Positions 1 through 64,000 of a stretch of 64,000 nucleotides of DNA are shown one piece after another. This stretch comes from Patescibacteria group bacterium (GTDB taxonomy: Bacteria; Patescibacteriota; Patescibacteriia; Veblenbacterales; UBA10138): the NCBI GenBank assembly GCA_041648575.1, contig JBAZOT010000006.1, positions 11,893 through 75,892 on the forward strand. The letters run 5' to 3'. The position numbers were made by a program, and so were the translations under genes. Below the pieces are notes generated by a model. That model had not been told where the DNA came from. It saw only the letters and a list, made by a program, of their open reading frames with translations, and searched no databases. Each line of letters begins with the position of its first letter. The first letter of the stretch is position 1.

Positions 1-795
1 ACCATTTAGGAGTGCAATAGGCGCCCCAACAAAATCCTTCGGCAGTGGATTAGTTAAATCGTAAAAACCAGTAACTGTATCGGAGTGCTTAATTAATGAA
101 GTAGTATTTTTGATTACGCCAACGTTATCATGCGAGGTAATTTTATTTTCTAAAACTGTCCGCCGGGTGCTTTGGGTAGTGGCTGCTAAAACTACAGCTG
201 TATCGCCAATATTTACTTCTGAAAATCTGGCAAATGCCGCTGACGTTAAATTGCTGGCTGATATTTTTAAATAAACAAAAGCAGTTGATGGATCTTTAAT
301 TAACGCTTCTACCTCGTACATTGCTCCATCGGATACTGCCACTAGATATTTTTTCGTTAAGTCATTAACAACTTCAGTGGTACTCACTAACCAGCCGTCG
401 CTAGATAATACTACACCATGCCCCAAAGCTTTGGTTATTAAATAACTCTGCTGCCAAGTTGGGCTTTTTACCGTAGGGCTCTGTTTGGCAAATATTACCA
501 CCGATGTTGGCGATAATTTTTCAACCACCCCTGCTAATGAATTCTCTGGCATAACTAATACTGGACGCACCTTGCTTATTGGCGTACTAGAAATTAATGG
601 GCTAAACCAGCTAATCACAATTAGTGTTGTGGAAATACTAGCAGCTATCGACACTATCATACATAGTATATAACTAAGCAAGAAACCATAATTATGGTTT
701 TTCTTTTTTGGAATAAGCATCTTGGCATTCCTTTCCTGATAAATTTCCCTTATTTCGTGATCAAAACTTATATTTTTTTTATTATTATCTGACAT
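1..795 (-). CDS. Trypsin-like (HtrA/S1-like) serine protease, membrane-anchored. The 5' part is at 795 and the gene runs off the window start (partial).
   Basis: My own translation of the minus strand from ATG at 795: MSDNNKKNISFDHEIREIYQ...one TM helix...GHGVVLSSDGWLVST...ALIKDPSTAFVYLKI...IGDTAVVLAAT. No stop before position 1, so it is absent from the ORF track. Motif-level resemblance to Do/HtrA proteases only. Confidence 0.45.
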   Translation of the reverse strand, partial: MSDNNKKNISFDHEIREIYQERNAKMLIPKKKNHNYGFLLSYILCMIVSIAASISTTLIVISWFSPLISSTPISKVRPVLVMPENSLAGVVEKLSPTSVVIFAKQSPTVKSPTWQQSYLITKALGHGVVLSSDGWLVSTTEVVNDLTKKYLVAVSDGAMYEVEALIKDPSTAFVYLKISASNLTSAAFARFSEVNIGDTAVVLAATTQSTRRTVLENKITSHDNVGVIKNTTSLIKHSDTVTGFYDLTNPLPKDFVGAPIALLNG

Positions 796-796
796 A

Positions 797-1537
797 TTAA
801 AACCACCTGCTAGTAGCGATTAGTATTATTGATAATGTACCGATCCATAATAAATAATGGGTTAAACTGCGTTTGGTTAAAACCACGCCCGTGTCGTATC
901 TGGTAAATAAAAAAATGACCAGAAAAATTGTGGCTTGCAACCAGCCAAGTAAATAAAAACTGGTTGGCCACCAACTAAAAACCACATAGGACTGAATAAT
1001 CATTACCCATGCCACTGCGTAATACGCCCAGTGATGTAATAGTGTCCAGCCCGCTAACCAACCCACCGACAGTAAAACCAGGGTGGTAATAATGACATAT
1101 AGAAAAAATAATAACCACCAACCAAAGCCTAAAAAAACCAACCAGCTTACATTATTAACTGTACTAAGGAAAAAAATTATCCAAGCCAGGCCAAGAGATA
1201 AAGGTAAGCTAGGGCCACGGTTTATTTCTACTGTTTGCCAACTATACACATACCACCAACTGACTACTGCTATTATTATAATGAACATCAAGCGAAAATA
1301 ATTCTGCTCTAAAAATAGGAAAAAAAACAATGAACTCAACCAAAAAATTACCAGCAACATCCATGGCCACAGTGCCCGCCCCAATCTTCTGGGCTCCCAC
1401 ATAAACCACAAAAAAGCTGCGGCTAACAATAATAAATAAACCCCAGCGTACATGATAACCGCCGGCCAACGCCAAACTATAATTACAGGCAAAGCCGACG
1501 CAATACCAATTAAATATGGCGCTAACAAAGTCAACAT
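797..1537 (-). CDS. Polytopic integral membrane protein of unknown function
   Basis: 246 aa, almost entirely hydrophobic, W/F/Y-rich helices. No recognisable catalytic motif. Confidence 0.4.
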   Translation of the reverse strand: MLTLLAPYLIGIASALPVIIVWRWPAVIMYAGVYLLLLAAAFLWFMWEPRRLGRALWPWMLLVIFWLSSLFFFLFLEQNYFRLMFIIIIAVVSWWYVYSWQTVEINRGPSLPLSLGLAWIIFFLSTVNNVSWLVFLGFGWWLLFFLYVIITTLVLLSVGWLAGWTLLHHWAYYAVAWVMIIQSYVVFSWWPTSFYLLGWLQATIFLVIFLFTRYDTGVVLTKRSLTHYLLWIGTLSIILIATSRWF

Positions 1538-1540
1538 AAA

Positions 1541-2017
1541 TTAATTATACTTGCTTACACCAACTGCAGGTAATTTTGCTTGCTCTTGTAATTTTGTAAA
1601 TTCTTCAACCAGTGCTGTTAAGTCTTTTTGCAACGATGCCACCGAAGTATCAGCCACAAGGTTTTTACTATTTAATAAATCTTCCAGCTGCGATAATTTG
1701 ATTACTAATGACAAATGAAAATCCTGATACCCTACAGGCACTCGTAATTTCAACAACTGATCTTTAATTTTTACTAATTCAGCAGTGTCGGCAATTGTTA
1801 ATTTTTTATCTAGATATGGTTTTAATATTTCCAATTCATTGCCAGCGCCCTGAAAATAGTTACTCAATTGCTGTTCATGATTATCAATCAAGGAGCTAAT
1901 AGTAATAGCTTGATAGGTCGAGGAATTACTAATAATAATTAAAAATGCAGACAAACCAGCAATGACTAATAAGATAACAACAATCCAAATTTTCTTAATA
2001 AATGTCATATCAATCAT
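1541..2017 (-). CDS. Membrane-anchored hypothetical protein
   Basis: 158 aa, N-terminal TM (IWIVVILLVIAGLSAFLIII), remainder coiled-coil-like. The 4-bp gap to the upstream ORF suggests an operon. Confidence 0.4.
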   Translation of the reverse strand: MIDMTFIKKIWIVVILLVIAGLSAFLIIISNSSTYQAITISSLIDNHEQQLSNYFQGAGNELEILKPYLDKKLTIADTAELVKIKDQLLKLRVPVGYQDFHLSLVIKLSQLEDLLNSKNLVADTSVASLQKDLTALVEEFTKLQEQAKLPAVGVSKYN

Positions 2018-2022
2018 TTGGG

Positions 2023-2205
2023 TTAATTATTTTTATCACACCATGGCCAGTGCCAACTACTAGTCCGCTTTTTTGATACTAACGACACTCCAAGCGCTAT
2101 AATAAGTAATGGCCAAATAATTCCCCAAGCATCGCCAGATATAAATCCCAAATTTTTAAACAAAAACACTAAACCCAAAATAATCAACAAAAAAGCACCA
2201 AACAT
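2023..2205 (-). CDS. Small membrane protein (60 aa)
   Basis: Two hydrophobic helices, tightly packed with neighbours. It could be spurious. Confidence 0.25.
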   Translation of the reverse strand: MFGAFLLIILGLVFLFKNLGFISGDAWGIIWPLLIIALGVSLVSKKRTSSWHWPWCDKNN

Positions 2206-2263
2206 AAAATATAATTAATAATAAACTTATTTAGTTAAATTATACCACAAAAGAGCAAAAAAA

Positions 2264-2590
2264 TTAATCACTAAATGCGCTAGCTTTAACCTCTTGCCAA
2301 TCCCCTTCCACCTCGTTCCAGTTATAAGCATGGAAGGTCAAGGTTTGTTCTTTATCATCATAAACATACTCTACCGCGGTAGATGAACCAATGCGTTTGG
2401 AATAAAAAGTTTTTTTATCTAACACTACCGGACGCTTTATTAATTCTAATTTCATTCTACCCTGTGGGCCTTGAAATTCCACAAACTCTCGCTCCCCTGG
2501 CCTCTCGGGCAATGGCTCTCGCCCTTCAGCTAAAACCGTAAACTGGCTTTTTACTTTATTCACAATGTCTTGCCAGCGTTCATGCGTCAT
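2264..2590 (-). CDS. Hypothetical protein
   Basis: 108-aa ORF with no recognisable motif. Confidence 0.35.
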   Translation of the reverse strand: MTHERWQDIVNKVKSQFTVLAEGREPLPERPGEREFVEFQGPQGRMKLELIKRPVVLDKKTFYSKRIGSSTAVEYVYDDKEQTLTFHAYNWNEVEGDWQEVKASAFSD

Positions 2591-2687
2591 ATATTAATAT
2601 TGTACCACGCCCACTAATCTATTGACAGAACGCGCATTTAGAGCAATAATATGCTAAACTCAAATTATAATCATTAAAATTTTATTT

Positions 2688-3038
2688 ATGGCAGAACATT
2701 TTAATCAACCAACTGAATTTGAACCAGGTTCACCAGAAGATATTGCTGATAAACTAGTTACTAAATGGGAAGCCAGCGCAGTTTTTGATGATCAGACTGA
2801 TAATGAAATGAAAGGCATAGAAAATGATAACAAATCATTAGGACGATCTATTTTAGATTGTCTAGAGCAAGAGCGTCCTCGACGCAATGAAAAAGAAATG
2901 TTGGAATTAATAAGGGCAATGACAGACGGTTTAAATAAAATAATAATCAGAGGCGATAAAGTGCGGGCAGAAGTTGATGAAGCGCTTAAAAGATTAAACG
3001 AACAATTTGATCAATATAAATCTATTGAACAGATATAA
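2688..3038 (+). CDS. Hypothetical acidic protein
   Basis: 116-aa ORF, A-rich region plus AGGA-like spacer upstream. No motif. Confidence 0.35.
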   Translation: MAEHFNQPTEFEPGSPEDIADKLVTKWEASAVFDDQTDNEMKGIENDNKSLGRSILDCLEQERPRRNEKEMLELIRAMTDGLNKIIIRGDKVRAEVDEALKRLNEQFDQYKSIEQI

Positions 3039-3085
3039 CCTGAGGACTAAAGGAATAATAGCAAGCCTCAACTTATAATTAACTT

Positions 3086-3850
3086 ATGAATCATATGCAT
3101 CCAGAATCTATGGAAATGGAGCAGATAGCTCGTCAGGAAGAAGAAAAAATGCTTGAGACACGTTTACAACAGCTTCCGTTTTTTAATGAAAAAATACCAG
3201 GCGCTAATCTAGAAAAATTTAGAATCTCACCTCTGGACTGGCGACGTACTATCACTTCCCCTGATTCAGAAAGTGCCTTGACTAAAGCGATACAAAACAC
3301 TTTAGAACACATGCAACACCGAAATGAAGACCCGGCGGATGAAAAAATTCGCGAGCGTGACCTACGAAGTACATTGGAAACTTTAATGGTTACCGATAAT
3401 CCCTCAGACAAAGCGGAACCACATCTGTCTAGTAATTTTGTACAAAGGGCAGAATCATTAAACGGCCTAAAACAAGAAGCTTTTATACGCGGTTATGCCG
3501 ATTTTCGTTATGGTAGGAGTGGCGCTTCACAGAATTTACTAACGGATATACGCGACGGCAGCATTGATGCCAAAAATCTACCTGAGGCTTGGGTAGAAAT
3601 GGCTGAAGGCGATTTAATAAGAACCTTAGAAGATGCTTCCGTTTGGGGTAGAACAGCGGAATTAACAGTCAAATTAATTAAAGATGTGGAACAGAAAACT
3701 GGTGTTGATATTATCAGCCGTTGTCGAGATAGTATAGAACGTTATTTACAGAATGACGAGAATTATAAAAAAGAGCATGGTGAATATATTAAACCACAAC
3801 CTAGCTGGGATTTAGAACGTGAACTAAAACAGGGGTTAGATAAGCAATAG
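3086..3850 (+). CDS. Hypothetical protein
   Basis: 254-aa ORF following the previous plus-strand gene. No motif. Confidence 0.4.
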   Translation: MNHMHPESMEMEQIARQEEEKMLETRLQQLPFFNEKIPGANLEKFRISPLDWRRTITSPDSESALTKAIQNTLEHMQHRNEDPADEKIRERDLRSTLETLMVTDNPSDKAEPHLSSNFVQRAESLNGLKQEAFIRGYADFRYGRSGASQNLLTDIRDGSIDAKNLPEAWVEMAEGDLIRTLEDASVWGRTAELTVKLIKDVEQKTGVDIISRCRDSIERYLQNDENYKKEHGEYIKPQPSWDLERELKQGLDKQ

Positions 3851-4025
3851 CTGCTAACAAAAACTTTCTAATTAAGTACCAAAACGACACCGGCGCAGAG
3901 AGAGTAATATCCACATACAAACAAATGGATGGCGGTTTTTAAAAATGGCTGTAGTAGGCTATTCCTTAATTTTTAGATTGCTTTATGTTTGTATCAATGT
4001 GTTAACACATTGATACAAGGAAAGA

Positions 4026-4709
4026 TTAGGTGCCAAAGCGACGCTCACGAGAGGAAAACCAATTAAGCGCCTCATCTAAATCAGCTTTAGAAAAATCGGG
4101 AAACAGTAGGTGAGTAAAATACAATTCAGCATAAGCAATTTCCCAAAGTAAAAAATTTGAGATTCTTTGTTCGCCCGAAGTTCTAATCATCAAATCAACT
4201 GGCGGCAAACCGCCTGTAGACAGTGATAATTTTAATTGCTCCAATGTTAGTTTGGTTAAATCTGAACCCTCCCTAGCCAACTTTTGCACACCTTCTACAA
4301 TTTCCTGCTGTCCGCCATAATTAATACAAGCCACCATTGTACCTTTGGTACCGCTGGCGGTTTTTTCTTCTGCCTCAGCCATTAAATCCCTAGTGCTTTG
4401 ACGCAGTTCTTGGCGACTGCCGGCAAATTGCATTTTAATACCATCTCGAACAAAATCCTCAACATCTTTTTTTAACCCTTGATCTAACAAATCAAATAAA
4501 TAAGCCACTTCCTCTTTTGATCTAGACCAGTTCTCGCGGGAAAATAAATAAAAACTAGCCCAAGGAATACCCCTGGCAAAAATCCAGCGCGCTAATTCTT
4601 TAACACGTTTATAACCGGCCTTATGACCATCTAAAGAAGGTAAATTATGCTCCTTAGCCCACCTCCGGTTACCATCAACTATTATTGCTATGTGTTTAAT
4701 ATCTGACAT
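4026..4709 (-). CDS. uppS: Undecaprenyl-diphosphate synthase (cis-isoprenyl transferase)
   Basis: N-terminal HIAIIVDGNRRWAK substrate-binding motif plus ARGIPWASFYLFSRENWSRS. Length 227 aa is typical. Confidence 0.9.
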   Translation of the reverse strand: MSDIKHIAIIVDGNRRWAKEHNLPSLDGHKAGYKRVKELARWIFARGIPWASFYLFSRENWSRSKEEVAYLFDLLDQGLKKDVEDFVRDGIKMQFAGSRQELRQSTRDLMAEAEEKTASGTKGTMVACINYGGQQEIVEGVQKLAREGSDLTKLTLEQLKLSLSTGGLPPVDLMIRTSGEQRISNFLLWEIAYAELYFTHLLFPDFSKADLDEALNWFSSRERRFGT

Positions 4710-4728
4710 ATATTAATACTTGAATCAT

Positions 4729-4799
4729 TCGGGCTGCTGGGAATTGAACCCAGTCTTCGCGCACCCGAAGCGCGCGTACTACCGGTATACTACAGCCCG
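4729..4799 (-). tRNA. tRNA-Pro (anticodon CGG), no encoded CCA
   Basis: Minus-strand cloverleaf: acceptor CGGGCTG/CAGCCCG, D-stem GTAT/GTAC, anticodon stem CGCGC/GCGCG, loop TTCGGGT (G37), T-arm CTGGG-TTCAATT-CCCAG. Confidence 0.8.
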
Positions 4800-4851
4800 T
4801 AATAAATTACTTTATCAAAAAAAATTATAATTGTCTATATATCATTTTCAA

Positions 4852-6780
4852 TTAATCATTAATTAAATTTAAATTTATCAATAACTCCTTTATTTCATCT
4901 GAATACTTTCCATTATTTAAATTTAGATATTTTGTAAATTTATCTTTGGCTCCTGGCAGGTCGCCTATACTGTACATCACTTTACCCCATGCTAAATAAA
5001 ATTCTGGTTTATTAGCTAACGACCTCTCCCCTTTGGCAAATAAATTTAGCAAAACTGGTAGTTGGGCATTATCAACACTAGACCAAATACTAAGCAAAGT
5101 TATCATTTCCTGATAATAAACAGGGTCAGCTAATCCTTGAGTACGACTTTTGTTATACCATTGAGCACTAGCCCATAATCCATTAACATCCTGCGTGCTC
5201 ATGGCCTTTATTAGTTTAGTTTTCCCAACAGCCGCTGAATAGTTGGGTTCATTACCATTTAAATTTGTTACTTTTATAAAATAACTTTCAGCTTGATCAA
5301 TTTTATTTGATAATAAACTAACTTCTCCTTTTTTTTCAGAAATATCTGCACGCCAAATATTAATATTATGAATCACTGGCCATAAAAAAATTATTAATAT
5401 AATAATCATAGCCCATATTTTTTTTAAATAATTATATGAATAATTATTATTAGTATCAATTTCAAATCTAAAAAATATGGCGATTAATAAGAATAAAAAT
5501 ACTAAACTAACTATATTATCAAAATTAAAAAACCCCATTAATAAATAACTAATCAGACTGGCAATTATACTCAAATAAAAAAAGAATTGATTGCCTGTTG
5601 AAGTTTTTAATTTTTGATATAATTGCTTAATAAATAAAATAATAATTAGTAAAAAGCCTAGTAGCAATAAACTGCCGCCAGTGACCATAAAATCAAGATA
5701 AATGTTGTGGGATCGGTCAAAAAGATTGGGTTCAATTACAAAAGGCGAAGGGTGATTTTGCGATAAAATATAAAATGTTTCCGGACCAAACCCCAACACT
5801 GGCCTTTGCTGCCAGGCATCAATAGCTATTTGCCACACCCACAATCTTACCCCCAAGCTATTGTTTTGTAAGTCTAGAGAATTATTTAAACGACTGCTAA
5901 CCCCTACCCAGTTCACGCTAAAAAATATCATGATTACCAACAATAATATTAGTAATAATTTTTTTATTGACAATTTATTAAATATAAATTTGTAACCATG
6001 CTTTATTGCTATTACCACTACTGTAAATACCACGACCGCTATTAGTGCTAACCACGCACTACGCGCTAAAGTAAAAACAATTGCTATAACTGAAACCATA
6101 CTACCAACTACCACCAACGATTTACTCCACAGGGATTTATAATTAGTAAAAGAATAAACAATCAATGGCAATACCATGACTAAATACATTCCTAAAAAAT
6201 TAGGATGGCCTAAAGTTGAAAACGACCGAATGGAGAAATCGCTAGTGGCTACCCGATAACCACGCTCAAAACCAGGCAAATCAACGCCCCAATGCTGTAA
6301 CATAGCATAACCGGCAACTATGGTTGTAACTATGGTTAAACCTAATAATAATTTACGAATTATGTTTCTATCAAATAAAATAAAACATAAATAATAAAAA
6401 ATATAAATATGCAGCCAAGTAAATAAGCCCTGCCATCTTTCATATAATCCCCAAATACTAACCGGCCTAAAAATTGAAAAATAAGTAGCTAATATTTGAA
6501 CAACCATCATAAAAGTAACAGCTAAATTTATCGGCTGTTTAAAAAAAGCTGTTAAATCTCGCTGACATAATTTTATGGTATTGTTTTGAAATAGCTTATA
6601 CAGTAAATATAAAATTAATGCCAGTTCCACACCCAAATTAAGGCAAGACACTTTAACAACTTCAAAAACATTATAAGTCCTAATATCAAATATTAACGGC
6701 AACAATAAAACAGTTGCCAATAAGCACCAAATTGACAATTTCTCAAAATTCAATCTGATTTTTTTAAAATAATTTACCAT
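4852..6780 (-). CDS. O-antigen ligase (Wzy_C)-like polytopic membrane protein with C-terminal TPR-like soluble domain
   Basis: 642 aa with >10 TM helices and a long loop typical of WaaL/O-antigen polymerase-like proteins. C-terminal ~170 aa hydrophilic TPR-like. Family assignment from architecture only. Confidence 0.5.
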   Translation of the reverse strand: MVNYFKKIRLNFEKLSIWCLLATVLLLPLIFDIRTYNVFEVVKVSCLNLGVELALILYLLYKLFQNNTIKLCQRDLTAFFKQPINLAVTFMMVVQILATYFSIFRPVSIWGLYERWQGLFTWLHIYIFYYLCFILFDRNIIRKLLLGLTIVTTIVAGYAMLQHWGVDLPGFERGYRVATSDFSIRSFSTLGHPNFLGMYLVMVLPLIVYSFTNYKSLWSKSLVVVGSMVSVIAIVFTLARSAWLALIAVVVFTVVVIAIKHGYKFIFNKLSIKKLLLILLLVIMIFFSVNWVGVSSRLNNSLDLQNNSLGVRLWVWQIAIDAWQQRPVLGFGPETFYILSQNHPSPFVIEPNLFDRSHNIYLDFMVTGGSLLLLGFLLIIILFIKQLYQKLKTSTGNQFFFYLSIIASLISYLLMGFFNFDNIVSLVFLFLLIAIFFRFEIDTNNNYSYNYLKKIWAMIIILIIFLWPVIHNINIWRADISEKKGEVSLLSNKIDQAESYFIKVTNLNGNEPNYSAAVGKTKLIKAMSTQDVNGLWASAQWYNKSRTQGLADPVYYQEMITLLSIWSSVDNAQLPVLLNLFAKGERSLANKPEFYLAWGKVMYSIGDLPGAKDKFTKYLNLNNGKYSDEIKELLINLNLIND

Positions 6781-6830
6781 TCAAATCATTGTCAAAAACA
6801 TAGGCTTCTATGCCTATGTTTTTGTTTTAA

Positions 6831-8048
6831 CTATTGAGTTCTAGGAAGATCTTTAGGCGGCGGAGGTGGTGGAGTACTGGTACCCCATTTTCTTTCTACG
6901 GTATTTAATTCGGTATTCCCTTTGTCATCAGACACCCTAACAATATAATACATTCCAGCAGTAGCCGGTCGTGATATTAAATACTTCATAACTTTTGTCG
7001 CCCAAATAGCACCCGGAACATCCCAGCTTATCCAAATCGGATTATTAAAGTTATAACTATAAGAGTGACTAGAATCTGACATGGGATACACCGATTCAAA
7101 TAACATGTACTTAACCGGGGTATTGTAGGAAATTTGCCCAGAGCCAATTAAATCAACTGCCGAGGAGAATTCAAAATTAGCATACCGAATATTAGGATTT
7201 GCTGGTTGTGGATACCAGGTTCCGCTGGCACTGCTAATTTTTGAATCAAAGGCGTTAATTTGGGATCCGGTTCCATACTGAATTGTTGTTTCCACAGCAA
7301 AATTTGTTTGAAGATGATTTGCTATCAATGCACTGGCAGACACTAAATGTTTCAAGCCGTCAGTGCCAATATAATAATAACTGGTTTGTCCTGAATATTT
7401 GATTAAAGTACCGGCTGGATATTTATTAGTAGTTATGGTAGAACCGATTTTATAATTTACAAAAAAAGGCGCTGGAATGTCAACTACTCTATTCTGCCAG
7501 TTATTACCATATAAAGTGGAGATTCTAATTTCACTATCCAACGCTCGCAAAGCACCACCAGGTTCAGTAGCATATACAGTTGGATTATTAGTTGCTTTAA
7601 CCAACCAAGTGCCTGGCCTAATAGTGATATTACCACCAATCGGATACTTATAAAGCTCGCTAGGAATGACCATTTCTACTTTTGAGAAATCAGCATACCA
7701 TGACTTATAAGTAATCTCGTTAGGAAAGACATATCTACTAACTCCATCAAAATAATACACAGCAGAGTTACCTGCTATCTTCGACAATCTGCCATTTGTT
7801 ACTGGATTAGCGGCTGGTACCACTTTGGATAAACCAGCAAACCGCGGGGGCGTACCATCGCCTAGCACCTTTCTAAACACATCGCTATCCTGTAGTTTTG
7901 AAACTGGTGCGATAATAGCCGCTATTGCCCCGCCTAAAAATAAGGTAGCAACTATAAGATACATCGCTGTAGCACTGACAGTTTTGGTAAGAGTAGCTGT
8001 AGCCAGTGGGTATTTCACCGGTTCATCGGAAAGATTATTCGTAACCAT
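6831..8048 (-). CDS. Secreted/surface protein with N-terminal signal anchor and proline-rich C-terminus (PPPPPPK)
   Basis: 405 aa, N-terminal TM (LIVATLFLGGAIAAIIA), Y/N/T/S-rich beta-like body, C-terminal poly-Pro. Confidence 0.4.
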   Translation of the reverse strand: MVTNNLSDEPVKYPLATATLTKTVSATAMYLIVATLFLGGAIAAIIAPVSKLQDSDVFRKVLGDGTPPRFAGLSKVVPAANPVTNGRLSKIAGNSAVYYFDGVSRYVFPNEITYKSWYADFSKVEMVIPSELYKYPIGGNITIRPGTWLVKATNNPTVYATEPGGALRALDSEIRISTLYGNNWQNRVVDIPAPFFVNYKIGSTITTNKYPAGTLIKYSGQTSYYYIGTDGLKHLVSASALIANHLQTNFAVETTIQYGTGSQINAFDSKISSASGTWYPQPANPNIRYANFEFSSAVDLIGSGQISYNTPVKYMLFESVYPMSDSSHSYSYNFNNPIWISWDVPGAIWATKVMKYLISRPATAGMYYIVRVSDDKGNTELNTVERKWGTSTPPPPPPKDLPRTQ

Positions 8049-8085
8049 ATAGTTGATTGATTAATAATTAATTATTTAAGTTTAA

Positions 8086-9189
8086 TTAAATTTTAATATG
8101 AGTCCACTCACTAATAATTTTCTTTACATCATCTACATCCACCACAGTCATACCCAAGCCTTCTAGTTCCTGCTCATATTTTTCACGCTCAGCTATTAGC
8201 TTCGGCCGCGCTGCAATTTCTGTTTGTAAAATATTTTTGTCTATTTGCTGTATTTTAGTCCATAGTTCTGCTAAAGCTTTATTTTTGTCACGCGCCGCAC
8301 CATGCAAAGCCCCCACCACCACTTGATTAATATGCGATACTTTTACCATTGCTGCTGCCTCATCTATAACATCAATGGCTTTATCGGGCATATGCCTATT
8401 TTTTATATATTTGTCAGCCAACTGCGCTGCTGCCACAATCGCGCCATCGGTAAATTCTACTTTGTGATAAGATTTATATTTATCTTTAACGCCTTGTAAA
8501 ATTTTTATAGTATCATCTACTGACGGTTCTAATATCTCAACCATTTGAAAACGGCGCTCTAAACTTTCGTCTGGTTTAATATACTGTTCATATTCATTAG
8601 TAGTGGTAGCGCCAATCAGCTGCAAATCACCGTGCGCTAGGGCTGGTTTTAAAATATCAGAAAAATTTACCGCGCCCTCGGTTCCTCTAGACTGCATCAC
8701 CGTATGTATTTCATCAATAAATAAAATTATCTGCCTGGCAGTAGATGAAATTTCTTGTACCAATCTTTTAGCTCGCTCTTCAAATTCACCTCGGTATTTT
8801 GTTCCAGCCAAAAGTGACGCAACTTGCAGGGATAATACCCGCTTGTGCTGTAAAACTTCTGGTACGCTATTTTGAGTTATGCGCTGGGCTAAGCCCTCTA
8901 CAATAGCAGTTTTGCCCACTCCAGGAGCGCCCACCAATAACACGTTATTTTTGGTACGCCGCGATAATACTTGGGCCAAGCGTAATACCTCCTCTTCTCT
9001 GCCAATTACTGGATCGATCTTCCCATCACGGGCTAATTTCGTGAAATCAACAGAATATAAATCCAATACTGGCGTTCCGGTTTTTGATGTCCAAGACATA
9101 TTACTACCATTCTTCTGTTTCTGCCAATAATAATAAATTGCCCCTAAAATTATAAATATCAACACAATCGCCAGGGTGGATAAACTCAT
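8086..9189 (-). CDS. Membrane-anchored AAA+ ATPase of Clp/Hsp100 type, first (D1) nucleotide-binding module only
   Basis: N-terminal TM helix. Then [63 protein letters not shown] (ClpA/B/C D1 signature and Walker A), [11 protein letters not shown] (Walker B) and GATT sensor. Only 367 aa, with no D2 module and no ClpP-binding loop visible. Confidence 0.75.
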
Positions 9190-9290
9190 ATATTAATTAT
9201 ATAACACAATAAATTATTATTATATAAGCTGCTAAAATCGGTTGATGATAATGCTAATTTTGCATTTATCATCACAGGAAGGCCAATTAA

Positions 9291-12200
9291 TTAATCCACC
9301 ATGGGTAATTTAGGCGGCGGTTCAGCTTTATTATGCACCACTACCCCTCCAGCAATATAAGTATGATAGGAGTTAACCTCTAGGTTATAAACCTGAACTA
9401 CTTTTTTAACTATTTCTATAGAAGTAATCTTTTCCGGTTTACCTTGGAAATTAAGTAGTTTGTCTCCCATCTTTAACTGGCCTATCTCTACCCATTGGCC
9501 ATCTGAATAAACAAGGTGATTGGCAGTTACCTCTAACTGACCATTGATAATTAAGTATTGATCGGTAGTATGTTTAAAAACCTTTCCTACCTTATCTGGT
9601 TTCAACTCTTTGGTGATTTCACTAAAGGCTAGTATAGTATCGCCTACCTGTACTTGTTCAATTGGTTTAGTGGTGCCATCAACCATTAAAATAGGGGTAC
9701 TAGAAAGGAAACAGGTATATCCTTTAGCTACAGAAATGGTTATAGTTTGAGAGCTTGCGCTACCTGCATTATCCGTGGCATTAAAAATAACAGAATATTT
9801 TCCAGCAGTAGTTGGCGTCCAAGTAAAGGTACGGACAATAGAATCAGTTCCACTAATAGGCTCAGATAAAGTAGCACCAGGAGGAAGTTGGGAAGTGGTA
9901 ATTTGTATAAGTTTACCTGGAAACTCTGCCCTTACATCAAAATTCAGACCTTCCCGTTCGGTTGTTGACTTATTACCAATAGGGTAAAAGTATAGCTGAT
10001 TAAGGACATTAATAGTAACATTTTGACTAGTATGATTTCCATAACTATCCGTTACTGAGAAAATTAGGTCATGCAGTCCAATGTCAGTACTAGTGGGACG
10101 CCAACTAAATATATGAGTAGCGGAGTTAAAACTTGCTCCCGGGGGTAATAAATCTACTGAATAGGTTAAAGCATCACCTTCTGGGTCGCTGGCATTTACA
10201 GTTATGGATAAGGTATCACCAAAATTAATGGATTTGTCACTTATTAGTGTGATGTAAGGCGATTGATTCCCTGGAAGCTCACTGAAATAAATATCCCAGT
10301 TGCCATTACGATTATCCTGCCAGACAATACCATAAGGAGAAATAGCCGGGTACGTTTCAGCATTCCAAGGGGGACCAAAAGTAACTTGTTGTTCTTGACC
10401 AGTGGCTAAATCATAAACATAAATATCCCAGCTGCCATTACGATTATCCTGCCAGACAATCCTGTTTCCTAAAATTACAGGATCGGTTTGGGCTTTGGTA
10501 TTAATAGTAATCTGCTGTTCAGTATCAGTTGCAATATCATACATATAAATATCTGCGTTACAGTCTGTGTCGCTCCATGGTGGCGAATAACACTCTCCAT
10601 TGCTATCATTACGAAGATCGCCCCAAACAACTCGTTGCTCAGAAGTAGAAACACCTTTACCACGGCCACTTTTATAAGGCTTAGCTCCTGATGCAATTTG
10701 TCGTTCCATATTGTTAGTAAGATTATAAATACCAAGTCGAGATTCGCTTAATGCATCAATATATTCTCTAAAAACAATAAATTTCTCCGAAACATCAGCA
10801 TGGAATATTGATCCGGGAACAGATTTGATTAGCCGTGACTTATCGTTGAGGTGATCGTAAAGATACAGATCCCTCTGTGCTGATATGCCACCATTATAAG
10901 TTAAATTATCACCTAAAACAGCTACAGAAGGATAACCCGGGTTAAATACATGTTCGACAAGTTGAGTAGCGAGATTATAAATCTTAATGGTATTATTTTC
11001 ATACCATGCAGCAATCTTATCCGAAATAGCGGGTGGATAGAGAGAAGTAGAGTCTGAAATAGTTTGTATTTTTTTCGAAAGAAGATCGTATAAATAAAAA
11101 TAACCTACAGAGTTGGTTGTAAACTCCGCAAAGACAATTTTCCCTAGAGAGGAAATTTTAGGAAATTGTTGATGTCTTGTGTTGGAGGTTATCCGGATAC
11201 TATCATCAAAGTAAAGAGTTTTGATGTCCTGAAACTGGTAACCGTCCTGTGTAGTAACCACTAATTTTATGACGTACTCTCCGGGAAGCAAGGCCTCTAT
11301 ATTCCAGTTGTTTACCAATATACCATTATTTACCGGAGTAAATATCGGATCATTAATGGGTAACCAATCTACCGGTGCCTTGCCTGCACCCCAAAAAAGT
11401 TGGTAATTTAAAAAGGTACTGCCAAAGGCATTTCCGCGAATTGGTAAAGAGGTTACATCGCTTTTCATCAGGATGGATTCAGAGATAGGGCTGGAGATAC
11501 TGGCATAAGATACTTGATTTAGGCCTAGTGCCCTTGATAGATTAATTAATCCCCCGCCGGTATATACGTCAAAGCCAGGAGTAGCTAAATCATCAGCTGA
11601 GCCACGCAACACCTGCCGAATATCCTCATTGGTAAAAGAGGATTTCTGGACTAAAATTAAAGCCGCTGCTCCTGCCACATGAGGAGCGGCCATACTAGTA
11701 CCACTGGACCGGTAGTATTGAGCATTGACATCAAACGCCGGTACGAAATTTGCTCCATTTGTATAACCACGAGCTCCTTTATACATATCGGTGCCAGCTG
11801 CTCTTAAAGAGAGAATTTGCACTCCGGGTGCCGCCACATCAATTTTATCTCCCCAATTTGAAAAATAGGCGCGGGCATTTTCGTTGTCTGTTGCAGCTAC
11901 AGTTATCACTTGTGGCAGCTTTGCCGGAAAGAAATAATTAACATCCAAATTACTGTTTCCAGCCGCCGCAACTAAAATTACGCCTTGTGAGTAAGCATAC
12001 TCAACTGCCGCAGCAATCAACTGGGAATTACCTTGCCCGCCCCAGCTCATATTGATAACATCTGCCCCGTTATCAGCCGCATAAGTAATTGTCTCGGCAA
12101 GGGCATTATCATATCCACTACCACTACCATCTAATCCCTTTACCGGCATTATCTTGCAGCCAGGACATACACCCGCAACGCCTAGGTTATTATCGGTTTT

Positions 12201-13187
12201 TGCAGCAATAGTTCCAGCTACGTGAGTACCATGGCCATTATCATCCATTGGATTGTTACTGTTGTTAACAAAATTATAACCGCTAATATCATCAACATAG
12301 CCATTACCATCATCATCAATATTATTATCAGGGACTTCCCCAAGATTATTCCAAATATTATCCTGTATATCCGGATGATTATAATCAACACCTGTATCAG
12401 AGACGGCTACGATAATATTAGAACCGCCACTAGTGACAGCCCAGGCTTCTTCCATTTTAATCTTCTCTAATCCCCAAAGATTAGAATAAGATTGCCCCCA
12501 AGCACCGGCTAACCAAGTTCCTTTTTGATTTGGGTCTACATAGGTATCATTAGGCAACGTAAATACAGTAGCTATATAATTAGGTTCACAATACTCTACA
12601 TTAGGATCTTTTTTATATTCCTCACAGATAGCCTGTATATCGGCACTCTTGTCTTCTAATTCCAACTTATAAATATTTGTCAAATTGGGAACCTTGGCAT
12701 TTTTAGGAGCACGCTTAGCTCTTTGAGAAAAATTAGCTTTGGTTTCAGTAAAAAGCTGTTTATAAGACTTATTAGTTTGCAGCTGTTTGTCTTTCAGTTC
12801 TTTAAATACTGGGGCTATATCTTTAACCTTATATTTAACATTGAGGGTATTAACAGATGACAAGCCAGTGCGACTGGGGCTTAGTTTCATAGTTTGAGAA
12901 TTTAGATTACGATCAATTGAAGCAGCATTCTTCTCTTTAAATTTAATAATGATTTCTCCTGGAACATTAGTAGCTTTATCCTGCGAGGTGTAAGTGCTAT
13001 CCACAAACGGTCCGGCATATACTAAAGAGTTAACTGGGATTCCGGCACGGGGAAGAATATTACTTAATTTTGTTACTACTAAAGTAGCAGCCAAAGCAGT
13101 GCTAACCAAAAAAACCATGACTGCTACGGCCACTACGGTATGGGTATCAATTTTTGTAGCAACTTTTTGAGGAGTTATGGTTATCAT
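9291..13187 (-). CDS. Giant surface protein: S8 subtilisin-like peptidase + PD40/TolB-like beta-propeller repeats + two Ig/cadherin-like domains + C-terminal Hint (bacterial intein-like) domain
   Basis: Signal anchor. S8 triad motifs VAVSDTGVDYNHPDI / HGTHVAGTIAA / GTSMAAPHVAGAAALI. Repeats IVWQDNRNGSWDIYVYDLATGQEQQVT. C-terminus CFLSSTPILMVDG...TANHLVY...YNLEVNSYHTYIAGGVVVHN, i.e. Hint N-terminal Cys block and terminal HN, followed by only 12 aa. Confidence 0.8.
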   Translation of the reverse strand: MITITPQKVATKIDTHTVVAVAVMVFLVSTALAATLVVTKLSNILPRAGIPVNSLVYAGPFVDSTYTSQDKATNVPGEIIIKFKEKNAASIDRNLNSQTMKLSPSRTGLSSVNTLNVKYKVKDIAPVFKELKDKQLQTNKSYKQLFTETKANFSQRAKRAPKNAKVPNLTNIYKLELEDKSADIQAICEEYKKDPNVEYCEPNYIATVFTLPNDTYVDPNQKGTWLAGAWGQSYSNLWGLEKIKMEEAWAVTSGGSNIIVAVSDTGVDYNHPDIQDNIWNNLGEVPDNNIDDDGNGYVDDISGYNFVNNSNNPMDDNGHGTHVAGTIAAKTDNNLGVAGVCPGCKIMPVKGLDGSGSGYDNALAETITYAADNGADVINMSWGGQGNSQLIAAAVEYAYSQGVILVAAAGNSNLDVNYFFPAKLPQVITVAATDNENARAYFSNWGDKIDVAAPGVQILSLRAAGTDMYKGARGYTNGANFVPAFDVNAQYYRSSGTSMAAPHVAGAAALILVQKSSFTNEDIRQVLRGSADDLATPGFDVYTGGGLINLSRALGLNQVSYASISSPISESILMKSDVTSLPIRGNAFGSTFLNYQLFWGAGKAPVDWLPINDPIFTPVNNGILVNNWNIEALLPGEYVIKLVVTTQDGYQFQDIKTLYFDDSIRITSNTRHQQFPKISSLGKIVFAEFTTNSVGYFYLYDLLSKKIQTISDSTSLYPPAISDKIAAWYENNTIKIYNLATQLVEHVFNPGYPSVAVLGDNLTYNGGISAQRDLYLYDHLNDKSRLIKSVPGSIFHADVSEKFIVFREYIDALSESRLGIYNLTNNMERQIASGAKPYKSGRGKGVSTSEQRVVWGDLRNDSNGECYSPPWSDTDCNADIYMYDIATDTEQQITINTKAQTDPVILGNRIVWQDNRNGSWDIYVYDLATGQEQQVTFGPPWNAETYPAISPYGIVWQDNRNGNWDIYFSELPGNQSPYITLISDKSINFGDTLSITVNASDPEGDALTYSVDLLPPGASFNSATHIFSWRPTSTDIGLHDLIFSVTDSYGNHTSQNVTINVLNQLYFYPIGNKSTTEREGLNFDVRAEFPGKLIQITTSQLPPGATLSEPISGTDSIVRTFTWTPTTAGKYSVIFNATDNAGSASSQTITISVAKGYTCFLSSTPILMVDGTTKPIEQVQVGDTILAFSEITKELKPDKVGKVFKHTTDQYLIINGQLEVTANHLVYSDGQWVEIGQLKMGDKLLNFQGKPEKITSIEIVKKVVQVYNLEVNSYHTYIAGGVVVHNKAEPPPKLPMVD

Positions 13188-13360
13188 ACATTTAATTAAT
13201 AGTAATTAAACAGATTATATTAAATTTTAACTAATATGATATTAATAATAACATAAAATTACACTTTTTGCAAGTTTACGGTTTATTTGTAAAAAAATAA
13301 TAATTTTATCAAACTAAAAAACCCACGAATGAAACCATTCACTTGCTCTAAAGGCCATCA

Positions 13361-14140
13361 CTACCCCCACCACACTACTGTATTATTTAACCTTTTAATA
13401 CCTACAACTATACCTATTAATATAGCTATGCCAATTAATAAAGCCAGGCTGTAGCTAATAAGCGGAGCAAAAAAATTAAGCGCGCCAGCCAGCCAATTGG
13501 TTATTATTCCACCCAGTGATTGCCCAACCAATTCTGCACCAAAAACAATTAATATCACCAGCAAACTCATAGCAGTTAACCCGGCTGCAGTGTGACCTAA
13601 ATCATGATTAGACGGCGCCAAATGAGCGCCAATGGCTATGGCTAAATATAAAAACAGCCAAGTCTGCCAAGCGGTAAATGCTAAAGCTTGCCAAAATAAA
13701 ACTACAAAACTCCACCAAGCAGTAAAATAATTAAGGCTGATCGTTAAAAAATTAACGTCTGGTGCAATTAATACCGACGGAGCCTCAAGAGGAATTGCCG
13801 GGACCAACAATATTGCCAATACCCATAAAATAAACGATCCGCCTAAAAAAGGAAAAATTGAAATTAATACCAGCGTTGCAGGATTGCCAGTTGCTTTATG
13901 AATTACCGAACCCAAAACACTTCCACCACTGGCAGTTTTAGGCAACAAACTAAAACCAGTAACTTTGGTAAAAGTTAGTAGCGCACCTAATAAATGTGAT
14001 AATTCATGAATCACAACTCCTGGCCACAGCAATATTTGATACCAGCGTTGAGAAAGAATAAAAGACAACCAATAATTAACCAAGCGGGATAATAATAAAA
14101 CGCCTAATAACATTATTAAAAACGAGAGCAACAAAATCAT
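13361..14140 (-). CDS. Polytopic membrane protein with HExxH motif (putative intramembrane metallopeptidase)
   Basis: 259 aa, about 7 TM helices, VVIHELSHLLGALL inside a helix. FPFLGG occupies the position of the S2P LDGG motif but lacks the Asp. Low confidence. Confidence 0.4.
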   Translation of the reverse strand: MILLLSFLIMLLGVLLLSRLVNYWLSFILSQRWYQILLWPGVVIHELSHLLGALLTFTKVTGFSLLPKTASGGSVLGSVIHKATGNPATLVLISIFPFLGGSFILWVLAILLVPAIPLEAPSVLIAPDVNFLTISLNYFTAWWSFVVLFWQALAFTAWQTWLFLYLAIAIGAHLAPSNHDLGHTAAGLTAMSLLVILIVFGAELVGQSLGGIITNWLAGALNFFAPLISYSLALLIGIAILIGIVVGIKRLNNTVVWWG

Positions 14141-14148
14141 AAAAAATT

Positions 14149-15135
14149 TTATTGGTTAAAAATTAACTTGGCCTCATTCCATAAACTATCATCACCCAGT
14201 ACTTTGGCCTGATACCACCACTCTACTCCCCACAAGTAAGCCTCGCGTAATCCGGTGCCGCGAAAAAATTCAATATTATCACGAAAACGTTTAAGATCAA
14301 AAGATTGTTGTGCTACCTCAAGCGACATTTTATCTAAACCAACTGGTCCCCAAGGCTCCATTTGTAATTCTGAAATAATTGTATAATCTACAAACGGCGA
14401 AATTAAGGCTGATTTAAAACGATAAATCCAGCGCGGTATTGGATAATACCAATAACCATAACCATCATTCCATGTAACTTGATACAAAGTTACTCCTTGA
14501 ATATCTGCCAATCCCGCAGTTTCCCACCAAGAAGACAATTCGCCCGAATCAGTAATTAATACTGGACGGGAATCAAGCGACTTAAGCATAGCCAATTCTT
14601 TTTGTAAAAAATGCAAATTGAGTTTGGTACAATCACCAAAAGCAAACAGCGGTTCGTTTTCCAACTGCCAGCGCTTAATAGTAGAATTTTCTTTAAAATT
14701 CAAGATCGTCGCCTGCAACATATCGAGCACCCGGTCTTCAATTTCCCAAACGGGTAAACTTGCCGCCCAATTTGGAATATGACATTCTGGCCAACGCGGT
14801 AATTTTTTTCCTATTGCCAAAGTTACTGTTACGTCGCGCTTATCTGCCTCGGCAATTTGCCAGTCGATATCAGTAAAATTATATACTCCTGATTGTGGTT
14901 CAATTTCATTCCAATTAGCCTGTAACCTTAAATTTTTAACTTGCAAATCGTCCAAGATCGCCAAATAAACTTCTTGCCAATTTAAATTTAAAGATTCTGC
15001 CTGACTCTTGGTAAAACTTACCCCCAAGTTTGGTTCGCTAACAAACGGTACTCTAGGTAACAGCAACCATCCGGCAATAGCTACAATCACCCAAAATGAT
15101 ATAAAAATATATAACCACTTCATATTATTAAACAA
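14149..15135 (-). CDS. Membrane-anchored glycoside hydrolase, clan GH-A (GH5-like) candidate
   Basis: N-terminal TM. WQLENEP (acid/base NEP motif) and later ISELQMEPWG as a possible nucleophile. Aromatic-rich TIM-barrel-like pattern. Motif-level only. Confidence 0.45.
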   Translation of the reverse strand: MFNNMKWLYIFISFWVIVAIAGWLLLPRVPFVSEPNLGVSFTKSQAESLNLNWQEVYLAILDDLQVKNLRLQANWNEIEPQSGVYNFTDIDWQIAEADKRDVTVTLAIGKKLPRWPECHIPNWAASLPVWEIEDRVLDMLQATILNFKENSTIKRWQLENEPLFAFGDCTKLNLHFLQKELAMLKSLDSRPVLITDSGELSSWWETAGLADIQGVTLYQVTWNDGYGYWYYPIPRWIYRFKSALISPFVDYTIISELQMEPWGPVGLDKMSLEVAQQSFDLKRFRDNIEFFRGTGLREAYLWGVEWWYQAKVLGDDSLWNEAKLIFNQ

Positions 15136-16012
15136 AAGCTAAAATACTTAAACCACCGCCAATAAATATAATGGCTGTTAGCTTGCGCGCCAACACTGAT
15201 CCGGAAAATTCTTCTGATAACAATTTAGGCCACTTCCAGGAAAACATCATTACTAAAAATAATAAAAATACATACTGCAAACCCTGCAAGGCGTTGACTA
15301 AACTAACGCTACCCAAAGAAATGGCATAATTTACTACTAAGGCAGATAAAGCAGCAGATATCTGACCACAGACAAAGGCAAATTTCGCTGCTGGCTTAGT
15401 AGAAAAACTTTGTTTAATTGCCGGAATGGTAGAGGGAATAAATAATAAAGGAAGAGCAAAAGCAAAAGCTGCTATTCTAATCCAAATTAGTCCATTGATA
15501 AATTCGGTAACGGCAAAAACTTGCTTGCTTAATGTATAAAACAAGGCAAAACTCAAAGCCGACGCCAAGGCGGTGTACTTGGCGTGATTGGATAAGCCAC
15601 CACGGCCGCTAACAATTAAAAAACCGCCCAAAACCAAAAAAGCAAAAGCCATGATTTCATAACGACTTAAAGACTCATTAATTAAAAAATAAGACGCGAT
15701 TAATACAAAAATTGGACTCCAGGCGCCAATAAATGAAGTAACGCGCGAAGCCTCGCCTTTTTGTAAAGAAATAAATAACAACCACAAAGCAATGGTAAAG
15801 CATAATCCTGCGGCTAGACTTAAAAACCATGGCCATACTCCTGGAAAATAAAATCCCCAAGGTGCTAGAATAAAAACCAACAAACCCAAGGTGCAAATAG
15901 TAATAACATAAGCCGCTGGTTTAGTTACGGTTTTGGTATAAAACAAAGACTTATCAATTAATACCGCTATGGCATTAAAAAAATAAGCAATTACTGTCCA
16001 AATAAGCCACAT
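15128..16012 (-). CDS. DMT/EamA-family transporter
   Basis: 294 aa, about 10 TM helices in a 5+5 arrangement. Overlaps the upstream gene by 8 bp. Confidence 0.5.
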   Translation of the reverse strand: MWLIWTVIAYFFNAIAVLIDKSLFYTKTVTKPAAYVITICTLGLLVFILAPWGFYFPGVWPWFLSLAAGLCFTIALWLLFISLQKGEASRVTSFIGAWSPIFVLIASYFLINESLSRYEIMAFAFLVLGGFLIVSGRGGLSNHAKYTALASALSFALFYTLSKQVFAVTEFINGLIWIRIAAFAFALPLLFIPSTIPAIKQSFSTKPAAKFAFVCGQISAALSALVVNYAISLGSVSLVNALQGLQYVFLLFLVMMFSWKWPKLLSEEFSGSVLARKLTAIIFIGGGLSILAFV

Positions 16013-16015
16013 AAA

Positions 16016-16945
16016 TTAATAAAAAATTTGTAAGCTAACAAATATCAAATAAATAATTAACAAAATAATTCCTTCTTTAACTGATAAAACCGCTTTAGTT
16101 CTAATAAAAATATTAAATAACAATATTAAGGTAAATAAAAAAACTGCTGCTAATAAAACTACTCCACGATCAGTTAACCAATAATTACTACCAATACCTA
16201 CTACACCAAGAATAAAAGTGTTGGCGGCGGCGCTACCTAGTAAATCGCCCAGAACCAACTTTTGCGCTCCGGTTTTTCTAGCTTTAATTACCAAGCTTAT
16301 TTCGGGCAAGTTTGTACCAATACCTAAAACCAAAACGCCCAAAATTATGGGTGTGACGCCTAATTGTTGAGCAATATCAACACTTACTTTTACAATATAG
16401 TGAGACGCTGCCAACAAACCAATTAATCCCAATCCGCCACCAAGTATCAAATGTTTTAAAGTCCAGCGCTTTTCGTCTAACGTTCTCAACACCACTTCTA
16501 CGCGATAACGATACAAATACAACAAATATGATAAATATAAAATTACCAATAGCCAGCCTTCTAACTTTGAAAAATGACCATCAAGCAACAAAAAAACCGG
16601 CGCTGCTATCAACACGCTGCCGATTATTAAATCACGTGATCTTAATGAGTGGCTTAAAAAAATTCCCCGCTGCACTACCGCTGCCAAACCAACAATCAAT
16701 GATAATAATACTAAACTAGCGCCTAGTAAATTACCGATAGACAATCCCGGCGTCTGATTGATAAGTGAATTAATAGCTACTGAAAGTTCAGGTAAAGAAG
16801 TGGCGAAACCAATAATTACAAAACCTAAAACAAATTCAGAAATATTAAATCTCCGTCCCAACTCCACAAAAGAGCGTATCACCCACTCGGCGGCGTAACT
16901 TAAAACAAATAACAGTAATAACAATAATACAATCTGGTCCCACAT
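16016..16945 (-). CDS. Ca2+/cation antiporter, CaCA family (YrbG-like)
   Basis: Two alpha-repeat signatures GFATSLPELSVAINS and GIGTNLPEISLVI. 309 aa polytopic. Confidence 0.7.
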   Translation of the reverse strand: MWDQIVLLLLLLFVLSYAAEWVIRSFVELGRRFNISEFVLGFVIIGFATSLPELSVAINSLINQTPGLSIGNLLGASLVLLSLIVGLAAVVQRGIFLSHSLRSRDLIIGSVLIAAPVFLLLDGHFSKLEGWLLVILYLSYLLYLYRYRVEVVLRTLDEKRWTLKHLILGGGLGLIGLLAASHYIVKVSVDIAQQLGVTPIILGVLVLGIGTNLPEISLVIKARKTGAQKLVLGDLLGSAAANTFILGVVGIGSNYWLTDRGVVLLAAVFLFTLILLFNIFIRTKAVLSVKEGIILLIIYLIFVSLQIFY

Positions 16946-16947
16946 AA

Positions 16948-18066
16948 TTACTTTGCTTTAGAAAAAATTAATGAATTTAATAATTGTTCAAATTGTTCAG
17001 TTGGCAATTCAGGATTTTGTTCAAAAATATAATACTGGTTGGCCTGCTCCTTATTTTTAATAACTGTGATTCGATGTTCTAAATTACACCAATTAGGTCG
17101 CATAGGTAATGCATCAACCTCACGTATTTTAACCTGATAATTAACACTCTCTTGCCCAGCATAATTAGCCTCGTTTTGTTCTAATACTTCAAACCTGCTA
17201 GGCACTTGAAAATTATCTGCTACTAACAGATAAATTAATATTTGTGACCGCTCTAACCCTGAACCATTACCTTGTAAGGAAAACAAATTTAGTAATTTTT
17301 CTTGTGGCAAATATTCCGCCTGCCAAAAAGCCGGATATTTAAATGACAATTTAAAATCAACCTCCTGCTCGAGTGGTGTAAGTGTTAATTCCCCCAACGC
17401 TGATGTTGGAAAATTGTATTTTTGAAAAAAATCAGTAGGATTCAACCAATTAACTAACTGCTCTGGTTTTGATACTTCCACACTCAAATTTATATCACTG
17501 CCTTGATATATACCAAAATGCAAATGACGATGCTGATTATCAGTATCATAAGAATAATCAGCCCCCAACATACCAATAATTTCTCCTTTGGCTATGGTAT
17601 CGCCAGTATTTTTAGCAATCGACGCTAGACGCAAATGGCCATAAATAGTTTTTAGCTCGCTTTGATCAATGAAATGTTTAATAACCACCAAACCACCATA
17701 ATTAGTAGTCCACTTTTTATAAATTATTTCACCATCAGCCACAGCCATTACTGAAATATCTCCTTTTTGCGATGCGTCTACTTCAATGTCATCACTAGTA
17801 TTATAACCCAGTTCTGGCTCGGTAACATATTGACCAAACACCTGCTTAGTTCGATTAGTAGCATAATTAGCTATCGGCAAAACCACTTCCGTTACCGGTA
17901 ATTCGCTGACCAGGACTGACTCCTGATTAGTGCCGTCATTATTATTGGTAGCAGCTATTTTTACTAATTGTGATTTATTAATCCAAGCAACAACCAGCAG
18001 TAAAGGAATAATTATGATGACTAATAAATTGGAAAGTTTAAACCATTTTTTTGTGTTGAATAGCAT
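16948..18066 (-). CDS. M23 family metallopeptidase (LytM-like)
   Basis: N-terminal TM. GGLVVIKH...YGHL...GDTIAKGEIIGMLG...HRHLHFGIYQG (HxxxD / HxH M23 signatures). Confidence 0.8.
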   Translation of the reverse strand: MLFNTKKWFKLSNLLVIIIIPLLLVVAWINKSQLVKIAATNNNDGTNQESVLVSELPVTEVVLPIANYATNRTKQVFGQYVTEPELGYNTSDDIEVDASQKGDISVMAVADGEIIYKKWTTNYGGLVVIKHFIDQSELKTIYGHLRLASIAKNTGDTIAKGEIIGMLGADYSYDTDNQHRHLHFGIYQGSDINLSVEVSKPEQLVNWLNPTDFFQKYNFPTSALGELTLTPLEQEVDFKLSFKYPAFWQAEYLPQEKLLNLFSLQGNGSGLERSQILIYLLVADNFQVPSRFEVLEQNEANYAGQESVNYQVKIREVDALPMRPNWCNLEHRITVIKNKEQANQYYIFEQNPELPTEQFEQLLNSLIFSKAK

Positions 18067-18076
18067 AACTTATCAA

Positions 18077-19681
18077 CTAAAAAATCTCCTCTTTTTTTTC
18101 CCGCAAAAAGGCAAACCACTTGTCTAAAAATTTAAGAATGACTTTAAATGGTAATTCAATAAAAAAATCTAATAAGACTACGAAAATATTAATCTTATCA
18201 AAAGTAGTAGACAGCCAACGCCCAAACCAAACCATAGGTAAACTAATAACATCTAAAATAAAGGTAAAAATATTAGTTTTGCCAGGCACCACTTTTAAAG
18301 TATTTACCTGCTGTCTTAAACTAACTCCAAAAAAACTAACTAAACTTACAAAGAAGACAAATAATGCTCCGCTTAAAATATTAAAATCCAACTTATGCAA
18401 AACAAAAACAATTAAACCAAATGAAGCAATAAAAGTGACCACTGAAAGTATGCCAAATCCGATCTTTGCCAACATTACAGAGGCATGTTTACGGGGAAAC
18501 GGAATTTTTAAAAATATCTGCTCTTCGGACCCATATAAAATCTCTTTCATCCCTTTTACTAATTTTTCAATACTTTGCCTTCCTGGTGAAGTAATAAATA
18601 TAGTTATTAGCAACATTAATAAAGGTGGCACTAGTAAATTAATAATCAATGCCACTTTATTAATTGAGCCCAAAACATATTTTTCATAAGGTAATTCAAC
18701 AACAATAGCTAACACCATTTTGGTAAGAAAAATGTAAGCCATAGCGTGCAAACCTTTGCGCCTTATTTTCATTCTTAATTTAGTATAATAATCACTATAA
18801 GACTCCTGAGTTTGTCTGCTAATTCTCTCCGGATTAGTTAACAACTCTCCTAAATCCTGATAACCATGACTTCTGATTACATTTCTTAAAACAATAAATG
18901 GTACAAGTGCTTTTCTGGCAATAGATTGCAGACGGGAAGCTAATGGGTAGGATAATTGTTTTTGAATATCCTGATAACACTGCAACCACTGATTTGTTGA
19001 TAATTTAATATCAACCGGGCCTCTAAACCAATCTGAAAACAAGTGTTTAACTAAATGATAAGATAAAATATCAGCATCAGCTTTTTCTAAAATCCGCTGA
19101 ATAGCTATTACTAATTGACGCCGATACACCTGATCATTAGGTTCACGGCTAACTTGCTTAAAAACCGGCTGCAACAATTTATAAGCGTAAGCAGTTAAAG
19201 GATGTCTAATATGATCATCTACTAAGGAGTGTTCAATCTCCACTGCCTCAATGCCCAAAATCCATTTACGCATATCCGAGGTAAAACTGGCCTGACTTTT
19301 TAACTCTTGTATCAACTCACGATATTTACGAATCACTTTAGCAATCTCATCTGCTTTGGTTGTTGGCACTGTATTATTCGACAAATAACGCGATAACACT
19401 AATTCACGCAATAAATCCTGGGCATTGGTTTCGTCCTTAACTACCCCACTCAACATGGCCCACTGTCTTAACAAGCGCTTAATAGCATTCTTTCTTAATA
19501 ACACATCATCTTTATAATCAACAAGATTACGTAATTTCTCATACGCAAAAGCAGCAAATCCTACAAATTCATTTACCTGCAATTTATGTTTTGGTTCTTC
19601 TTGTTGTTGTTCTTTTTGCCAGGACAATTCCAAGCTACCTAAAAAATCCATTGCCTCCTCGCGTAAAATCGCTTTGGACAT
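18077..19681 (-). CDS. Hypothetical protein with soluble N-terminal half and C-terminal multi-TM domain
   Basis: 534 aa, first gene of a tightly packed minus-strand cluster 19681->13361. No motif recognised. Confidence 0.4.
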   Translation of the reverse strand: MSKAILREEAMDFLGSLELSWQKEQQQEEPKHKLQVNEFVGFAAFAYEKLRNLVDYKDDVLLRKNAIKRLLRQWAMLSGVVKDETNAQDLLRELVLSRYLSNNTVPTTKADEIAKVIRKYRELIQELKSQASFTSDMRKWILGIEAVEIEHSLVDDHIRHPLTAYAYKLLQPVFKQVSREPNDQVYRRQLVIAIQRILEKADADILSYHLVKHLFSDWFRGPVDIKLSTNQWLQCYQDIQKQLSYPLASRLQSIARKALVPFIVLRNVIRSHGYQDLGELLTNPERISRQTQESYSDYYTKLRMKIRRKGLHAMAYIFLTKMVLAIVVELPYEKYVLGSINKVALIINLLVPPLLMLLITIFITSPGRQSIEKLVKGMKEILYGSEEQIFLKIPFPRKHASVMLAKIGFGILSVVTFIASFGLIVFVLHKLDFNILSGALFVFFVSLVSFFGVSLRQQVNTLKVVPGKTNIFTFILDVISLPMVWFGRWLSTTFDKINIFVVLLDFFIELPFKVILKFLDKWFAFLREKKEEIF

Positions 19682-19993
19682 ATATCAAATTTATAAATAA
19701 AGAAAGTATTATAAAAGGCCTATTAATAATTCAGTAAAGAGTAATTAGGCCACAAACTAATTCTAGCAGAAAATGACTAAAAAATAAAGCCTTTAGGATT
19801 ATCATTATTTGGTAAATATTAACCACTACAACAGGATAAATTACTTGTCCTATCGTATATATCATCGGCGAAATCCCTGCCTACGGCAAGCAAGCGCTGA
19901 AGTCCCAACTTGTCGGGACGAAGGAGAATAAAACTCCATCTTACTGCTTAATGAACGAGCTTTGATAGCTGATGGTTGATAATTATCTGATAA

Positions 19994-20266
19994 TCACTTA
20001 ATTCTGATTCCCCTGCCATAAATTATCCCTTGAGCTATTTTTTGATAAGCTGACGATAAAATTCTTTGAAAAGTACTTTGGGAAGTTTTCATTTTATAAG
20101 CTGCTTGTGTTTGCTCCAATCCCAAAATATTTTTTAAACGAATTGCCTCTGCTTCTTCTCGCGTTATTTCCACCATATTAAAAAAACCTACACGTTTACC
20201 GTATGGCGCAAACACTGTAACTCGTGGCGAAAAAAGTATGCGTCGCCATTTTTTTGGCCTAGCCAT
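19994..20266 (-). CDS. DUF134/UPF0251-type small DNA-binding protein
   Basis: Characteristic N-terminus MARPKKWRRI..F.P...F.P.G followed by an HTH-like region. 90 aa. Confidence 0.55.
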   Translation of the reverse strand: MARPKKWRRILFSPRVTVFAPYGKRVGFFNMVEITREEAEAIRLKNILGLEQTQAAYKMKTSQSTFQRILSSAYQKIAQGIIYGRGIRIK

Positions 20267-20589
20267 ATTTTGATTTTAGATTTTTATCTTGGTGTATTAA
20301 GTCAGCAAGCTTCTAATGTGCGATTTTGAGACTATAATTCTTCTTACCTTTAGGGTTGCGCCAAAAAACCGAACAATCTATTGGTTGAATAGTTGGTTGA
20401 ACTATAGTTGTTTCATTATTATTACGACCGCTGACAAAATTTCGTTTAAAGTTACTATTGCTGCTATAGAAGGAAAAACTACGAAACTTAATATTATTAA
20501 TATATGACATATACTTCCCTGTGGATAAAGTTAAATACCTATTATGAATATATACCCATAACTAAATTCTGTCAAATATCAACAAAAAC

Positions 20590-20705
20590 CATAATGAAAC
20601 TCCACGCCCTTACGGACGTGGTTTCTTTATATTTCAAGCTTCGCTTGTCCAATAGTTTTAACTATTGAAGGTGCCACTTTATCCACGCCTTAACAGGCGT
20701 GGTTT
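20590..20705 (+). ncRNA. Two tandem stem-loops each followed by a T-run (candidate small RNA 3' end or tandem plus-strand terminators)
   Basis: AACTCCACGCCCTTACGGACGTGGTTTCTTT and ATCCACGCCTTAACAGGCGTGGTTTTAG, both with the T-run on the plus strand. No plus-strand CDS upstream except implausible 63-65 aa overlapping ORFs. Confidence 0.3.
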
Positions 20706-20732
20706 TAGTTAAGGTATTGAAGGCATATAAAA

Positions 20733-20771
20733 AATCACCCCGATCCGCCATTGGCGGATATCGGGGTGATT
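20733..20771 (-). terminator. Rho-independent terminator of hup
   Basis: Inverted repeat AATCACCCCGAT CCGCC ATT GGCGG ATATCGGGGTGATT (17-bp stem) followed on the minus strand by TTTTTTATA, 20 bp past the hup stop. Confidence 0.7.
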
Positions 20772-20791
20772 AAGTCTAAATATTCTAAAAT

Positions 20792-21076
20792 TTAGAGAAT
20801 TGCGTCTTTGGCTTGTTTAGACATTCTGAACTTAACTACTGTTTTTGCTGGAATCTGAATAGTGGCTCCAGTTGCTGGATTGCGACCTTGTCTGGCAGCG
20901 CGATTCTTTTTAACTAGCTTACCCAAACCTGGGAGGGTAAATTCACCCGACTTTTTAGTCTCGCTATATGCGAGCGTTACTATAGCATCAATCATATCTG
21001 ATGCCTCTTTACGAGTCTTGCCCATTTTTTCAGCAAGAGCTTGTAAAACTTGTGATTTTGTCATGCCTTTGGCCAT
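20792..21076 (-). CDS. hup: HU/IHF-family nucleoid DNA-binding protein
   Basis: 94 aa, MAKGMTKSQVLQALAEK...FTLPGLGKL...RNPATGATIQIPAKTVVKFR (arm and body signatures of HU). Confidence 0.9.
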   Translation of the reverse strand: MAKGMTKSQVLQALAEKMGKTRKEASDMIDAIVTLAYSETKKSGEFTLPGLGKLVKKNRAARQGRNPATGATIQIPAKTVVKFRMSKQAKDAIL

Positions 21077-21258
21077 ATTTTTTTCTCCTGTTTAATGATT
21101 AATTATTAAGATTATCAAGGATTTTTGTTATCCCCATTACATCAATATAGCACAAAACCCTTATTTATGTGTAGAAAATTAACACCAATATGTACTGGGG
21201 ATATGTAAATATGGATAATTTTAGCTAAAATTAGCAAAATTTATTATTAAGTACTCTT

Positions 21259-21891
21259 TTATTTAAATCCCAAATATTTCTTTATAAACCCCCATAACCG
21301 CAGACGATAATCTTTGTCTTTTACTACATGAATAAAGGTCGGTAATAAAGAAGTCAGAATAATTAGAATAATAATGGGCCATAAATACCGATCAATGCCA
21401 GGAACAATACTGCCTAAAAAATAACCAACCAACGTTACTCCAATGGCCCACAAAATCCCGCCAATTATATTGTACGACAAAAAATAACTATACTTCATTT
21501 TACCCACCCCAGCTAAAATAGGAGCAAAAGTACGAATAATAGGAATAAAACGGGCAATAATGATCGTTTTACCTCCATGCTCATCAAAAAAATGTTTGGC
21601 GCGTTCCAATTGCTCAGGATGAAATAAAAATGATTTCGGCCGATTGAAAATTCTTGGTCCAATCCGATAACCAAAGGCATAACCCACGCTATCCCCCACT
21701 ACTGCGGCAATAAATGTACCAGTAATCAACAACCAAATATTTAACCAACCTTGCGATGCTAATAATCCGGCAGTAAATAATAAACTATCTCCTGGCAGGA
21801 AAAAACCAAAAAACAATCCTGATTCAGCAAAAATAATACCAAATAATCCAGCGTAACCAACGGTTTTTATAATCATTACTAAATCAAACAT
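21259..21891 (-). CDS. DedA/SNARE-associated family membrane protein
   Basis: GLFGIIFAESGLFFGFFLPGDSLLFTAGLLA DedA signature. 210 aa. Confidence 0.8.
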   Translation of the reverse strand: MFDLVMIIKTVGYAGLFGIIFAESGLFFGFFLPGDSLLFTAGLLASQGWLNIWLLITGTFIAAVVGDSVGYAFGYRIGPRIFNRPKSFLFHPEQLERAKHFFDEHGGKTIIIARFIPIIRTFAPILAGVGKMKYSYFLSYNIIGGILWAIGVTLVGYFLGSIVPGIDRYLWPIIILIILTSLLPTFIHVVKDKDYRLRLWGFIKKYLGFK

Positions 21892-21968
21892 AATTAAATA
21901 TATGGTAACACTTACTAGGTAAAAAAGGTAATCTGAAAAATACTAGACACAAAAATTAATCATCACTT

Positions 21969-22102
21969 GTCATTGCGAGCCTGCCTGCCGGTAGGCAGGG
22001 ATTCCCGTCTAACAGGTCGACGAAGCAATCCCGAAGGTTGCAAGCTTAAGCGAAGCAATCTCCAGAGATTGCCACGCTTCACTTCGTTTCGCTCGCAATG
22101 AC
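21969..22102. mobile_element. MITE-like structured element with 12-bp terminal inverted repeats GTCATTGCGAGC/GCTCGCAATGAC
   Basis: 134 bp. Contains the 21-bp CCTGCCTGCCGGTAGGCAGGG hairpin and a perfect GCAATCT-CCAG-AGATTGC hairpin (its partner GAAGCAATC..TTGC is imperfect). Partial copy of the same TIR at about 46990-47005. Confidence 0.5.
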
Positions 22103-22172
22103 ACGATCAACTAGCCAATGCACTCTTTCTAGTGGTATATTTTAACTATCTAACAAATTAACAAAATTATCT

Positions 22173-22538
22173 ATGGCCTGTTTTTTAGCGCCCACTACAG
22201 CGGCAATCATTGTTACTATATTTAAGAAAAAAATTGCTGCCAAATTTAACATTAAGTGGCTACAGATTATGCTTTGGGGAGGAGTAGCTTGGTTAATACC
22301 AGAACATATTTATCATGGTGAAATTATTTTTTACCCTCCTTTTTTTACTGCTGGTTTCACTGAAATAATATCTGAAGTTATCAGGGTAGGAATACCTATG
22401 GTAATGGCCACGGTCACAGTTTGGGTGATTATGACTATGTTTTCTGTTTTGTTTCAAAAAAACAAGCTTCGAGCAAATTCATTTTATCTTTTTATCTCCG
22501 GCGCTGTGATTATGGTTTTGATTGATAGAATATTGTGA
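22173..22538 (+). CDS. Small polytopic membrane protein
   Basis: 121 aa, 3-4 TM helices, plus strand facing divergent dedA. Confidence 0.35.
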   Translation: MACFLAPTTAAIIVTIFKKKIAAKFNIKWLQIMLWGGVAWLIPEHIYHGEIIFYPPFFTAGFTEIISEVIRVGIPMVMATVTVWVIMTMFSVLFQKNKLRANSFYLFISGAVIMVLIDRIL

Positions 22539-22637
22539 AGATAAACATTTAGGCAAAGTTTTTAAAAATCATAATACTATAGCTAAAAATTTTATCCACT
22601 AAACGATAAAATTATTATAACTTATATAGTTTATAAA

Positions 22638-24815
22638 TTATTTAGCGCGGTATATACGTAAGCTATTTGATACAACAGATACGCTAGAAGCAGCCATAGC
22701 AGCAGCTGCTACCATAGGATTAAGAAAACCAAAGGCCGCTAATGGTATGGCTGCCACATTATAAGCAAAAGCCCAAAATAAATTCTGTTGAATGGTTCGA
22801 AATGTTCGACGAGATAATTGAATTGCCTCAGCCGCTTTTATGGGATTTGATTGCATCAGTACAATACTACCCGCCTCCATGGCTACATCCGTACCATTTC
22901 CCATTGCGATCCCTAAGTCAGCCTGAGCTAGGGCGGGTGCGTCATTTATACCATCACCAACAAAAGCAACTTTACTACCTTGAGCTTGCAACTCTTTAAC
23001 TTTAATTGCCTTATCCTGTGGTAATACTTCAGCCACTACCTGTTTAATTCCAAGTTCGTGAGCAACCGCTTCAGCGGTTCGTGTATTATCACCTGACAAC
23101 ATCACGGTTCTAATACCAAGTCTGGTAAGCTCAATAATTGCTTGCCTGGCTTCTGGTTTTACAGCATCTGCTACTGAAATCACACCAGCTGGTTTATCGT
23201 TAATGCTTATACCAAATGCTGTTTCTCCCTTTTTTTGTCTTTCCTCAACCTCTGTTGTTAGTGGATCAATTTTAACACCTAGTTGTTTTAAAAATGACAG
23301 TGTGCCAATTGCTACAACCTGCTTATTAACAACCCCTTTCACACCACCACCAGGTATAGCAGCAAAACCACTAACCGGCATAAACTTGAGCTTATGTTCG
23401 TTTGCCACATAACGTGCTACGGCTTGAGCTAAGGGATGCTCTGAAGCGTGCTCAACACTACCTGCTAAGGTTAATAAGTAATTTTCACTAATATCAGATG
23501 TGGACCAGACATAACGAACTGCCGGTCGCCCTTGAGTCAGGGTTCCGGTTTTATCAAATACTACTACATCAATTTTTTTGGCCCGCTCAAATGCTTCACC
23601 ATTCTTAACCAAAATACCCCGTTTAGCTCCTAAACCTGTACCAACCATAATTGCTGTCGGAGTTGCCAGTCCCAAAGCACAAGGACAGGCAATTACTAGT
23701 ACTGCCACTGCTGGTATAATAGCCTGTGTTATATCACCAGTTGTTAAATACCAACAGACTACTGTTATTACAGCAATAGCTAATACTATAGGCACAAAAA
23801 TACCTGCTACACGATCGGCTAATTTTTGTATTGGCGCCTTCTTGGTTTGGGCATCAGCTACTAGTTTAACAATCTGTGCTAAGATTGTTCCTTCGCCCAC
23901 ACGCTCAATACGTACTTTAATAAAACCATTAATATTAAGTGTCGCGCCATATACCCGATCACCCGATTGCTTATCAACTGGAATAGATTCTCCAGTCAAC
24001 ATAGATTCGTCCATAGCTGCCACTCCTTCAATAATTACTCCATCGCTAGGAACTTTTTCACCAGGTCGCACCATTACCACATCTCCAAGTTTAAGCTCCT
24101 CAATTGTCACCTCTACTTCTGAACCATTTTTATACAACCGCGCTTTTTTAGCTCCTAATTCCATAAGTTTCATTATAGCTGCGCTGGCCTGCCCAGTACT
24201 TCTGACTTCGAAGTATTTACCTAATAAAATTAAGGCAGTAATAATAGCACCAGTCTCAAAGTACACATGTTGCTCACCCGCAAAAATACTCCAAATACTA
24301 AACACTAAGGCGGCTAATGTACCTAAAGAAACCAGACTATCCATACCAGGACGTAAACGTTTAAGTTCTTTTATCAACCCAACATGAAACTTCCATCCAA
24401 ACACCATAATAACGAAGGTACTTGTAGCGGCAACCAACCACATAGATAACAGCACGCCACCTATCGCTGGTCCAAATGAAAAACCAGACATACTAAATGC
24501 CGCCACTGGTAAAGCAAATACTAATGCCCAGACAGCACGACGGCTAATTGATTTGAGCCCGACACTAAGGTGGGTTGTATGATCAGATCCATCATGTTCT
24601 GAATTAGGTTTAGAGACATCATAACCAGCTCGACGCACTGCTTGATGTAAACTATATTCAGTAGCGTTCTTTTCATCAAACGTTACAGTGGCCTGTTTCA
24701 ACACAAAATTAACTGAAGCATCAACCACTCCTGGAACCTCTTTGAGTGAATCCTCATTCAACACTACACAACTAGCGCAATGCATACCGGATATTGGAAA
24801 TGTTATAGTTTTCAT
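22638..24815 (-). CDS. copA: Copper-translocating P1B-type ATPase
   Basis: N-terminal HMA (GMHCASCV), CPC motif [30 protein letters not shown] dipeptide (SEHPLA). Confidence 0.9.
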
Positions 24816-24821
24816 ATAAAA

Positions 24822-26255
24822 TTAAATGCAACTTGCTTTAGTAGGATCACAATCGCTGACGGTATTATCCGGTAATGGAACTCCCGCTGGAATCGGACGC
24901 TTAGCAGCCGGGAGTATTGTAAAACTACCAGTATACATTCCCATAGGACAACGAAAAATGTATTGCCCAGTTCCACGAGGTGTAAATTCAACAACATTGA
25001 GTCCTTGTTTAACAGATTGAATAATATTAAAATCTGGTAACTCAATAATGCTCTGACAACCGTAAGTATTAACTCCGGTAATTTCCCAACGTACCGGCAG
25101 ACCGGCGTGTATAGTAAAATGATTCGGCGAGTACCCGCGTGCCACTACATTCATTTTTACCACCTGCACACCATCTACTACAGTTACGTTTGGATCCTGT
25201 ACTTCAACGACTTGCCGACTAGCAACATTCATTACATTCTCACGTGCTTGTATCAACTCAGTACTCAACCCCGTAAGATTGGCTCCATAATTAATATTAA
25301 TTAATCCCAGCGCAACCACCGCAGCGCCAGCCACAGTTGCCACTACTTTTTGCCATCTACCTTTTATAAAACTTGTAATTGCTCCTAAACTCATTAAAGC
25401 TGGCAATGTACCCAGGCTAAATACAAACATGGTGACTGCGCCTATACTTGCATCACCCCGAGTTAATACATAAAGTTGTAATGCTTGCGTAAATCCACAT
25501 GGCAAGAAAAACGTACCCGCACCCATGAGAAACGGCGCCCAAGCACGGGTATTACCTGCTGAATCATGTAAACGGTGAGCAATAAACTTAGGCGGCTGAA
25601 TAGTAAATCGTGAAAACCAAGGAAAAATGTTAAGGAGCCTAAGACCTAATAATATCATAGTTAAACTAGCGGCTAGCGTAACAATACCACTTCCCATTGA
25701 TGAAAGCGCCAAGACAGAACCCAAGGCACCTACGGCTGCACCCAATAAAGTGTACGAAACAATACGACCAAGATTAAAAAAAATATGAGGACGAAATTTT
25801 TGTCGACTTGTGGCTTCCGGGTGAGCCTGAGTATATGCCGTAGACACCGCCACAAGTAAACCACCAGTCACTGCTATACAACTAGATATTGCTGCCACTA
25901 ACCCCATTACAAACACTACACTAAGAGATAATTCCTCGCCGTTGACTAAATTAGGCGCTAGATTAAACCTACGGAACAACACGTAAACCGCTGCTATCAT
26001 GAGAATCACACCACCAATCCGCTTAAAACTAACTTTATCAGTTCTTGTTCCAGAAAGTATGCGATAGCCATGGATACCAATATGCCCATTCACAACCGTT
26101 AAATTGGGCTCATTATCACTCCAAATTTTAACCCATCCAGCTTGATTTGCTTTAACATTAGAAACGCCGGGCAATTTACGAACAGCACGTTCAATTATCA
26201 CCTCGCACGAAGCGCAATGCATTCCTTCTACATTATATTTGCGTTGTTGAGCCAT
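24822..26255 (-). CDS. HMA-domain membrane permease with C-terminal cupredoxin-like/metal-binding beta domain
   Basis: N-terminal heavy-metal-associated fold (EGMHCASCEV), 7-8 TM helices, C-terminal beta-rich domain with Cys/Met/His cluster (FRCPMGMYTG, TYGCQ). Stop is 3 bp from the copA start. Confidence 0.55.
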   Translation of the reverse strand: MAQQRKYNVEGMHCASCEVIIERAVRKLPGVSNVKANQAGWVKIWSDNEPNLTVVNGHIGIHGYRILSGTRTDKVSFKRIGGVILMIAAVYVLFRRFNLAPNLVNGEELSLSVVFVMGLVAAISSCIAVTGGLLVAVSTAYTQAHPEATSRQKFRPHIFFNLGRIVSYTLLGAAVGALGSVLALSSMGSGIVTLAASLTMILLGLRLLNIFPWFSRFTIQPPKFIAHRLHDSAGNTRAWAPFLMGAGTFFLPCGFTQALQLYVLTRGDASIGAVTMFVFSLGTLPALMSLGAITSFIKGRWQKVVATVAGAAVVALGLININYGANLTGLSTELIQARENVMNVASRQVVEVQDPNVTVVDGVQVVKMNVVARGYSPNHFTIHAGLPVRWEITGVNTYGCQSIIELPDFNIIQSVKQGLNVVEFTPRGTGQYIFRCPMGMYTGSFTILPAAKRPIPAGVPLPDNTVSDCDPTKASCI

Positions 26256-26257
26256 AA

Positions 26258-26710
26258 TTATGTCTTATGAAATAAATTCCGGCACCCGCTCCCACAAAAA
26301 AAATAGTTTTTTCCATCGCGCACTAAACTAGTTGCAGCTGAAGCCGGAGTCAATCTCATTCTACACACTGGATCAACGACTACCGTTAATTGTTCTGCTG
26401 CACGAGTAATTTTTTTTCCTAATCTTTCAAATAATACCTCGCGTACCAGATCTGCTGCTTTGGTAAAATTTTTATGCTTTATATGATAATATATTTCTTT
26501 ACCCCGCCTTTTCGTCTCTACTACTTTAAATTGTCGTAATACCATAAGGTGCTGTGACAGATTAGCCTGGGGCAAACCAAGCATTTTGACCATTTCACTA
26601 ACACTTAAACTTTGACCGCGTAACAGCTGCATTATCTCCAATCTTTTAGAGTTAGATAGGGCTTTTAGAAGCTTGGCATGTTGCTGAAAAATCTTTTGAT
26701 ACATATTCAA
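26258..26710 (-). CDS. ArsR/SmtB-family metalloregulator fused to a C-terminal YHS/TRASH metal-binding domain
   Basis: wHTH: LSNSKRLEIMQLL...LSVSEMVKMLGLPQANLSQHLMVLR. C-terminal VDPVCRM...YFFCGSGCRNLF (YHS-type Cys motif). First gene of the copper operon. Confidence 0.75.
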   Translation of the reverse strand: MNMYQKIFQQHAKLLKALSNSKRLEIMQLLRGQSLSVSEMVKMLGLPQANLSQHLMVLRQFKVVETKRRGKEIYYHIKHKNFTKAADLVREVLFERLGKKITRAAEQLTVVVDPVCRMRLTPASAATSLVRDGKNYFFCGSGCRNLFHKT

Positions 26711-26761
26711 TTATTAGAATATATCATGGCATAAAATATGTCAAGCAGCCCTTTCTAAAAC

Positions 26762-26825
26762 CAAAAACCACCCGATGAGGGTGGTTAAAGAGTACTGGTA
26801 GGGGCTGTGGAACGATGTTCGAACA
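26762..26825 (-). repeat. Cassette-array repeat R1 (terminator hairpin ACCACCCGATGAGGGTGGT + degenerate tRNA-Trp 3'-end-like module)
   Basis: CTGGTAGGGGCTGTGGAACGATGTTCGAAC aligns with the B-module of R2-R7. Abuts the stop codon of the PIN-like gene. Confidence 0.55.
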
Positions 26826-26828
26826 ATC

Positions 26829-27431
26829 TTAACTGACCAATTGGTTTGCATCTTGAGGGGCAGAATCTAATGGACTATGACCTGCTTCAGATAAATTTGA
26901 AGCTGTCTTGGAATAGTTTACATTTTTACCGACAAAAATAAAGTTAATTCCAAACTCCATACAGGCTATTTCAATCATAATGTCACCCGTACAAATTAAT
27001 ACATTTTTAGCAAATCTTTCTTTAAGCACTAAAGCGAGTGATACTAAACTCTTGTCAGCGCCACTATTACTTAACCAAAATAATCGTTTATCGTGAATTC
27101 TCTTCATATTTTCCGGAAAGAAATAAAGGATATCTCCGTTATCTAAATCAAACCCCTCAGAGAGTTTTTTCTCTTTATACCGTTGCATAAAACTAGTGGA
27201 AAAAATATCTGCGTTATCTTTGGTTGGACTAGTCACGGCTTTGGTATGTTTAACTGTATCTATTTCTAATAAAACATCGGGAATAAAAACAAACAGTTTT
27301 TTAATATTTGTATCACCACCCGGCCCAAATGCAGAATAATATTCTCGCCACTCTGGCTCATATAAAATAGCTGAAGTATCAATGATACATATTAAATCAA
27401 CCAAGAACCGGTTAATGTTCTCAAAATTCAT
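26829..27431 (-). CDS. PIN-like domain protein (putative nuclease), cassette 1
   Basis: N-terminal LICIIDTSAILYE (PIN strand-1 Asp), later acidic positions (LLEID, LDNGD, CTGD). 200 aa. Motif-level only. Confidence 0.4.
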   Translation of the reverse strand: MNFENINRFLVDLICIIDTSAILYEPEWREYYSAFGPGGDTNIKKLFVFIPDVLLEIDTVKHTKAVTSPTKDNADIFSTSFMQRYKEKKLSEGFDLDNGDILYFFPENMKRIHDKRLFWLSNSGADKSLVSLALVLKERFAKNVLICTGDIMIEIACMEFGINFIFVGKNVNYSKTASNLSEAGHSPLDSAPQDANQLVS

Positions 27432-27448
27432 GGATGCACAATTAATAA

Positions 27449-28162
27449 CTAAATTTTTATTCCCTTACTTTTTGCAAAATCAATAATATCTTTTATAGGA
27501 ACCCATATTGAAATTGCTACCCTAAATATATCTCCCTTATTAGGCTCTGATTGATTTAGAGTTTGTTCAACAACACGCCTTTGAACAATTGAGGCGTTGT
27601 GCATTCCAAACACCTTACCATTTCTAAGAAATCCCGGACTACCACTGGCTCCTGGATACATTAGAGCATCTGTCTCATAAGAATAAAAATTCTGATCGAC
27701 AAGTATAGTATTTTGGTAGCCAGATATACTTGCTCCTTGAAATCTTTCAAATAGATTAAATACGCCTGTATTTGGATGGATAGATGACAAAGGAAAACCC
27801 AACGATCCACAAGTGGTTCCAATGGGAATTTTATTCAGATAAAAGCTAACTACCTTCTTTGATCTAGGTTTTTCTATACGAATTAAAGCAATATCTCTTA
27901 CAAGATCTTCGCCGATATAAGTACACGACTCCATTTTTTTTCCAACATCACTCGCTAGAATTGCTTGAAAGTTAGTATACCTAGATTTTGTTCTATCACC
28001 TTGGATATGCACTACGTGTGCGGGAGTCACTAAGACACCTGGTGCAATCATAAAACCCGTTCCGGTGGTGGCAGTATATCCTTGGTTCAGTTGTGAAAAT
28101 GCCTTGATCCCATACAAGGACCTTCGTATTCTTGAACATGCCCATGGAAAAGTGTAAAACAT
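27449..28162 (-). CDS. Trypsin-like (S1/PA clan) serine peptidase, cassette 2
   Basis: GTGFMIAPGVLVTPAHVV (His), DIALIRI (Asp), PGASGSPGF (Ser, GDSGGP-like). 237 aa, no signal peptide evident. Confidence 0.65.
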   Translation of the reverse strand: MFYTFPWACSRIRRSLYGIKAFSQLNQGYTATTGTGFMIAPGVLVTPAHVVHIQGDRTKSRYTNFQAILASDVGKKMESCTYIGEDLVRDIALIRIEKPRSKKVVSFYLNKIPIGTTCGSLGFPLSSIHPNTGVFNLFERFQGASISGYQNTILVDQNFYSYETDALMYPGASGSPGFLRNGKVFGMHNASIVQRRVVEQTLNQSEPNKGDIFRVAISIWVPIKDIIDFAKSKGIKI

Positions 28163-28241
28163 AGTATTTATTAATAAGGTTTATATAAACCAAGTATAAC
28201 CATCTTAGGATTTTCGTCAAACCATATGAATAACAAACACT

Positions 28242-28736
28242 TCAATTTACATTCGTAGTATACTTACATTTCGGATAATTAGTGCATCCGTAAAACGAGC
28301 CAAATTTACCTTTTTTTTCCATTAAAGTACCGCCACAAGTAGGGCACACGCGAGGAGTAATGGGTGTGTTTATTTGAGAAATATCTTTTTCGGTCATCCG
28401 TATGTACTTGATTAATTGAAAACCATCAACGAGCTCAATTGGTTTGTCTTCAACAAACCTTTGGGCTTCTAATGTAAACTTATTTGTAGTAATGAAATAA
28501 CCCTTACCATTAGCAAGATTATTAGCCAGAGCACCATAAAAATCTCGCATGGCACCGAGTGTAACCTCTCTGGTAATAAACTTTTTACACTGAATATAAC
28601 TCGTTACCCCATCTTTTTGGATTACAACATCAATTCCGCCATCGTGCGATTTTCCAACGGCCTGTGTTTTATATCCGAGTTTAGAAAAAAGGTGAGCGAT
28701 ATAATTTTCAAACTCCGACGGTTTCATATTTTGCAA
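28242..28736 (-). CDS. Mrr-type restriction endonuclease catalytic domain fused to C-terminal topoisomerase-type C4 zinc ribbon, cassette 3
   Basis: FENYIAHLFSKLGY...SHDGGIDVVIQKDG...IQCKK (Mrr_cat D-(D/E)xK pattern). C-terminal CPTCGGTLMEKKGKFGSFYGCTNYPKCKY. Confidence 0.7.
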   Translation of the reverse strand: MQNMKPSEFENYIAHLFSKLGYKTQAVGKSHDGGIDVVIQKDGVTSYIQCKKFITREVTLGAMRDFYGALANNLANGKGYFITTNKFTLEAQRFVEDKPIELVDGFQLIKYIRMTEKDISQINTPITPRVCPTCGGTLMEKKGKFGSFYGCTNYPKCKYTTNVN

Positions 28737-29067
28737 CCATTGTAAAAGTTGCTGGTCAGAACGCCACTTAGCCCCTTCGGCAAAACGATTATCAGTTCGC
28801 CAACGATTAAATAAAATTGGTCCAAACTCGGAAAGTATCCATAAAACGAGAAGCCCTAACCAAAGTGGCCACCATGATAAAAAAATTCTTAGGAGACCTT
28901 AGTAAAGGCTTTGATTAAAGTCAATCATAGAATTTGTGTGTTTTAAAGATAAACACAAAGCCCTTGTCCAGCCAGGCCTTGCGACCCCATACCCCTTTCG
29001 AGATATGACCAACGGATGATGACTGTAGTTCAAACAACCATACCATTTGATGTATTCAACTCCTAAA

Positions 29068-29215
29068 ACTGGCAGTTTTGCCGTTTGGCAGGGTATCGTA
29101 GAGGATGTTAGAACCGCAATCCAGCAACAACAAGGGCATATTTACATACCTGATTTAAGACTAGAAACAATAAAGGTATAATCTACCCCACCCTGCTACT
29201 CACTATTGTTTTAGA
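29068..29215 (-). repeat. Cassette-array repeat R2
   Basis: TTGGCAGGGTATCGTAGAGGATGTTAGAACC (B), ACCTGATTTAAGAC (D), TACCCCACCCTGCTACTCACTATTGTTTTAG (E). Confidence 0.55.
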
Positions 29216-29305
29216 TGGGATTGAGCTTGACTTTTTGAGCTATTCAAGTAAAATTTAACTAATTAAATTGAACCTTGAAAACTGAATATTAGAAAGGGTA
29301 AAAAA

Positions 29306-29938
29306 GTGAACATCAAACTAACAGGACTTCGTGTGCTGAAGTTAATTATGTATACCATTATTTGGGTGATAGGTTTGATAGTATTGTTACTTTTCATCGG
29401 CTTTCTGAACTATAATCTACATTTTGGTAAAACCACTAACCTATACGTTGGAATCATTGCGGTCGGTGGGTATATCACGCTAACCGTATACAGCTTGAGC
29501 AAGATAGGCAAAATAGGAGTAATGATTTACTACGTATTGTGGGTTATCGCCTTACCCATCATTCTCCAAAATGTTCATACCTACTGCATCGAACACAATA
29601 TACGATATGGTAAGAATGATTTAATAATCGTTATTACGTTCCTAGTGTACATTGCCACTACAACAATACTGCCACTAATCTTGTGGCCGGGAAGGAAGTA
29701 TGACATGTACACAACTGAAGCTATAGCTAAAATAGCAGCCGGTGGGATATTTAGTCTCCCATACTACGCTTTTGTGGGTATCGGCCAAGGTATTCTTATG
29801 TTATTAAGGTTTTTAGGCCTTATCATTGCTGGTGTATTTGAATTAGCGATAATAATATTAAGTATAATAGGTAGTATTATTGGTTGGAGTATAGCCATAA
29901 TGTTCATTATTATCGTAATAGGCATAATATGTCACTAA
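29306..29938 (+). CDS. Polytopic membrane protein, cassette 4 (plus strand)
   Basis: 210 aa, 6 TM helices. Own hairpin+T-run terminator at 29947-29978 (AATCCCAGCTT..AAGTTGGGATTTTTT). Confidence 0.4.
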   Translation: MNIKLTGLRVLKLIMYTIIWVIGLIVLLLFIGFLNYNLHFGKTTNLYVGIIAVGGYITLTVYSLSKIGKIGVMIYYVLWVIALPIILQNVHTYCIEHNIRYGKNDLIIVITFLVYIATTTILPLILWPGRKYDMYTTEAIAKIAAGGIFSLPYYAFVGIGQGILMLLRFLGLIIAGVFELAIIILSIIGSIIGWSIAIMFIIIVIGIICH

Positions 29939-29984
29939 TATAATCTAATCCCAGCTTAAAAATAAGTTGGGATTTTTTATTCAC

Positions 29985-30158
29985 CAAAAACCACCCTCAT
30001 CCCTCATCGGGTGGTTGAAAGTTGCCTTCAGGGCATCGTAGAGCCTGCCTGCCGGTAGGCAGGGATGTTAGAACTAGGATTAGAGAAGCGGGAGTGGTAT
30101 ATATACCTGACTTAAGGACTTAAAACTTACCCCACCCTGCTACTCACTATTGTTTTGT
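29985..30158 (-). repeat. Cassette-array repeat R3 (carries a 21-bp REP-like hairpin insertion)
   Basis: Modules A (ACCACCCTCATCCCTCATCGGGTGGT), B (TTGCCTTCAGGGCATCGTAGAG[CCTGCCTGCCGGTAGGCAGGG]ATGTTAGAAC), D (ACCTGACTTAAGGAC), E (TACCCCACCCTGCTACTCACTATTGTTTTG). Confidence 0.6.
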
Positions 30159-30206
30159 TATGGCAACACTGAAGAAGTGATAAAATCATATTAATTGTTC
30201 TTAATA

Positions 30207-31217
30207 TTAATTATTCGGAATTAGTACGTTTTCGTAAGCGATAAACTTCGGTTTTATATCTTCTTCATAATTCCAAGTATCAGATTGCACATCAACATTT
30301 CTATCTGAAACTATTATAGGATAGCCACTTTGTGTTTTCGTTTTGTCATATATCCCAATTATAATCTGATTACCATTTACTTTTATATTATACTCAGCAT
30401 TTTGTCCCATTCCGAATGTTATATTGGAAATCAACCATTGGTTTTCCTTAACCACAAAAAGATTATTTTTAGAATCAGTTTCTAAATTAATAATATATAC
30501 ACCATTCATATCCCATTTAATTAATCTTTTACCATCCGCAAGAATCTTGTAGCTATCACTAGCCCAACCACGATATAAATCATACGTTGCAATAAAATTA
30601 CTCACAGCTAGCTCTTTTATTGTTAAATTAGATAAATCTAGACTATAAATTGCATTAATTCCCGAATATGGCACGTCGCTTTCCAAGTGATAAGCAGTTT
30701 TGAAATATAAATATTTTCCATCAGATGGAGCAGAAAACAGTTCTATATACATTGCACAACTGGGTTTCTCTTTTTCACCAGAGGAAATTAATTGTAATAA
30801 ACTAGGAATTAAAATTTCAGTTTTATTTTTTACCAGTTTCGTGTCCTCAGCGTCACTCCAATAATCTTCATAACAAGATTTATCTAGTTGATTATAGATC
30901 GGGGATTGTTTCAATGGATAATTGATTAAGGAATAATCTTTTAGATTAATATCACTTACATTATTACATTTTTCCTCCCAAACCCTTAAACACTTCTGTT
31001 TTTGTTCACACCAAGAATAACCAGCTGAGCCAATACAGCCATGTTCATCCTCATTATTACCAACTAATGGTTGATTTGTATTGGAGCTAACATTAACTGA
31101 AGTATTATTATCATTTTGTTTAACTGGCTTTTGTTGAGTTGGTGTTTTAGAGCAACTAGCCCCAAGCAACATAACACCGAGTAGTAATATACTGAAGGTT
31201 ACTATTGATTTTTTCAT
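30207..31217 (-). CDS. Lipoprotein of unknown function, cassette 5
   Basis: Signal peptide with lipobox LLGASC. 336 aa, N/S/T-rich. Confidence 0.4.
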   Translation of the reverse strand: MKKSIVTFSILLLGVMLLGASCSKTPTQQKPVKQNDNNTSVNVSSNTNQPLVGNNEDEHGCIGSAGYSWCEQKQKCLRVWEEKCNNVSDINLKDYSLINYPLKQSPIYNQLDKSCYEDYWSDAEDTKLVKNKTEILIPSLLQLISSGEKEKPSCAMYIELFSAPSDGKYLYFKTAYHLESDVPYSGINAIYSLDLSNLTIKELAVSNFIATYDLYRGWASDSYKILADGKRLIKWDMNGVYIINLETDSKNNLFVVKENQWLISNITFGMGQNAEYNIKVNGNQIIIGIYDKTKTQSGYPIIVSDRNVDVQSDTWNYEEDIKPKFIAYENVLIPNN

Positions 31218-31267
31218 AACAAATATAGAATTATTATTTAATACTTTAATTATACCCCTTACTATAA

Positions 31268-31455
31268 CTAAAAACCACCCCCATCGGATGGTTTAAAAGG
31301 TGCCTTCAGGGGCTAGTGGAGGACGTTAGAACCAGGATTGTGGCCAAAGAGATAGCCTTAGCTTAGTTACCCCACCCCTCGAACCACTATTGTTTTAGGA
31401 ATAAAAAAGAGAACACTATCAATTAGTGACAATGCCCTCTGAATTGTTTGTTAAA
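31268..31455 (-). repeat. Cassette-array repeat R4
   Basis: Modules A, B (GTGCCTTCAGGGGCTAGTGGAGGACGTTAGAACC), E (TACCCCACCCCTCGAACCACTATTGTTTTAGG), F (AATAAAAAAGAGAACACTATCAATTAGTGACAATGCCCTCTGAATTGTTTGTT). Confidence 0.6.
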
Positions 31456-31481
31456 GAATAATTGTTACAAAACCGCTCGTT

Positions 31482-32321
31482 CTATTTAAGAAAACGAGGT
31501 ACTGCTATTGGTTCATCTTCTGAACTTCTGGCCACAAGGAATATAAGTGAGGCGTTAGCGGCACCAAGGTTGGGAAGAAGTATTAGTTCGTTTCTTTCAC
31601 CAAGTCCACTTCCACCAAGTAGTAGGTACGCATGACATGTACTATTGAAGGATTTATCCATGCCTATCCTCAAGGCTTGATAACCAGCAATAAAGACAAC
31701 TGGAACATGGCTGTCATGCATCCGTTGCTGCCACTTAGGAAAGTATGATGCTGCCCAAAGTACTGCCGAGCTTGGAACTATAGAGGGATCCATTGCTTCC
31801 AAGGGATCTACGCCCCAATTGTCTAGTCGGGTGTTATTTGCGGGATCATAGAACGAAGCCATCGCGTTTATTATTTTACTCAGCTTTTCAGGTTCTTCAG
31901 ATACACTGACATCACCTTGATTCCACATGTGTGCGAGATCAATAATCCGCCAGCTCAACCCACGGCGGTGGGTAAGCCCAGGCCGTAAGCGCAGGTGAGA
32001 CTTGTCGAATGACAACTCGGGCTGGCGGTAATACTTCGGCTGTACCGCCGCGGCAAAAAGGCTTGCCTCCTCAACCGTCTCCCGCACATTGTCCAACATC
32101 ACATCAAGCACTACCGCAGCCAGCATACCAGGTACGTGTGGCCATGGTGGTGGCGCCCCCAGTGCTTTGAAATCTGCCTCAGTGAAACCCCAACCACGTT
32201 CACGGTTTCGTTCTCGCACGATATACAGCTGTACCTCTTGTGGGGTTATATTCGGAAAGTTGTCAGTTGGTACCAACAGCGCCTGCCGCTCCTCATTTAT
32301 GTTGTGTTCATACTTTTTCAT
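31482..32321 (-). CDS. Hypothetical protein, cassette 6 (visibly GC-richer than its surroundings)
   Basis: 279-aa ORF, R/P/W-rich composition atypical for this genome. No motif recognised. Confidence 0.35.
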   Translation of the reverse strand: MKKYEHNINEERQALLVPTDNFPNITPQEVQLYIVRERNRERGWGFTEADFKALGAPPPWPHVPGMLAAVVLDVMLDNVRETVEEASLFAAAVQPKYYRQPELSFDKSHLRLRPGLTHRRGLSWRIIDLAHMWNQGDVSVSEEPEKLSKIINAMASFYDPANNTRLDNWGVDPLEAMDPSIVPSSAVLWAASYFPKWQQRMHDSHVPVVFIAGYQALRIGMDKSFNSTCHAYLLLGGSGLGERNELILLPNLGAANASLIFLVARSSEDEPIAVPRFLK

Positions 32322-32526
32322 GATTTTACCTCTTTATTTTTTGTTACATTATGATATAAGCCAACAAAAACAAGCAAATAGTCTGCTTGTGACTGTTTGT
32401 AAAAGAGCTACTTCCTTTGTATTACAGTTTACACTATCTTACCACCGAATGGCGGTTTGTCAATGTCTTGAAACCACATACAAATAAAATGATTCGTAAA
32501 CCAAAAATCACTCAAACGAACGGTTA

Positions 32527-32722
32527 AAAGATAATGGCTCCGCATCGTGCCTGCCCGCCTTGGGTGGGGACGACGTTAGAACCAAGATTATGGAAGCTGG
32601 GGAGGTTTATATGCCTGATTTAAGGACATACTTCCAGTTTGTAGTCTACCCCACCCCATGAACCACTATTGTTTTAGGAATAAAAAAGAGGACACTATCA
32701 ATTGGTGACAATGTCCTCCGAA
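32527..32722 (-). repeat. Cassette-array repeat R5
   Basis: B (CCTTGGGTGGGGACGACGTTAGAACC), D (CCTGATTTAAGGAC), E (TACCCCACCCCATGAACCACTATTGTTTTAGG), F (AATAAAAAAGAGGACACTATCAATTGGTGACAATGTCCTCCGAATTGTTTGTTG). Confidence 0.6.
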
Positions 32723-32743
32723 TTGTTTGTTGTTTATTTACTA

Positions 32744-33427
32744 TCAATTGGCAAGCTTAACGGCAACGAAAAGAGTATTACGATACCACCGACTCTTATC
32801 ATTAATCTTTTCCAAACCAATATAACGCCTTGTAGTAGTTGCCCACAAAAAGCAGACGCGTTTCGAACCATCTTGCTGCCGCGACATTGTGCCAAGCCCG
32901 GCTACGGAGTATCCCCTTTGAATATCGGGAAATCTTGCTCCAAAGGCCAGAAGTTCCGGCAGTTCTGCAGGACGAAGATTACGTTTTACCAGCTCAGCAA
33001 TAACATCTTTAATGGTTGGAAATAACGACGGGTCATTAAAAAGAACGGGAATAATATACACCTCGGCCTTACCTTGACGTGTGGCAGGGAAATTTTCATC
33101 TGTGATAGTAGGGTCTACGCCGTCATATTTTCCCGCCAAGACTGCCTCTGCTGTAGATAGATCGTAGTTTACTGATACGGTTACTCCTGTTTCGGCTATC
33201 TGTTTTGCTTTTCGTAATCCTTCCTCCTGAAGCGCCCGCCCCTGATCTATACCCTCTTGGATTTTTCGCGTTTTACCCGCATCGTCAACCATTTTTGATA
33301 TTGCCATTACCAACAATAGGATTACGAATAGCCCCCTTCCCCAATCCGTACTGAGTATGGCGATAATTATCATAAGTGCCATGTATCCAAAAAATGCTAT
33401 CAGCAAAGCTATGACTATAATCTCCAT
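32744..33427 (-). CDS. Hypothetical protein with two N-terminal TM helices, cassette 7 (GC-richer)
   Basis: 227 aa. No motif recognised. Confidence 0.35.
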   Translation of the reverse strand: MEIIVIALLIAFFGYMALMIIIAILSTDWGRGLFVILLLVMAISKMVDDAGKTRKIQEGIDQGRALQEEGLRKAKQIAETGVTVSVNYDLSTAEAVLAGKYDGVDPTITDENFPATRQGKAEVYIIPVLFNDPSLFPTIKDVIAELVKRNLRPAELPELLAFGARFPDIQRGYSVAGLGTMSRQQDGSKRVCFLWATTTRRYIGLEKINDKSRWYRNTLFVAVKLAN

Positions 33428-33552
33428 GACGCTACTCCTTTCTATTAAGGTACTGTTATTTTATATTGGTATTTACCTAATTTATATTTAGGTTGATTTT
33501 AATTCTGCTTTATCATTAGCATAATATCCATAATTTGTCCATAGCATCATAT

Positions 33553-33710
33553 ACCAAAAACCACCTTCATCAGGTGGTTTAAAAGTGCCTTCAGGGCATC
33601 GTGGAGGATGTTAGAACTGTAATTCGGGGACAAAAGAGGTGTATTTATGTCCCTGATTTGAGACTGGATCGGAATATACAAACTTGGAATTTAGATTAAG
33701 GGGGGTGGCT
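33553..33710 (-). repeat. Cassette-array repeat R6
   Basis: A (ACCACCTTCATCAGGTGGT, perfect), B (GTGCCTTCAGGGCATCGTGGAGGATGTTAGAAC), D-like (CCCTGATTTGAGAC), inverted E-like (AAGGGGGGTGG). Confidence 0.6.
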
Positions 33711-33809
33711 TATTCTTGACAGAACAGTTATGAAGTATTAAGGTTATCACAAACAAACTAAAGTTATTTTAATGAACCCGTCCACGAGGATTCGTGGTAA
33801 AAAAGATTT

Positions 33810-34184
33810 TTGAAAGGAAGTAATATGGCAAAAAGTCAAGATGCTACTGAGCGTGAAGATAGGTTTATGAAGTTATTTGAAATGGTTCAGCCGGCTTTAA
33901 TTCCGCCACAAAATATGCAGACTAAGCAACTTATTGAAAAGACCTATGATATTATACAGAAGCTCCAACGCAGACTTCAATGTGTCTTTAACATTTCACA
34001 AGAAAAAAATGAACAAATTTTTCTTGCTTGGTATATCGGAGAACTACAACGGCTTAATTTGGAGATGAAGAAGAACAAATATGCGATATACAAAGCTTTT
34101 CCTTTCTGCGCCGCCTTGAGCCAAGCAATTAAGATTTACGAAGACGCATTCAAAGTTGATGAATATACTGAAGAGCCCACCTAA
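33810..34184 (+). CDS. Hypothetical protein, cassette 8 (plus strand)
   Basis: 124-aa ORF preceded by AGGAAG-like RBS. Confidence 0.3.
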   Translation: MKGSNMAKSQDATEREDRFMKLFEMVQPALIPPQNMQTKQLIEKTYDIIQKLQRRLQCVFNISQEKNEQIFLAWYIGELQRLNLEMKKNKYAIYKAFPFCAALSQAIKIYEDAFKVDEYTEEPT

Positions 34185-34257
34185 TGGCGCAAATAATTTC
34201 CTTTTTGTTCCCAAATAAAGCTCATTAACAACAATAAGTTAATGAGCTTTTCTTTAT

Positions 34258-34325
34258 CCAAAAACCGCCCTCATCGGATGGTTTAAAAGGTGCCTTCAGG
34301 GGCGGTAGGAATCCTTTTCCCCCAA
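34258..34325 (-). repeat. Cassette-array repeat R7 (near-perfect 17-nt copy of the tRNA-Trp 3' end; att-like)
   Basis: CAGGGGCGGTAGGAATC at 34297-34313 is identical to tRNA-Trp gene positions 34484-34500. Preceded by the A-type hairpin ACCGCCCTCATCGGATGGT. Confidence 0.65.
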
Positions 34326-34479
34326 AATTTAGCAACGCTTTGGCGTAAGCTAAATTTTTCCTCCAAAGCCCGGGTGTTCAAAAACGTAAAGCAGTTTACA
34401 TTTTTGAACTACCCTTCGATTCCTACCTCCGCCACAAACAAGAAAAGAGCATTCCCGAAAAATCGGAACTGCTCTTTTC

Positions 34480-34553
34480 TGGCAGGGGCGGTAGGAATCG
34501 AACCCACGCTAGAGGTTTTGGAGACCCCTGTACTACCATTATACGACGCCCCC
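34480..34553 (-). tRNA. tRNA-Trp (anticodon CCA), CCA encoded
   Basis: Acceptor GGGGGCG/CGCCCCT, anticodon stem GGGGT/ACCTC, loop CTCCAAA, T-arm GTGGG-TTCGATT-CCTAC, 74 nt. Confidence 0.85.
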
Positions 34554-34578
34554 ACAATCCGCCCGGGGCGGATTTAAG

Positions 34579-34734
34579 CTACTTGGTTTCTTTGTGCGGT
34601 GTATGTTTTTTACACCACTTGCAGTGTTTCTTGGTTTCTAATCTAGTCTTTACTTTCTTCTTGTTCCGATAAGTATGATGCGTAATTTGATGACATTCAC
34701 TGCACTCAAGTTTGATTAAGTTATCTTGTGACAT
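34579..34734 (-). CDS. rpmG: 50S ribosomal protein L33
   Basis: MSQDNLIKLECSECHQITHHTYRNKKKVKTRLETKKHCKWCKKHTPHKETK: C4 zinc-ribbon spacing and the HKE.K ending of L33. Start taken at the internal ATG (34734) rather than the ORF-track ATG at 34809. Confidence 0.85.
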   Translation of the reverse strand: MSQDNLIKLECSECHQITHHTYRNKKKVKTRLETKKHCKWCKKHTPHKETK

Positions 34735-34817
34735 ATATTTAGAGTCTAGAATTAAGAATAATGAATTATGAATTTTTTGCTGGCCGGTCACGTAGCGTGG
34801 CGATAGCAAATTTTATG

Positions 34818-34892
34818 TGGAGCCACCTCTCGGATTTGAACCGAGGACCTACAGTTTACAAAACTGTTGCTCTACCACTGAGCTAAGGTGGC
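34818..34892 (-). tRNA. tRNA-Thr (anticodon TGT), CCA encoded
   Basis: Acceptor GCCACCT/AGGTGGC, D GCTC/GAGC, anticodon stem ACAGT/ACTGT, loop TTTGTAA, T-arm CTCGG-TTCAAAT-CCGAG. Confidence 0.85.
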
Positions 34893-34945
34893 GCTGATAA
34901 TTAAAGAGGGTGGCATACCAAAACTGTAGAGAAGCATCTAGTTTA

Positions 34946-35031
34946 TGGTGGGTGGAGTAGGATTCGAACCTACGAAGGCCGGAGCCAGCAGATTTACAGT
35001 CTGCCCCGTTTGACCGCTTCGGTATCCACCC
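34946..35031 (-). tRNA. tRNA-Tyr (anticodon GTA), long variable arm, CCA encoded
   Basis: Acceptor GGGTGGA/TCCACCC, anticodon stem GCAGA/TCTGC, loop CTGTAAA, variable arm TGGCTCCGGCCTTCG, T-arm GTAGG-TTCGAAT-CCTAC. Confidence 0.85.
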
Positions 35032-35045
35032 ATATTTTATAAAAA

Positions 35046-35282
35046 CTATATTAATTTTTTAAATGCCTCGCCTCCTTTATATGATTTGATCTGCAACTCT
35101 CTTTTATAGGCTTCTGATTTTGAATTAAATTTTTCAATGTATATTACTCGCCACGGAATTCCACTTTTAGTCGATCTAACTAATCCTTTATTATGTCTAG
35201 ACAATCTTTGCTCTAAATTTTCTGTATGACCAATATAGTACTTTTGGTTAGTTTGACTCTGCAATATGTAAGTAATATACAT
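35046..35282 (-). CDS. Small stand-alone GIY-YIG nuclease domain protein
   Basis: MYITYILQSQTNQKYYIGHTENLEQRLSRHN...(GIY-YIG ... R ... E core). Start placed at the internal Met because the ORF-track N-terminal extension (to 35348) is translated from a tRNA-derived fragment. Confidence 0.7.
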   Translation of the reverse strand: MYITYILQSQTNQKYYIGHTENLEQRLSRHNKGLVRSTKSGIPWRVIYIEKFNSKSEAYKRELQIKSYKGGEAFKKLI

Positions 35283-35321
35283 AATCCAACTACGGAGATT
35301 TATGCCGCCTCTGGCGGGGTG

Positions 35322-35379
35322 GCAGTCTGCCCCAGCTTGTCCCGCCACCGGCGGGATTTGACCGCTTCGGTATCCACCC
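35322..35379 (-). pseudogene. Duplicated 5' half of tRNA-Tyr (positions about 1-34) with a 24-nt hairpin insertion
   Basis: 35357-35379 is identical to 35009-35031 (tRNA-Tyr 5' 23 nt). CAGTCTGCCCC repeated at 35323-35333 and 34998-35008. The copy diverges exactly at anticodon position 34/35. Confidence 0.5.
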
Positions 35380-35671
35380 GTGAACTAATCACTCGCTTCG
35401 CTCGTTCTAATTCACGGCACGCCTAAACTGCAAGTGAGGCTGCGCCATGTACCCGAACGAAGTGAGTGGTACGTGGAGCTGTTACACGCCTGTCCGCCTT
35501 TAGCGGAGATTTGAACCCTGAACCAGACGTCGCTACACTCCATCGGTACAGGGCGGACCGCGGACCCTTTGCCCAGTACTGTGCTTTGCTCTAGTACTGG
35601 GTACTCCTTACCCCAGAAGCAGTCCGCCTTAGGCGGACGCTACTGGGCAAACATGGAGTTCATCTGCCCGG

Positions 35672-35744
35672 AGCCGTTGCGCGGATTTGAACCGCGGACC
35701 TACTCCTTACCATGGAGTTGCTCTACCAACTGAGCTACAACGGC
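35672..35744 (-). tRNA. tRNA-Thr (anticodon GGT), no encoded CCA
   Basis: Acceptor GCCGTTG/CAACGGC, D GCTC/GAGC, anticodon stem ACTCC/GGAGT, loop ATGGTAA, T-arm CGCGG-TTCAAAT-CCGCG. Confidence 0.85.
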
Positions 35745-36028
35745 TCTAGGCAGACGTATCATCCGAATGCTGGAGTTGCTCCCTGCCCCGTATGTAAATG
35801 AGCAAAGCGAATTCTACTGCGGGGTACCAACTGAGCCCTGCCTACCGGCAGGCAGGTACAACGGCCCAACTACGCTTGGATTTATTCCCAAGCTACGATG
35901 GGCGAGTGTACTTTTATACTATTTTTCTCGCCCTCCATAGCTTGAGTGTAACGAAAGTGGCAGAAGGAGCTACATCTACCATGGACAGACGTATCATCCG
36001 TATACCAGAGTTGCTTCTTTTAAATTAA

Positions 36029-37006
36029 TTATTTGGTAACGGTTCTTTTTTTCTTTACTATCCGAGCTATTGGCTGTCCCATAATTTGCTTTAACGAAGA
36101 ACTAATATGGCGTCTGGGTCGTAACTTTTCTACCAATTCTCTAATATTTTTATCAAATTGTGATATCTTATTATTTTGCGGATTTACTTCCCTTAAGACA
36201 TCCAGAGCGCTTTGGGCGTCTGTTGGACGCTCATTTACTATACTGATTTCAATAAAAAAGTCAAGCATACGAGGATTGGTTGGCTCCAGTACCCGCGCTC
36301 GATTAACCGCTTCCCAAGCTTCATTAATTTGCCCCAAGTCTTTATATAATTGTGCTAAATCAAAATAAACTTGACTAGTCCCAGTAGGCTCTTTTTCCAA
36401 ATAATTCAAATATTCTATCTTGGCTGCTTCCAATTGCCCCTGCCCTAATAAAGCCTGAGCCAAACCAATGTGATATAGTGGTTTAGTTTGGTAATGGCTA
36501 ACCAAGTATGTATAAAGCTCTTGCGCTGATTCGTAATCATTATTAGCTAAATAAAGTTTACCCAGCCCTTCGTAGGCTTTGGTTTCTTTGGGCGACTGTC
36601 GAATAATCTCCAAATATAATCTTTCCGCATCATCAAAATTTTCTTTAGTAAGCGCCTCACTGGCTTGCTGATATAAATCGTCCAGTGGTTTTGAACCTTC
36701 AGTTTTGGAAATTATTTTCTGTTTTACCTCATCTTCTAATTCTTTTACCTTTTGCCCTAGCTGGTGGCTATATTTTTTAAATATTTCCTTCAACGGACTA
36801 ATCGCCGTTTGTAAAATAACCTTGAATCCAGAAAACTTACGAATCAACCGCGCTTCAGTTAAATCGGTCTTGACTTGTTGTTGTTTAATATTTACCAAAC
36901 GCTCGGTATCTATCATTTTTAAAACCGGAAATTTTTTAACAAACATCCAAATAATACCTACCAACGAGATTACAGCAATGATTCCTAATATAACATCAAT
37001 GATCAT
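36029..37006 (-). CDS. Membrane-anchored TPR-repeat protein
   Basis: N-terminal TM (ILGIIAVISLVGIIWMFV), several TPR-like A/Y/L-periodic repeats (AYEGLGKLYLANNDYESAQELY...). Confidence 0.55.
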   Translation of the reverse strand: MIIDVILGIIAVISLVGIIWMFVKKFPVLKMIDTERLVNIKQQQVKTDLTEARLIRKFSGFKVILQTAISPLKEIFKKYSHQLGQKVKELEDEVKQKIISKTEGSKPLDDLYQQASEALTKENFDDAERLYLEIIRQSPKETKAYEGLGKLYLANNDYESAQELYTYLVSHYQTKPLYHIGLAQALLGQGQLEAAKIEYLNYLEKEPTGTSQVYFDLAQLYKDLGQINEAWEAVNRARVLEPTNPRMLDFFIEISIVNERPTDAQSALDVLREVNPQNNKISQFDKNIRELVEKLRPRRHISSSLKQIMGQPIARIVKKKRTVTK

Positions 37007-37020
37007 AGACGGTAATAATG

Positions 37021-37797
37021 TTAATCAGCTAATTTTTTTATAATAGAAACAAACCGGCGAGCATCTAAAGACGCGCTACCCACCAATACCCCAGAAACTA
37101 TTTTACTTGGTAAAAAATCAGTAATATTACTGGCGTCCACACTACCGCCGTAAATTATTCTTACTTGATTACTGACCACTGACGGAGACCACATATCATA
37201 TAAAGCCTGAAGAATTACTTGTGCCGTATGCTCGGCCTCTTGCCCAGTAACTGCCTGGCCCGAACCAATCACCCAAACCGGCTCGTAGGCAATAACTAAT
37301 TTGGCTGCTACTTCCAATTGAACACCAGACAAACCATGTTTAACCTGCTGACTAATTATTAAATCTTTATTTCCTTGCTGACGCTCGCTAAAAGTCTCCC
37401 CCACGCACAAAATCGGGGTAAGGCCAGCTGATAAGGCCGACATTACTTTATAATTAATCATTTGATTGGTCTCTTTTAAATAATTGCGCCGTTCGCTGTG
37501 CCCAACAATCACATACTTCACGCCCAATTCTTGCAGCATCACTGCAGATACTTCACCAGTATAAGGACCAGTTGATTTCCAAAATACATCTTGCGCGCCC
37601 AGAGCAATTCCCTGCCCCTTAATTAAATCTCTGGTATTTTTTAAAGCCACAAATGAGGGACAAATCGCAATCTCAAAATCCTTAAGGTAACTACTGGTTC
37701 CTTTGATTAACTCTTTAACTAATTTATCATTTTCAGCCAAAGATAAATTCATTTTCCAATTAGCTAAAATTATTGGCTGCTTATTAAATTTTGGCAT
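37021..37797 (-). CDS. tpiA: Triose-phosphate isomerase
   Basis: ILANWKMN, GAQDVFW..GPYTGEVS, GHSERR, ILCVGET, VIAYEPVWVIGSG. Start placed at MPKFNKQP (37797) to avoid the 30-bp overlap with scpB implied by the ORF-track start. Confidence 0.9.
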   Translation of the reverse strand: MPKFNKQPIILANWKMNLSLAENDKLVKELIKGTSSYLKDFEIAICPSFVALKNTRDLIKGQGIALGAQDVFWKSTGPYTGEVSAVMLQELGVKYVIVGHSERRNYLKETNQMINYKVMSALSAGLTPILCVGETFSERQQGNKDLIISQQVKHGLSGVQLEVAAKLVIAYEPVWVIGSGQAVTGQEAEHTAQVILQALYDMWSPSVVSNQVRIIYGGSVDASNITDFLPSKIVSGVLVGSASLDARRFVSIIKKLAD

Positions 37798-37816
37798 AAG
37801 TTTATTAATTAATGTA

Positions 37817-38389
37817 TTAAGTATTTTGTTCACCAGTCGTTGCTTCACCGGTTGGCATTCTTTGTTCTAATAATTGTTCCAGACTCTCGGGTGTATGCAA
37901 ACGATCATAATCTGGTAATTTTTTAATATCAGTCAAACCCAGGAAACGCAAAAAATCTACAGTTACTTGGTAAATCGGCACTACCCCGTTTTCTAACTGT
38001 TCCACTAAACCGCGAATCTGCAGGTTACGTAATATTAAGCTGCAGTTTACTCCCCTAATCTGCTCTAATTCTGATTTAGCAATCGGCCCGCGATAAGCAA
38101 TAACTGATAACGCCTCTAACTGCGGCCGGGTTAACTCACTTAATTCTTCTTTTTTTAAAAAATCGCGAATTAATTTAGTGTGTTCCGGACTAGTTACCAG
38201 CTCCACTTCTTGACCCTGCTGTACTATTTTTAATCCACTCCCCTCACCAAAACGCTGTATTAACTCATCTAAAGCTTGCTTCACCTGTTCTACCTCGCAG
38301 GTTATAATTTCTGCCAACTTTTTAATTGACAAGGGTTTGGCAGCAGCAAATAAAATACTTTCTAATTGTCCGGTGATGTTAGTTTTCAT
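37817..38389 (-). CDS. scpB: Segregation and condensation protein B
   Basis: LESILFAAAKPLSIKKLAEI ... LSELTRPQLEALSVIAYRGPIAKSELEQIRGV..ILRNL (tandem winged-helix ScpB signatures). Confidence 0.85.
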   Translation of the reverse strand: MKTNITGQLESILFAAAKPLSIKKLAEIITCEVEQVKQALDELIQRFGEGSGLKIVQQGQEVELVTSPEHTKLIRDFLKKEELSELTRPQLEALSVIAYRGPIAKSELEQIRGVNCSLILRNLQIRGLVEQLENGVVPIYQVTVDFLRFLGLTDIKKLPDYDRLHTPESLEQLLEQRMPTGEATTGEQNT

Positions 38390-39089
38390 GGTGTAACGAA
38401 GTTATGCTTATATCTTGAAATAATTCAGCTTGTTTAACAATTATTTCCCGCTGTTTAACCAATTCCAATAAAGCAAGAAATGACACTATTAATTCTGTTT
38501 TATCTTTGGCTTCAGCCACAAAAGTATACCAATTTAAATGCGCTTTAGCTAGTATTTTCCTTTTTAAATCCTGAATTTTTTCATTAATTGAAATGGCCTT
38601 GGTCAAGGTAATTTGAGGCAATTTAATAATCGGCTCTAATTTCTTTAATACCACTTCCCAAACCTGCTTAAGCGTAGCACTGGTTAAACCGTGGGGCGGA
38701 GTAAATTTCGGCTCGTCTTTTAAAATTAATGGTTTGTCGCGGCCATACATCACCTGCTGGCGATTCCACATACGATTTACAACCTTAGATGCTTCTAAAA
38801 ATTCTTTGTATATCTTTAACTGCCGCTCCAGTTCTTGCTCTTCCTCTTCACCGCCCAAATGCAGCATTGGCAGCAGCACGCGCGATTTGATTAATAATAA
38901 TTTTGATGCCACTACTAAAAAATCCGCCACTTCATCAGGATTTAAATCAGTAGCTTGCTGAAAATACTTAATGTATTGTTCCGTTACCTGCGCCAAACTC
39001 ACTTCGGTAATATCAAGCTTTTCCTGCTCAATTAATTGCAGCAGAACGTCAAGAGGCCCTTGAAATTTTTCTATATTAATTTCGTGCAC
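38379..39089 (-). CDS. scpA: Segregation and condensation protein A (kleisin)
   Basis: FQGPLDVLLQLIEQEKLDITEVSLAQVTEQYI N-terminal ScpA motif. Overlaps scpB by 11 bp as is typical. Confidence 0.85.
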   Translation of the reverse strand: MHEINIEKFQGPLDVLLQLIEQEKLDITEVSLAQVTEQYIKYFQQATDLNPDEVADFLVVASKLLLIKSRVLLPMLHLGGEEEEQELERQLKIYKEFLEASKVVNRMWNRQQVMYGRDKPLILKDEPKFTPPHGLTSATLKQVWEVVLKKLEPIIKLPQITLTKAISINEKIQDLKRKILAKAHLNWYTFVAEAKDKTELIVSFLALLELVKQREIIVKQAELFQDISITSLHHEN

Positions 39090-39182
39090 AATAAAAATTT
39101 AAAATTAAAAAACTTATTACCTTTCATACCGCTATCGCGGAATAATATTAAAAATACAAAAAAGCGTAGCAGGAGTGGGGTT

Positions 39183-39231
39183 GTTAGGGGTAGGGGACGG
39201 CCTTCGCAATTCTAAGTCCTCTACCCCTAAC
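39183..39231. repeat. Palindromic element GTTAGGGGTAG...CTACCCCTAAC (copy 1 of 2)
   Basis: 11-bp perfect stem with a 27-nt loop containing TTCGCAA. Second copy at 62439-62486 with the loop containing TTGCGAA. Confidence 0.5.
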
Positions 39232-39242
39232 AAAAAAGAAAA

Positions 39243-39710
39243 TTATTTCTTCTTCGCAAAATTAACCAACTTCCCTCCCACTGCTTTAACCAAATCTTTG
39301 GCTTTTAAATGCAGTGACTCTTCAAAACTGCCAGCTTGTGCTACCACTTTTTGCGTTTTTAAAACTGCCTTATCTACATAAACTGGAATTTTGTGCAATG
39401 GCCCGTGCATGGCAGAAATCGCACCCGGTTTAACTTTAAATAACTTGGTCATTATATTTTCCTTATCAATCTCAACCTTCTTGGCGCCAGTTTCCTTTTT
39501 CAAAGCTTTAAAATCAACTTGGTGCGACGCTGGCAATAAAACAATTGCATGTTCTTTATCGGTCTTAACCACCAATGCTTTTACCACTTCATTTAATTTC
39601 TTTTTTAAAGTCTGCGCTAAATCATAAGCTGTATAAACGGTTTTGTGTTTAACTACGTCGTATTTAATTTTATTTTTGTTTAGGAAATTTTTGACTTTAG
39701 CTGGAATCAT
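39243..39710 (-). CDS. YbaK/ProX-like aminoacyl-tRNA deacylase-domain protein
   Basis: 155 aa, K-rich, ...VVKTDKEHAIVLLPASHQVDFKALKK...GAISAMHGPLHKIPVYVDKAVL consistent with the YbaK fold pattern. Moderate confidence. Confidence 0.5.
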   Translation of the reverse strand: MIPAKVKNFLNKNKIKYDVVKHKTVYTAYDLAQTLKKKLNEVVKALVVKTDKEHAIVLLPASHQVDFKALKKETGAKKVEIDKENIMTKLFKVKPGAISAMHGPLHKIPVYVDKAVLKTQKVVAQAGSFEESLHLKAKDLVKAVGGKLVNFAKKK

Positions 39711-39743
39711 ATGATTTTGAATTAAGAATTAATACATTAAAAT

Positions 39744-39830
39744 TTATTTTGGATTTTGATTTAAATTTTGCATTATTATCGCTTCTTTCCCCTCCTTATT
39801 TATAGCTTCATTAATAAAAATACGGTTCAT
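39744..39830 (-). CDS. 28-aa upstream ORF that is a copy of the aspS N-terminus (MNRIFINEAINKEGKEAIIMQNLNQNPK), ending 34 bp before ybaK-like
   Basis: Nucleotide block CCTTATTTATAGCTTCATTAATAAAAATACGGTTCAT matches the true aspS start at 44191-44227. It falls in the intergenic gap between the ybaK-like gene and the lipoprotein gene at 39834. Confidence 0.4.
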   Translation of the reverse strand: MNRIFINEAINKEGKEAIIMQNLNQNPK

Positions 39831-39833
39831 AAA

Positions 39834-40886
39834 TTATTTATCAAAAAATTTAATATCTCTTGCTATCTCATCGACTATTGCTTCATATTCTTTACTACCA
39901 AACCACGAAACTCCATAGACATAACTATCTTGGAAAATATAAATTATGCCTCTGGTATAATCATAAAAATTATCCCAAGTAATCCTATATGCCTCGTGAT
40001 TATCAATAGGGCTTAGGCTCACTCTTTCCTTGACGGTTGGCATCGGCGGAACACTATCCTTTTCCTCAGCAGAAATATCTCCCTCTATTTCTTTCATTAT
40101 AAAATTATCAACCGACAAACCAATTCTATCAATTACTCCGAAATTCAAAGATGGCTGCCACAATTCGTTATCTACAAATTCTTGTTCACAAACTCTAACT
40201 GACATTAAAGCACTACCCCAACCTCCGGGACCACAATCTAAAAACTTTGTTGGGTATTTTAATTCAAACCCATATTCCTCATTCCGATAAGTTTTCCAGG
40301 TGGGGATATCGATTATTGATGTCAAACTCGGCTCAATGAATTTGAAGGTGGAGAGGATTTGATTAAAAATGTCATCATACTTTCTATCAAGTCTGAAACC
40401 AAAATATAAAGTTGCTTTATAGTCACCTTGCACGATGTAGGCTAAATACTGCTCAGAACCGGGCGCACGCGTCTGCACCACCACCTCACCATTTTTTGTA
40501 CTAACCGTTCGAAGAGTTTCGTAAGTAAACCAAACAGGAAGAGACGACGCCGACTCCTTTTGATTCTTATAATTAATGACAAAAATAGTAATGCCGCCTT
40601 CTATGGGTATTTGTAATTCTGGTTGGAGAGAAGGAGCTAAATAAACTCCGTTATTTATTAATTTCAGATACCACAGCGAGGGATACTCAAACTCAAACCC
40701 ATATTGCTCATTACGGTAGGTTTGCCAAGTGGCGGTATCAAGGGTATTATCGGTTATAATCGGCTGTTCAATAATTTGATTCTGCTTTTCCAAAAGCACA
40801 CTACAGCCCGCAGTTATAAACAAAACAAACAATATAGCAATAATTGTAATGATTGATGAATTGAGATAATGATTTTTCATATTCAT
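39834..40886 (-). CDS. Lipoprotein, YRNEQYGF-repeat family (paralog 1, two repeats)
   Basis: Signal peptide plus lipobox ITAGCS. WQTYRNEQYGFEFEYPSLW and WKTYRNEEYGFELKYPTKF modules. Confidence 0.5.
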   Translation of the reverse strand: MNMKNHYLNSSIITIIAILFVLFITAGCSVLLEKQNQIIEQPIITDNTLDTATWQTYRNEQYGFEFEYPSLWYLKLINNGVYLAPSLQPELQIPIEGGITIFVINYKNQKESASSLPVWFTYETLRTVSTKNGEVVVQTRAPGSEQYLAYIVQGDYKATLYFGFRLDRKYDDIFNQILSTFKFIEPSLTSIIDIPTWKTYRNEEYGFELKYPTKFLDCGPGGWGSALMSVRVCEQEFVDNELWQPSLNFGVIDRIGLSVDNFIMKEIEGDISAEEKDSVPPMPTVKERVSLSPIDNHEAYRITWDNFYDYTRGIIYIFQDSYVYGVSWFGSKEYEAIVDEIARDIKFFDK

Positions 40887-40942
40887 AGTTTTCTATTTAG
40901 GCAAGTAAGAAAGTAGTTAACGAATGCAAGCGCTCGAACCAC

Positions 40943-41266
40943 TTAATTTTTCATTTTAGATTTTGAATTTATTTTAAACGGTAATGCTTGCTGCTCACCT
41001 AACAATTTGCGCGCAACGCGCCGGCCTTTGGCTGTTAATTTTACTTCTTTAATATACCATTTATGCGTTGTCCTTTCACCAAAACCAACCATCAACTCTT
41101 TATCAATTAAACTTTCTAAACTTTTAGTTATAATACTTACAATATCATCTTTTTTAGGTCTTTTCTTTTGAACATCATAAAATCGCGTGAAACCTTTACG
41201 GCTAACCTTAGGTTGTCGGGAGTAACATGTACGCAGGATGTATTTTTGTAATGGAGAAAGTCTCAT
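40943..41266 (-). CDS. Small basic hypothetical protein
   Basis: 107-aa K/R-rich ORF. No motif recognised. Confidence 0.3.
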   Translation of the reverse strand: MRLSPLQKYILRTCYSRQPKVSRKGFTRFYDVQKKRPKKDDIVSIITKSLESLIDKELMVGFGERTTHKWYIKEVKLTAKGRRVARKLLGEQQALPFKINSKSKMKN

Positions 41267-41483
41267 AGTTAGTTCCTAGTTCCTCGTTCCTGGCCATTAG
41301 CCAAACTTTGGCCTAGTTTATTTAACATTCTCATATTTAAAATATAAAGTATTCAGACTTGCCGCTATTACGAAGGGTTAGTGCGGCATATCCACCCACC
41401 GGCTCGCCTCGCTGCGAAGCAGGTAGGCAGATTAAATTTTGCATTATTACGGCTTCTTTAATATAAACACGTTTCATATTTTT

Positions 41484-41759
41484 TTATTCGCGCGAATTAG
41501 AAATGGTCGGAAGTAGTAATTTAACTACTAATGGGAGAGAATCGGAAAGGTGATAGTACACAGTCAAGCTTTCTTGGCGCCGATCAATGATATCAAGGTT
41601 ATGTAAAAGACTAAGGTGTTTGGAGGTAGAGGTAAACGACAGACGAATGTGGTCAGCGATACTGGCAACTGGCAACTCCTTGTGGCGAGTAAGTAGCTTA
41701 ATAATCGCCAGCCTCCGACGATTTGCTAACCCTTTTAATATTCTTTCTAATTGTTTCAT
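41484..41759 (-). CDS. ArsR-family winged-helix transcriptional regulator
   Basis: LANRRRLAIIKLL...PVASIADHIRLSFTSTSKHLSLLHNLDII. Flanked on both sides by the palindrome TTCTAATTCGCGCGAATTAGAA (about 41493-41512 and 41790-41812). Confidence 0.7.
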   Translation of the reverse strand: MKQLERILKGLANRRRLAIIKLLTRHKELPVASIADHIRLSFTSTSKHLSLLHNLDIIDRRQESLTVYYHLSDSLPLVVKLLLPTISNSRE

Positions 41760-41832
41760 AAATACTGCTAATATTATATCATACTTTCTAATTCGCGCGA
41801 ATTAGAAAGTATACTTGTATAATAATAATTCT

Positions 41833-41910
41833 GTCACACATACACCCAACCTTTGAGCAAAATTTCTTTGCTCTTTTTATTTATAGCTTCGTTAATAAAA
41901 ATACGGTTCA
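41833..41910 (-). CDS. 25-aa ORF copying the aspS N-terminus (MNRIFINEAINKKSKEILLKGWVYV)
   Basis: Same conserved nucleotide block, in the gap between the lipoprotein paralog 2 stop and the ArsR-like gene. Confidence 0.35.
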
Positions 41911-41919
41911 TAATGAATG

Positions 41920-42687
41920 TTAATTATTTTGACAATCTTCAGGACAATTAAGAGGGCCGCAGTCGGTAGTGGCTATACCGCCACCAACATTCGAGGGAAC
42001 GCATCTTTCGTAATCTTCACAAACGTCATCACCGCAAACCGCGCATTGTTCTGTTATAACACCATTGCGCTCATAGTTGCCACAACGACTATCTGAGCTA
42101 TTACTCGGCTCAATGAATTTGAAGGTGGAGAGAAAAATTTTAAATTCATCTTCAATGCCCGTATCATAACCACTAGCAAAAATAAAATATTGGTTAGTAC
42201 CTTGATTTACTTGCGCTTCCAAATAAATTCGCCCCCGATTATACTCTTCTGTACTCTTTGCAGAGGTTAAGACCACCTTAATACCACCAACTTCAATCTG
42301 TTCAGGCAACTTATATTGAACTGACTCTTCTTGGGGCCCGTTAACCATAATGGGATTAATATTAATACCGAAGAAGGTGTCGGTATTAGAAAGACCAATG
42401 GGGTGCCAAAAAATACTATCATTCTCATCAAAATCCTTTACAAAACTATTCGGATACTTCACCTTAAATCCATACTGCTCATTACGGTAAGTTTTCCAAT
42501 CCGTTGTATCAGTTGAACTAATTGGATTGAGTTGATTCCGTTGATTTAAATCTACTTGCTTTTGCAAAATCACCGCACAACCAGCAGCTATGAGCAAAAC
42601 AAAGACTATGGTTATGGTGGCAATAAAGGATGAAGTAAAGAGATATTTTCTTAGATTCATATAATTAGCGCTCTTTCTGGTTGTCAT
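41920..42687 (-). CDS. Lipoprotein, YRNEQYGF-repeat family (paralog 2) with Cys-rich C-terminus
   Basis: Lipobox IAAGCA, WKTYRNEQYGFKVKYPNSF module, C-terminal CAVCGDDVCEDYERCV...CPEDCQNN. Confidence 0.5.
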   Translation of the reverse strand: MTTRKSANYMNLRKYLFTSSFIATITIVFVLLIAAGCAVILQKQVDLNQRNQLNPISSTDTTDWKTYRNEQYGFKVKYPNSFVKDFDENDSIFWHPIGLSNTDTFFGININPIMVNGPQEESVQYKLPEQIEVGGIKVVLTSAKSTEEYNRGRIYLEAQVNQGTNQYFIFASGYDTGIEDEFKIFLSTFKFIEPSNSSDSRCGNYERNGVITEQCAVCGDDVCEDYERCVPSNVGGGIATTDCGPLNCPEDCQNN

Positions 42688-42750
42688 TCCGGATTTAGTC
42701 CGGAATCTAGAAATTTTTTCTAGATCTTGAAACCAGTTCAGGATGACAAT
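42682..42750. mobile_element. MITE-like element with TGTCATTCC...GGATGACA inverted ends, between aspS and lipoprotein paralog 2
   Basis: Nested hairpins TTCCGGA-TTTAG-TCCGGAA and TCTAGAAA-TTTT-TTCTAGA. Homologous copy at 46881-46960 between asnS and paralog 3. Confidence 0.5.
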
Positions 42751-42796
42751 CCAATTATAAATTTAAATGTAAAAATCAAAATTAAAAATTAATTTT

Positions 42797-44227
42797 TCAT
42801 TTTGTTTTTTGATTTTTTAATTCTAGCCCCAATTCATCTAATTGCCCCTGAGTTACTTCTGACGGTGCACCCATTAAAGGGTCACGGACATCGCCAGTTA
42901 AGGGAAAGGCAATTACTTCGCGAATATTTTTCTCCCCTACTAAAACCGCTATCAGGCGATCCAAACCTGGAGCAACCCCCCCATGTGGCGGCACGCCGTA
43001 TCGGAACGCTTCAATTAAATGGCTGAATTGCTGTTTTTGCTCAACTGTAAAACCAATTAAATCCCAAATTTTTTCCTGAACCAGAGAATCGTGAATTCTA
43101 ATACTACCGCCACCCACCTCATAACCATTAAGCACTAAATCATGCTGATACGAATGTGCTTTTCCCGGATCAGAATCCAACAGCGGCAAATCCTCTTCTT
43201 TGGGCGCAGTAAACATATGATGCGACGGCGCCCACTGACTTTTTCCAGAACCATGAAAAAAATCTTCCTGAGTTTGTTTAGTAAACAATGGAAAATCAAC
43301 TACCCAGGTAAAAGCCAACTCGCTAGGATCGTTTTTATCTTTTCTTAAATCCGGCTTATCTGTGTCATACTTAGTCATTACTTCATCCCATTTTAACCGC
43401 GGCCACGGTGTAAAAGTAATTTTTTTATCTGGCAATAATTTTTTAACTAACGAAGTAAACATTTCTTCTGTCAGCTGTAAAATTTCCTCTTGGGTAACAA
43501 ACGACATTTCCATATCAATTTGATAAAATTCGCCTGGGGATCGGTCCGCTCGCGCATCTTCGTCTCTAAAGCACGGCGCAATTTGAAAATATCTTTCTAT
43601 ACCCGCCACCATTAATAATTGTTTGTATTGTTGGGGGCTTTGAGGTAAGGCAAAAAACTTTCCCTGATGCACTCGTGATGGTACTAAATAATCGCGCGCA
43701 CCCTCGGGTGTAGATTTAGATAACATCGGGGTTTGGATATATGTAAAACCGCGGTCGGTTAAATAATCAATTACATATTTAATTACATTGGAACGTAATT
43801 TTATATTGCATGCCATGCGCTGGTGGCGCAAATCAAGATAACGATATTTAAGCCGCAGTTCTTCTGAAGCTTGCCTTTCTTCATTATCAATTTCAAATGG
43901 TGGGGTTTCAGATTCGCTGATAATTTCAACAGATGAAGCCAATACTTCTACTTTACCACTTGGTAAATTAGGATTTTCATTGCCCTTTTTCCTAACTTGT
44001 ACTTTTCCTTTTATCGCCAAAACAAACTCGGGGCGAATTTTGGGCATAGCTTCACGACCCACATCATCCAATTCTGCTGGAGCTAACACCACTTGCATCA
44101 AGCCCGTCATATCGCGCAAATCAATAAAGGCAATTTTACCCATATTCCGTCGAGCGTTCACCCAGCCTTTAAGTAAAATCTCTTTACCCTCCTTATTTAT
44201 AGCGTCGTTAATAAAAATTCGGTTCAT
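42797..44227 (-). CDS. aspS: Aspartyl-tRNA synthetase
   Basis: Class II aaRS: N-terminal OB (KEILLKGWVNARRNMGKIAFIDLRD), motif 2 FRDEDARADRSPGEFYQIDMEMSF, motif 3 GGGSIRIHD...GVAPGLDRL. 476 aa (short, non-discriminating-type length). Confidence 0.9.
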   Translation of the reverse strand: MNRIFINDAINKEGKEILLKGWVNARRNMGKIAFIDLRDMTGLMQVVLAPAELDDVGREAMPKIRPEFVLAIKGKVQVRKKGNENPNLPSGKVEVLASSVEIISESETPPFEIDNEERQASEELRLKYRYLDLRHQRMACNIKLRSNVIKYVIDYLTDRGFTYIQTPMLSKSTPEGARDYLVPSRVHQGKFFALPQSPQQYKQLLMVAGIERYFQIAPCFRDEDARADRSPGEFYQIDMEMSFVTQEEILQLTEEMFTSLVKKLLPDKKITFTPWPRLKWDEVMTKYDTDKPDLRKDKNDPSELAFTWVVDFPLFTKQTQEDFFHGSGKSQWAPSHHMFTAPKEEDLPLLDSDPGKAHSYQHDLVLNGYEVGGGSIRIHDSLVQEKIWDLIGFTVEQKQQFSHLIEAFRYGVPPHGGVAPGLDRLIAVLVGEKNIREVIAFPLTGDVRDPLMGAPSEVTQGQLDELGLELKNQKTK

Positions 44228-44232
44228 AAATA

Positions 44233-44721
44233 TTATTTAGTTATGGAACTACTTATTCTTCTTCGTTTCCCATACCAACCTATAACAGCAGTACCTGCAA
44301 GTACACCCACGCCAACTAGACTATAAAGTATTGTATTAGACCTTGTACTTTGGGTAGGGCCATTTCCCGACGGACAATATTGTGGCCTTCCTTCACGGGG
44401 TTTACACGTGTAGTTCAAAGTAACCTCTTTATAACCCGAAGGACACTTTTGGCTATCAGTAGATTTCCACGTCCATGGTTTATCGCACTGAGTACATTCA
44501 TCTCCTTCAGAAAACCAGGCACACTCTTTTGTTAAATTATTAACAATATACTGAATTTGTGCAGTAGTACCATATGTTATCCGCGGAATAATTAACAATG
44601 ACGAAACCAGAACGGCAAAAGAAATGAATTTACATATGCGCGACTGACCCTTATTTATAGCTTCGGTAATAAAAATACGATTCATAAATAGTTTAATAAA
44701 GTTTAATCCAATACTTGACAA
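44233..44721 (-). CDS. Cys-rich membrane/secreted protein whose 5' end contains an in-frame copy of the aspS N-terminus (MNRIFITEAINKGQSR)
   Basis: Internal Met at 44685 starts the aspS-like block, followed by a signal-like helix (ICKFISFAVLVSSLLIIP), 8 Cys and a C-terminal TM (LVGVGVLAGTAVIGWYG). Confidence 0.4.
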   Translation of the reverse strand: MSSIGLNFIKLFMNRIFITEAINKGQSRICKFISFAVLVSSLLIIPRITYGTTAQIQYIVNNLTKECAWFSEGDECTQCDKPWTWKSTDSQKCPSGYKEVTLNYTCKPREGRPQYCPSGNGPTQSTRSNTILYSLVGVGVLAGTAVIGWYGKRRRISSSITK

Positions 44722-44775
44722 CCCTATACACTATGCTACTATATTAGTATCACTATGAAAAAGACCCTGATAAGG

Positions 44776-45282
44776 TTAGTCCTTATTGGGGGCTTTTTCT
44801 ATTACTTTCCGAATTTCTAGTTTAGCACGCTGGGTGGCAAGATATACTATCGGGATATTAAGTTTACGCAGCAAAAAAGAGCATTTCATATTAGGCGATA
44901 CCAAACAACGAAATGTACCGCGCTCTTTAAGAAACTTTACCAACCCAGCATAATCCCCATCGCTTGATACTAATACTGCTTGCTCAAATCGTTTCTCATA
45001 AAAATCCGTCGTAACTTTAAGCACCAACTCAGCATCACAATTGCCTTTTACTCTGCCAGCACCATCATAAGTTACCTCTTTATACACCAAAGTATAGCCA
45101 GCTTCTTGTAAACTAGTGTACAAATCTTTATTCTGTGAAATTAATCCAATAAACAAATAAACCGTGTCTACGCCGTATTTATCATTGAGCCAGACTCTAA
45201 AACGCGCATAATCCAAACCCCAACCAAGGTCATGAACACCTTTGTGCAAATTAGCAGCGTCTATGTAAGCGTTTACTTTCAT
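44776..45282 (-). CDS. NYN/LabA-like domain protein (putative RNase)
   Basis: MKVNAYIDAANLHKG...VYLFIG...VLVSSDGDYAGLV (NYN acidic residues pattern). 168 aa. Confidence 0.65.
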   Translation of the reverse strand: MKVNAYIDAANLHKGVHDLGWGLDYARFRVWLNDKYGVDTVYLFIGLISQNKDLYTSLQEAGYTLVYKEVTYDGAGRVKGNCDAELVLKVTTDFYEKRFEQAVLVSSDGDYAGLVKFLKERGTFRCLVSPNMKCSFLLRKLNIPIVYLATQRAKLEIRKVIEKAPNKD

Positions 45283-45288
45283 AATTAA

Positions 45289-45369
45289 TTAACTTGCATT
45301 CACCCAGCCCTTGAGTAAAGCCTCTTTCCCTTCCTTATTTATAGCTTCGTTAATAAAAATGCGTTTCAT
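45289..45369 (-). CDS. 26-aa upstream ORF copying the aspS N-terminus (MKRIFINEAINKEGKEALLKGWVNAS), ending 7 bp before the NYN gene
   Basis: Conserved block CCTTATTTATAGCTTCGTTAATAAAAATGCGTTTCAT. Confidence 0.4.
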   Translation of the reverse strand: MKRIFINEAINKEGKEALLKGWVNAS

Positions 45370-45377
45370 AAATAATG

Positions 45378-46811
45378 TTAGTTAGCTGGTGACCGGACTG
45401 GCTTAAATATTGGCTCTACTAATTTTACTAGTGGCGCGTTTTGCAGTTTACAAATCCATCCTAACTCTTGTCCTTGAGGTGTACTCACAACGACACCATA
45501 AGCTGGACCTCCTGGCATATAAATGGACGAATACGATAACCCCAGCGAGTCTAGCCATACCCGAGCAGAAGCTTCAGTAGTTCCGTCTTTAAATGAAACC
45601 TGTAGCTTACCTGGCTCGTATACTTTCGTAAAGCCATCAGGTGTTGTAACGTCAAAATTGACATACCGTTTTTTCCATTCATTTATACAGGCCGATATAT
45701 CTGGAGTAGAAGAGTTAGAGCTCGTTTCATCAATAAATTGGACAATTTTACAAGCACCTACAGCACATTTAGTGGGAAAGTACTGAATACAGCTCTCCGC
45801 AGTCGGGGGCGGTAACTCCGGACATGCGACTCCTGGGGTTAGCTGTTTTTTGAGTTGCACCTGCTTGGCGCGCTCTTGATTATAAGCTGGCAGGTAACTT
45901 CGATTAATTGCATTAGTTGGACAATTATTTTGGCACACATCGTTGAGTGCGTAAACCGCCGTGCAGTCACTGTCCTGTGTACACTGATACCAGCCTGCAT
46001 TGCTGGCACTTGTAAGTGGCTCAATAAATTTGAAGGTGGAGAGGATTTGGTTATAAATTTTTTGATATTTCTCAAGTTCATTTCCTGAGGGACCACTTCC
46101 ATATGTGCTAGAAAGTTTCCCATCAATATAATTTCTTGTACCTCCGTCGAAAATGATCGAATATTGTTTCCCATTTTTTACAAAGCTGGTTTGAGTGCAT
46201 TCTTCTGACCAACAACCAATACTCAAGTCTCCCTTAAGTTTATATTGGGACGCTTGTTCTCCTGCCACTGAAAGTATTTTTTCAGCACTAGCTAGCGTTC
46301 CGTATTGCCATCCAGGATTATCTATTACAACAGATACGTTATAAAAATATTTGTTCGTAACTTTAGAGTTGGGAATGGCCACCCCAGCTGTTTCCGCGCT
46401 CTCAAACTCGGCATATATATCTCCAGAATCAGAATTGATAATTTTCCATTCAGATGGATACTTCACCTCAAACCCATACTGCTCATTGCGGTAGGTTTGC
46501 CAGATGGAAGTATCAACATCGGCATTTTCTTCCATTGGCTGCCATCCACTCCTAAAACCCCTACCACACACCTCTTCAAAAGTTTTACCCTCTGGAATAA
46601 CATCACACATAGCAATACCACATGACTTACCGGTTGCCTGCTCACACTCTTCCTGAGATAAATATGTTTGCGGTGCTATACGCACGGCGTCGGGTGACTC
46701 TTTATTTTGATACTGCTTTTCCAAAAGCACGCTACAGCCAGCGGCTATGAATAAAATAAACAACACAGCAATAACTGTGATGACTGATGAATTGAGATAA
46801 TGGTTTTTCAT
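45378..46811 (-). CDS. Lipoprotein, YRNEQYGF-repeat family (paralog 3), Cys-rich
   Basis: Lipobox IAAGCS, WQTYRNEQYGFEVKYPSEW, more than 20 Cys. 477 aa. Confidence 0.5.
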   Translation of the reverse strand: MKNHYLNSSVITVIAVLFILFIAAGCSVLLEKQYQNKESPDAVRIAPQTYLSQEECEQATGKSCGIAMCDVIPEGKTFEEVCGRGFRSGWQPMEENADVDTSIWQTYRNEQYGFEVKYPSEWKIINSDSGDIYAEFESAETAGVAIPNSKVTNKYFYNVSVVIDNPGWQYGTLASAEKILSVAGEQASQYKLKGDLSIGCWSEECTQTSFVKNGKQYSIIFDGGTRNYIDGKLSSTYGSGPSGNELEKYQKIYNQILSTFKFIEPLTSASNAGWYQCTQDSDCTAVYALNDVCQNNCPTNAINRSYLPAYNQERAKQVQLKKQLTPGVACPELPPPTAESCIQYFPTKCAVGACKIVQFIDETSSNSSTPDISACINEWKKRYVNFDVTTPDGFTKVYEPGKLQVSFKDGTTEASARVWLDSLGLSYSSIYMPGGPAYGVVVSTPQGQELGWICKLQNAPLVKLVEPIFKPVRSPAN

Positions 46812-46880
46812 ATTGATAGTTTCCTATTTAGGCAAGTAAGAAAGTATTTTATTACTATTTGTTAAGAGTTGTCTTTTTGG

Positions 46881-46960
46881 TGTCATTCCGAATTTATTTC
46901 GGAATCTTGAAAAAATTATCTGGTTTGTTTCTAGATCCTGAAACAAGTTCAGGATGACAG
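46881..46960. mobile_element. MITE-like element (second copy), followed at about 46985-47005 by a partial GCTCGCAATGAC-type TIR
   Basis: TGTCATTCCGAATTTATTTCGGAA...GTTCAGGATGACA. Same position relative to an aaRS gene as copy 1. Confidence 0.5.
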
Positions 46961-47019
46961 TGAAACGAGATTGCTTCGTCTCCGCCGGTTGGCGGATCCT
47001 CGCAATGACAATTTAATAA

Positions 47020-48309
47020 TTATGGTCTTAATCTATTTAATAATCTTGGGAAAGGGATGGTTTCACGAACATGAGCTAGTCCGCAGATCCATGCTACCAC
47101 ACGTTCCAAGCCAACACCAAAACCCGAATGCGGCACGCTGCCATATTTTCTTAAATCCAAATACCACTGAAATGGCTCTATGGGTAATTTGTGTTCTTTC
47201 ATGCGTTTTAGCAACTCATCATAATCATCTTCACGCTGGCTACCACCAATAATTTCGCCATAACCTTCGGGCGCTAATAAATCAGCGTTTAAAACGCGCG
47301 TAGGATCTTTAGGATCGCGCTTCATATAAAAAGCTTTAACTTCGCTTGGATATTTTTCCACAAAAATTGGTTTGTCGTACATTTTAGTTAAAATAGTTTC
47401 ATCATCTGCGCCTAAATCATCATTATCTTTAATATCACTCCCCTGCTCGCGTAATTTCTTAATAGCTTCAGTATGAGTAATTCTATAAAACGGCGGTTTG
47501 ATATTTTGCAAAGGTTTAAGATCACGCTCTAAAATTTCCAGCTCTTTTTTATTATCAGTCAAAACTTTGTTAACTATAAAACTGATTAAATTTTCCTGAA
47601 TAATTAAATTTTCTTCGTGCTCCACAAAAGCCGCTTCGGCATCCATCATCCAAAATTCCGTTAAATGCCTGCGAGTCTTGGATTTTTCTGCACGAAAAGT
47701 AGGACCAAAATCAAACACCCGTCCAAATGAAGCAATAGCTGCTTCTAAATAAAGCTGGCCTGATTGGGTAAGGTAAGCTGGTTCGTCAAAATAATCAATC
47801 TTGAAAAGTGTGGTAGTGCCTTCGCAAGAAGTGGGTGTTAAAATCGGCGAATCAATTTTAATAAAACCTTCACTATTTAAATGTTCATAAATTGCATTGA
47901 TAATAGTATTGCGGACGCGTTGAATTGCCCATTGTTTAGGCGACCTAAGCCACAAATGGCGATGATCCAACAAAAAATCAGGCCCGTGCTCTTTTTTACC
48001 AATAGGATATTCCCCGGCTTTTTGTACTAAAGTCAGACTTTTGGCTTGCAATTCGTATTCATCTTTTTTAGGATGTTTAGAAATTACTCCGGAAACTATG
48101 ATAGATGATTCTAAAGTTATACTTTGGGCTATTTGCCAGGATTTTTTATCTACTTCTTGCTCACTGACCACCACCTGCACCCAACCTTGGCCGTCACGCA
48201 ACTCAATAAAGTAAATTTTACCAGAGGAGCGGACATTGCTAGCCCAACCGCGTAAAGCCACTTCCTGCCCTGTAAAATCCTTTAAATTATCAGTAAAAAT
48301 ATATTTCAT
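47020..48309 (-). CDS. asnS: Asparaginyl-tRNA synthetase
   Basis: Class IIb aaRS: N-terminal OB (VALRGWASNVRSSGKIYFIELRDG), motif 2 FGPTFRAEKSKTRRHLTEFWMMDAE, motif 3 GSVPHSGFGVGLERVV. 429 aa. Confidence 0.9.
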   Translation of the reverse strand: MKYIFTDNLKDFTGQEVALRGWASNVRSSGKIYFIELRDGQGWVQVVVSEQEVDKKSWQIAQSITLESSIIVSGVISKHPKKDEYELQAKSLTLVQKAGEYPIGKKEHGPDFLLDHRHLWLRSPKQWAIQRVRNTIINAIYEHLNSEGFIKIDSPILTPTSCEGTTTLFKIDYFDEPAYLTQSGQLYLEAAIASFGRVFDFGPTFRAEKSKTRRHLTEFWMMDAEAAFVEHEENLIIQENLISFIVNKVLTDNKKELEILERDLKPLQNIKPPFYRITHTEAIKKLREQGSDIKDNDDLGADDETILTKMYDKPIFVEKYPSEVKAFYMKRDPKDPTRVLNADLLAPEGYGEIIGGSQREDDYDELLKRMKEHKLPIEPFQWYLDLRKYGSVPHSGFGVGLERVVAWICGLAHVRETIPFPRLLNRLRP

Positions 48310-48428
48310 GGTGAATATAATTTACCATTTTTTAACTGTTTTGGCAAAATAAAAAAACCTTCCACTAATCAGTTAATTATAAAACTATTAGTACTAAAGT
48401 GCTAACGGTCAAACGATAAAAGTAATAG

Positions 48429-49853
48429 CTATTTTACCTCCTGCCATGACAACAGTTCATATTGGTCGCTGGTTAAAGGAAAGCTGGGCGGCGGTCCATA
48501 CAACAAGTTGGTGTCATAATTAATGTTACGTGTCTGATAACCAGTGCCGTCAGTATAAGCAAAACCATAACGCTGGTTGGTGGCAATCATCCCGTTCAAA
48601 GTAATGACTTGCCTGACATAATAAGACCCGCAATTTGATGCGTAGTAGTAACGGCCCACCCGGCCGTTCTTAGCCACTAAAGCACCATCAATCTGTAAAT
48701 TATCTTCGCTACGCAAACCCACATTAATATTCTTTTGAGCTAACAACGCTAGGGTTTCTTGGCCATCATAAGTAGTATAAAGTATGTCGTCATTAACTGT
48801 AATACTGGTATTGGTAGTGGGGTTTTCCGGAAAACGAGCAGAAGTAATGGTTAATCTAGCAGTCTGCAAATTGCCAGACACCCAGACATTATCTTCCACG
48901 AAAATTAAACCATTGGCTGGCAAAGGGTTGTTGCTTTGCCAAGTCTCACTTCTAATACTCCAAGTACCCCAGCCGTCTTGGCTGGATGAACAGCCGCCAG
49001 CGGGACTGTATAATTGGGTAACAAGATATAAATCAAAAGTATCGCTAGTTTGTAGAACAATATGGTAACCTAAACTGCCTGAGTTGGTAAGATAAATACC
49101 ACTACTTTGGGCGTCAGTTTTAATCTGAGCTAAATCAGCTGATAGTCCAGGAAAATCTACTGCTGGCATGGGAAATTGACGGCCAGCCGCAAACACATCA
49201 GGGCGACTGGGTACAGCCGCTGGCGGCAAAGGGTCAACCAGGGAAACGTGCGTATGCACACCAAATTCGTTAGCGCCCGTATGGTCAGGGTCATTATAAT
49301 TTTCTTTAGCGCTGGTAATTAAATTATGGATTAAACCGTCAAAACGAATGCCACCATTAGAATGTACTGGCCCAAAGACTTCCGTACCCGAACCAAAACG
49401 CATATCAGCATTAGCGACCACCGCATATTTAGCCAATGAGGGAACTGCCATCTTTACCCTAATAACTCGTTTATGTTCTAAATAGGCAATAGTGGAGCCG
49501 GTGGAGGTAATGGTTACTAAAGTGGTGCCAACTGGCGGCGGAACGATCTCCAAACTGAATTGCCCAATCACATTGCCGTCTTTATCATAAAATGGATGCG
49601 CATAAGGACCTGGCTGGCCAGTACCGTCCTGATAATCTTGGGGGCTATGCGCTAAATGCCAACGATAATAATTAACTCCAGCTTCCGCAATTTGAAAAGC
49701 CAGCTCGCTGGCATGTTTATAACGCACCAATTTTAGATTAGCAATTGACCAATTAGCCAAACCGCTAATTAACAAAGCGCCAATGGCACCAAAAACCAAA
49801 GTTAGTATTAAAATTGCTCCTTGAGGACGATAGTTAATAGCGTTCCGCTTCAT
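48429..49853 (-). CDS. Pilus-associated protein with N-terminal TM (PilX-like/minor pilin-like), large beta-rich body
   Basis: N-terminal GAILILTLVFGAIGALLISGLA hydrophobic segment, T/S/G/N-rich body. Overlaps the next pilin-like gene by 4 bp. Confidence 0.4.
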   Translation of the reverse strand: MKRNAINYRPQGAILILTLVFGAIGALLISGLANWSIANLKLVRYKHASELAFQIAEAGVNYYRWHLAHSPQDYQDGTGQPGPYAHPFYDKDGNVIGQFSLEIVPPPVGTTLVTITSTGSTIAYLEHKRVIRVKMAVPSLAKYAVVANADMRFGSGTEVFGPVHSNGGIRFDGLIHNLITSAKENYNDPDHTGANEFGVHTHVSLVDPLPPAAVPSRPDVFAAGRQFPMPAVDFPGLSADLAQIKTDAQSSGIYLTNSGSLGYHIVLQTSDTFDLYLVTQLYSPAGGCSSSQDGWGTWSIRSETWQSNNPLPANGLIFVEDNVWVSGNLQTARLTITSARFPENPTTNTSITVNDDILYTTYDGQETLALLAQKNINVGLRSEDNLQIDGALVAKNGRVGRYYYASNCGSYYVRQVITLNGMIATNQRYGFAYTDGTGYQTRNINYDTNLLYGPPPSFPLTSDQYELLSWQEVK

Positions 49854-50473
49854 AAATTATCTTTTAAATTTCGCAAATTAGCCTTAGTTGTTAAAATGAA
49901 GGCCGCTGGAGGTAAATTAAGATAACGATCCACTTCTAACTTAATTTGCACCAATCTGACGGCACTTATGTTCACGGGAAAAGTTAAAGGGTTACCGGTG
50001 CCTTGGTAGTTCTGATCAAAATAACTAAAAATGTCAGCGTTACGAACATAAGCCACAGCATCGCTGATCTGCTCATTAACCGGATTATAAGTTAAAGGAT
50101 TGCCGCTGGGTTTAAGCACTGCCCGCTTTAAAGTGGTACCAGCTAAAAAATACCTTAAACGTTCTACTAAGCTATCACTGTCAATATTACTATAAAAAGT
50201 AAGGGAGGTAGCTTGGGCTTCAGCTAAAGAATAAGCGCCAACACTGGAAATAGCAGCAGTGCGTAATTCATTAACCAATCCCGATACCGTTCGTTTGGTA
50301 TCTTGCGCCTGAATTAAAGAGGTTGACATCTCTCGATTGCTCTTGAAAACATCGGTGGTAAAATTGCCCACGGCTATTATTAACAAAGAAAAAATGGATA
50401 TGGTAATAACTAGTTCCAAAAGATTGAAACCTAGGGCAGAAAAAATAGAATTTTTATTGGTAAAACTAACCAT
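49850..50473 (-). CDS. Type IV prepilin-like protein (minor pilin/pseudopilin)
   Basis: Class III signal: ...SALGFNLLELVITISIFSLLIIAVG (G|F-x-x-x-E). Confidence 0.55.
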   Translation of the reverse strand: MVSFTNKNSIFSALGFNLLELVITISIFSLLIIAVGNFTTDVFKSNREMSTSLIQAQDTKRTVSGLVNELRTAAISSVGAYSLAEAQATSLTFYSNIDSDSLVERLRYFLAGTTLKRAVLKPSGNPLTYNPVNEQISDAVAYVRNADIFSYFDQNYQGTGNPLTFPVNISAVRLVQIKLEVDRYLNLPPAAFILTTKANLRNLKDNL

Positions 50474-50476
50474 AGT

Positions 50477-52285
50477 TTATTCGGGTAACAACCGAACTTC
50501 CCAAGATACCCAATTAGGTGTTAAATCAACCTGAGCAGTAGCTATTTCATAACCAGCTAAAGAAATTTCCAGGTCGTAAACCGCACTAGACAAACCTGTA
50601 AAATAAGCTTGTCCGGGCGGAACACAGCCAGAAACAAAAGTAACAGCTAATTCAGATAAATTAGGCGTATAGCCATCATCATCAGTAGTAAGTGATACTT
50701 TATAACGCAAATAACGGTCGTTACTATGTACTGAACTGACTGGTTGACCGCTGGTAGTATAATAAGTACCTGCCGTGCCATCAGGACCAACAAAATTCCA
50801 AATGATATTATCATTATTAGTCGCTAATTGAAATTTTATCGGCGTGGCCCCAGTTTCTGATGGCTGGTCGCCCGGTTGCCACTCAATAGTAGTAAAATTA
50901 CTAACAGCTCCTGTATCAAAAGTTGAGGAGATTAATTCGCCGTTAATCTCGTAAGTATTGCCGTGCTTTGCTAATTTTAATTCACCCACCGGGTTACTGG
51001 TTTCTATATTACCATCATCACTAAAATATTTGCTATCATCAATAAAATCTTCCTGACCACTACCGCCTTGCCAAGTGGTCTGCCGCAAATAACCACGTCC
51101 GGTAAGTTTAATCTCATCAAAGCCGGGTTTGGTCACATGTACACTGGCGCCGCTTAAGGGTAATTGGGTAGCGGTGTCGCGTACTATAACATGCAAGCTG
51201 TGGGGATTGGCATTCTGTACCACCAGTGTTAAATCCTGACTAGAATCAGGTGCTAAATTAAGCGGCAGTAAAGGAATGGTGCCCAGTAAGTCATAGGTAT
51301 CACCCAAAAGGGAGGCATAATAAGAATCCCAATCCAAATTACTAACCGTAAGATTGCCAACAGCATTGGTAATTAAATCTTGGTCATACTTTAAAACATC
51401 AGGCTCGGTACCAATCAGCTTGCTGCCTTTAAGATTAAAATCAACATAACCAACACCCACACAGGTTAAACTAAGAGAAGTTACTTCCAACTGACTAAGC
51501 CGGTCAATGGTCAAGGTTACTTGAGTTACTTGCCCACTTACTACAGTGGCATCGGGTTGGTTGGGGTTGGGGTTACTAGGATCTTGAGGTGGATAAGTTT
51601 GGTCTTGGGTATAACCAGTTTTAATAGCCACTATATGATAGCTTTCAACGGCTGGCGGCACATCTACCAATTGCAGCATACCGTCATTGTTAGAGGTGTC
51701 ATCAATTGTCAATGCTGGTATTAAAATATTATTTTCCACATGAATATTAGCTCCCGGCACTGGCTGGCCATTAGCATTAACCACCTGAATAAATAAAGCG
51801 CCATTATTACCAGTAGTTTCCAAAAACTTAGGTGTTACTTGAGTAGAGAGTTGCTGTGTGACAAGATAAGAATAAGTGGGACAGCTTACCTCCACAACCA
51901 CCAACTTATAATCAGCCGGTGCAGTATCATTAGGCGTGCCGCCAATAACCCCATCAAAAGGGTCGTCAATATTACGTATCACATAGCGCACTTGCCAATC
52001 TATATCACCACGACTGATAGTTTGCAACGCCGGCAAAACCCCAACTGGTAAACCTCCCTGAATACCAACTTGGTCATAAGGCAAGTTGCGAGCTATTTCC
52101 AGATACTCACTGCTAATGGCTGTAGCTTGCGCGCGCATGCGGGAATTTAGACTAATTTTAAATAATTGAAGGAAAGCGCTATAAATAGCAATAGCGATAA
52201 CGGCAAAAATCACTATACCTACCAACACTTCCATTAAAGTAAAGCCTCTTATTAACATTTTTCTTTGTAGAAATTTACCTGGCAT
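50477..52285 (-). CDS. Large type IV prepilin-like protein (pilin N-terminus + ~570 aa beta-rich adhesin-like body)
   Basis: MLIRGFTLMEVLVGIVIFAVIAIAIYSAF (G|FTLxE prepilin signature). Confidence 0.55.
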   Translation of the reverse strand: MPGKFLQRKMLIRGFTLMEVLVGIVIFAVIAIAIYSAFLQLFKISLNSRMRAQATAISSEYLEIARNLPYDQVGIQGGLPVGVLPALQTISRGDIDWQVRYVIRNIDDPFDGVIGGTPNDTAPADYKLVVVEVSCPTYSYLVTQQLSTQVTPKFLETTGNNGALFIQVVNANGQPVPGANIHVENNILIPALTIDDTSNNDGMLQLVDVPPAVESYHIVAIKTGYTQDQTYPPQDPSNPNPNQPDATVVSGQVTQVTLTIDRLSQLEVTSLSLTCVGVGYVDFNLKGSKLIGTEPDVLKYDQDLITNAVGNLTVSNLDWDSYYASLLGDTYDLLGTIPLLPLNLAPDSSQDLTLVVQNANPHSLHVIVRDTATQLPLSGASVHVTKPGFDEIKLTGRGYLRQTTWQGGSGQEDFIDDSKYFSDDGNIETSNPVGELKLAKHGNTYEINGELISSTFDTGAVSNFTTIEWQPGDQPSETGATPIKFQLATNNDNIIWNFVGPDGTAGTYYTTSGQPVSSVHSNDRYLRYKVSLTTDDDGYTPNLSELAVTFVSGCVPPGQAYFTGLSSAVYDLEISLAGYEIATAQVDLTPNWVSWEVRLLPE

Positions 52286-52368
52286 AGCCTCTATCTCTAA
52301 TAATTAGTATAACATAATAAAGGGCTGCTCTTAATAGAGCAGTTCTATAACTAAACTGATAATAATTC

Positions 52369-53229
52369 TTAATCTATTTCGTACCGCAAATTAACAGTGA
52401 CTACAATCTCCTGCGATCCAGCTTCAATTGCTGGAGCAACAACGTCATCACCCATACCTTTAGCCTCTAATCCCCCACCCATACCATAACTATAATAAGG
52501 CGTAGGCACACCACCCTCTTCAATAGACAAAAGATCACCAAGTTTAAACCCACCGGCTTTAGCCACTTCTCGGGCTTTGGCTTTGGCTTTTTGAATTGCT
52601 TCGGCTCGTGCTTGATTTTCTAAAGCTGTAGGATCGTCCACTGTAAAACGCAAATCAGATACTTGATTAGCTCCATTTTGCACTACTCCCGACATTAAAT
52701 CACCAACTTTGGCAAAATCGCGAACTTTTACCAAAACCGTTTGAGAAACAGTGTAACCAGTAATCTCGGGTGGCGGACAAACGCCATCTTGGCGACAGTT
52801 AAAATAGCGGTAACGGGGTTGGAGATTATACTGCTGGGTTTTAATATCTTTAGCTTCGATGCTATTGGATTTTACATACTCAATCGCTTTATTCATTTTA
52901 TCAGTGTTCTGCTGCTGCAAATTACCAATCTGCGGCCCGCCATCGGTAATCACGCTAAAACTGAATTCGGCAATATCTGGTACCGCCATCACTTTGCCTT
53001 CGGCAGTAACACCAAAACTGCGGAAAGATGACGGCTCGGTGGTTTCAGCATAAGACGATACATAAACCACAGTCGAATAAGCCAAGATCAACAGCACCAA
53101 AATAATCACCCAACCTAAGTACGTTTTAAGTTTATCATTCATAAATTTATGACAGTTAATAATTAGCCTAATAATTATATCATAAAAAAATATATTAGTT
53201 GAATCTACATTAGCCTTGACAAAATCCAA
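52369..53229 (-). CDS. SIMPL/DUF541-family secreted protein
   Basis: N-terminal TM, ...ENQARAEAIQKAKAKAREVAKAGGFKLGDLLSIEE (SIMPL core). Confidence 0.65.
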   Translation of the reverse strand: MDFVKANVDSTNIFFYDIIIRLIINCHKFMNDKLKTYLGWVIILVLLILAYSTVVYVSSYAETTEPSSFRSFGVTAEGKVMAVPDIAEFSFSVITDGGPQIGNLQQQNTDKMNKAIEYVKSNSIEAKDIKTQQYNLQPRYRYFNCRQDGVCPPPEITGYTVSQTVLVKVRDFAKVGDLMSGVVQNGANQVSDLRFTVDDPTALENQARAEAIQKAKAKAREVAKAGGFKLGDLLSIEEGGVPTPYYSYGMGGGLEAKGMGDDVVAPAIEAGSQEIVVTVNLRYEID

Positions 53230-53400
53230 TCAAACTATTAAGCTGTAATGTTCTTTAACATTCCAATACCTTCCAATAGTTGCTGATTTACCAAGTCGTT
53301 AACTATTGGAAGGGGGTACTCAAAAAATAAGTACCTAAGCCCCAGGGAGTTAGTCGCCCTGGTGCCGACTCTTCCCGTTTATTATTAATGCTAAAAACTT

Positions 53401-53562
53401 ATGTTTAAAGCATTTTCGGGAGCCTTGGCACTAGCTCTAACTTTATTGGTGCTTAATTGGTTCCTTCCTGAATTGGTGAAAGCAGTGGTCGAGGTAGTGC
53501 TTAAAATCCTCCACCTGGTAAGCAACATTATCGACTCGCTGCCTGATACACCAGTTCAATAA
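53401..53562 (+). CDS. 53-aa small membrane protein (below the ORF-track length cut-off)
   Basis: MFKAFSGALALALTLLVLNWFLPELVKAVVEVVLKILHLVSNIIDSLPDTPVQ. Followed by hairpin GAAGCCTACAAGACAAATCTTGTGGGCTTC+TTTCTATT (terminator at about 53571-53608). Preceded by a 13-bp-stem hairpin at about 53268-53312. Confidence 0.3.
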   Translation: MFKAFSGALALALTLLVLNWFLPELVKAVVEVVLKILHLVSNIIDSLPDTPVQ

Positions 53563-53685
53563 CGAAATTGAAGCCTACAAGACAAATCTTGTGGGCTTCT
53601 TTCTATTATTAATAATAAGAAATCATGCTTGACTTAAATAATTTTATCTACTAAATTTAAATCACTTATTATTAATTATAACTTT

Positions 53686-53892
53686 ATGGCTAAAGAACTA
53701 GAGTTTGATCCAACAATGGGATCGTTTGAAGACCATCTTAAAGTGTTGGAACAAAGAATTAGTAGTGTTGAAGCTGAACTTGAAGCGGCAAAAACAAATA
53801 ATAATGCGGAATTAATAACAGAAGCTGAAGAAAGATTAGTAAAATTAAACGAGGAAAAGGAAAATTTTATAAAACAAAATCAGGCTGCATAA
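53686..53892 (+). CDS. Small coiled-coil protein (68 aa)
   Basis: E/A/L/K-rich heptads, own promoter-like AT-rich upstream. Confidence 0.3.
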   Translation: MAKELEFDPTMGSFEDHLKVLEQRISSVEAELEAAKTNNNAELITEAEERLVKLNEEKENFIKQNQAA

Positions 53893-53984
53893 TAAGGCCA
53901 AACAGCTTAATTAGCTTTTTTTATTAGCGCACTATAACACACGCCTAACTTTTTGATAAAAAAATTGCTCTCTACCTATCTCCC

Positions 53985-54176
53985 GAGCTCTGGGGGTGGA
54001 CTCGAACCCTGAACCAGATGTCGCTTCGCTCTATCGGTACAGGGCAAAGCCAGCAACATTCCTGCCTATGCCAAGCAGATGTATTAATACCGTACAAATC
54101 CTCTCGGGGGAGGATTCGAACCTCCAACATCCCTGCCTGCGGCAGACAGGTGCATTAACCCATCTACCTCGACAAG
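53985..54176 (-). pseudogene. Two tandem tRNA-Asn 3'-end-like fragments (att-like scars). The middle one has a perfect T-arm and acceptor 3' strand but no matching 5' acceptor strand.
   Basis: Plus-strand CTCTGGGGGTGGACTCGAACCC (53987-) and CTCTCGGGGGAGGATTCGAACCTCC (54091-) versus the tRNA-Asn 3' end CTCTGGGGGCTGGGATCGAACC (54177-). Confidence 0.45.
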
Positions 54177-54249
54177 CTCTGGGGGCTGGGATCGAACCAG
54201 CGACCTCTCCGTTAACAGCGGAGCGTTCTACCAATTGAACTACCCCAGA
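54177..54249 (-). tRNA. tRNA-Asn (anticodon GTT), no encoded CCA
   Basis: Acceptor TCTGGGG/CCCCAGA, D GTTC/GAAC, anticodon stem CTCCG/CGGAG, loop CTGTTAA, T-arm GCTGG-TTCGATC-CCAGC. Confidence 0.8.
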
Positions 54250-54313
54250 GCTCGAGAGATAGATTTGTATTTTTCTCACGATCGTTATAAAAATACAAAT
54301 GGATTATTAATCA

Positions 54314-54346
54314 AAAAAACCGGTCGCTTTATGGGACCGGTTTTTA
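54314..54346 (-). terminator. Hairpin terminator (bidirectional-looking) downstream of the 54499-54906 gene
   Basis: AAAAAAACCGGTCGCTTTATGGGACCGGTTTTT. Confidence 0.55.
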
Positions 54347-54498
54347 AATATGTAAAAATACCAGTCCCTAGTGCCGGTTATTATTGTTCTGTAGAGAAAC
54401 TTTTATCATACAATTTAATTGTAGCGCTGATTTAGATTTTTGTCAAATAAAAAACCTGACGAGTTTTTGCCAGGCTTATTTACAAACTTCATTTTTTA

Positions 54499-54906
54499 TC
54501 AATCAATAATAAGTGCTTCTGTAACAATATATTCTAAGTCACTAAACTCCCAACCACCGCGATCATTGTTGCGTTTTATTTTTTTTAATGATAAACGCTG
54601 TATTATATCCTGTTTACAGTAATCGCCCATTCCCGGCGGACAGATAACAATAATTGGAAATTGAGTATCAACTTTTCTGACTGCTTCTAAAAATTTTAAA
54701 TCGTCTGAACCTAATGGAAACAATCTATTGGCCTCGTATATAAAAAATTTATAGCCCTTACCTAATATTGGATATATCGCATATGGCTCATCCCCTTTCC
54801 TTTCTTCCGCTGGTTCACAACCTAAATTATACAAACATTTTTTCAATTCATGCAAAAAATGTGGTTCACTGTCAAACCCAAAAATGGCGACCTTGTATTG
54901 ATTCAT
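54499..54906 (-). CDS. Hypothetical protein
   Basis: 135-aa ORF. No motif recognised (not a canonical receiver domain). Confidence 0.35.
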   Translation of the reverse strand: MNQYKVAIFGFDSEPHFLHELKKCLYNLGCEPAEERKGDEPYAIYPILGKGYKFFIYEANRLFPLGSDDLKFLEAVRKVDTQFPIIVICPPGMGDYCKQDIIQRLSLKKIKRNNDRGGWEFSDLEYIVTEALIID

Positions 54907-55004
54907 GATTCCCTCACTGATTTATTGGTTGATAAATAATTTAAAGAACAAAATTATGGGTATACCTTATACCATATATAAATTAGTGTCAACAGATTCC
55001 AAAA

Positions 55005-55541
55005 TTAAATAGTAGGATTCTGGTTTTGAATTTTATACGTGAAATTCTTGCCTAATATTCGCTTGATCCACCAACCAACAATCAAAGCTACTAAAAAAAT
55101 TGCTGCACCAATAAAGCACGGGGTAATAAAAGGATTAGTTACTAATTGACCAGAACAACCAATAGTCGGTTCTCCATGGCTCAACCAAAATTTATACAAG
55201 GTATAACTAAAATTCCCCCAAGCAAATAAAGTGCTGGCTATTAACAGCCAGACCAAACGCTTCTGCTGTATTTTTTTCTTATCATCTAAAAATTTAATAA
55301 TATATAGCGACCAAATAAAACCAATCAAAAACGCGAACGCACCATAAAAACACGGCGTGGTAACTGGATTAGGGATGATACAATCCTGAACTTTAAACAA
55401 TGTCCCCTCTACTGCATAAAAACGAGCAAAATCAACATATACCGTATACCAGGCAAATATTGTTCCAATTAATAAAACAACTGACTGAAGCTGAAATAAT
55501 TTTTTCATATGTGATTCACTATAAATCGAAAAAAGGTTCAA
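55005..55541 (-). CDS. Membrane protein with internal duplication (NPVTTPCFYGAFAFLIGF / NPFITPCFIGAAIFLVAL)
   Basis: 178 aa, 4 TM helices, two homologous halves each with a conserved Cys. Confidence 0.4.
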   Translation of the reverse strand: MNLFSIYSESHMKKLFQLQSVVLLIGTIFAWYTVYVDFARFYAVEGTLFKVQDCIIPNPVTTPCFYGAFAFLIGFIWSLYIIKFLDDKKKIQQKRLVWLLIASTLFAWGNFSYTLYKFWLSHGEPTIGCSGQLVTNPFITPCFIGAAIFLVALIVGWWIKRILGKNFTYKIQNQNPTI

Positions 55542-55548
55542 GTCAATG

Positions 55549-58275
55549 CTACTCTGTTTTTAAACTGGACCGCATGAAAAAATGTTTAACCGCTTCTACT
55601 AATATCACTAATAACCCAGCCACAGAAATAATCAATAGCCAATCAAAAAATTTCAGCGCTGTGGTATGTAATACTTGCTGAAAAAATGGCGTATAAATCG
55701 CCACCAACTGCAATAAAAATGCCGCTACTATAGCCATTACTAAATAACGATTGTTCCAACTGCGTTTATGCCAAAAATGATATTTTAATTGCTTACAACT
55801 GATAGCATAAAGCAGCGAGCTTACCACCATCATAGTAAATATAATAGTACGAGCGTGCTCGGGACTATCAGTTATGCGTAACATATATAAAAATAAAAAT
55901 AGTGCTCCTAAACCCCGAATTACACTCATAAAGCCAATTAAAAATTTGCGTTGAAAATTTAATATTGGCTCCGTAAGTTTGATTGGTTTTTCTGTCATAA
56001 TTTCAGAACCAGTAGGATCTATGGTAAAAGTTAAAGCAGGAAAACTATCAGTTACTAAATTAATCCATAAAATCTGTGTGGCTAATATGGGCAAAGGAAT
56101 CTCGCGAACTAATAAGGCACCGATAATAAAAGAACCAAATACTAGCACCATTTCCGAAAAACCATCAGACATTAAATATAAAACTAATTTTCTAATATTA
56201 TGAAAAATTACCCGGCCCTCTTCCACGGCTGATACAATAGTTTTAAAATTATTATCCAATAAAACAATATCAGCCGTTTCTTTAGCCACATCCGAGCCCG
56301 AGCCCAATGCCACTCCAATATCAGAACTTTTTAAGGCTGGCGCGTCGTTAACGCCGTCGCCAGTCATAGCTACCACTTCACCGTGCGACTGCCAAGCATC
56401 AACAATTCGTGGTTTGTCATGTGGAGTAGTGCGCGCAAAAACAGTAATTCCGTAAATTCGCTGCCGTAAGGCTGCATCATCCAAACTGGCCAGTTCCTGA
56501 CCATCCAAAATATTTTCTGGCTCAGCCGGCATACCCAATTCCCTAGCAATAGCCTGAGCTGTGCGTTTATGATCCCCAGTTATCATTACCACCTTAATTC
56601 CCGCTGCCCTAGCCTGCTCCAGTGTTTGTTTTACCCCCTCGCGCAATGGGTCTTTAATACCAACAAATCCCAAAAAAGAAAATTGTGATTGCCAATCTGA
56701 AATTTTTGAAATTTGAGTAAATTTTTTATTTATTTTTCGCGAAGCTAAAGCTAACAACCGTAAACCTTGACTGCTGGATTGCTCAATTTTTTTTGCTATT
56801 TTTTTTCTAGTGAGTGCAGATAAATGATGTTGTTTACCATGAGTATGATAAAAATTACAAAACTCCAACACAATTTCTGGCGCGCCTTTTAAATATAACT
56901 CGTGTTCGCTTTTGGGAATCTGGTGCAGCGTCATCATATACTTAGTTGAAGAGGAAAAAGGAATTTCGTCTAATCGCTTATATTGATGTCGCAATTCCAC
57001 AATTGGTATGCCAGCTTGCACCCCAGCTAATACCAAAGCGCGCTCAGTTGGATTGCCAATTACCCGCCAATTGGTTAATTCGTCATGGGGATTTTCTATA
57101 TAAGCATCACTAGCTAATACGCCAACTTTGAGTAGGGCTAGAGCCGAGCTGCCATCTTGAATTTTTGCTAATTGAGATTCTGACTCTTGATCTTCGGTAT
57201 ACAGCCAAGCAACCTGCATTTCGCCAGTAGTTAAAGTGCCGGTTTTGTCGGTACAAATAACCGTGGTAGAACCCAAGGTTTCAGCTGCTAATAATTCCCG
57301 CACTAAGGCCTGCTTTTTTAAAATGCGCCGCATGCCTAAAGCCAAAATTACTGTGACTGCTACTACCATGCCCTCGGGCACTGCCGCCACAGCTATAGCA
57401 ATTGCGGTGGTAAACATTTGTACCGGGGCAAAGCCCAATAAAATTCCAAACAAGAAAATAATCAAACACGATGACAACACCACCAAACTAATCAACCGCC
57501 CTAAGTGACTTAATTTTTTTTGCAAAGGTGTTGCCTCTCTTTTTGTTTCGGTTAATAACTTAGCAATTTTTCCCATTTCTGTTCCCAACCCAGTAGCCAC
57601 TACCACTGCCCTGGCACCGCCAGCCACTACCGATGTTCCCATATAAACCATATTTAATCTTTCGGCAATTACTGTTCCAGGCAGTAATTCTTTAACTTGT
57701 TTAGTTAAAGGTGCAGATTCACCTGTTAACACTGCCTCGTTGGTTTCCAAATTATAAGCAGTAATTAAATGAGCATCAGCTGGCACGCGGTCGCCATCTT
57801 GCAATTCAATAACATCGCCAACGGCCAACTGGGAAGCTAGAATAGTGCGCTCTTCTCCGCTCCTAATTACCTTGGCTTGATAGCTAACAATTTTTTTTAA
57901 TTCCGACAGCGCCTTTTCCGCTTTACGTTCCTGAAAAAATCCCACCACCACATTAATTACCACAGCAGCCAAAATTACCCCGGCGTCAGTATGCTCGCCT
58001 AATAAAAATGTAATCACTGCGGCTACTACCAAGATATTAATTAGCACTCCGGAAAATTGTCTAATTAATATTTTATATAGCGGCGTCTGAGGAGTTGATG
58101 GTAATTCATTGGGGCCGAATCTGGATAAACGAAGAGTCGCTGCTTCTGGTTTTAAACCTTGAGGGCTAGTTTCTAATAATTTAAAAATCTTAGTCAAGCT
58201 TAAAACGTGCCACAAAGGTTCAGTTAAATTTGGTGCCAGATGAGCCATATAATTACTTATAATTATACCAAACAA
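55549..58275 (-). CDS. P2-type cation-transporting ATPase (Ca2+/Mg2+-type)
   Basis: TGES (LTGESAPL), ICTDKTGTLT, PEGMVVAVTV (PEGL-like), VAMTGDGVNDAPAL. N-terminal LSRFGPNEL. 908 aa, 10 TM helices. Confidence 0.85.
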   Translation of the reverse strand: MFGIIISNYMAHLAPNLTEPLWHVLSLTKIFKLLETSPQGLKPEAATLRLSRFGPNELPSTPQTPLYKILIRQFSGVLINILVVAAVITFLLGEHTDAGVILAAVVINVVVGFFQERKAEKALSELKKIVSYQAKVIRSGEERTILASQLAVGDVIELQDGDRVPADAHLITAYNLETNEAVLTGESAPLTKQVKELLPGTVIAERLNMVYMGTSVVAGGARAVVVATGLGTEMGKIAKLLTETKREATPLQKKLSHLGRLISLVVLSSCLIIFLFGILLGFAPVQMFTTAIAIAVAAVPEGMVVAVTVILALGMRRILKKQALVRELLAAETLGSTTVICTDKTGTLTTGEMQVAWLYTEDQESESQLAKIQDGSSALALLKVGVLASDAYIENPHDELTNWRVIGNPTERALVLAGVQAGIPIVELRHQYKRLDEIPFSSSTKYMMTLHQIPKSEHELYLKGAPEIVLEFCNFYHTHGKQHHLSALTRKKIAKKIEQSSSQGLRLLALASRKINKKFTQISKISDWQSQFSFLGFVGIKDPLREGVKQTLEQARAAGIKVVMITGDHKRTAQAIARELGMPAEPENILDGQELASLDDAALRQRIYGITVFARTTPHDKPRIVDAWQSHGEVVAMTGDGVNDAPALKSSDIGVALGSGSDVAKETADIVLLDNNFKTIVSAVEEGRVIFHNIRKLVLYLMSDGFSEMVLVFGSFIIGALLVREIPLPILATQILWINLVTDSFPALTFTIDPTGSEIMTEKPIKLTEPILNFQRKFLIGFMSVIRGLGALFLFLYMLRITDSPEHARTIIFTMMVVSSLLYAISCKQLKYHFWHKRSWNNRYLVMAIVAAFLLQLVAIYTPFFQQVLHTTALKFFDWLLIISVAGLLVILVEAVKHFFMRSSLKTE

Positions 58276-58331
58276 TCATCATCTTAGAAATTGTAATCAA
58301 CTGGAGTTAACTAACTGTTTGTTGCAGAAAG

Positions 58332-59327
58332 TTGACAAATTATTGTATACTAAAATCAAACAACTTCTTATTTATGCTAACTTATTTTCTTTTTGTCATT
58401 GGTTTTGTAATCTTAATTAAGGGCGCGGATTGGTTAGTAGACGGCGCTTCATCAGTTGCTAAAAAATTTGGTATTTCCACGCTGGTAATTGGTTTAACAG
58501 TGGTAGCTTTTGGCACTTCGGCACCCGAATTAATTGTAAACATCTTGGCTAGCATTAACGGGAATTCTGACATTGCTATTGGTAATATTTTAGGCAGCAA
58601 TATTTGTAATATCTTGCTAATCTTAGGTATAGCGGCAATCATCTATCCGCTAACAGTCAAGCGAGGTACAGTTTGGAAAGAAATACCCCTAGCATTGCTG
58701 GCTGTTATCGCAGTAGCTTTAATGGCTAATGATATTTTTATTGAAGGAGGTGGCTGGTCGGGCTTAACTCGGATTGACGGCTTAATATTATTAGCATTTT
58801 TCCTAATCTTTTTGTATTATGTTTTTGAAATCAGCAAAACCGGCCAGTCAAACGATACAAAAATAAAAAATTATTCACTTCTGATCTCGTTAAGTATGAT
58901 AGCAGGTGGATTAGTCAGTCTTACCCTGGGCGGTAAATGGGTAGTAGATGGGGCAGTGGCTATTGCTCAGACTTTTAATATTAGTGAGGCGCTAATTGGT
59001 TTAACTATCGTGGCTATTGGCACCAGTTTACCTGAACTAGCTACTTCAGCAGTAGCTGCTTATAAACATAACTCGGACATTGCCGTAGGAAATATTGTTG
59101 GTTCAAATATTTTTAATATTTTTTGGATCTTAGGTTTAAGCGCTGTCATTAGGCCGCTGCCATTTTCGGAAGCATTAAATACCGATGTTCTGGTAACTAT
59201 GATTGCTACCATACTTTTATTCATGGTAATGTTCGTTGGAAAAAAACACACGCTTGAACGCTGGCAAGGCGTAACGTTTGTAATAATCTATATTATTTAT
59301 ATTGTTTACTTAATTTACCGCGGCTGA
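58332..59327 (+). CDS. Ca2+/cation antiporter, CaCA family (second paralog)
   Basis: Alpha-repeats GTSAPELIVNI and GTSLPELATS. 331 aa. Divergent from the P-type ATPase, a plausible Ca2+ homeostasis pair. Confidence 0.75.
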   Translation: MTNYCILKSNNFLFMLTYFLFVIGFVILIKGADWLVDGASSVAKKFGISTLVIGLTVVAFGTSAPELIVNILASINGNSDIAIGNILGSNICNILLILGIAAIIYPLTVKRGTVWKEIPLALLAVIAVALMANDIFIEGGGWSGLTRIDGLILLAFFLIFLYYVFEISKTGQSNDTKIKNYSLLISLSMIAGGLVSLTLGGKWVVDGAVAIAQTFNISEALIGLTIVAIGTSLPELATSAVAAYKHNSDIAVGNIVGSNIFNIFWILGLSAVIRPLPFSEALNTDVLVTMIATILLFMVMFVGKKHTLERWQGVTFVIIYIIYIVYLIYRG

Positions 59328-59489
59328 AAAAAACCGAATTTTTAGGCTCGGCCAATATTTGTTCTGTGGCCGCGACCTGGTGGATGATACGGAGCGTTAA
59401 TTTGCCGCTTGGTGTTTTCTGATTTTCTAACCTTAAAAGCCGACGGCGTCCTATACCGCGTCATTTGTTTATTTGATTTACCTGCATAA

Positions 59490-59921
59490 TTACGCATTGA
59501 ATTTTTCCTTTAGCAATCGTGTTAATTTATTAAAAATCTCTTGATTAACTTCATTTACTTTATCTAACTCTGGCGCAACAGGCCAACCAGCATCTTTAAA
59601 TACCGTGCCAGCGAATTCTTTACTTTCCGAATAACGCGGTATTACATGAAAGTGAACCTCGGGATCTACCATCATTAACATTAAATAATTAATTTTTTCG
59701 TAACTAAAAAGTTCCTTTATCTTTGTTTCAATTTCTGGAATTATCTGATTTAATTCACAAAACGCCTTTGACGAAATATCTGACCAGTTATTAACCCCTT
59801 CGCGACAAATTAAAATCAATGAACCCAGTGTTACTTGCTTGGGTCTAACCAAAACCCGCCAATGTTTATATTCTTTAACCAAAGTCTCCGGATAGCCAAA
59901 TTTTTTAAGTGTTACTAACAT
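59490..59921 (-). CDS. HIT-family (histidine triad) hydrolase/transferase
   Basis: HFHVIPR histidine-triad motif. Start placed at internal MMLVTL because the upstream 13 codons of the ORF-track model are translated from a tRNA-Lys 3'-end-like scar. Confidence 0.6.
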   Translation of the reverse strand: MLVTLKKFGYPETLVKEYKHWRVLVRPKQVTLGSLILICREGVNNWSDISSKAFCELNQIIPEIETKIKELFSYEKINYLMLMMVDPEVHFHVIPRYSESKEFAGTVFKDAGWPVAPELDKVNEVNQEIFNKLTRLLKEKFNA

Positions 59922-59945
59922 CATATATATAAATGGTGGATCTGG

Positions 59946-59972
59946 AGGGAATTGAACCATTTTAAGGCAAAA
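59946..59972 (-). repeat. Degenerate copy of the tRNA-Lys 3' end (att-like scar), 1.7 kb downstream of tRNA-Lys
   Basis: TGGTGGATCTGGAGGGAATTGAACCA versus tRNA-Lys TGGTGGGTCTGGAGGGAATCGAACCC (24/26). Confidence 0.55.
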
Positions 59973-60233
59973 TGGTAATCTCCAATAAACACGAGATAAA
60001 TTGCTAATGGTAGCTGAAAAACAGATTCTCAGTTACTATCAGCTCTAATCAGATTTTATCACATTTCATCACTTCTTGGGCAACCGGTGGGCAACACTGG
60101 GGAAGTGGTGAGGTGGTACTAAAAACAAAAACGATCCCCTTTTAGTATTAAGGTCTATGGGATACCGTGCTGGAGTTTTGTGGTTGGTTTGAAAAATTTA
60201 GACAACAGCCCAGCAACACTGGGGAGGTGATGA

Positions 60234-60605
60234 TTAATTCGTGATGCAAATTTCTGACATTCTGGCAACTAAATAGACCATTATAACAACTAGAGCAAGA
60301 TTTACTAATTGATAGAAGCCCGTTAGCCATAGATTAATTCGATCAAACTTTCCATTAGGAGCTTTTTCATATCGCGCTTTTAACCTTCCTCTAAAGTCCT
60401 TAATAGCATGCCTAAATACAAGCCCGACACACGAATATAAGAAAATTGTTAAAAATATTTGTAGTTGCCCCCCTTGGAAAACAAAAGCAAATATTAGAAG
60501 GATAGTAGCAATAAAAAAAAGTATAAAATAAGGAGGCTCTTTAAGAAGAGCAACTAGATAATCCATAAATTTATTGAGCCAACCTTGATTTTGTATTGTT
60601 TCCAT
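60234..60605 (-). CDS. Small membrane protein (in the tRNA-Lys islet)
   Basis: 123 aa, 3 TM helices. Flanked by AACACTGGGG(A/G)(A/G)GTG direct repeats at about 60096, 60213 and 60667. Confidence 0.35.
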   Translation of the reverse strand: METIQNQGWLNKFMDYLVALLKEPPYFILFFIATILLIFAFVFQGGQLQIFLTIFLYSCVGLVFRHAIKDFRGRLKARYEKAPNGKFDRINLWLTGFYQLVNLALVVIMVYLVARMSEICITN

Positions 60606-60700
60606 ATCTTCGTATTACACCCAAAAAGGGAATTAGTAAAGGTTAATAAAAAACCAACTAGTAACACTGGGGGGTGGTTGTAATAAGTTTCCAATATTAT

Positions 60701-61456
60701 TTATGTTTTCACTTCACCAATCTTCGTTTCTTTTCGTTTTTGGTAGTCATCTATTAGCTCCGGATAGTGTATTGGGGCGGGTATTCTTGTTGTAGTAAGG
60801 TCTGGGTAAATTTGGTTCATAACAAATAATTTATTATTTTCATTGTAGGAAATCAATATTTGACCTTCGTTTTGTAAATTCAATTTAACAAGCGAATCGT
60901 GTAACTCCTCAAAATTAACATCTGATATGTCACCGCCAGTTTGAAGAGTTATCAATAGATTTATATGACCTAATTTATTACCATAATGATGCATTTTTTT
61001 CTTTATAAATGTGAGTAGTTCGACGGTGTCGATTTTTTCTCTATATCTCTTAAGTTGAAACAACCTAATCTCGCCTTGTGATATGATGCCAAAGTCGATG
61101 GGTGTTTTCTTTTCCAAAATACTAAGTAAATCTTCAATGGTGTTAATTTTATATTTATTAAGATTAATACTATTTTTTATTTCCAGGCAAATTTTTCCAG
61201 CATCGTCATAATACTTTAGATAAATATAAAAAGCGACAAATAGCTCCGTTTCATCATTATTTATTTGCAACATGTCCGAAATTGCACCAGAAAATTCTAT
61301 CATTTTTTGTTTATCATCGGATAAATCATTAAGGCTGAGTCCCCGTTTTTTTAATGCGGCATCCAATAATATAAATGCCTTTTGTCGAAATAATACCTCA
61401 TATTCACTTTTACTAATGCAAATAAAATTTTTATCTAACGATTTTAAAGAATACAT
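60701..61456 (-). CDS. Hypothetical protein (in the tRNA-Lys islet)
   Basis: 251-aa ORF. No motif recognised. Confidence 0.35.
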   Translation of the reverse strand: MYSLKSLDKNFICISKSEYEVLFRQKAFILLDAALKKRGLSLNDLSDDKQKMIEFSGAISDMLQINNDETELFVAFYIYLKYYDDAGKICLEIKNSINLNKYKINTIEDLLSILEKKTPIDFGIISQGEIRLFQLKRYREKIDTVELLTFIKKKMHHYGNKLGHINLLITLQTGGDISDVNFEELHDSLVKLNLQNEGQILISYNENNKLFVMNQIYPDLTTTRIPAPIHYPELIDDYQKRKETKIGEVKT

Positions 61457-61688
61457 AGCTTATTTTCTCAATTCTAGACATATTATTTTCCCGCCATAAA
61501 AATCTTCCCTCGGACGAAGCCTAATTACTTTATTGTTTTCATCTACTTGGATATTCATCTCTGACATGCAATTATTCTAGCATATTCGGAATAAAACCAC
61601 CCTCATCAGGTGGTCAGCACCCTTTCACCACCATAATTGATAAATTAAAAATCAGCCCATTAATATTGGGCAGAATAATTATCTCTAG

Positions 61689-61763
61689 TGGTGGGTCTGG
61701 AGGGAATCGAACCCTCGACGCTCGGCTTAAAAGGCCGACGCTCTACCTCTGAGCTACAGACCC
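61689..61763 (-). tRNA. tRNA-Lys (anticodon TTT), CCA encoded
   Basis: Acceptor GGGTCTG/CAGACCC, D GCTC/GAGC, anticodon stem TCGGC/GCCGA, loop CTTTTAA, T-arm GAGGG-TTCGATT-CCCTC. Confidence 0.85.
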
Positions 61764-61833
61764 CTATTAATTAATAGCTAATGATATATAAGCCACCTGC
61801 ATTTATGAATCCTAGCGGTTTTTAATTATTTTT

Positions 61834-62367
61834 TCAAGCCCGCTTACTGATGGGTAAATCCAATAAAGTAAACAATAATTGTCTGGTAACATCCACATCA
61901 GCCATGGCGCGGTGGGCTTTGGGTTGAGGTATGTTAAAATGACGCGCTAAATAAGCCAAACTATAGCTCGCTACAGCCACTTTGCTTCTAGCTAATTCTA
62001 ATGTATCTAATGTCGAATTAGCCACCCTCGGCAATCCTAAATCTTTTAAATGTTTATTAATAAATCCTAAATCAAAACCAATATTATGAGCCACTAAAGT
62101 TGCGCCAGTTGAGAACAAAATAAACGCCGGAATCACTTCAATTAATAGTTTACCTTGTTCAGCCACCACTTTATTGGAAATACCATGCACTGCTTCAGCT
62201 TCTTTATCTATTTTTACGCCCGGATTTACAATAGTCTCAAACACATCAACAATCTGGCGAGAATGAATCCGCTGGGCTGCTAACTCCACAATGGCATGGC
62301 CTTCATCTGGTTTCATACCAGTGGTTTCTACATCAAATATTACATAATCAGTATCATCATTAAACAT
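61834..62367 (-). CDS. DnaQ-like 3'-5' exonuclease (DEDDh family)
   Basis: YVIFDVETTGMKP (Exo I), ...VAHNIGFDLGFI (Exo II), ...HRAMADVDVT (Exo III with His). 177 aa. Confidence 0.7.
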   Translation of the reverse strand: MFNDDTDYVIFDVETTGMKPDEGHAIVELAAQRIHSRQIVDVFETIVNPGVKIDKEAEAVHGISNKVVAEQGKLLIEVIPAFILFSTGATLVAHNIGFDLGFINKHLKDLGLPRVANSTLDTLELARSKVAVASYSLAYLARHFNIPQPKAHRAMADVDVTRQLLFTLLDLPISKRA

Positions 62368-62438
62368 GATTTGACGGTAGCGGATTTTTTGATAGTTGTC
62401 TAGTTTTTTGTGGTAGTTATTTATAATTTTTATTTTTG

Positions 62439-62486
62439 TTAGGGGTAGAGGGCTCGGAGTTGCGAAGCCCGCCCTCTACCCCTAAC
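62439..62486. repeat. Palindromic element GTTAGGGGTAGAGGG...CCCTCTACCCCTAAC (copy 2)
   Basis: 15-bp stem, loop CTCGGAGTTGCGAAGCCCG. See copy 1 at 39183-39231. Confidence 0.5.
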
Positions 62487-62489
62487 TAC

Positions 62490-62760
62490 CCCACACCCGG
62501 CACGCTTTTTAGGGAACGCCAAAGCGCGGACAAACGGACGTGCTATGCAAAGATTACAACAACACGCACGTTCTGAGGCCCGCGCAATGGCGTTTATTAA
62601 TTTAAAATATGCCACCATAGCGAGGGTAAGCTAACGGCGTGGAACCGGAGCAAGCAAAATAGTAGCCGCGTGTCGTGCCCTTGCAGCATAGCGGCTACCG
62701 TGAGCTACGGTAACGCCGTCTTGCTCGAAGCTCTAGGTGGCGATTTTTCCCACCACTTTT
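62490..62760 (+). ncRNA. GC-rich, highly structured ~270-nt segment upstream of dnaB ending in a hairpin+T-run. Candidate ncRNA or leader of unknown class.
   Basis: Perfect helices GTAGCCGC/GCGGCTAC, CCGT-GAGCT-ACGG, AACGGCGT/ACGCCGT and GAGCAAGC/GCTTGCTC in a crossing (pseudoknot-like) arrangement. Terminal GGTGGCGATTTTTCCCACC+ACTTTTTC. No RNase P, SRP or 6S signature recognised by eye. Confidence 0.35.
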
Positions 62761-62870
62761 TCTAAAAAAGTGGTGAAAAGTATTGTGGACAAAACGTGTG
62801 AAAAAGGTGTATTTAATCACCCTTGCTTTTAAACTTTCAAAAAGTTAAACTAAATCCACTTGCTTACTAT

Positions 62871-64000
62871 ATGCTCAATATAACCGAAAAACTACCGCCC
62901 CAGAACTTAGAAGCTGAAGCCTCAACTTTGGGTTCTTTATTAATAGATAAAGACGCTATTGTAAAAGTGGCTGACATTTTGGAGCCAGTAGATTTTTATA
63001 ATGATAACAATGGGCAAATTTATCAATCAATGGTGGAATTGTATGAGGATCGTACACCAATTGATGTTTTAAGCTTGGGTAGTAAGCTTTCAGAAAAGGG
63101 AATTTTAGAAGCCATTGGTGGTCACACTTATTTAACCGAGTTAACCAACTCTGTGCCTACTGCCAGCAATGTGGTGCATTATGCTAAAATTGTTCAACGC
63201 AAAAGCACGCTTAGAAAATTATTACGTTCGGCCAGTGAAATTTCTTCTTTAGCTTACCAAGAAAGCGATGATGTGGAAGAAGTGCTAGACAAAGCCGAAA
63301 GCAAATTGTTCAGTGTTTCACAAAAATTCTATAAACAAGTATTTATTCCCATTAAATCTGTTTTAACCGATGCTTTTGACCGTATAGATGACTTGCATAA
63401 AGGAAGTGGGAAACTTAGGGGTATAGCCACTGGTTTTACAGACTTAGATAATTTGTTAGCAGGTTTGCAAAGATCAGATTTTGTTGTACTAGCCGCCCGA
63501 CCTTCAGTTGGTAAAACCACCTTGGCTCTTGATATTGCTCGCCATGTGGCTATAAAAAATAAAATTCCCGTAGGTATATTTAGCTTAGAAATGTCCAAAG
63601 AGCAATTAGTGGATAGATTATTATGCTCTGAAGCGAATGTTGATTTATGGCGCATGCGCACTGGTAAACTATCTGACAAGGAAGATGATTTTCCGCGCAT
63701 CGGCCATGCCATGGGCGTACTTTCTGAAGCGCCGATTTTCATTGATGATTCAGCTACGGCCAATATTATGGAAATTCGCACTAAAGCCAGGCGACTGCAA
63801 TCTGAACACGGTGTCGGGCTCTTATTAATAGATTATCTACAGTTATTAGAAGGACGGAATACTGATAATCGCGTACAAGAAGTTTCAGAAATAACCAGGG
63901 GTTTAAAAGCTATTGCCCGCGAACTTAATGTGCCGGTGCTAGCTTTATCACAACTGGCGCGTGCTGTAGAAATGAGTAAACCAGCTATACCAAAACTCTC
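62871..64000 (+). CDS. dnaB: Replicative DNA helicase DnaB (N-terminal ~376 codons; continues past the window end)
   Basis: My own translation from ATG 62871: MLNITEKLPPQNLEAEASTLGSLLIDKDAI (DnaB N-domain) ... ARPSVGKTTLALDIARHVA (Walker A) ... GLLLIDYLQL (Walker B). No stop in the window, hence absent from the ORF track. Confidence 0.9.
   Translation, partial: MLNITEKLPPQNLEAEASTLGSLLIDKDAIVKVADILEPVDFYNDNNGQIYQSMVELYEDRTPIDVLSLGSKLSEKGILEAIGGHTYLTELTNSVPTASNVVHYAKIVQRKSTLRKLLRSASEISSLAYQESDDVEEVLDKAESKLFSVSQKFYKQVFIPIKSVLTDAFDRIDDLHKGSGKLRGIATGFTDLDNLLAGLQRSDFVVLAARPSVGKTTLALDIARHVAIKNKIPVGIFSLEMSKEQLVDRLLCSEANVDLWRMRTGKLSDKEDDFPRIGHAMGVLSEAPIFIDDSATANIMEIRTKARRLQSEHGVGLLLIDYLQLLEGRNTDNRVQEVSEITRGLKAIARELNVPVLALSQLARAVEMSKPAIPKL

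What the first reader, a model, noticed from the sequence alone, without database searches (positions are those of the whole stretch)
8086..13187. 1298-aa S8 protease/beta-propeller/Ig/Hint protein next to a membrane-anchored Clp D1-only ATPase
The giant protein ends in a bona fide Hint/BIL domain (C..., ...HN) with only 12 residues after it. Autoproteolysis would therefore release or rearrange almost nothing, unlike toxin-delivering Hint proteins. The immediately downstream gene encodes a single-TM protein with only the first AAA+ module of a ClpA/B/C-type unfoldase (VIGREEEV, Walker A/B) and no D2. Both architectures are unusual. Their adjacency, in a co-directional block that also holds a Pro-rich secreted protein and an O-antigen-ligase-like/TPR protein, suggests a surface-protein processing or quality-control module.
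Basis: partly seen in the sequence, partly recalled or inferred. Interest (0 to 1): 0.55.

Follow-up and report, generated by a model that had tools for sequence, protein, structure and literature searches.

The report
Surface protease beside membrane-tethered Clp ATPase
Two neighbouring genes of an ultra-small Patescibacteria bacterium, a giant secreted protease ending in a self-cutting Hint domain and a membrane-tethered half-size Clp ATPase, are both real but are not a fixed pair. In 8 of 9 lineages sampled the ATPase instead sits directly upstream of genes for secreted proteins with an uncatalogued N-terminal leader, which hints at an undescribed export or membrane-extraction system.

Summary
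ORF 9291-13187(-) is a 1298-aa protein: leader, prodomain, S8 subtilase, beta-propeller, two Ig-like domains and a Hint domain with a 12-residue tail. ORF 8086-9189(-) is a 367-aa protein with one TM helix, a ClpC-type D1 AAA+ module and a short M-like hairpin. It ends at the D1/D2 junction, and no D2 exists anywhere in the window.

Neither architecture is a one-off. The TM-D1 ATPase is a strongly conserved Patescibacteria family. A Hint within 22 residues of the C-terminus is the usual arrangement for this A-type BIL/PT-HINT subfamily on secreted proteins.

The proposed pairing is not conserved. The giant gene occurs in 3 of 6 close relatives, on either side of the ATPase, and in none of the distant lineages. 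In one relative it is flanked by a 97-nt direct repeat, like an inserted cassette.

The conserved neighbour of the ATPase is the gene just downstream. In 8 of 9 lineages that gene carries a distinctive extended leader: a Thr/Lys-rich n-region followed by 'TKLAVAT..LAGGxAxA'.

Best reading: an accessory surface protease with a self-removing Hint cap, next to a membrane-tethered unfoldase that acts on leader-bearing proteins. The mechanism is inferred, not shown.

The parts
9291..13187 (-). 1298-aa secreted multidomain S8 subtilase with a C-terminal Hint domain. NCBI name: MFA4937117.1, 'S8 family serine peptidase', Patescibacteria group bacterium.
13053..13187 (-). N-terminal leader of the giant (aa 1-45). 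It has a Thr/Lys-rich n-region (ITITPQKVATKIDTHT), a hydrophobic core and an 'STALA' c-region. It matches the family leader only weakly.
   Evidence: 6.7 bits on a 90-aa excerpt; 2.4 bits in the full ORF
12573..12980 (-). Putative subtilase prodomain (about aa 70-205). Only residues 180-203 have profile support (Fervidolysin_NPro-like).
   Evidence: the boundaries are inferred
11556..12425 (-). Peptidase_S8 catalytic domain (aa 255-544), with triad D264/H319/S498 and N411.
10263..11240 (-). Beta-propeller region (about aa 650-975). Profile support covers aa 875-975 (beta_prop_Msarc and TolB-like repeats, 'WQDNRNGxWDIY'); the rest is inferred.
   Evidence: 132-nt internal repeat at 10287-10460
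9732..10244 (-). Two Ig-like domains. He_PIG/Big_9 covers aa 982-1061. The second covers about aa 1066-1152 and has weak PKD/Big_13 hits.
9330..9713 (-). Hint domain of A-type BIL / PT-HINT kind (aa 1159-1286): C1159, T1221xxH1224, H1285-N1286.
9294..9329 (-). 12-residue Pro-rich tail, KAEPPPKLPMVD. The +1 residue is Lys. The model gives it low confidence.
8086..9189 (-). 367-aa membrane-anchored ClpC-type D1-only AAA+ ATPase. NCBI name: MFA4937116.1, 'AAA family ATPase'.
9112..9177 (-). N-terminal TM helix of the ATPase (aa 5-26), followed by KQK. The ATPase domain is therefore inferred to be cytoplasmic.
8320..9075 (-). AAA+ large domain plus AAA_lid_9 (aa 39-290). Motifs: Walker A K93/T94, pore loop K131-Y132-R133-G134, Walker B D159/E160, Arg fingers R212/R213. 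All are invariant in 32 family members.
8158..8298 (-). Helical hairpin (aa 298-344) that aligns with the short M-domain of ClpC.
6831..8048 (-). 405-aa secreted protein with no known domain and a Pro-rich C-end. It is the conserved downstream partner of the ATPase in this clade and starts 37 nt after the ATPase stop.
7887..7994 (-). Family leader of the 405-aa protein (aa 19-54). It scores 24.4 bits with its own clade left out of the model, and it is the only strong leader match in the 64-kb window.
6793..6824 (.). 13-bp palindromic hairpin between the stop of the 405-aa gene and the start of the Wzy_C gene. It is a likely end of the ATPase/405-aa transcription unit.
4852..6780 (-). 642-aa Wzy_C (O-antigen-ligase-like) membrane protein. 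The order ATPase, leader protein, Wzy_C recurs in the distant lineage L117.
13361..14140 (-). 259-aa multi-TM protein with a HELSH motif. It lies directly upstream of the ATPase in close relatives that lack the giant gene.

Best explanation
The flagged stretch holds two functionally separate genes on a Patescibacteria chromosome.

(1) The 1298-aa protein is an accessory, lineage-variable surface or secreted subtilase. It is exported through an N-terminal leader and is shown to have an intact S8 triad. It ends in an A-type BIL/PT-HINT domain with every catalytic residue present but no +1 nucleophile. By analogy with characterised BIL domains, Cys1159 would form a thioester with Thr1158 and Asn1286 would cyclise. 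The Hint and its 12-residue tail would then be shed from the passenger as a single-turnover, self-removing C-terminal cap. The thioester would be resolved by water or by an amine. This chemistry is inferred.

(2) The 367-aa protein belongs to a widespread, strongly conserved Patescibacteria family. An N-terminal TM helix replaces the Clp N-domain. It is followed by a complete ClpC-type D1 motor and a short M-like hairpin, with no D2 and therefore no ClpP-docking loop. Its substrate-entry face is inferred to point at the membrane.

The conserved genomic partner of this ATPase is not the giant protein. It is the co-directional gene just downstream, which in 8 of 9 lineages encodes a secreted protein with an unusual extended leader. 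That leader has a 15-30-residue Thr/Lys-rich cytoplasmic n-region, a 'TKLAVAT..L' h-region and a 'GGxAxA' c-region.

I propose that the ATPase grips that cytoplasmic tail. It would either assist or hold these precursors at the membrane, or extract the leader or the protein from it. The giant gene is a cassette that has landed next to this hub and carries a diverged form of the leader. The association is shown; the mechanism is inferred.
For: Architecture:
-.
- No D2 in the window.

ATPase family:
- 119 of the top 120 clusters are 346-413 aa long.
- 109 of 120 have an N-terminal TM helix.
- All but a few truncated members end at the ..VD..D[IV]..V[IV]..W motif.
- Walker A and B, the pore-loop Tyr and the Arg fingers are invariant in 32 members that share only 54-60% identity.
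- The AF2 model shows a TM helix, a linker, the AAA+ fold and a helical hairpin. The best structural matches are ClpC and ClpB.

Hint domain:
- The closest solved relative is the C. thermocellum BIL domain 2LWY, E 1e-23.
- The model has pLDDT 91. TM-scores are 0.85 to the Tetrahymena BUBL BIL2 domain and 0.83 to 2LWY.
- Among 49 terminal Hint copies, C1 is kept in 100%, block B T/H in 98/100% and HN in 100%. The +1 residue is never C, S or T; it is Lys in 65%.
- 38 of 55 single-Hint relatives end within 22 residues of HN.
- Nearly all of those relatives have signal peptides. Their passenger domains include S8, C25, C1, Ig, FG-GAP, beta-helix and pilin-like domains. Named examples come from Omnitrophota and Patescibacteria.
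- BIL domains lack the +1 nucleophile and give mainly cleaved products (PMC7664689).

Synteny:
-.
- The giant is flanked in L001 by a 97-nt repeat, 89% identical. The repeat covers the 5'UTR, the start codon and the n-region, and its spacing equals the length of the gene.

Leader:
- In leave-one-clade-out profile scans, the ORF just downstream of the ATPase is the top hit in every held-out locus except L004. Scores range from 10 to 34.5 bits.
- In the prospective test locus L117, the ORF after the ATPase scores 23.4 bits.
- There were 0 hits of 10 bits or more among 7,882 control ORF segments.
- The mature parts of the leader proteins are mostly unrelated. ATPase identity between the deep lineages is 52-60%.
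- In the window, only the 405-aa protein matches strongly.
Against: - Only nine ATPase lineages could be examined. The leader was noticed by eye before it was modelled.
- The control loci are mostly not from Patescibacteria, so the background frequency of the leader in such genomes is known only from the ~150 kb of flanks held here.
- In L004 the leader gene lies 5.5 kb away on the other strand.
- The giant's own leader matches weakly: 2.4-6.7 bits in the window, against 2 of 7,882 control segments reaching 6.5 bits.
- Adjacency across lineages could be inherited synteny of a fast-evolving gene rather than a functional coupling.
- No biochemical data exist. Isolated D1 rings of Hsp100 proteins are, to my knowledge, weak motors.
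- Hint cleavage is inferred from conserved residues only.
- Whether the leader is cleaved by signal peptidase was not tested.
Confidence: 0.5

Rival explanations
1. First reader's model. The giant Hint protein and the D1-only ATPase form a dedicated pair, in which the ATPase processes or quality-controls this particular surface protein.
For: The two genes are adjacent and co-directional in the window and in L010 (90% relative), and adjacent again in L001 although in the opposite order. The giant has a Thr/Lys-rich n-region resembling the family leader. In L001 it carries the exact leader of the resident downstream gene.
Against: The giant is absent next to the ATPase in L002, L011/12 and L013/14, which are 68-73% identical relatives. 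It is also absent in all five deep lineages. The ATPase family is far more widespread than the giant's orthologues: a metagenome scan found only distant propeller relatives, with no ATPase or Hint nearby. The two genes are separated by 101 nt of AT-rich DNA with promoter-like sites.
Confidence: 0.12
2. The ATPase is simply the lineage's general ClpB/ClpC-type chaperone, reduced to one ring and tethered to the membrane. The leader-bearing neighbour is inherited synteny with no functional meaning.
For: Its motifs are those of a general unfoldase. The wider neighbourhood is otherwise not conserved. HSP20 lies upstream in two lineages, L003 and L008. No literature on the family was found.
Against: Adjacency to a leader-bearing gene survives 40-48% sequence divergence of the ATPase, while every other neighbour changes. 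The adjacent proteins have unrelated mature domains and often occur as several tandem leader genes. That pattern is what signal/machinery pairs look like.
Confidence: 0.25
3. The terminal Hint is a Hedgehog-like transferase rather than a mere self-removing cap. The Thr1158-Cys1159 thioester is attacked by a cell-wall or protein amine, or by a lipid. This would covalently anchor the protease after its N-terminal prodomain and leader are removed.
For: Its position at the extreme C-terminus of many unrelated secreted proteins resembles that of sorting and anchoring signals. Subtilase maturation removes the N-terminal part, so retention at the cell would need a C-terminal device (inference). The best structural match is the Tetrahymena BUBL BIL2 domain, which to my knowledge has been proposed to ligate ubiquitin-like domains to amines. 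Hedgehog HhC is a structural relative, TM-score 0.72-0.75.
Against: There is no sterol-recognition-like or other adaptor region after the Hint; only 12 residues follow, modelled with low confidence. Characterised BIL domains give mostly hydrolytic cleavage (PMC7664689). No acceptor is known.
Confidence: 0.2
4. The giant protein is a decayed polymorphic toxin. The PT-HINT once preceded a C-terminal toxin domain that has been lost, and the Hint is now vestigial.
For: The best Pfam match is PT-HINT. One relative is annotated 'polymorphic toxin-type HINT domain-containing protein'. In polymorphic toxins the HINT sits just before the toxin (PMC3482391).
Against: All catalytic residues are kept across 49 terminal copies. 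The short tail is the norm, in 38 of 55 proteins. The tail KAxPPPKLPxV[DE] is conserved in three orthologues even where the linker before the Hint differs. No toxin or immunity cassettes follow the gene; the next gene is the ATPase. The passenger is a protease, not RHS or filamentous repeats.
Confidence: 0.08
5. The pair is an IetAS-like anti-phage defence system, made of an AAA ATPase plus a subtilase.
For: Weak PADLOC hits: the ATPase to IetA (E 1.6e-8) and the giant to IetS (E 5.8e-7).
Against: The hits are generic AAA and S8 similarity; the same ATPase matches ClpB at E 3e-111. The protease is exported, the pair is not conserved, and the setting is a housekeeping envelope block.
Confidence: 0.02

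Closest known systems
ClpC (B. subtilis, S. aureus; Hsp100/Clp class I), D1 ring plus M-domain
   Same: 43-48% identity over residues 26-365, corresponding to ClpC 146-486. This covers Walker A and B, the pore loop KYRGEFE, the ERRFQ arginine fingers, AAA_lid_9, a ClpC-length helical hairpin and the 'W(T/S)G' junction motif.
   Different: There is no Clp_N domain; a TM helix takes its place. There is no D2 ring, so no ClpP-binding loop and no second motor. The protein is membrane-anchored and restricted, among named hits, to Patescibacteria apart from one MAG labelled Kapabacteria.
Msp1/ATAD1 and FtsH (membrane-anchored single-ring AAA+ extractases; own knowledge)
   Same: The topology is the same: an N-terminal TM anchor with one cytoplasmic AAA+ ring close to the membrane. 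This is the basis of the proposed extraction or holding mechanism.
   Different: They belong to different AAA+ clades. The similarity here is to Clp D1, not to the classical-clade AAA module. There is no M41 protease domain as in FtsH. Function was not tested.
A-type bacterial intein-like (BIL) domains (C. thermocellum BIL, PDB 2LWY) and Pfam PT-HINT
   Same: Cys1, block B TxxH and a C-terminal His-Asn are present, and there is no +1 Cys/Ser/Thr. It is mini-intein sized (128 aa). It is the best sequence match and a top structural match in the PDB. It occurs on variable secreted proteins, as described for BILs (PMC7765530).
   Different: It sits at the very C-terminus with only a 3-22-residue Pro-rich tail. 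Described BILs are internal to a protein, and PT-HINT precedes a toxin domain.
Hedgehog C-terminal autoprocessing (Hog) domain
   Same: A C-terminal Hint follows a secreted passenger. The fold is the same (TM-score 0.72-0.75 to 1AT0 and 6TYY). An N-S acyl shift at Cys1 would detach the passenger.
   Different: There is no sterol-recognition region. His-Asn is retained, so C-terminal cleavage is possible. It is bacterial, and any transfer acceptor is unknown.
Cell-envelope subtilases of Gram-positive bacteria (e.g. lactococcal PrtP, streptococcal C5a peptidase; own knowledge)
   Same: These are large exported S8 proteases with a prodomain, a catalytic domain, beta-rich accessory domains and a dedicated C-terminal module.
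   Different: Their C-terminal module is an LPXTG sortase signal. Here it is a Hint domain, and the accessory domains are a TolB-like propeller and He_PIG Ig domains.
Accessory Sec system substrates with extended signal peptides (KxYKxGKxW type, SecA2/SecY2) and YSIRK/ESPR leaders (own knowledge)
   Same: The concept is the same: a subset of exported proteins carries a long, distinctive n-region, and genes for a dedicated ATPase lie beside substrate genes.
   Different: The ATPase here is a Clp-type AAA+, not a SecA paralogue. The leader sequence is unrelated and matches no NCBIfam or Pfam model. No dedicated channel gene was seen.

Membership tests
Hsp100/Clp class I (ClpA/ClpB/ClpC) | First AAA+ module (D1) with Walker A and B, pore-loop Tyr, Arg fingers and AAA_lid_9 | tested here: met
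Hsp100/Clp class I (ClpA/ClpB/ClpC) | Second AAA+ module (D2; AAA_2 plus ClpB_D2-small) | tested here: not met
   The ORF ends at the D1/D2 junction. A tblastn search with D2 found nothing in the window. Scores against the full-length NCBIfam models are far below their cut-offs.
Hsp100/Clp class I (ClpA/ClpB/ClpC) | N-terminal Clp_N (Clp repeat) domain | tested here: not met
   There is no PF02861 hit. Residues 1-38 are a TM helix plus a linker.
Hsp100/Clp class I (ClpA/ClpB/ClpC) | Middle (M) coiled-coil domain | tested here: inconclusive
   Residues 298-344 form a helical hairpin that aligns with the short M-domain of ClpC, but with weak sequence similarity and pLDDT of 63-75.
A-type BIL / PT-HINT | N-terminal Cys (or Ser) nucleophile and block B TxxH | tested here: met
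   C1159 and T1221/H1224, invariant in 46 aligned terminal-Hint proteins.
A-type BIL / PT-HINT | C-terminal His-Asn with no Cys/Ser/Thr at +1 | tested here: met
   H1285-N1286-K1287. The +1 residue is never C, S or T in 49 terminal and rarely in 196 internal copies. The definition comes from PMC7765530 and PMC7664689.
A-type BIL / PT-HINT | Autocatalytic N- and C-terminal cleavage | not testable with these tools
   Inferred from conserved residues only.
Polymorphic toxin (PT-HINT context) | Toxin domain directly after the HINT, with an immunity gene downstream | tested here: not met
   Only 12 residues follow HN, and the next gene is the ATPase.
Intein | +1 nucleophile and insertion within a conserved site of a host protein; often a homing endonuclease | tested here: not met
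   The +1 residue is Lys, the position is terminal, and there is no endonuclease domain.
Hedgehog Hog domain | Hint followed by a sterol-recognition region | tested here: not met
   There is a 12-residue tail modelled with low confidence and no SRR.
Subtilase S8 | Asp-His-Ser triad in S8 order, with Pfam PF00082 above its cut-off | tested here: met
   D264, H319, S498; 226 bits against a cut-off of 21.8.
IetAS defence system | Specific IetA and IetS proteins as a conserved pair | tested here: not met
   Only weak generic hits, and the pair is not conserved.
FtsH | Membrane anchor, AAA module and M41 HExxH protease in one chain | tested here: not met
   There is no protease domain. The neighbouring HELSH membrane protein is conserved only in the close clade.

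The most novel reading that the evidence does not exclude
The TM-anchored Clp-D1 ATPase and the 'T/K-rich n-region + TKLAVAT..LAGGxAxA' leader together define a previously undescribed, Patescibacteria-specific protein-sorting system. In this reading a membrane-tethered AAA+ ring recognises the cytoplasmic tail of a dedicated class of extended signal peptides. It would drive or gate export of variable surface proteins, or extract them or their leaders from the membrane. New cargo genes such as the S8-Hint protease would join by cassette insertion at the leader.
Probability: 0.3. Interest if true: 0.8.

Novelty: new variant of a known kind. Interest (0 to 1): 0.6.

Why it matters
Patescibacteria are ultra-small, mostly uncultured bacteria that live on other cells, so their surface proteins are central to their lifestyle. 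Three points are of interest.

1. A one-ring, membrane-tethered Clp ATPase is conserved across the group. This challenges the view that class I Hsp100 proteins need two rings, and it offers a minimal natural D1 motor for study.

2. Its persistent pairing with an uncatalogued extended leader is the kind of genomic signature that led to the discovery of the sortase, exosortase and accessory-Sec systems. It is directly testable.

3. Hint domains placed at the very C-terminus of secreted proteases, adhesin-like proteins and pilin-like proteins appear in Patescibacteria and Omnitrophota. This suggests a bacterial counterpart of Hedgehog-type C-terminal autoprocessing whose purpose is unknown. It could be release, activation or covalent anchoring.

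Tried and rejected
- **Frameshifted clpB/clpC.** Rejected: there is no D2 in any frame of the window, and the family length is uniform.
- **Split-FtsH idea.** The upstream 259-aa HELSH membrane protein would be the protease partner of the ATPase. Homologues sit next to the ATPase only in the close clade, and the M50 similarity is faint at E 8.8. Dropped to a side note.
- **IetAS-like defence.** Only generic hits.
- **Genome-contig scan with the ATPase alignment.** It was flooded by full-length ClpC and ClpB from other phyla. All 80 loci were useless for synteny, though they later served as controls.
- **Metagenome-contig scan with the C-terminal half of the giant.** It returned only distant propeller relatives, with no Hint or ATPase nearby.
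- **Viral-contig scan with the ATPase.** Nothing found.
- **Leader profile against 5.8 billion proteins.** The profile is too short to reach significance; one hit at E 4.
- **Literature searches.** Hint with Patescibacteria or Omnitrophota, and ClpB or ClpC with CPR, Parcubacteria or Patescibacteria, gave nothing relevant.
- **DNA repeats flanking the giant in the window.** None found, unlike in L001.
- **Leader DNA of the L010 giant against the L010 735-aa gene.** Only a 17-nt near-identical stretch, which is not conclusive.
- **NCBIfam scan of ten leader proteins.** No N-terminal signal model matched.

Full report
**1. What is in the sequence**

The window is a low-GC (about 37-40%) chromosomal stretch whose genes mostly run on the minus strand. 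NCBI labels the two flagged products MFA4937117.1, 'S8 family serine peptidase', and MFA4937116.1, 'AAA family ATPase', from a Patescibacteria group MAG. The rest of the window is ordinary housekeeping: aminoacyl-tRNA synthetases, triosephosphate isomerase, P-type ATPases and tRNAs.

ORF 9291-13187(-) encodes 1298 residues. Its parts are:
- a Thr/Lys-rich N-terminus followed by a hydrophobic segment;
- a weak prodomain match;
- Peptidase_S8 at 255-544 with D264/H319/S498;
- a TolB-like / beta_prop_Msarc propeller, supported for 875-975;
- two Ig-like domains (He_PIG/Big_9);
- PT-HINT at 1168-1286.

The Hint starts at C1159, has T1221xxH1224, and ends H1285-N1286. K1287 follows, and the protein has 12 residues after N1286.

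ORF 8086-9189(-) encodes 367 residues. It has one hydrophobic helix, then KQK, then a Clp D1 module. It matches ClpB, ClpA, ClpG and ClpV models only over D1. It aligns with B. subtilis ClpC 146-486 at E 1e-93, up to the WTG motif that precedes D2. No D2 is encoded anywhere in the window.

**2. The ATPase is a family, not a fragment**

A search of 5.8 billion proteins returned a top list of which 119 of 120 clusters are 346-413 aa long. Source names, where given, are Patescibacteria, Parcubacteria or Magasanikbacteria, with one MAG labelled Kapabacteria. Of these, 109 of 120 have an N-terminal TM helix followed by Lys/Arg; most exceptions look N-terminally truncated. All but a few truncated members end at the same ..VD..D[IV]..V[IV]..W motif.

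In 32 members that share only 54-60% identity with the query, Walker A (K93/T94), the pore loop (K131-Y132-R133-G134), Walker B (D159/E160) and the arginine fingers (R212/R213) are invariant. The AF2 model (pLDDT 79) shows a TM helix at 5-26, a low-confidence linker, the AAA+ large and lid domains, a helical hairpin at 304-344 and a final helix. Its best structural matches are ClpC, then ClpB and Hsp104.

It is therefore a catalytically intact ClpC-type D1 ring in which a membrane anchor replaces the N-domain. It lacks D2 and hence the ClpP-docking loop. I found no paper describing it, but the searchable library is incomplete.

**3. The terminal Hint is also a family trait**

A profile of the Hint region finds 21,422 representative proteins at E <= 1e-10. 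Among the best 150, 38 of 55 single-Hint proteins end 6-22 residues after His-Asn. Their tails are often Pro-rich and resemble the one here, for example KLAPPKLPAVN, KAAPPKAVN and KAAPPPRYVQ.

In the 49 terminal copies, Cys1, block B Thr/His and His-Asn are 98-100% conserved. The +1 residue is Lys in 65% and never Cys, Ser or Thr. These proteins almost all start with a signal peptide, a TM helix or a prepilin-type N-terminus. Their passengers include S8, C25 and C1 proteases, He_PIG/Big_9/PKD, FG-GAP, cadherin-like, beta-helix and N_methyl pilin domains. Named examples are from Candidatus Omnitrophota and Patescibacteria.

The nearest solved relative by sequence is the C. thermocellum BIL domain 2LWY (E 1e-23). 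The AF2 model (pLDDT 91) superposes on the Tetrahymena BUBL BIL2 domain (TM-score 0.85) and on 2LWY (0.83), and less well on mini-inteins and Hedgehog HhC (0.72-0.75). The tail is modelled with low confidence.

By the published definition, the domain meets the sequence criteria of an A-type BIL: His-Asn is present and there is no +1 nucleophile. Such domains give mainly cleaved rather than spliced products (PMC7765530; PMC7664689). Unlike polymorphic toxins, where HINT sits just before the toxin (PMC3482391), nothing follows it here.

The N-terminal reaction would detach the Hint from a 1158-residue passenger through a thioester.

**4. The pair is not syntenic**

Gene order in the relatives, with percent identity of their ATPase to the window's:
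- **Core block in close relatives:** EamA, 328-aa, 259-aa TM protein, ATPase, ~405-aa protein, Wzy_C, UppS. It is seen in L002 (68%) and L011/12 (73%), and partly in L013/14 (73%).
- **Window and L010 (90%):** the giant lies between the 259-aa gene and the ATPase. The L010 copy has a third Ig domain and is 1394 aa long.
- **L001 (80%):** the giant lies after the ATPase.
- **L002, L011/12, L013/14:** the giant is absent.
- **Five deep lineages (L003, L004, L006/7, L008/9, L117; 52-60%):** the giant is absent.

In L001 the giant is bracketed by a 97-nt direct repeat, 89% identical. The repeat comprises 26 nt of upstream sequence, the start codon and the leader n-region (MNDLPPN.TVQ.K.KTKT). It occurs once in front of the giant and once in front of the next gene, 3974 nt apart. 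This is the footprint of a cassette inserted by duplication or recombination at the leader.

A metagenome scan with the giant's C-terminal half found only remote propeller relatives. The giant is therefore an accessory, mobile-in-place surface gene, not an obligate partner of the ATPase.

**5. What the ATPase is consistently next to**

While comparing neighbours I noticed that the gene just downstream of the ATPase begins, in lineage after lineage, with the same kind of N-terminus. It has a 15-30-residue Thr/Lys/Ser/Val-rich n-region, then 'TKLAVATxxLxxAGGxAxA'. The last part reads like an h-region plus a GG-AxA c-region, so the whole looks like an extended signal peptide.

*Leave-one-clade-out scans.* I scanned all stop-to-stop segments of each held-out locus with a profile built from the other clades.

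| Held-out locus | Top hit | Score (bits) |
|---|---|---|
| window | 405-aa ORF, 6831-8048 | 24.4 |
| L010 | ORF just downstream of the ATPase | 24.0 |
| L001 | 320-aa gene after the giant | 25.2 |
| L002 | ORF just downstream | 25.1 |
| L011 | ORF just downstream | 10.0 |
| L013 | two ORFs in tandem downstream | 16.7 and 11.1 |
| L014 | three ORFs in tandem downstream | 16.7, 14.8 and 11.1 |
| L003 | ORF just downstream | 19.8 |
| L006 | 912-aa gene two genes downstream; the ORF just downstream is second | 22.4 and 16.8 |
| L008 | ORF just downstream | 34.5 |
| L004 (exception) | ORF 5.5 kb away on the other strand | 27.0 |

The L004 hit has a mature part homologous to the L003 downstream protein.

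*Prospective test and control.* Locus L117 was fetched afterwards and was not used in training. The 81-aa ORF after its ATPase scores 23.4 bits and is followed by a Wzy_C gene, as in the window. In 7,882 ORF segments from 102 unrelated loci there was no hit of 10 bits or more.

*Other observations.*
- The mature parts are mostly unrelated: the p405 family, Flg_new_2/He_PIG repeats, a NosD-like beta-helix, and others with no match.
- In the window, only the 405-aa protein matches strongly among 18 ORFs with an N-terminal hydrophobic segment.
- That protein starts 37 nt after the ATPase stop with no hairpin between them. A 13-bp palindromic hairpin follows its own stop.
- No Pfam or NCBIfam model covers the leader.

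*The giant's own leader.* It matches only weakly: 6.7 bits on an excerpt and 2.4 bits in the full ORF. In L001, however, the giant carries the resident leader outright.

**6. Mechanism**

Shown:
- the domain content;
- conservation of the catalytic residues in both proteins;
- the variable presence and position of the giant gene;
- the repeat-flanked insertion in L001;
- the statistical association of the ATPase with leader-bearing genes.

Inferred for the giant: it is exported and matures as a subtilase, and its BIL-type Hint removes itself and the tail. The thioester at Thr1158 would be hydrolysed or passed to an amine. Whether this releases, activates or anchors the protease cannot be decided here.

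Inferred for the ATPase: in Hsp100 rings the N-terminal face of D1 is the substrate entrance (established knowledge of ClpB and ClpC structures). With a TM helix about 15-25 residues upstream of D1, that entrance would face the membrane. That is where the Lys-rich n-regions of the leader proteins would sit. I therefore favour a role in gripping these tails. The purpose could be to hold or hand over precursors, or to pull leaders or whole proteins out of the bilayer, as Msp1 and FtsH do for other clients. I give the overall account about 0.5, and the specific 'dedicated sorting system' reading about 0.3.

**7. Comparison and novelty**

The ATPase works like, and is homologous to, ClpC D1. It fails the class I Hsp100 definition on D2 and the N-domain, so it is a new variant and not a member in the full sense. 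The Hint meets every sequence criterion for an A-type BIL/PT-HINT, but in a terminal, toxin-less position that the literature I could search does not discuss.

The leader-ATPase coupling has no described counterpart that I could find. The nearest concept is an accessory secretion ATPase paired with extended signal peptides.

Overall this is a new variant of known kinds, with a credible chance of marking a new system.

**8. Limits**

- Only nine ATPase lineages were available.
- The leader profile is too short for database-wide statistics.
- The controls are mostly from other phyla.
- Everything about activity is inference.

Noticed in passing
window 13361-14140 (-): A 259-aa protein with about 5 TM segments, a HELSH (HExxH) motif at residues 45-49 and a later NHDLGH. 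Its only similarity is a faint Peptidase_M50 hit (E 8.8). It lies directly upstream of the ATPase, with an 18-nt gap, in relatives that lack the giant gene. It may be an intramembrane metalloprotease.
   Followed up: partly
window 6831-6875 and 9294-9329 (-): The 405-aa protein ends ...TPPPPPPKDLPRTQ and the giant ends ...KAEPPPKLPMVD. The L002 orthologue of the 405-aa protein ends ...PKPSYPTVD. Terminal-Hint relatives end similarly (KLAPPKLPAVN, KAAPPKAVN). This may be a shared short Pro-rich C-terminal motif, but it is too short and low in complexity to evaluate.
   Followed up: partly
L001 11110-11206 and 15084-15180: A 97-nt direct repeat, 89% identical, covers the 5'UTR, the start codon and the leader n-region of two consecutive genes and brackets the 1278-aa S8-Hint gene. 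It implies that the database gene call (start at 11157) is 21 nt short; the true start is probably 11136 (MNDLPPNM...).
   Followed up: yes
public proteins P0137, P0139, P0153, P0156, P0163, P0167 and others: Many relatives carry 3-13 tandem Hint copies. Often each copy ends HNKGGG..., followed by a Gly-rich stretch and a hydrophobic segment. This multi-Hint architecture was not examined further.
   Followed up: no
public proteins P0138, P0147, P0206, P0207, P0218, P0237, P0265: Several proteins combine type IV prepilin-like N-termini (GFTLVEIM and similar; the N_methyl family was matched by 4 of the 46 proteins scanned) with a terminal Hint domain. Pilin-like proteins with a self-cleaving C-terminal cap were unexpected.
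   Followed up: partly
window 48429-52285 (-): Three consecutive genes have prepilin-like N-termini: 602 aa (N_methyl plus CarboxypepD_reg), 207 aa and 474 aa. This is probably a pseudopilin or type IV pilus minor-pilin cluster.
   Followed up: no
window 39834-40886, 41920-42687, 45378-46811 (-): Three paralogous lipoprotein-like genes; two have weak PsbP_2 matches. Two have near-identical N-termini (MxxKNHYLNSS.IT.IA.LF.LFI.AGCSVLLEKQ). They are interleaved with two class II aminoacyl-tRNA synthetase paralogues at 42797-44227 and 47020-48309.
   Followed up: no
L003 2831-5218 and L008 5052-7506: An HSP20 gene followed by a VanW/PG_binding_4 gene lies upstream of the TM-ClpD1 ATPase in two deep lineages. 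In L008 a ClpP gene lies two genes downstream on the opposite strand.
   Followed up: no
L117 9276-10762 and window 4852-8048: The gene order ATPase, leader protein, Wzy_C (O-antigen-ligase-like) recurs in two lineages whose ATPases are only 60% identical. In L117 the leader protein is just 81 aa long, a leader plus a Pro/Lys-rich tail.
   Followed up: partly
window 10287-10460 (-): A 42-nt repeat, 98% identical, recurs at 132-nt spacing inside the propeller-coding region (WQDNRNGxWDIY blades). This points to recent blade duplication or gene conversion. The same repeat is present in L001 and L010.
   Followed up: no

Follow-up and report, generated by a model that had tools for sequence, protein, structure and literature searches.

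How does one short GC-rich palindrome come to stand inside a MITE-like module, a cassette repeat and a tRNA-Thr fragment of the same Patescibacteria genome, and does it move by itself or as part of something larger? The window, i.e., the whole 64-kb stretch of DNA analysed here, had been the subject of a preliminary description, which proposed a 21-bp hairpin with CCTGCC/GGCAGG arms at 21980-22000, 30043-30063 and 35836-35856. The repeat is real, as the pattern CCTGCCN8GGCAGG has three matches in the window and none in 100 dinucleotide-preserving shuffles, but its ends had to be corrected: the unit is 20 nt long, CCTGCCTGCCGGTAGGCAGG, with three intact copies in the window (Table 1). It is a near-perfect 20-bp palindrome, its symmetry being broken at positions 8 and 13 alone (G/T), and it folds into a 7-8 bp stem with a CCGG tetraloop instead of a 6-bp stem with an 8-nt loop; the RNA hairpin amounts to -11.8 to -13.9 kcal/mol. 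The two 10-nt arms can also be read as abutting inverted repeats. The third copy, first taken for a loop-inverted version, is the exact reverse complement, hence the same element in the opposite orientation.

The window copies are one transition away from a perfect palindrome, CCTGCCTGCCGGCAGGCAGG, which we take as the ancestral form of the module; in the window variant (the “T variant”), C13 has become T, with a G.T/G.U pair retained on one strand. Both forms are covered by the pattern CCTGCCTGCCGG[CT]AGGCAGG. As all three window copies are the same T variant, copying inside the genome is pointed to. The weaker relative signalled near 19876 is plausible as a decayed copy, recognised by eye, that differs from the reverse-complement form of the 20-mer by one deletion and two substitutions. 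A further hairpin, CCTGCCCGCCTTGGGTGGGG, would be an older copy, now decayed, or else a different hairpin occupying a hot spot.

Table 1. Palindrome copies, their hosts and the neighbouring tRNA and nuclease loci in the window.
Feature	Position	Strand	Remarks
Copy 1 (T variant, CCTGCCTGCCGGTAGGCAGG)	21980..21999	+	after GTCATTGCGAG, within MITE-like module
MITE-like module, host of copy 1	21969..22102	.	terminal inverted repeats GTCATTGCGAG...CTCGCAATGAC
Copy 2	30044..30063	+	between ...CATCGTAGAG and GATGTTAGAAC of cassette-boundary repeat
Copy 3	35837..35856	-	between A9 and G10 of pseudo-tRNA-Thr 5' half
Probable decayed copy CCTGCCTAC-GGCAAGCAAG	19876..19894	-	by eye, without statistics
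CCTGCCCGCCTTGGGTGGGG	32550..32569	+	about equivalent position in another cassette repeat
Pseudo-tRNA-Thr(GGT) 5' half	35745..35865	-	directly upstream of intact tRNA-Thr; copy 3 at 9|10
Intact tRNA-Thr(GGT), paralogous empty site	35670..35744	-	
Minimal GIY-YIG (Slx1-like/UPF0213-type) nuclease gene	35046..35282	-	78 aa, MYITYILQS...
Pseudo-tRNA-Tyr 5' half, leader of the GIY-YIG gene	35283..35379	-	first 23 nt same as tRNA-Tyr
Intact tRNA-Tyr	34946..35031	-	immediately downstream of GIY-YIG gene

Each of the three copies can be compared with an uninterrupted paralogue, and the clean presence/absence pattern first described held at every one of them. The cassette repeats at 29089 and 33592 read CATCGT(A/G)GAG|GATGTTAGAAC, and the repeat at 30030 has the 20-mer exactly at the bar; the paralogous repeats at 29089, 31310 and 33592 are all without it. 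Other copies of the MITE-like module either read TCATTGCGAG|GAGCGAAGC... without interruption or have another hairpin in that place. The real tRNA-Thr(GGT), continuous at 9|10, reads GCCGTTGTA|GCTCAG, and the fragment (35865-35821, minus strand) reads GCCGTTGTA, then the 20-mer, then GCTCAG. The direct repeats of about 32 bp reported around this fragment do exist, but with other extents (35732-35780 and 35967-36015) and 78% identity. Copies 1 and 2 have three nucleotides per side in common (GAG...GAT), which are already present in the empty sites. There is no target-site duplication at the three sites having an empty reference, since the empty paralogous sites keep the flanking bases.

The comparison extends to a relative, L123 (20.7 kb), which contains neither the GIY-YIG gene discussed below nor the 20-mer. 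Its equivalent of the pseudo-tRNA-Thr, placed by eye and likely orthologous, reads GTTGTA|GCTCAG without interruption, as in the real tRNA-Thr; the MITE-like element hosting copy 1 is absent from the corresponding intergenic region. The three sites do not differ in other assemblies of this organism, so that no polymorphism was seen in the source population.

Looking beyond the window, we found the exact 20-mer in at least 120 contigs from at least 10 phyla (Patescibacteria, Bacteroidota, Ignavibacteriota, Omnitrophota, Chloroflexota, Nitrospirota, Planctomycetota and others), with unrelated flanks; palindrome-rich Bacteroidota isolates such as Olivibacter oleidegradans CCM 7765 are among the matches. 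About 180 copies from other genomes show no flanking resemblance past -1 and +1, which bears out the initial view of independent insertions rather than passengers of a co-duplicated block. Among 127 oriented copies, the -1 base is mostly G (86 copies) or A (32) and the +1 base mostly G (73) or T (30), the remaining flanking positions being random. No 14-mer other than the palindrome is common to six or more loci across phyla, and no locus contains a longer element bounded by two 10-nt half-sites; the half-site search returned only mutated or deleted 20-mers, and an inverted-repeat pair belonging to a larger insertion sequence was thus rejected.

The copies are not placed at random. Loops of pre-existing hairpins (stem of at least 6 bp) received 15% of them, versus 3% for random positions, and mostly next to the 3' arm; long stop-free stretches hold 32% of the copies against a background of 84% (68% vs 16% outside them). 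Self-insertions, one copy nested in another, occur in four loci (L006, L022, L037 and L073). About 94% of the T-variant loci are solo, the GIY-YIG gene being absent for several kb, and so are 54 of the 56 copies on viral contigs. A phage vector was considered and discarded, as the palindrome was found in only 47 viral stretches (12 with the T variant, 35 with the perfect form), and the GIY-YIG family has a single match in 2.9 million viral contigs. Priming by microhomology from the tRNA junction was discarded too: GGTA-like bases are absent upstream of the solo sites.

Among the neighbours of the palindrome, a small GIY-YIG gene alone recurs. When 3,202 ORFs were compared all-vs-all by blastp, no widely shared neighbour family emerged, the GIY-YIG gene forming a cluster of only six loci; it was recognised as a neighbour by tblastn after the blastp clustering. 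Nine such genes are present in the loci selected by the 20-mer plus the window, seven of them within about 60 nt of the 20-mer or of a 16-nt variant; the distance is about 136 nt in L063 and about 555 nt in the window, from copy 3 to the intact GIY-YIG/tRNA-Tyr element. The proteins are 78-94 aa long, with Y, Y, G, R, H, N and E invariant in an alignment of seven homologues and no accessory domain, as expected of the GIY-YIG superfamily; the window gene matches Pfam GIY-YIG, PF01541, with E=1.3e-18 (35046-35348), and the L102 homologue matches PDB 1zg2 and 1ywl (E about 3e-4). These UPF0213 structures are classed as Slx1-like nucleases of a minimal, prokaryotic type; Slx1 of eukaryotes is itself structure-specific (PMC1564403).

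We also started from the nuclease instead of the palindrome. For this, 80 metagenome loci were picked by protein similarity alone, of which 78 had enough upstream sequence. The palindrome is found at no more than three edits, within 160 nt upstream of the gene, in 61 of these 78 loci (38 perfect, 5 T variant, 18 other forms within three edits), and only four have no relative of it upstream; in the loci without the exact sequence, the same junction holds versions of it that are expanded or decayed, or else GC hairpins of other kinds. In 64 of the 80 loci the end of the protein match is followed, no more than 160 nt downstream and in most cases no more than 30 nt, by the start of a tRNA. In tRNA numbering, the hairpin sits at 20-24 in 27 loci, at 14-15 in 11, at 9-10 in 5 and elsewhere in 4. 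The GIY-YIG coding DNA beside identical hairpins is 57% identical, a divergence at which 20 neutral bases would stay identical with a chance of about 1e-5 per pair. Tandem hairpin-GIY-hairpin-GIY-tRNA units in L112 and L032 are compatible with repeated insertion at a tRNA. The characteristic home of the palindrome is thus the D-arm of a displaced tRNA 5' half beside a small GIY-YIG gene. Insertion into functional tRNAs was rejected: in no case did ARAGORN detect a tRNA spanning the junction after the 20-mer had been removed in silico, and the hosts of tRNA-site copies are displaced 5' halves rather than whole tRNA genes.

The tRNA-fragment site in the window is, therefore, not incidental; it recurs at GIY-YIG/tRNA loci elsewhere. 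Rfam reported only tRNAs in the window, where the GIY-YIG gene is flanked by a pseudo-tRNA-Tyr 5' half and an intact tRNA-Tyr. The pseudo-tRNA-Tyr carries a different GC hairpin, TCCCGCC-NNN-GGCGGGA (35340-35356), at its D-loop/D-stem junction, and a second insert in its anticodon loop. The pseudo-tRNA-Thr likewise has a second insert, of about 43 nt, at the D-loop/D-stem junction (GGTA|GAGC), ending ...GGGGCAGG; by analogy, this tRNA half would be what is left of a GIY-YIG/tRNA element whose ORF has gone.

We consider it very probable that the window sequences are discrete inserted elements whose family crosses phyla and is tied to GIY-YIG/tRNA elements. The fuller explanation, taken as a whole, in which such elements spread a 20-bp GC-rich palindromic insertion module of which these are copies, stands in our opinion at about even chances. 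The home unit would consist of a displaced tRNA 5' half, a nuclease gene of about 80 codons and an intact tRNA within a few bases. The nuclease would be structure-specific, cutting single-stranded or extruded hairpins at the junction of the loop and the 3' stem arm, e.g., GGTA|GAGC in the D-arm, and the palindrome would plug the cut site in the displaced tRNA half, guarding the element against re-cleavage and against loss through recombination between the two tRNA 5' halves. With host ligation or repair, this nuclease activity would also move the bare hairpin in trans; the joining step must come from the host, as GIY-YIG enzymes cleave but do not ligate. The ends of the hairpin would be the exact base of its stem and its targets other loops and purine|G sites, without target duplication. 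This would account for the solo copies that the MITE and the cassette repeat contain, for the insertion at 9|10 of the pseudo-tRNA-Thr and for copies nested elsewhere. A tRNA-targeting selfish element present in many phyla would explain why the 20-mer is identical across them.

We thus infer a tiny non-autonomous palindrome, which may be among the smallest mobile DNA elements known, with a structure-specific GIY-YIG nuclease as its mobiliser. That solo copies are moved by this nuclease is a reasonable proposal to which we give a little under even chances. More tentative, and somewhat doubtful, is a true autonomous/non-autonomous pair, in which the gene of the Slx1-like nuclease (about 80 aa) would home into tRNA genes, supplying a replacement 5' half by which the tRNA survives, and its product would excise the 20-nt hairpin and reinsert it at loop/stem junctions. 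The homing-type placement of the gene is circumstantial, based on its position wedged between tRNA half and intact tRNA in 64 of 80 loci and on the tandem units. Against the nuclease, most copies are solo; the GIY-YIG element of the window itself bears TCCCGCC-NNN-GGCGGGA and not the 20-mer; the -1 base is preferentially G at solo sites vs A at tRNA sites; the orientation bias of the T variant within pseudo-tRNAs (9 to 3) is not significant (p = 0.15); and the plug role alone leaves the conservation of this particular sequence unexplained. A second hairpin family, TCCGCC-N3-4-GGCGGA, occurs at the same kinds of sites (MITE centre, pseudo-tRNA D-arm) and fits a structure-specific nuclease and a generic host process equally.

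One has indeed to ask whether such a generic process would suffice. GIY-YIG/tRNA elements would then seed the palindrome by horizontal transfer, and template switching or hairpin slippage at stalled replication would spread it; any very stable perfect palindrome would spread likewise, with no dedicated enzyme. The enrichment of hairpin loops among the targets suits this idea, as do the palindrome ends being the element boundaries, the occurrence of the unrelated second family and the majority of copies being without a nearby nuclease gene. Yet template switching normally needs microhomology and leaves ragged ends, whereas here the boundaries are exact and the flanks random beyond ±1. Neither the identity of the 20-mer beside coding DNA that is only 57% identical nor the presence of the palindrome family at one defined tRNA position in about 78-95% of the GIY-YIG elements is explained, and we regard this process as unlikely, though deserving of attention.

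The absence of target duplication, the hairpin nature of the element and the preference for single-stranded loops also recall REP- or PATE-like elements that a Y1/HUH transposase (RAYT or IS200/IS605 TnpA), with its gene at another place in the genome, mobilises in single-stranded form; moreover, the T variant contains GTAG, a motif associated with REPs. We searched for such a gene, but the Pfam scan found no Y1_Tnp (TnpA or RAYT, PF01797-type) among the 50 ORFs of the window, a small part of a genome that we take to be about 1 Mb, as estimated for this bacterial group. With approximate IS608 TnpA and E. coli RAYT queries, tblastn gave three weak and scattered matches in 123 loci, none in the window, and no Y1/HUH gene recurs close to the copies. 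In the perfect form, which is dominant, the motif is GCAG instead of GTAG; REP/RAYT pairs belong to particular lineages, whereas the 20-mer crosses phyla; and 20 nt is too short to hold the off-hairpin cleavage and guide sequences that IS200/IS605 ends need. Such a transposase seems to us improbable.

Selection rather than movement could in principle account for a sequence so conserved next to genes that are 57% identical: the palindrome would be a protein-binding site, an RNA-stabilising 5' hairpin or a terminator, recruited or selected separately at each site. Its fixed position in the GIY-YIG mRNA leader, its stable RNA hairpin and the mostly intergenic location of the copies are all consistent with a function. 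An exact 20-nt sequence, all-or-none with respect to paralogues, cannot recur by point mutation, however; nested copies, like those within other repeats, serve no evident function, there is no T-run after the palindrome, and its orientation relative to nearby window genes is inconsistent. A role in the leader is, besides, compatible with mobility and not an alternative to it, and we find separate recruitment highly improbable. Least probable of all is a hairpin that never moves alone, its solo copies being decayed GIY-YIG/tRNA elements or parts of duplicated blocks, as might be read from copy 3 within an apparently decayed unit, from 7 of 127 T-variant copies lying no more than 150 nt from a tRNA without the GIY-YIG gene and from the L112 tandem units duplicating hairpin and gene together, since copies 1 and 2 lie in a MITE and a cassette repeat with only three shared nucleotides per side and no tRNA-like flank, copy 3 is a second insertion (9|10) besides an older one at 21|22, nearly all viral-contig copies are solo, and other copies are nested or sit in terminator-like hairpins and repeat modules without tRNA context.

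Returning to the GIY-YIG/tRNA explanation, neither form of the 20-mer nor the combination of GIY-YIG, tRNA and hairpin was present in any relevant searchable paper. If true, it would describe a widespread and apparently undescribed selfish system that targets the tRNA genes of many phyla without destroying them and brings along a 20-bp palindrome that scatters through genomes. It would give an enzyme candidate for the long-standing puzzle of how very small repeats move, a marker of horizontal transfer and a compact structure-specific nuclease with directly testable specificity. Under the more doubtful reading of an autonomous/non-autonomous pair, the palindrome would also be the smallest bacterial transposable unit and the first case of GIY-YIG-driven DNA mobility of this kind, and could cross phyla because its home target, the tRNA D-arm, is universal. 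The intergenic DNA of Patescibacteria, Bacteroidota and other groups is littered with GC-rich hairpins and spurious small ORFs, of which the GIY-YIG/tRNA system would be a partial account. Even if solo copies were not moved by the nuclease, a gene family of which about four fifths retain one 20-mer at one tRNA position, beside coding DNA 57% identical, needs an explanation.

It remains to place the palindrome among known systems. No target-site duplication was found at the three referenced sites, which sets it apart from classical MITEs (cut-and-paste DDE), and with 20 nt, not a multiple of three, and a mostly intergenic location it does not resemble Rickettsia palindromic elements, which are 100-150 bp long and often in frame within genes. 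The REP/RAYT-type reading first put forward holds for a small, dispersed and independently inserted palindrome: three intact and two decayed copies lie in 64 kb, mostly intergenic, and REP/REPIN-RAYT systems likewise have short (20-40 nt) dispersed intergenic palindromes, one nuclease-type gene with flanking copies and no target duplication. It fails on the partner and the distribution; here, the partner is a GIY-YIG (Slx1-like) gene in a tRNA context instead of Y1/HUH, and the palindrome is a bare stem-loop identical across at least 10 phyla, whereas REPs are specific to a species or genus and co-evolve with their RAYT; no doublet (REPIN) arrangement came to our notice. IS200/IS605 elements and PATEs are similarly hairpin-dependent and single-strand-oriented without target duplication; they have two distinct subterminal hairpins with external cleavage and guide sequences over at least 100 nt, and insert 3' of a fixed target of 4-5 nt, in contrast with a single hairpin whose ends are the element ends and a bias at -1/+1 only.

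Closer in size are the Nostoc SDR4-6 repeats (21-27 nt), which are proposed to be mobile. Nostoc SDRs are also found inside larger repeats, and we know of no enzyme for them. SDR5 is reported to insert precisely, within HIP1 (Elhai et al. 2008, Genome Res 18:1484), and SDRs are reported as restricted to Nostocaceae (PMC5861425). From these descriptions, our palindrome is set apart by its span of many phyla, none of the 120 loci being cyanobacterial. We rejected a cyanobacterial, Nostoc-type SDR for the window, which has no HIP1 sites and belongs to Patescibacteria. The GC-rich palindromic clusters and double-hairpin elements of fungal and algal organelles are also tiny GC-rich hairpins, which invade AT-rich spacers, other repeats and each other, to our knowledge with no identified enzyme; they differ in being organellar, lineage-specific in sequence, usually longer and without a link to a tRNA-associated nuclease.

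On the side of the nuclease, free-standing GIY-YIG homing endonucleases (SegB in the tRNA gene region of phage T4, I-TevI) likewise have genes within or beside tRNA genes. I-TevI cleaves about 23-25 bp upstream of its insertion point, and in our case the site at which the GIY-YIG gene breaks into the tRNA copy has the hairpin about 15-25 nt upstream of it. Unlike these endonucleases, the protein described here is a catalytic domain of about 80 aa with no DNA-binding domain, and its family is almost missing from viral contigs; a conserved palindrome occupies the presumed cut site, and the element duplicates the tRNA 5' half, thus leaving the tRNA intact.

The window has three matches to the motif CCTGCCN8GGCAGG, whereas 100 shuffles gave none. 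These three sites had been recognised in the preliminary description and are real, but the unit, then given as 21 bp, is a shared stretch of 20 nt; the supposedly "loop-inverted" copy 3 is the exact reverse complement of copies 1 and 2 and hence the same element in the opposite orientation. The 20-mer is a 20-bp palindrome mismatched at positions 8 and 13 only (G/T). A single strand of it, whether DNA or RNA, is predicted to form a stem of 7-8 bp capped by a CCGG tetraloop; its computed free energy is -7 kcal/mol (DNA) or -11.8 (RNA), and that of the fully symmetric form -8 and -13.9, respectively. The window form ("T variant") is a one-transition derivative of this perfect palindrome, present in three identical copies. 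Its left arm contains CCTG twice, which accounts for the 16-nt slippage variants found at other loci.

Positions in the window of the 20-mer, its probable decayed relatives and the GIY-YIG/tRNA unit
Feature	Position	Strand	Remarks
Copy 1	21980-21999	+	CCTGCCTGCCGGTAGGCAGG, 20 nt
Copy 2	30044-30063	+	CCTGCCTGCCGGTAGGCAGG, 20 nt
Copy 3	35837-35856	-	exact reverse complement of CCTGCCTGCCGGTAGGCAGG
Decayed relative of 20-mer	19876-19894		
Decayed relative of 20-mer	32550-32569		about same point of another cassette repeat; older decayed copy or different hairpin
GIY-YIG/tRNA-Tyr unit	34946-35379	-	displaced tRNA 5' portion, ORF and intact tRNA

The 20-mer has inserted as a discrete unit, its ends exact and its target not duplicated. 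Copy 2 interrupts the cassette-boundary repeat at 30030 exactly at the bar of CATCGT(A/G)GAG|GATGTTAGAAC, a sequence that the empty paralogous repeats (29089, 33592) carry unbroken. Copy 3 lies within an incomplete, minus-strand copy of tRNA-Thr(GGT), GCCGTTGTA[20-mer]GCTCAGTTGGTA; the real gene, 100 nt downstream of this fragment, reads GCCGTTGTAGCTCAGTTGGTA without it. Immediately before copy 1 stands GTCATTGCGAG, the terminal repeat belonging to a 134-bp MITE-like module whose other copies go on with GAGCGAAGC... or contain a different hairpin there. All three placements agree with the preliminary description, as does the weaker relative near 19876, a probable decayed form of the 20-mer. 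The flanks of copies 1 and 2 agree in no more than a left-hand GAG and a right-hand GAT; since both triplets are already in the empty repeats, there is neither a target duplication nor a larger block common to the two.

The comparison with a relative's orthologous locus, also suggested at that stage, was possible with L123, whose triose-phosphate isomerase (TIM) is 75% identical to that of the window (the latter being identical to the TIM of a Patescibacteria MAG) and which has the same gene order, TIM-TPR-tRNA-Thr-tRNA-Tyr-tRNA-Thr-L33-tRNA-Trp. Upstream of its tRNA-Thr(GGT) lies a partial tRNA-Thr copy, GCCGTTGTAGCTCAG (placed by eye, as the aligner shifted it), which lacks the 20-mer and is likely the orthologous empty site for copy 3; the 20-mer is absent from the 20.7 kb of L123 examined. 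Further assemblies of the source organism match the window at all three sites and show no polymorphism there. The L33-to-VTT interval spans 12.6 kb in the window versus 3 kb in L123. Positions 26750-34400 are made up of arrayed cassette-like units, about 1-1.3 kb long and each bounded by a ~150-nt repeat (AAAAACCACCC..GGGTGGTT hairpin, GATGTTAGAAC, TACCCCACCC..CACTATTGTTTT); their genes are mostly of unknown function, with Mrr-type nuclease, PIN and trypsin-like genes also present. A second MITE-like element, a composite at 46883-47009, combines several small hairpin modules (GTCATTCCGAA..TTCGGAATC, GATCCTGAA..TTCAGGATGAC, GAGATTGCTTCG..CTCGCAATGAC).

The 20-mer belongs to a family common to many phyla. 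A scan across species (one genome each) found the exact 20-mer in at least 120 contigs; the matches listed include Bacteroidota, Ignavibacteriota, many Patescibacteria lineages, Omnitrophota, Planctomycetota, Chloroflexota, Nitrospirota, Desulfobacterota-type MAGs, Acidobacteriota, Spirochaetia, WOR-3 and others, among them cultured isolates, and their flanks are unrelated to one another. In 127 oriented copies, flank bias is confined to positions -1 (G 86, A 32) and +1 (G 73, T 30), so that the unit is exactly the palindrome. Hairpin loops are favoured: 15% of sites lie in loops of stems of at least 6 bp versus 3% of random positions, mostly adjoining the 3' arm of the host hairpin. At four loci (L006, L022, L037, L073) one copy lies within the loop of a second; other hairpin modules hold copies in their loops too, for example GTCATTCCCGCGAAA|GCGGGAATC at L057 and a terminator-like hairpin at L038. 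Long open frames are avoided, copies are scarce in viral contigs (T variant in 12 stretches, perfect palindrome in 35), and no larger element bounded by two palindrome halves was found in the loci examined. Many solo copies at L035, L060, L065, L092, L100, L221 and L250, from unrelated phyla, lie in intergenic short tandem repeats of 7-10 nt words. At ~1279 of L014 (Daejeonella, Bacteroidota), TCATTGCGAG is directly followed by a reversed, 1-nt-deleted palindrome copy, the same junction as in the window MITE at 21970; this would reflect either insertion at one target in each of two phyla or transfer of a composite module.

The palindrome is, moreover, an almost obligatory part of a tRNA-associated GIY-YIG element. 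With the window GIY-YIG protein (35046-35282; Pfam E=1.3e-18), tblastn found homologues in L008, L032, L046, L063, L064, L102 and L112 (two copies); each lies near a 20-mer or the 16-nt variant of it, within about 60 nt in seven cases and at about 136 nt in L063. In order, the element comprises the displaced 5' portion of a tRNA, which holds the hairpin in its D-arm and in some cases includes the leader, then a ~80-aa ORF and then a complete tRNA of that type, whose function is thereby kept; in L063 (Dehalococcoidia) the order differs, the intact tRNA preceding the gene and the hairpin following it in a tRNA 3' fragment. The same architecture occurs in Gammaproteobacteria, Bacteroidota, Saccharibacteria, Ignavibacteriota and Patescibacteria; the ORF stands before 10 or more types of tRNA, in several phyla, and some units are tandem (L112, L032). 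This recurrent selfish-element architecture is seen in the window, L008, L032, L046, L064, L102, L112 and L141-L220. The pseudo-tRNA-Thr hosting copy 3 looks like a decayed unit without ORF; a second, older decayed one lies upstream (35732-35780 and 35967-36015, minus strand; 49 nt, 78% identical) and suggests repeated insertions at this gene. In L064 and L046 (Bacteroidota, tRNA-Leu(CAA)), the T variant occupies the same position, GGTAGA|CGCGC, in opposite orientations, through either independent events at one hot spot or a flip by two transitions. ARAGORN does not call the tRNA downstream of the L102 gene (~4869-5688), which seems to be broken past its anticodon region by additional sequence, perhaps an intron or another insertion.

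The association holds in 80 metagenome loci chosen solely by similarity to the GIY-YIG protein, 78 of which had sufficient upstream sequence. The 160 nt preceding the gene contain the perfect palindrome CCTGCCTGCCGGCAGGCAGG in 38/78, the T variant in 5, a form within three edits in 18 and a looser CCTGCC...GGCAGG form in 13, leaving four with no recognisable relative in that zone. A tRNA (Arg, Asn, Leu, Phe, Thr, Lys, Met, Val, His or Gly) starts at most 160 nt past the protein match in 64 of the 80, usually after 0-30 nt. Minus the hairpin, the upstream sequence aligns with the first 27-44 nt of this tRNA; the hairpin sits at positions 20-24 (GGTA|GAGC, D-loop/3' D-stem junction) in 27 loci, 14-15 in 11 (all tRNA-Leu), 9-10 in five and elsewhere in four. 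Where the exact palindrome is lacking, that junction is occupied by a decayed or enlarged version of it or by another GC hairpin, such as TCCCGCC-NNN-GGCGGGA in the window pseudo-tRNA-Tyr. GIY coding DNA adjoining identical hairpins is only 57% identical, so the palindrome must be strongly constrained in sequence or continually renewed. A second family of small GC hairpins with variable loops, (T)CCGCC-N3-4-GGCGG(A), occurs at 20744, 34558, 35340, 35622 and 46981, in the same kinds of site (pseudo-tRNA-Tyr D-arm junction; centre of the MITE at 46883-47009), and in L123 and L162.

We are highly confident in this descriptive account as a whole (exact insertion, cross-phylum family, tie to the GIY-YIG/tRNA element). 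That the nuclease, probably of the minimal Slx1-like/UPF0213 type to judge from a homologue's match to UPF0213 structures and from PMC1564403, mobilises the solo copies is plausible, if somewhat short of probable. A putatively structure-specific enzyme would cut at loop/stem junctions, and the palindrome would plug the cut site within the displaced tRNA half; the copied unit, hairpin + tRNA(22-~38) + GIY + tRNA(1-21), would enter a break at 21|22, which reproduces the observed element structure and tandem arrays. The same activity with host joining or repair could shift the hairpin alone to R|G sites and to loops elsewhere. Spread by enzyme-free template switching, seeded by GIY elements, is unlikely: the second hairpin family at the same site types speaks for it, but insertion ends are exact and the palindrome sequence is conserved. 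More doubtful still is a Y1/HUH transposase acting in trans, as Pfam (50 ORFs) and tblastn revealed none in the window and none recurs near the copies, which leaves the IS200/IS605 TnpA or RAYT partner proposed earlier without a candidate there; REP/RAYT pairs are also lineage-specific, whereas the palindrome crosses phyla. A selected motif without mobility is very improbable given the all-or-none presence against paralogues. Least credible is a pure passenger or remnant, contradicted by the MITE, cassette, nested and viral solo copies, which, with their unrelated flanks, bear out the independent insertion first proposed over a co-duplicated block.

Neither 20-mer string (T variant or perfect form) appeared in a searchable literature of 8 million papers, outside which most subscription journals lie, nor did it yield anything relevant on the GIY-YIG, tRNA and hairpin combination or a description of a GIY-YIG ORF that separates a displaced tRNA 5' portion from the intact tRNA. 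In its available text, the 2006 GIY-YIG superfamily survey gives other gene-neighbourhood links for the Slx1-like branch, and none of its tRNA mentions there concerns a neighbouring tRNA gene (PMC1564403). The palindrome does not fit the definition of REP/RAYT systems, IS200/IS605 derivatives or classical MITEs; of the REP/RAYT-type reading first offered, the likeness in behaviour to REPs with RAYT stands, and no RAYT gene was found in the window or recurrently near the copies. Nostoc SDRs (21-27 nt), reported as confined to Nostocaceae (PMC5861425), also resemble it in behaviour.

Follow-up and report, generated by a model that had tools for sequence, protein, structure and literature searches.

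An integrase-less gene array beside tRNA-Trp in a Patescibacteria genome probably carries 3' stubs of serine recombinase genes

In archaeal integrases of the SSV1 type, which are tyrosine recombinases, entry into a tRNA gene partitions int; identity to the tRNA is about 44 bp, and the split disrupts the gene. Mycobacteriophages with integration-dependent immunity carry attP inside the repressor gene and use a tyrosine recombinase as integrase, while CIMEs and tandemly accreted islands at tRNA genes, such as ICESt1/ICESt3, feature tyrosine integrases and internal sites of the attL/attR repeat type. Canonical serine integrases recombine attP with attB only, and their zinc-ribbon motif in attB is shifted 5 bp towards the centre relative to attP (PMC3783163).

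The array described here lies at 26.7-34.3 kb of the window, by which we mean the whole 64-kb stretch of DNA analysed. The CPR elements that we propose as its source resemble SSV1-type systems in that attP lies within the integrase ORF and an integrase fragment stays behind at the element's far end after tRNA integration, but their enzyme is a serine recombinase (LSR) and only its C-terminal tail is exchanged. As in mycobacteriophage immunity, attP sits in a coding region and tRNA integration changes the encoded C-terminus, although it is the recombinase that changes its own tail and not a repressor. Integrase-less, att-flanked elements stacked at one tRNA gene and mobilisable in principle by a related autonomous element are shared with CIMEs, from which the window differs in that its internal sites appear to be attP-form stubs of a serine integrase gene. 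Small cargo genes between conserved recombination-site repeats, sometimes without a nearby integrase, are likewise known from integrons and CALINs, whereas the window has no attC fold, IntI or attI/Pc platform and its repeats appear to be coding-gene remnants. The related autonomous elements encode the same enzyme family (Resolvase + Recombinase + Zn ribbon) as phiC31, Bxb1, A118/LI and SPbeta, and repeat-tRNA pairs share with phage and ICE serine-integrase systems the short core identity between sites and the 5-bp inward shift of the binding motif in attB (PMC3783163). Unlike in those systems, attP of the CPR elements lies inside the 3' coding end of the integrase gene and integration swaps the last ~30 residues, the targets are tRNA or tmRNA 3' ends with the T-loop as half-site motif, and the window holds site-bearing stubs only and no enzyme. 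Read from the tRNA, the array is composed as follows (bounds of R1-R7 are approximate):

34480..34553, minus strand: tRNA-Trp (CCA), found by ARAGORN and Rfam; attB-type target
34312..34479, minus: 170-bp spacer between tRNA and R7; two hairpins and an inverted tRNA-like 3' fragment, read from the sequence
34249..34311, minus: R7, attL-like junction; 17/17 match, N-flank alignment to LSR genes
33810..34184, plus: cargo 1, 124-aa protein, no family match
33545..33699, plus: R6, probable LSR-gene 3' stub in attP form, without M1
32744..33427, minus: cargo 2, 227-aa protein, no family match
32495..32731, plus: R5, probable LSR-gene 3' stub; core not tRNA-Trp-like
31482..32321, minus: cargo 3, 279-aa protein, GC-richer (0.48-0.53), no family match
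31259..31452, plus: R4, probable LSR-gene 3' stub in attP form; frame open across the core
30207..31217, minus: cargo 4, 336-aa putative lipoprotein (N-terminal signal and Cys from the sequence)
29982..30160, plus: R3, probable LSR-gene 3' stub, interrupted by a 20-nt palindrome
29306..29938, plus: cargo 5, 210-aa membrane protein
29040..29215, plus: R2, attR-like junction; core with encoded CCA, P arm, M1
26829..28889, minus: three-gene block without internal repeats (Pfam, PHROGs, PADLOC)
28242-28736, possibly to 28889, minus: Mrr_cat + Zn-ribbon nuclease gene of the block
27449-28162, minus: trypsin-like protease gene of the block
26829-27431, minus: PIN_4-like gene of the block
26752..26830, plus: R1, probable degenerate LSR stub, truncated by the PIN gene

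The original prediction had counted eight single-gene cassettes, but the locus consists of five single-gene intervals and the one repeat-free block of three. The seven repeat copies that it had described are real and were all located. A profile HMM run over the 64 kb detected five strong copies (E 4e-11 to 1e-29, with R2 scoring highest at 101 bits) and none outside the array region, to which the five matches of motif GGAYGTTAGAAC (0.41 expected) and the four of CACTATTGTTTT were also confined.

Each ~200-bp repeat represents the final ~45 codons of an LSR gene in unintegrated attP form, followed just past the stop codon by M1, a conserved 27-nt motif (AACAATAGTG-N7-GGGTGGGGTA). What had been labelled a terminator hairpin is LSR coding sequence, namely the penultimate ~15 codons (P' arm), and the supposed tRNA-like segment together with CCTGATTTAAG encodes on the plus strand a conserved peptide, the LSR C-terminus (I/V)VEDVRT..YIYIPDLR with its stop (P arm); the short core CCCTG is the crossover in the tRNA acceptor stem. 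Across nine copies from different phyla, codon positions 1, 2 and 3 differ by 166, 140 and 362, respectively, so that third positions vary most, as in protein-coding DNA. RNAalifold returned no consensus fold for the repeats (-0.87 kcal/mol), an Rfam search of them gave no match, and neither a conserved hairpin nor covariation was found in them.

The individual copies are preserved to different degrees, with the coding stubs of R6, R4 and R2, which have the tRNA-Trp core CCCTG in common, still open, and M1 undamaged in R2-R5, including copies whose coding part is broken. In R6 the P' hairpin spans 33560-33578 and the core CAGGG 33592-33596, and the P arm (33601-33699) encodes VEDVRTVIRGQKRCIYVPDLRLDRNIQTWNLD before the stop. 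The open frame of R4, which has suffered a deletion, runs through the core from ..LKTTPIGWFKRCLQ into GLVEDVRTRIVAKEIALA and a stop, with M1 at 31368-31396 and the extra palindrome behind it; the N flank and promoter of R4 share ~90% identity with the sequence flanking tRNA-Trp in the relative L054. R2 combines TGGCAGGG (core plus encoded CCA, 29087-29094) with an intact P arm (29098-29181) encoding VEDVRTAIQQQQGHIYIPDLRLETIKV up to the stop, and M1 (29184-29212). R3, with M1 at 30128-30156, is interrupted by the 20-nt insertion CCTGCCTGCCGGTAGGCAGG (30044-30063), a variant of which, a 20-nt GC palindrome at 32550-32569, splits the coding part of R5. The R5 core TGGCTCCGC, the reverse complement of GCGGAGCCA, mismatches tRNA-Trp and agrees with the CGGAGC end of an Asn-type tRNA such as that of L047; its M1 (32647-32675) is followed by the extra palindrome GGACACTATCAATTGGTGACAATGTCC. 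Of R1, the core CCCCTACCA, a P'-like hairpin and a stretch coding for ..NDVRTI.. are left; behind the hairpin stands the copper operon's promoter-like TTGACA..TATATT.

Pfam (in one search the best 25 of 47 families) and tblastn revealed no LSR, primase or other recombinase in the 64-kb window, as had been predicted, and with no LSR present nothing in the window shows activity. The idea that no recombinase family applies is wrong, as the LSR family is identifiable and simply missing from the window: among 133 ORFs from 31 M1-bearing loci, Resolvase (12), Recombinase (11), Zn_ribbon_recom (10) and Toprim (10-11) lead the Pfam families, and the LSR genes of these loci are read antisense into tRNA genes, with ..DSNP.. 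tails at their ends.

All three forms of the site occur in related contigs. P0134 (L060 1100-1807) is the C-terminal part of an LSR, ending in ..AECPTLRR joined to VVDDVRTYFQNTTDRFFIPSLSLETAKIN and a stop with M1 directly behind it, while the near-identical P0143 (L062) diverges exactly past LRR into tRNA-Ser antisense, which at sequence level shows P0134 to be an attP-form LSR gene and P0143 an integrated form. L043 (LSR + tRNA-Ser) and L004 (repeat), located on one contig with consistent strands, have the core GCGGAGAG in common with an in-frame join, and may be a matching pair, candidate two ends of one element. In 9/9 pairs (Trp, Ser, two Asn, tmRNA) the repeat core is identical with the 3' terminus of the particular tRNA or tmRNA that lies upstream of it, the match being limited to this 5-8-nt core. 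In all nine pairs GTTC lies 5 nt farther from the core in the repeat than in the tRNA, which corresponds to the published attP/attB geometry of serine integrases (PMC3783163). As far as sequence comparison reaches, the attP, attL and attR site forms in related contigs, the module identity and the 5-nt geometry are thereby shown. Other CPR genomes carry comparable arrays downstream of a tmRNA and of other tRNAs (L018, L047, L032, L049, L030).

At tRNA-Trp itself, whose 3' end ..GTTCGATTCCTACCGCCCCTGCCA is the source of the crossover core, R7 begins with 17 nt of the tRNA 3' end (34295-34311; CAGGGGCGGTAGGAATC) and continues into an N flank, the LSR P' arm, where penultimate LSR codons form a hairpin plus T-run. 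This flank can be aligned to penultimate codons of the LSR that abuts tRNA-Trp in L127; LSRs that abut the tRNA and end in WQGR or LQGR before the stop were found at 3/80 metagenomic tRNA-Trp loci. In L054, a simpler relative with one cassette, the N flank directly follows an intact tRNA-Trp, and a 220-aa gene, a single repeat ~95% identical to R3 and CCA come next. The 170-bp spacer between tRNA and R7 contains the palindromes and the inverted tRNA-like piece (34411-34435) that had been described: one hairpin, AAAAGAGCA..TGCTCTTTT, directly follows the encoded CCA, and there is a second one. The first ~25 nt of the spacer past CCA are shared with the relative L057, Rfam gives only a weak TD-2 match (E=0.16), and a small insertion at a later time, with duplication of 17 nt of the tRNA, may be the spacer's origin.

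The locus is a hypervariable hot spot, with gene content between tRNA-Trp and a conserved VTT-domain gene differing among relatives. The comparison of this locus proposed earlier found different genes there, and the missing secE-nusG behind rpmG-tRNA-Trp, taken as a telling sign, is not informative because 4/4 relatives examined lack them as well.

Together, these observations make it probable that the repeats are 3' stubs of LSR genes and that the array consists of mobile-element remnants without integrase, stacked at a tRNA hot spot; the prediction that site-specific recombination at the 3' end of a tRNA left its footprint here is retained in this form. In the parent elements, attP would be part of the integrase gene, within its final ~45 codons, with codons KTT..G.F..(C)LQ as P' arm (hairpin plus T-run on the tRNA strand), a crossover whose 5-8 nt exactly match the end of the acceptor stem in the targeted tRNA or tmRNA, and codons (I/V)V(E/D)DVRT...IP(D/S)L..stop as P arm, whose GGTTCTAAC box would mimic the tRNA T-loop 5 nt farther from the crossover. 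Integration would split the gene, leaving the integrase body beside the tRNA with a tail gained from its antisense strand (..WQGR and stop at tRNA-Trp) and moving the last ~30 codons with M1 to the far end. In the window, integrase, primase and other backbone genes would have been lost, leaving one composite island bounded by R7 (attL-like, tRNA fragment + P') and R2 (attR-like, P + CCCTGCCA), inside which the four putative attP-form stubs R6, R5, R4 and R3 separate cargo genes. We infer that several elements contributed, having formed cointegrates prior to insertion or having inserted repeatedly at the tRNA, and that their backbones were lost afterwards; serial insertion beside an occupied tRNA would fall outside known rules, because canonical serine integrases act on attP x attB only, and a cointegrate route to the stacked stubs is conceivable. 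Present-day movement would presumably need an LSR plus a directionality factor from elsewhere. Points counted against the LSR-stub explanation are the absence of an LSR from the 64 kb, the R5 core mismatch, the spacer, for which it does not account, and the peptide subtype of the window (IYIPDLR), whose best 120 of 220 database matches are all tiny ORFs without a full-length fused LSR; the fused P0134 belongs to the sister subtype FIPSLSL..AKIN, and L047 holds a degenerate ~99-codon remnant of the window's subtype.

Possible, albeit doubtful, is that the stubs are still active handles, i.e. that integrase-less cassettes with intact attP are moved in trans by a resident LSR element. The open stubs, the intact M1 copies and the LSR-free matches just mentioned would fit, as would cassette ends (N flank with promoter, R3-type repeat) that are 90-95% identical between window and L054 while the TPR protein reaches only 73% and the cargo is different, and the recurrence of such arrays in several CPR lineages. 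Against it stand the damaged stubs (R3, R5 by insertions, R4 by deletion, R6 without M1), the lack of an LSR in cis, and the fact that neither excision circles nor empty/filled polymorphism was observed, other cargo-bearing contigs being identical or breaking at a shared 31-mer; moreover, known serine integrases need a directionality factor for attL/attR-type sites (PMC3783163).

The original prediction, by which iterative integration, typically by tyrosine integrases, left the repeats as displaced copies of the tRNA-Trp 3' end that decay with distance, is now very improbable. Compared with 2000 shuffles, the 17/17 identity of R7 is genuine (p<0.0005) and R1 (p=0.002) and marginally R2 (p=0.05) exceed controls, but R3-R6 stay within the range of the shuffles (p=0.12-0.93), and the scores show no dependence on distance: R6, the full repeat nearest to the tRNA, scores at the shuffle mean, and R1, the farthest, second best. 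A true tRNA fragment is present in R7 only. For R2-R6 the idea is contradicted, since the segment matches consensus copies from other phyla better than tRNA-Trp, is conserved as coding across phyla and continuous with the LSR gene in L060, and resembles the tRNA in its core only. Equally improbable is a genome-wide terminator, REP-like or small-RNA family unrelated to recombination, or an independent small gene: the hairpin with T-run does look like an intrinsic terminator and gene callers annotate small ORFs over the peptide, but the copies are confined to the locus within 64 kb, have neither RNA fold nor Rfam family, and the peptide, the C-terminus of an LSR ORF in L060, lacks a conserved start codon (in L011 a stop stands one codon ahead of the first valine codon). 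An integron-like array with folded attC-type sites, an IntI-type tyrosine recombinase and promoterless cassettes, also suggested earlier, can practically be set aside despite short cassettes, ~100-200-bp repeats and no adjacent recombinase as in CALIN clusters and a GTTAGAA read from the sequence (6/7 to GTTRRRY), as there is no conserved hairpin or covariation, no IntI or tyrosine recombinase in the window or among the 25 most frequent Pfam families of related loci, where LSRs are enriched instead, and the cassettes have their own promoter-like sequences, two being inverted.

The array is thus best read as LSR-derived remnants, whose source element family is widespread in CPR/Patescibacteria. 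If the stubs were active handles after all, they would constitute a functional gene-capture platform at tRNA genes, with M1 perhaps serving as a replication or regulatory site.

Between tRNA-Trp and the copper-resistance operon, the window, which stems from a Patescibacteria metagenome assembly, carries an array that most likely consists of integrase-less remnants of serine-integrase elements, with an unusual design that has attP inside the integrase gene and is broadly distributed in the CPR. Seven related intergenic repeats (R1–R7, about 26752–34311) set the cargo genes apart. A profile built from the good copies gave five strong matches with E values from 4e-11 to 1e-29 and no further match in the rest of the 64 kb searched, and motif searches of the same 64 kb found the component motifs of the repeat restricted to the array region, far above chance. 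Eight single-gene cassettes had been described here in the original prediction; the array proved to consist of a block of three genes and five intervals with one gene each. In the following list, P' arm, core and P arm are the parts of attP in the 3' end of a large serine recombinase (LSR) gene.

34480–34553, minus strand: tRNA-Trp, downstream of rpmG
R7, nearest to the tRNA: attL-like, tRNA fragment plus P' arm
R6, R5, R4 and R3: internal attP-form stubs
R2: attR-like, P arm plus CCCTGCCA
R1, farthest from the tRNA: degenerate stub preceding the copper operon
Three-gene block: PIN-like protein, trypsin-like protease and Mrr plus Zn-ribbon nuclease
29184–29212, 30128–30156, 31368–31396 and 32647–32675: copies of M1, a 27-nt motif

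Five cargo intervals are bounded by the attL-like R7 and the attR-like R2 without a recombinase in the window, and no homologues of the cargo were found among the related loci examined. The Logan contig L002 was considered as an excised circle and rejected, as it ends at a 31-mer common to R4 and R5.

The identity of the repeat follows from its coding content. Read on the plus strand of the window, the CCTGATTTAAG module and the tRNA-like segment together code for the peptide (I/V)V(E/D)DVRTxI...YIYIPDLR..stop, while a sister subtype reads VVDDVRTYWQTTT..FFIPSLSL..AKIN. Across nine repeat copies from different lineages, differences at codon positions 1, 2 and 3 amount to 166, 140 and 362, and the Arg codons AGA, CGA and AGG interchange; in the sister subtype, Leu occurs as TTA and as CTG. 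Searching 5.8 billion proteins with a profile of the peptide returned 220 matches, the best 120 of which are all ORFs of 24–97 aa, so the peptide is usually detached from a long gene. The nature of that gene was indicated by 31 loci bearing M1, whose 133 ORFs most commonly match the Pfam families Resolvase (12), Recombinase (11), Zn_ribbon_recom (10) and Toprim (10–11), which together make up a large serine recombinase and a primase. The LSR genes in these loci converge on tRNA genes, where antisense read-through gives them tails like ..RWLRGWDSNPRP. A chimeric query, made of an LSR C-terminus fused to the repeat peptide, then found P0134 on contig L060, an LSR C-terminal part ending in ..AECPTLRR|VVDDVRTYFQNTTDRFFIPSLSLETAKIN*, as well as the near-identical P0143 on L062, which departs exactly after LRR into the antisense strand of tRNA-Ser. 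Since both this query and the Pfam enrichment pointed to the LSR, a split gene other than an integrase was rejected. In the DNA of L060, the 3' end of the LSR runs straight on through the core GCGGAGAG and the codons of the peptide to the stop, with M1 directly behind it, and this C-terminus matches repeats in six other loci. A further contig holds both an LSR next to tRNA-Ser (L043) and a repeat (L004), with a common core and an in-frame join. P0134 on L060 is the attP form and P0143 on L062 the attL form; with the attR forms in L004, L051, L048 and L011, each of the three site forms is seen for one enzyme lineage.

For tRNA-Trp itself, an LSR abuts the tRNA gene in three of 80 metagenomic tRNA-Trp loci (L083 and L132, both fragments, and L127) and ends in ..WQGR* or ..LQGR*, the exact antisense translation of the tRNA-Trp end. 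The hairpin-bearing flank of the window repeats can be aligned to the penultimate LSR codons in L127 (AKTTQKGDFAALQ, compared to LKTTPIGWFKRCLQ in R4), and R3, R4 and R6 are therefore attP-form stubs with the order P'-core-P, comprising about the last 45 LSR codons. A native tRNA-Trp terminator as the source of the flank was rejected on the same alignment to LSR codons and because none of the 80 loci has this AAGGCAC-hairpin flank natively; CCA is encoded in 59 of the 80. Read on the tRNA strand, the P' codons also form a hairpin with a T-run behind it, and we infer that this would end transcription of the tRNA once the element has integrated. R5 differs from its neighbors in origin: its core GCGGAGCCA matches an Asn-type tRNA, not tRNA-Trp, and the adjoining 279-aa cargo gene is GC-richer, so the R5 module was formed elsewhere.

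The geometry of the sites was assessed in nine evaluable pairs of a repeat and its own upstream RNA gene, covering tRNA-Trp (window and L054), tmRNA (L018), tRNA-Ser (L043/L004) and tRNA-Asn (L052 and L047). In all nine, the repeat core of 5–8 nt equals the 3' end of the RNA gene, and a GTTC box is set exactly 5 nt farther out, seen from the core, than the GTTC of the tRNA T-loop, at the left P/B half-site. In serine integrases, the motif of the zinc-ribbon domain is located 5 bp closer to the center in attB than in attP (Rutherford et al., PMC3783163). In light of this rule, the shift makes the T-loop appear to be the attB half-site motif, with the DVRT codons as its apparent attP counterpart. 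The window repeats thus resemble LSR attachment sites in their short crossover identity with the target and in the 5-bp shift between attP and attB motifs, but differ from them in that the array comes without a cognate Resolvase + Recombinase + Zn-ribbon gene. A second GGTTAGAACC box is present about 60 nt upstream in LSRs, in a reading frame that differs between them; a VRT.W repeat inside the LSR was also tried as a symmetric attP and was rejected as partly coincidence.

The original observation is largely borne out. Its interpretation, with scars left by recombination at a tRNA and a recombinase acting in trans, held in spirit; the repeat itself turned out to be LSR coding sequence and not a copy of the tRNA. 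A decay of tRNA-Trp 3'-end copies with distance was not borne out. R7 is a 17/17 copy of the tRNA-Trp 3' end (p<0.0005 against shuffles) and the sole real one; R1 (p=0.002) and R2 (p=0.05) show a weak likeness, R3–R6 score like shuffles, and the likeness follows no trend with distance. The tRNA-like segments match the consensus from other phyla at 15–17 of 22 positions. The suggestion of an integron-like platform fails on two defining features: RNAalifold found no attC-type conserved imperfect hairpin (R''-L''/L'-R') in the repeats, and Pfam found no IntI or tyrosine recombinase in the window, nor was a tyrosine recombinase among the 25 most frequent families listed of the 122 matched by the 133 ORFs of the related loci. 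A structured RNA, or one resembling a tRNA, encoded on the tRNA strand was rejected, with hand-drawn acceptor-like pairings failing across copies, no shared fold (RNAalifold consensus −0.87 kcal/mol, zero compensatory pairs) and no Rfam family for the repeat.

Only tRNAs exceeded the Rfam gathering threshold. Two weak matches lie outside the repeat core, namely LOOT RNA just beyond R2 (28974–29090, minus strand, 28 bits, E=0.035) and TD-2 RNA in the spacer between the tRNA and R7 (34372–34469, minus strand, 30.9 bits, E=0.16).

Comparison with relatives showed that ScpAB-TIM-TPR-tRNAs-L33-tRNA-Trp and a VTT-domain gene are kept, while the genes in between differ. The secE-nusG pair, noted earlier as missing, is equally missing at the tRNA-Trp locus of all four relatives examined, and its absence carries no information. 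L054 holds one cassette whose ends are 90–95% identical to the R4 flank and R3 of the window, with different cargo.

M1 follows the integrase stop codon and reads AACAATAGTG-N7-GGGTGGGGTA on the tRNA strand. It is nearly invariant across many CPR phyla (window and L003–L051), and its pattern matched 49 GTDB genome stretches from Saccharibacteria, Parcubacteria, Levyi-, Curtiss-, Andersen-, Doudna-, Vogel-, Chisholm- and Peribacteria and others, with zero matches to viral contigs in IMG/VR. M1 occurs either in a unit of about 130 nt as in the window repeats or in mobile elements, where it closes a Toprim primase gene as an imperfect inverted repeat. Five loci have it in tandem, and it is often located 10–60 nt upstream of a start codon; a replication-origin iteron and an operator or promoter are candidate functions. 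Other CPR genomes also have stub arrays, located downstream of a tmRNA and of further tRNAs. An extra imperfect palindrome, GGACACTATCAATTGGTGACAATGTCC, sits beside M1 in R4 and R5 only (31405–31431 and 32683–32709) and was not seen in the other loci inspected.

The window contains several further tRNA-linked inserts. A GIY-YIG (homing-endonuclease-like) ORF at 35046–35348 on the minus strand lies between exact 23-bp duplicates of the tRNA-Tyr 5' end (35009–35031 and 35357–35379). The 5' end of tRNA-Thr(GGT) is duplicated by a 34-nt repeat (35732–35765 and 35967–36000, 79% identical), and the GC-rich insert of about 235 bp inside this pair (GC 0.52–0.56) holds the palindrome CCTGCCTACCGGCAGG. 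A second copy of the tRNA-Asn 3' end (GGGTTCGAGTCCACCCCCAGAGC) is found about 190 nt downstream of tRNA-Asn, with another T-arm-like piece and the 20-nt GC palindrome described next between them (53987–54249); the 170-bp spacer between tRNA-Trp and R7 as well as L059 are similar in style to this insert. The 20-nt GC palindrome CCTGCCTGCCGGTAGGCAGG occurs at 21980–21999, 30044–30063 and 35837–35856 (6 overlapping pattern matches at these three sites compared to 0.04 expected), with variants at 32550–32569 and about 54125–54143 and also in L050, L024, L057 and L059. It occupies the same place inside the integrase stub, with the frame broken, in R3 and in the unrelated Saccharibacteria locus L050, and behaves like a tiny site-preferring insertion or a REP-like element. 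Apart from these inserts, a 1298-aa protein (9291–13187, minus strand) unites a subtilase domain with He_PIG/Ig-like repeats and carries a pretoxin-HINT domain at its C-terminus; in the relative L052, a large subtilase is encoded next to a He_PIG protein.

No LSR was found in the 64-kb window by Pfam or by tblastn with eight LSRs, nor were the primase and the small downstream-encoded protein 'ORF B' found there, whereas LSR genes are present in related autonomous elements and at tRNA-Trp in the three loci named. With cargo flanked by att-type sites and the integrase absent, the array is similar to CIME-like non-autonomous elements. As canonical serine integrases recombine attP with attB only (PMC3783163), stacking needs either cointegrates with several attP sites, one of which would be used, or non-canonical integrase reactions. 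Integration swaps the last ~30 residues of the integrase for a tail from the tRNA antisense strand, as seen in L083, L132, L127 and L062 compared to L060, the tails being ..WQGR* at tRNA-Trp and ..DSNPRP.. elsewhere; the enzyme therefore has two C-terminal forms set by the integration state of its element. It is conceivable, if rather doubtful, that the stubs with their intact attP and M1 serve as cis-acting handles of a non-autonomous cassette system, in which serine integrases acting in trans would capture, stack and reshuffle small CPR cargo at tRNA and tmRNA 3' ends, and the integrase C-terminus would have an excised and an integrated form and alternate between them. Such a system would be the functional counterpart of an integron, with another recombinase and another site.

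The elements with primase, serine integrase and M1 point to a large and apparently undescribed family of CPR integrative elements; we found no description in the literature on integrons, serine recombinases and attP within integrase genes in CPR, which is not proof of novelty. Their design places attP inside the integrase gene and uses the tRNA T-loop as half-site, raising the question whether the tail swap on integration regulates the enzyme. The family is also a source of natural serine integrases that target tRNAs and come with defined attP/attB pairs. An orphan-looking repeat thereby becomes a readable record, as each repeat stands for a serine-integrase element, with the tRNA of the junction identified by the repeat core. 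This provides a simple rule for locating hot spots and the limits of islands in CPR genomes, whose mobile elements have been little mapped.
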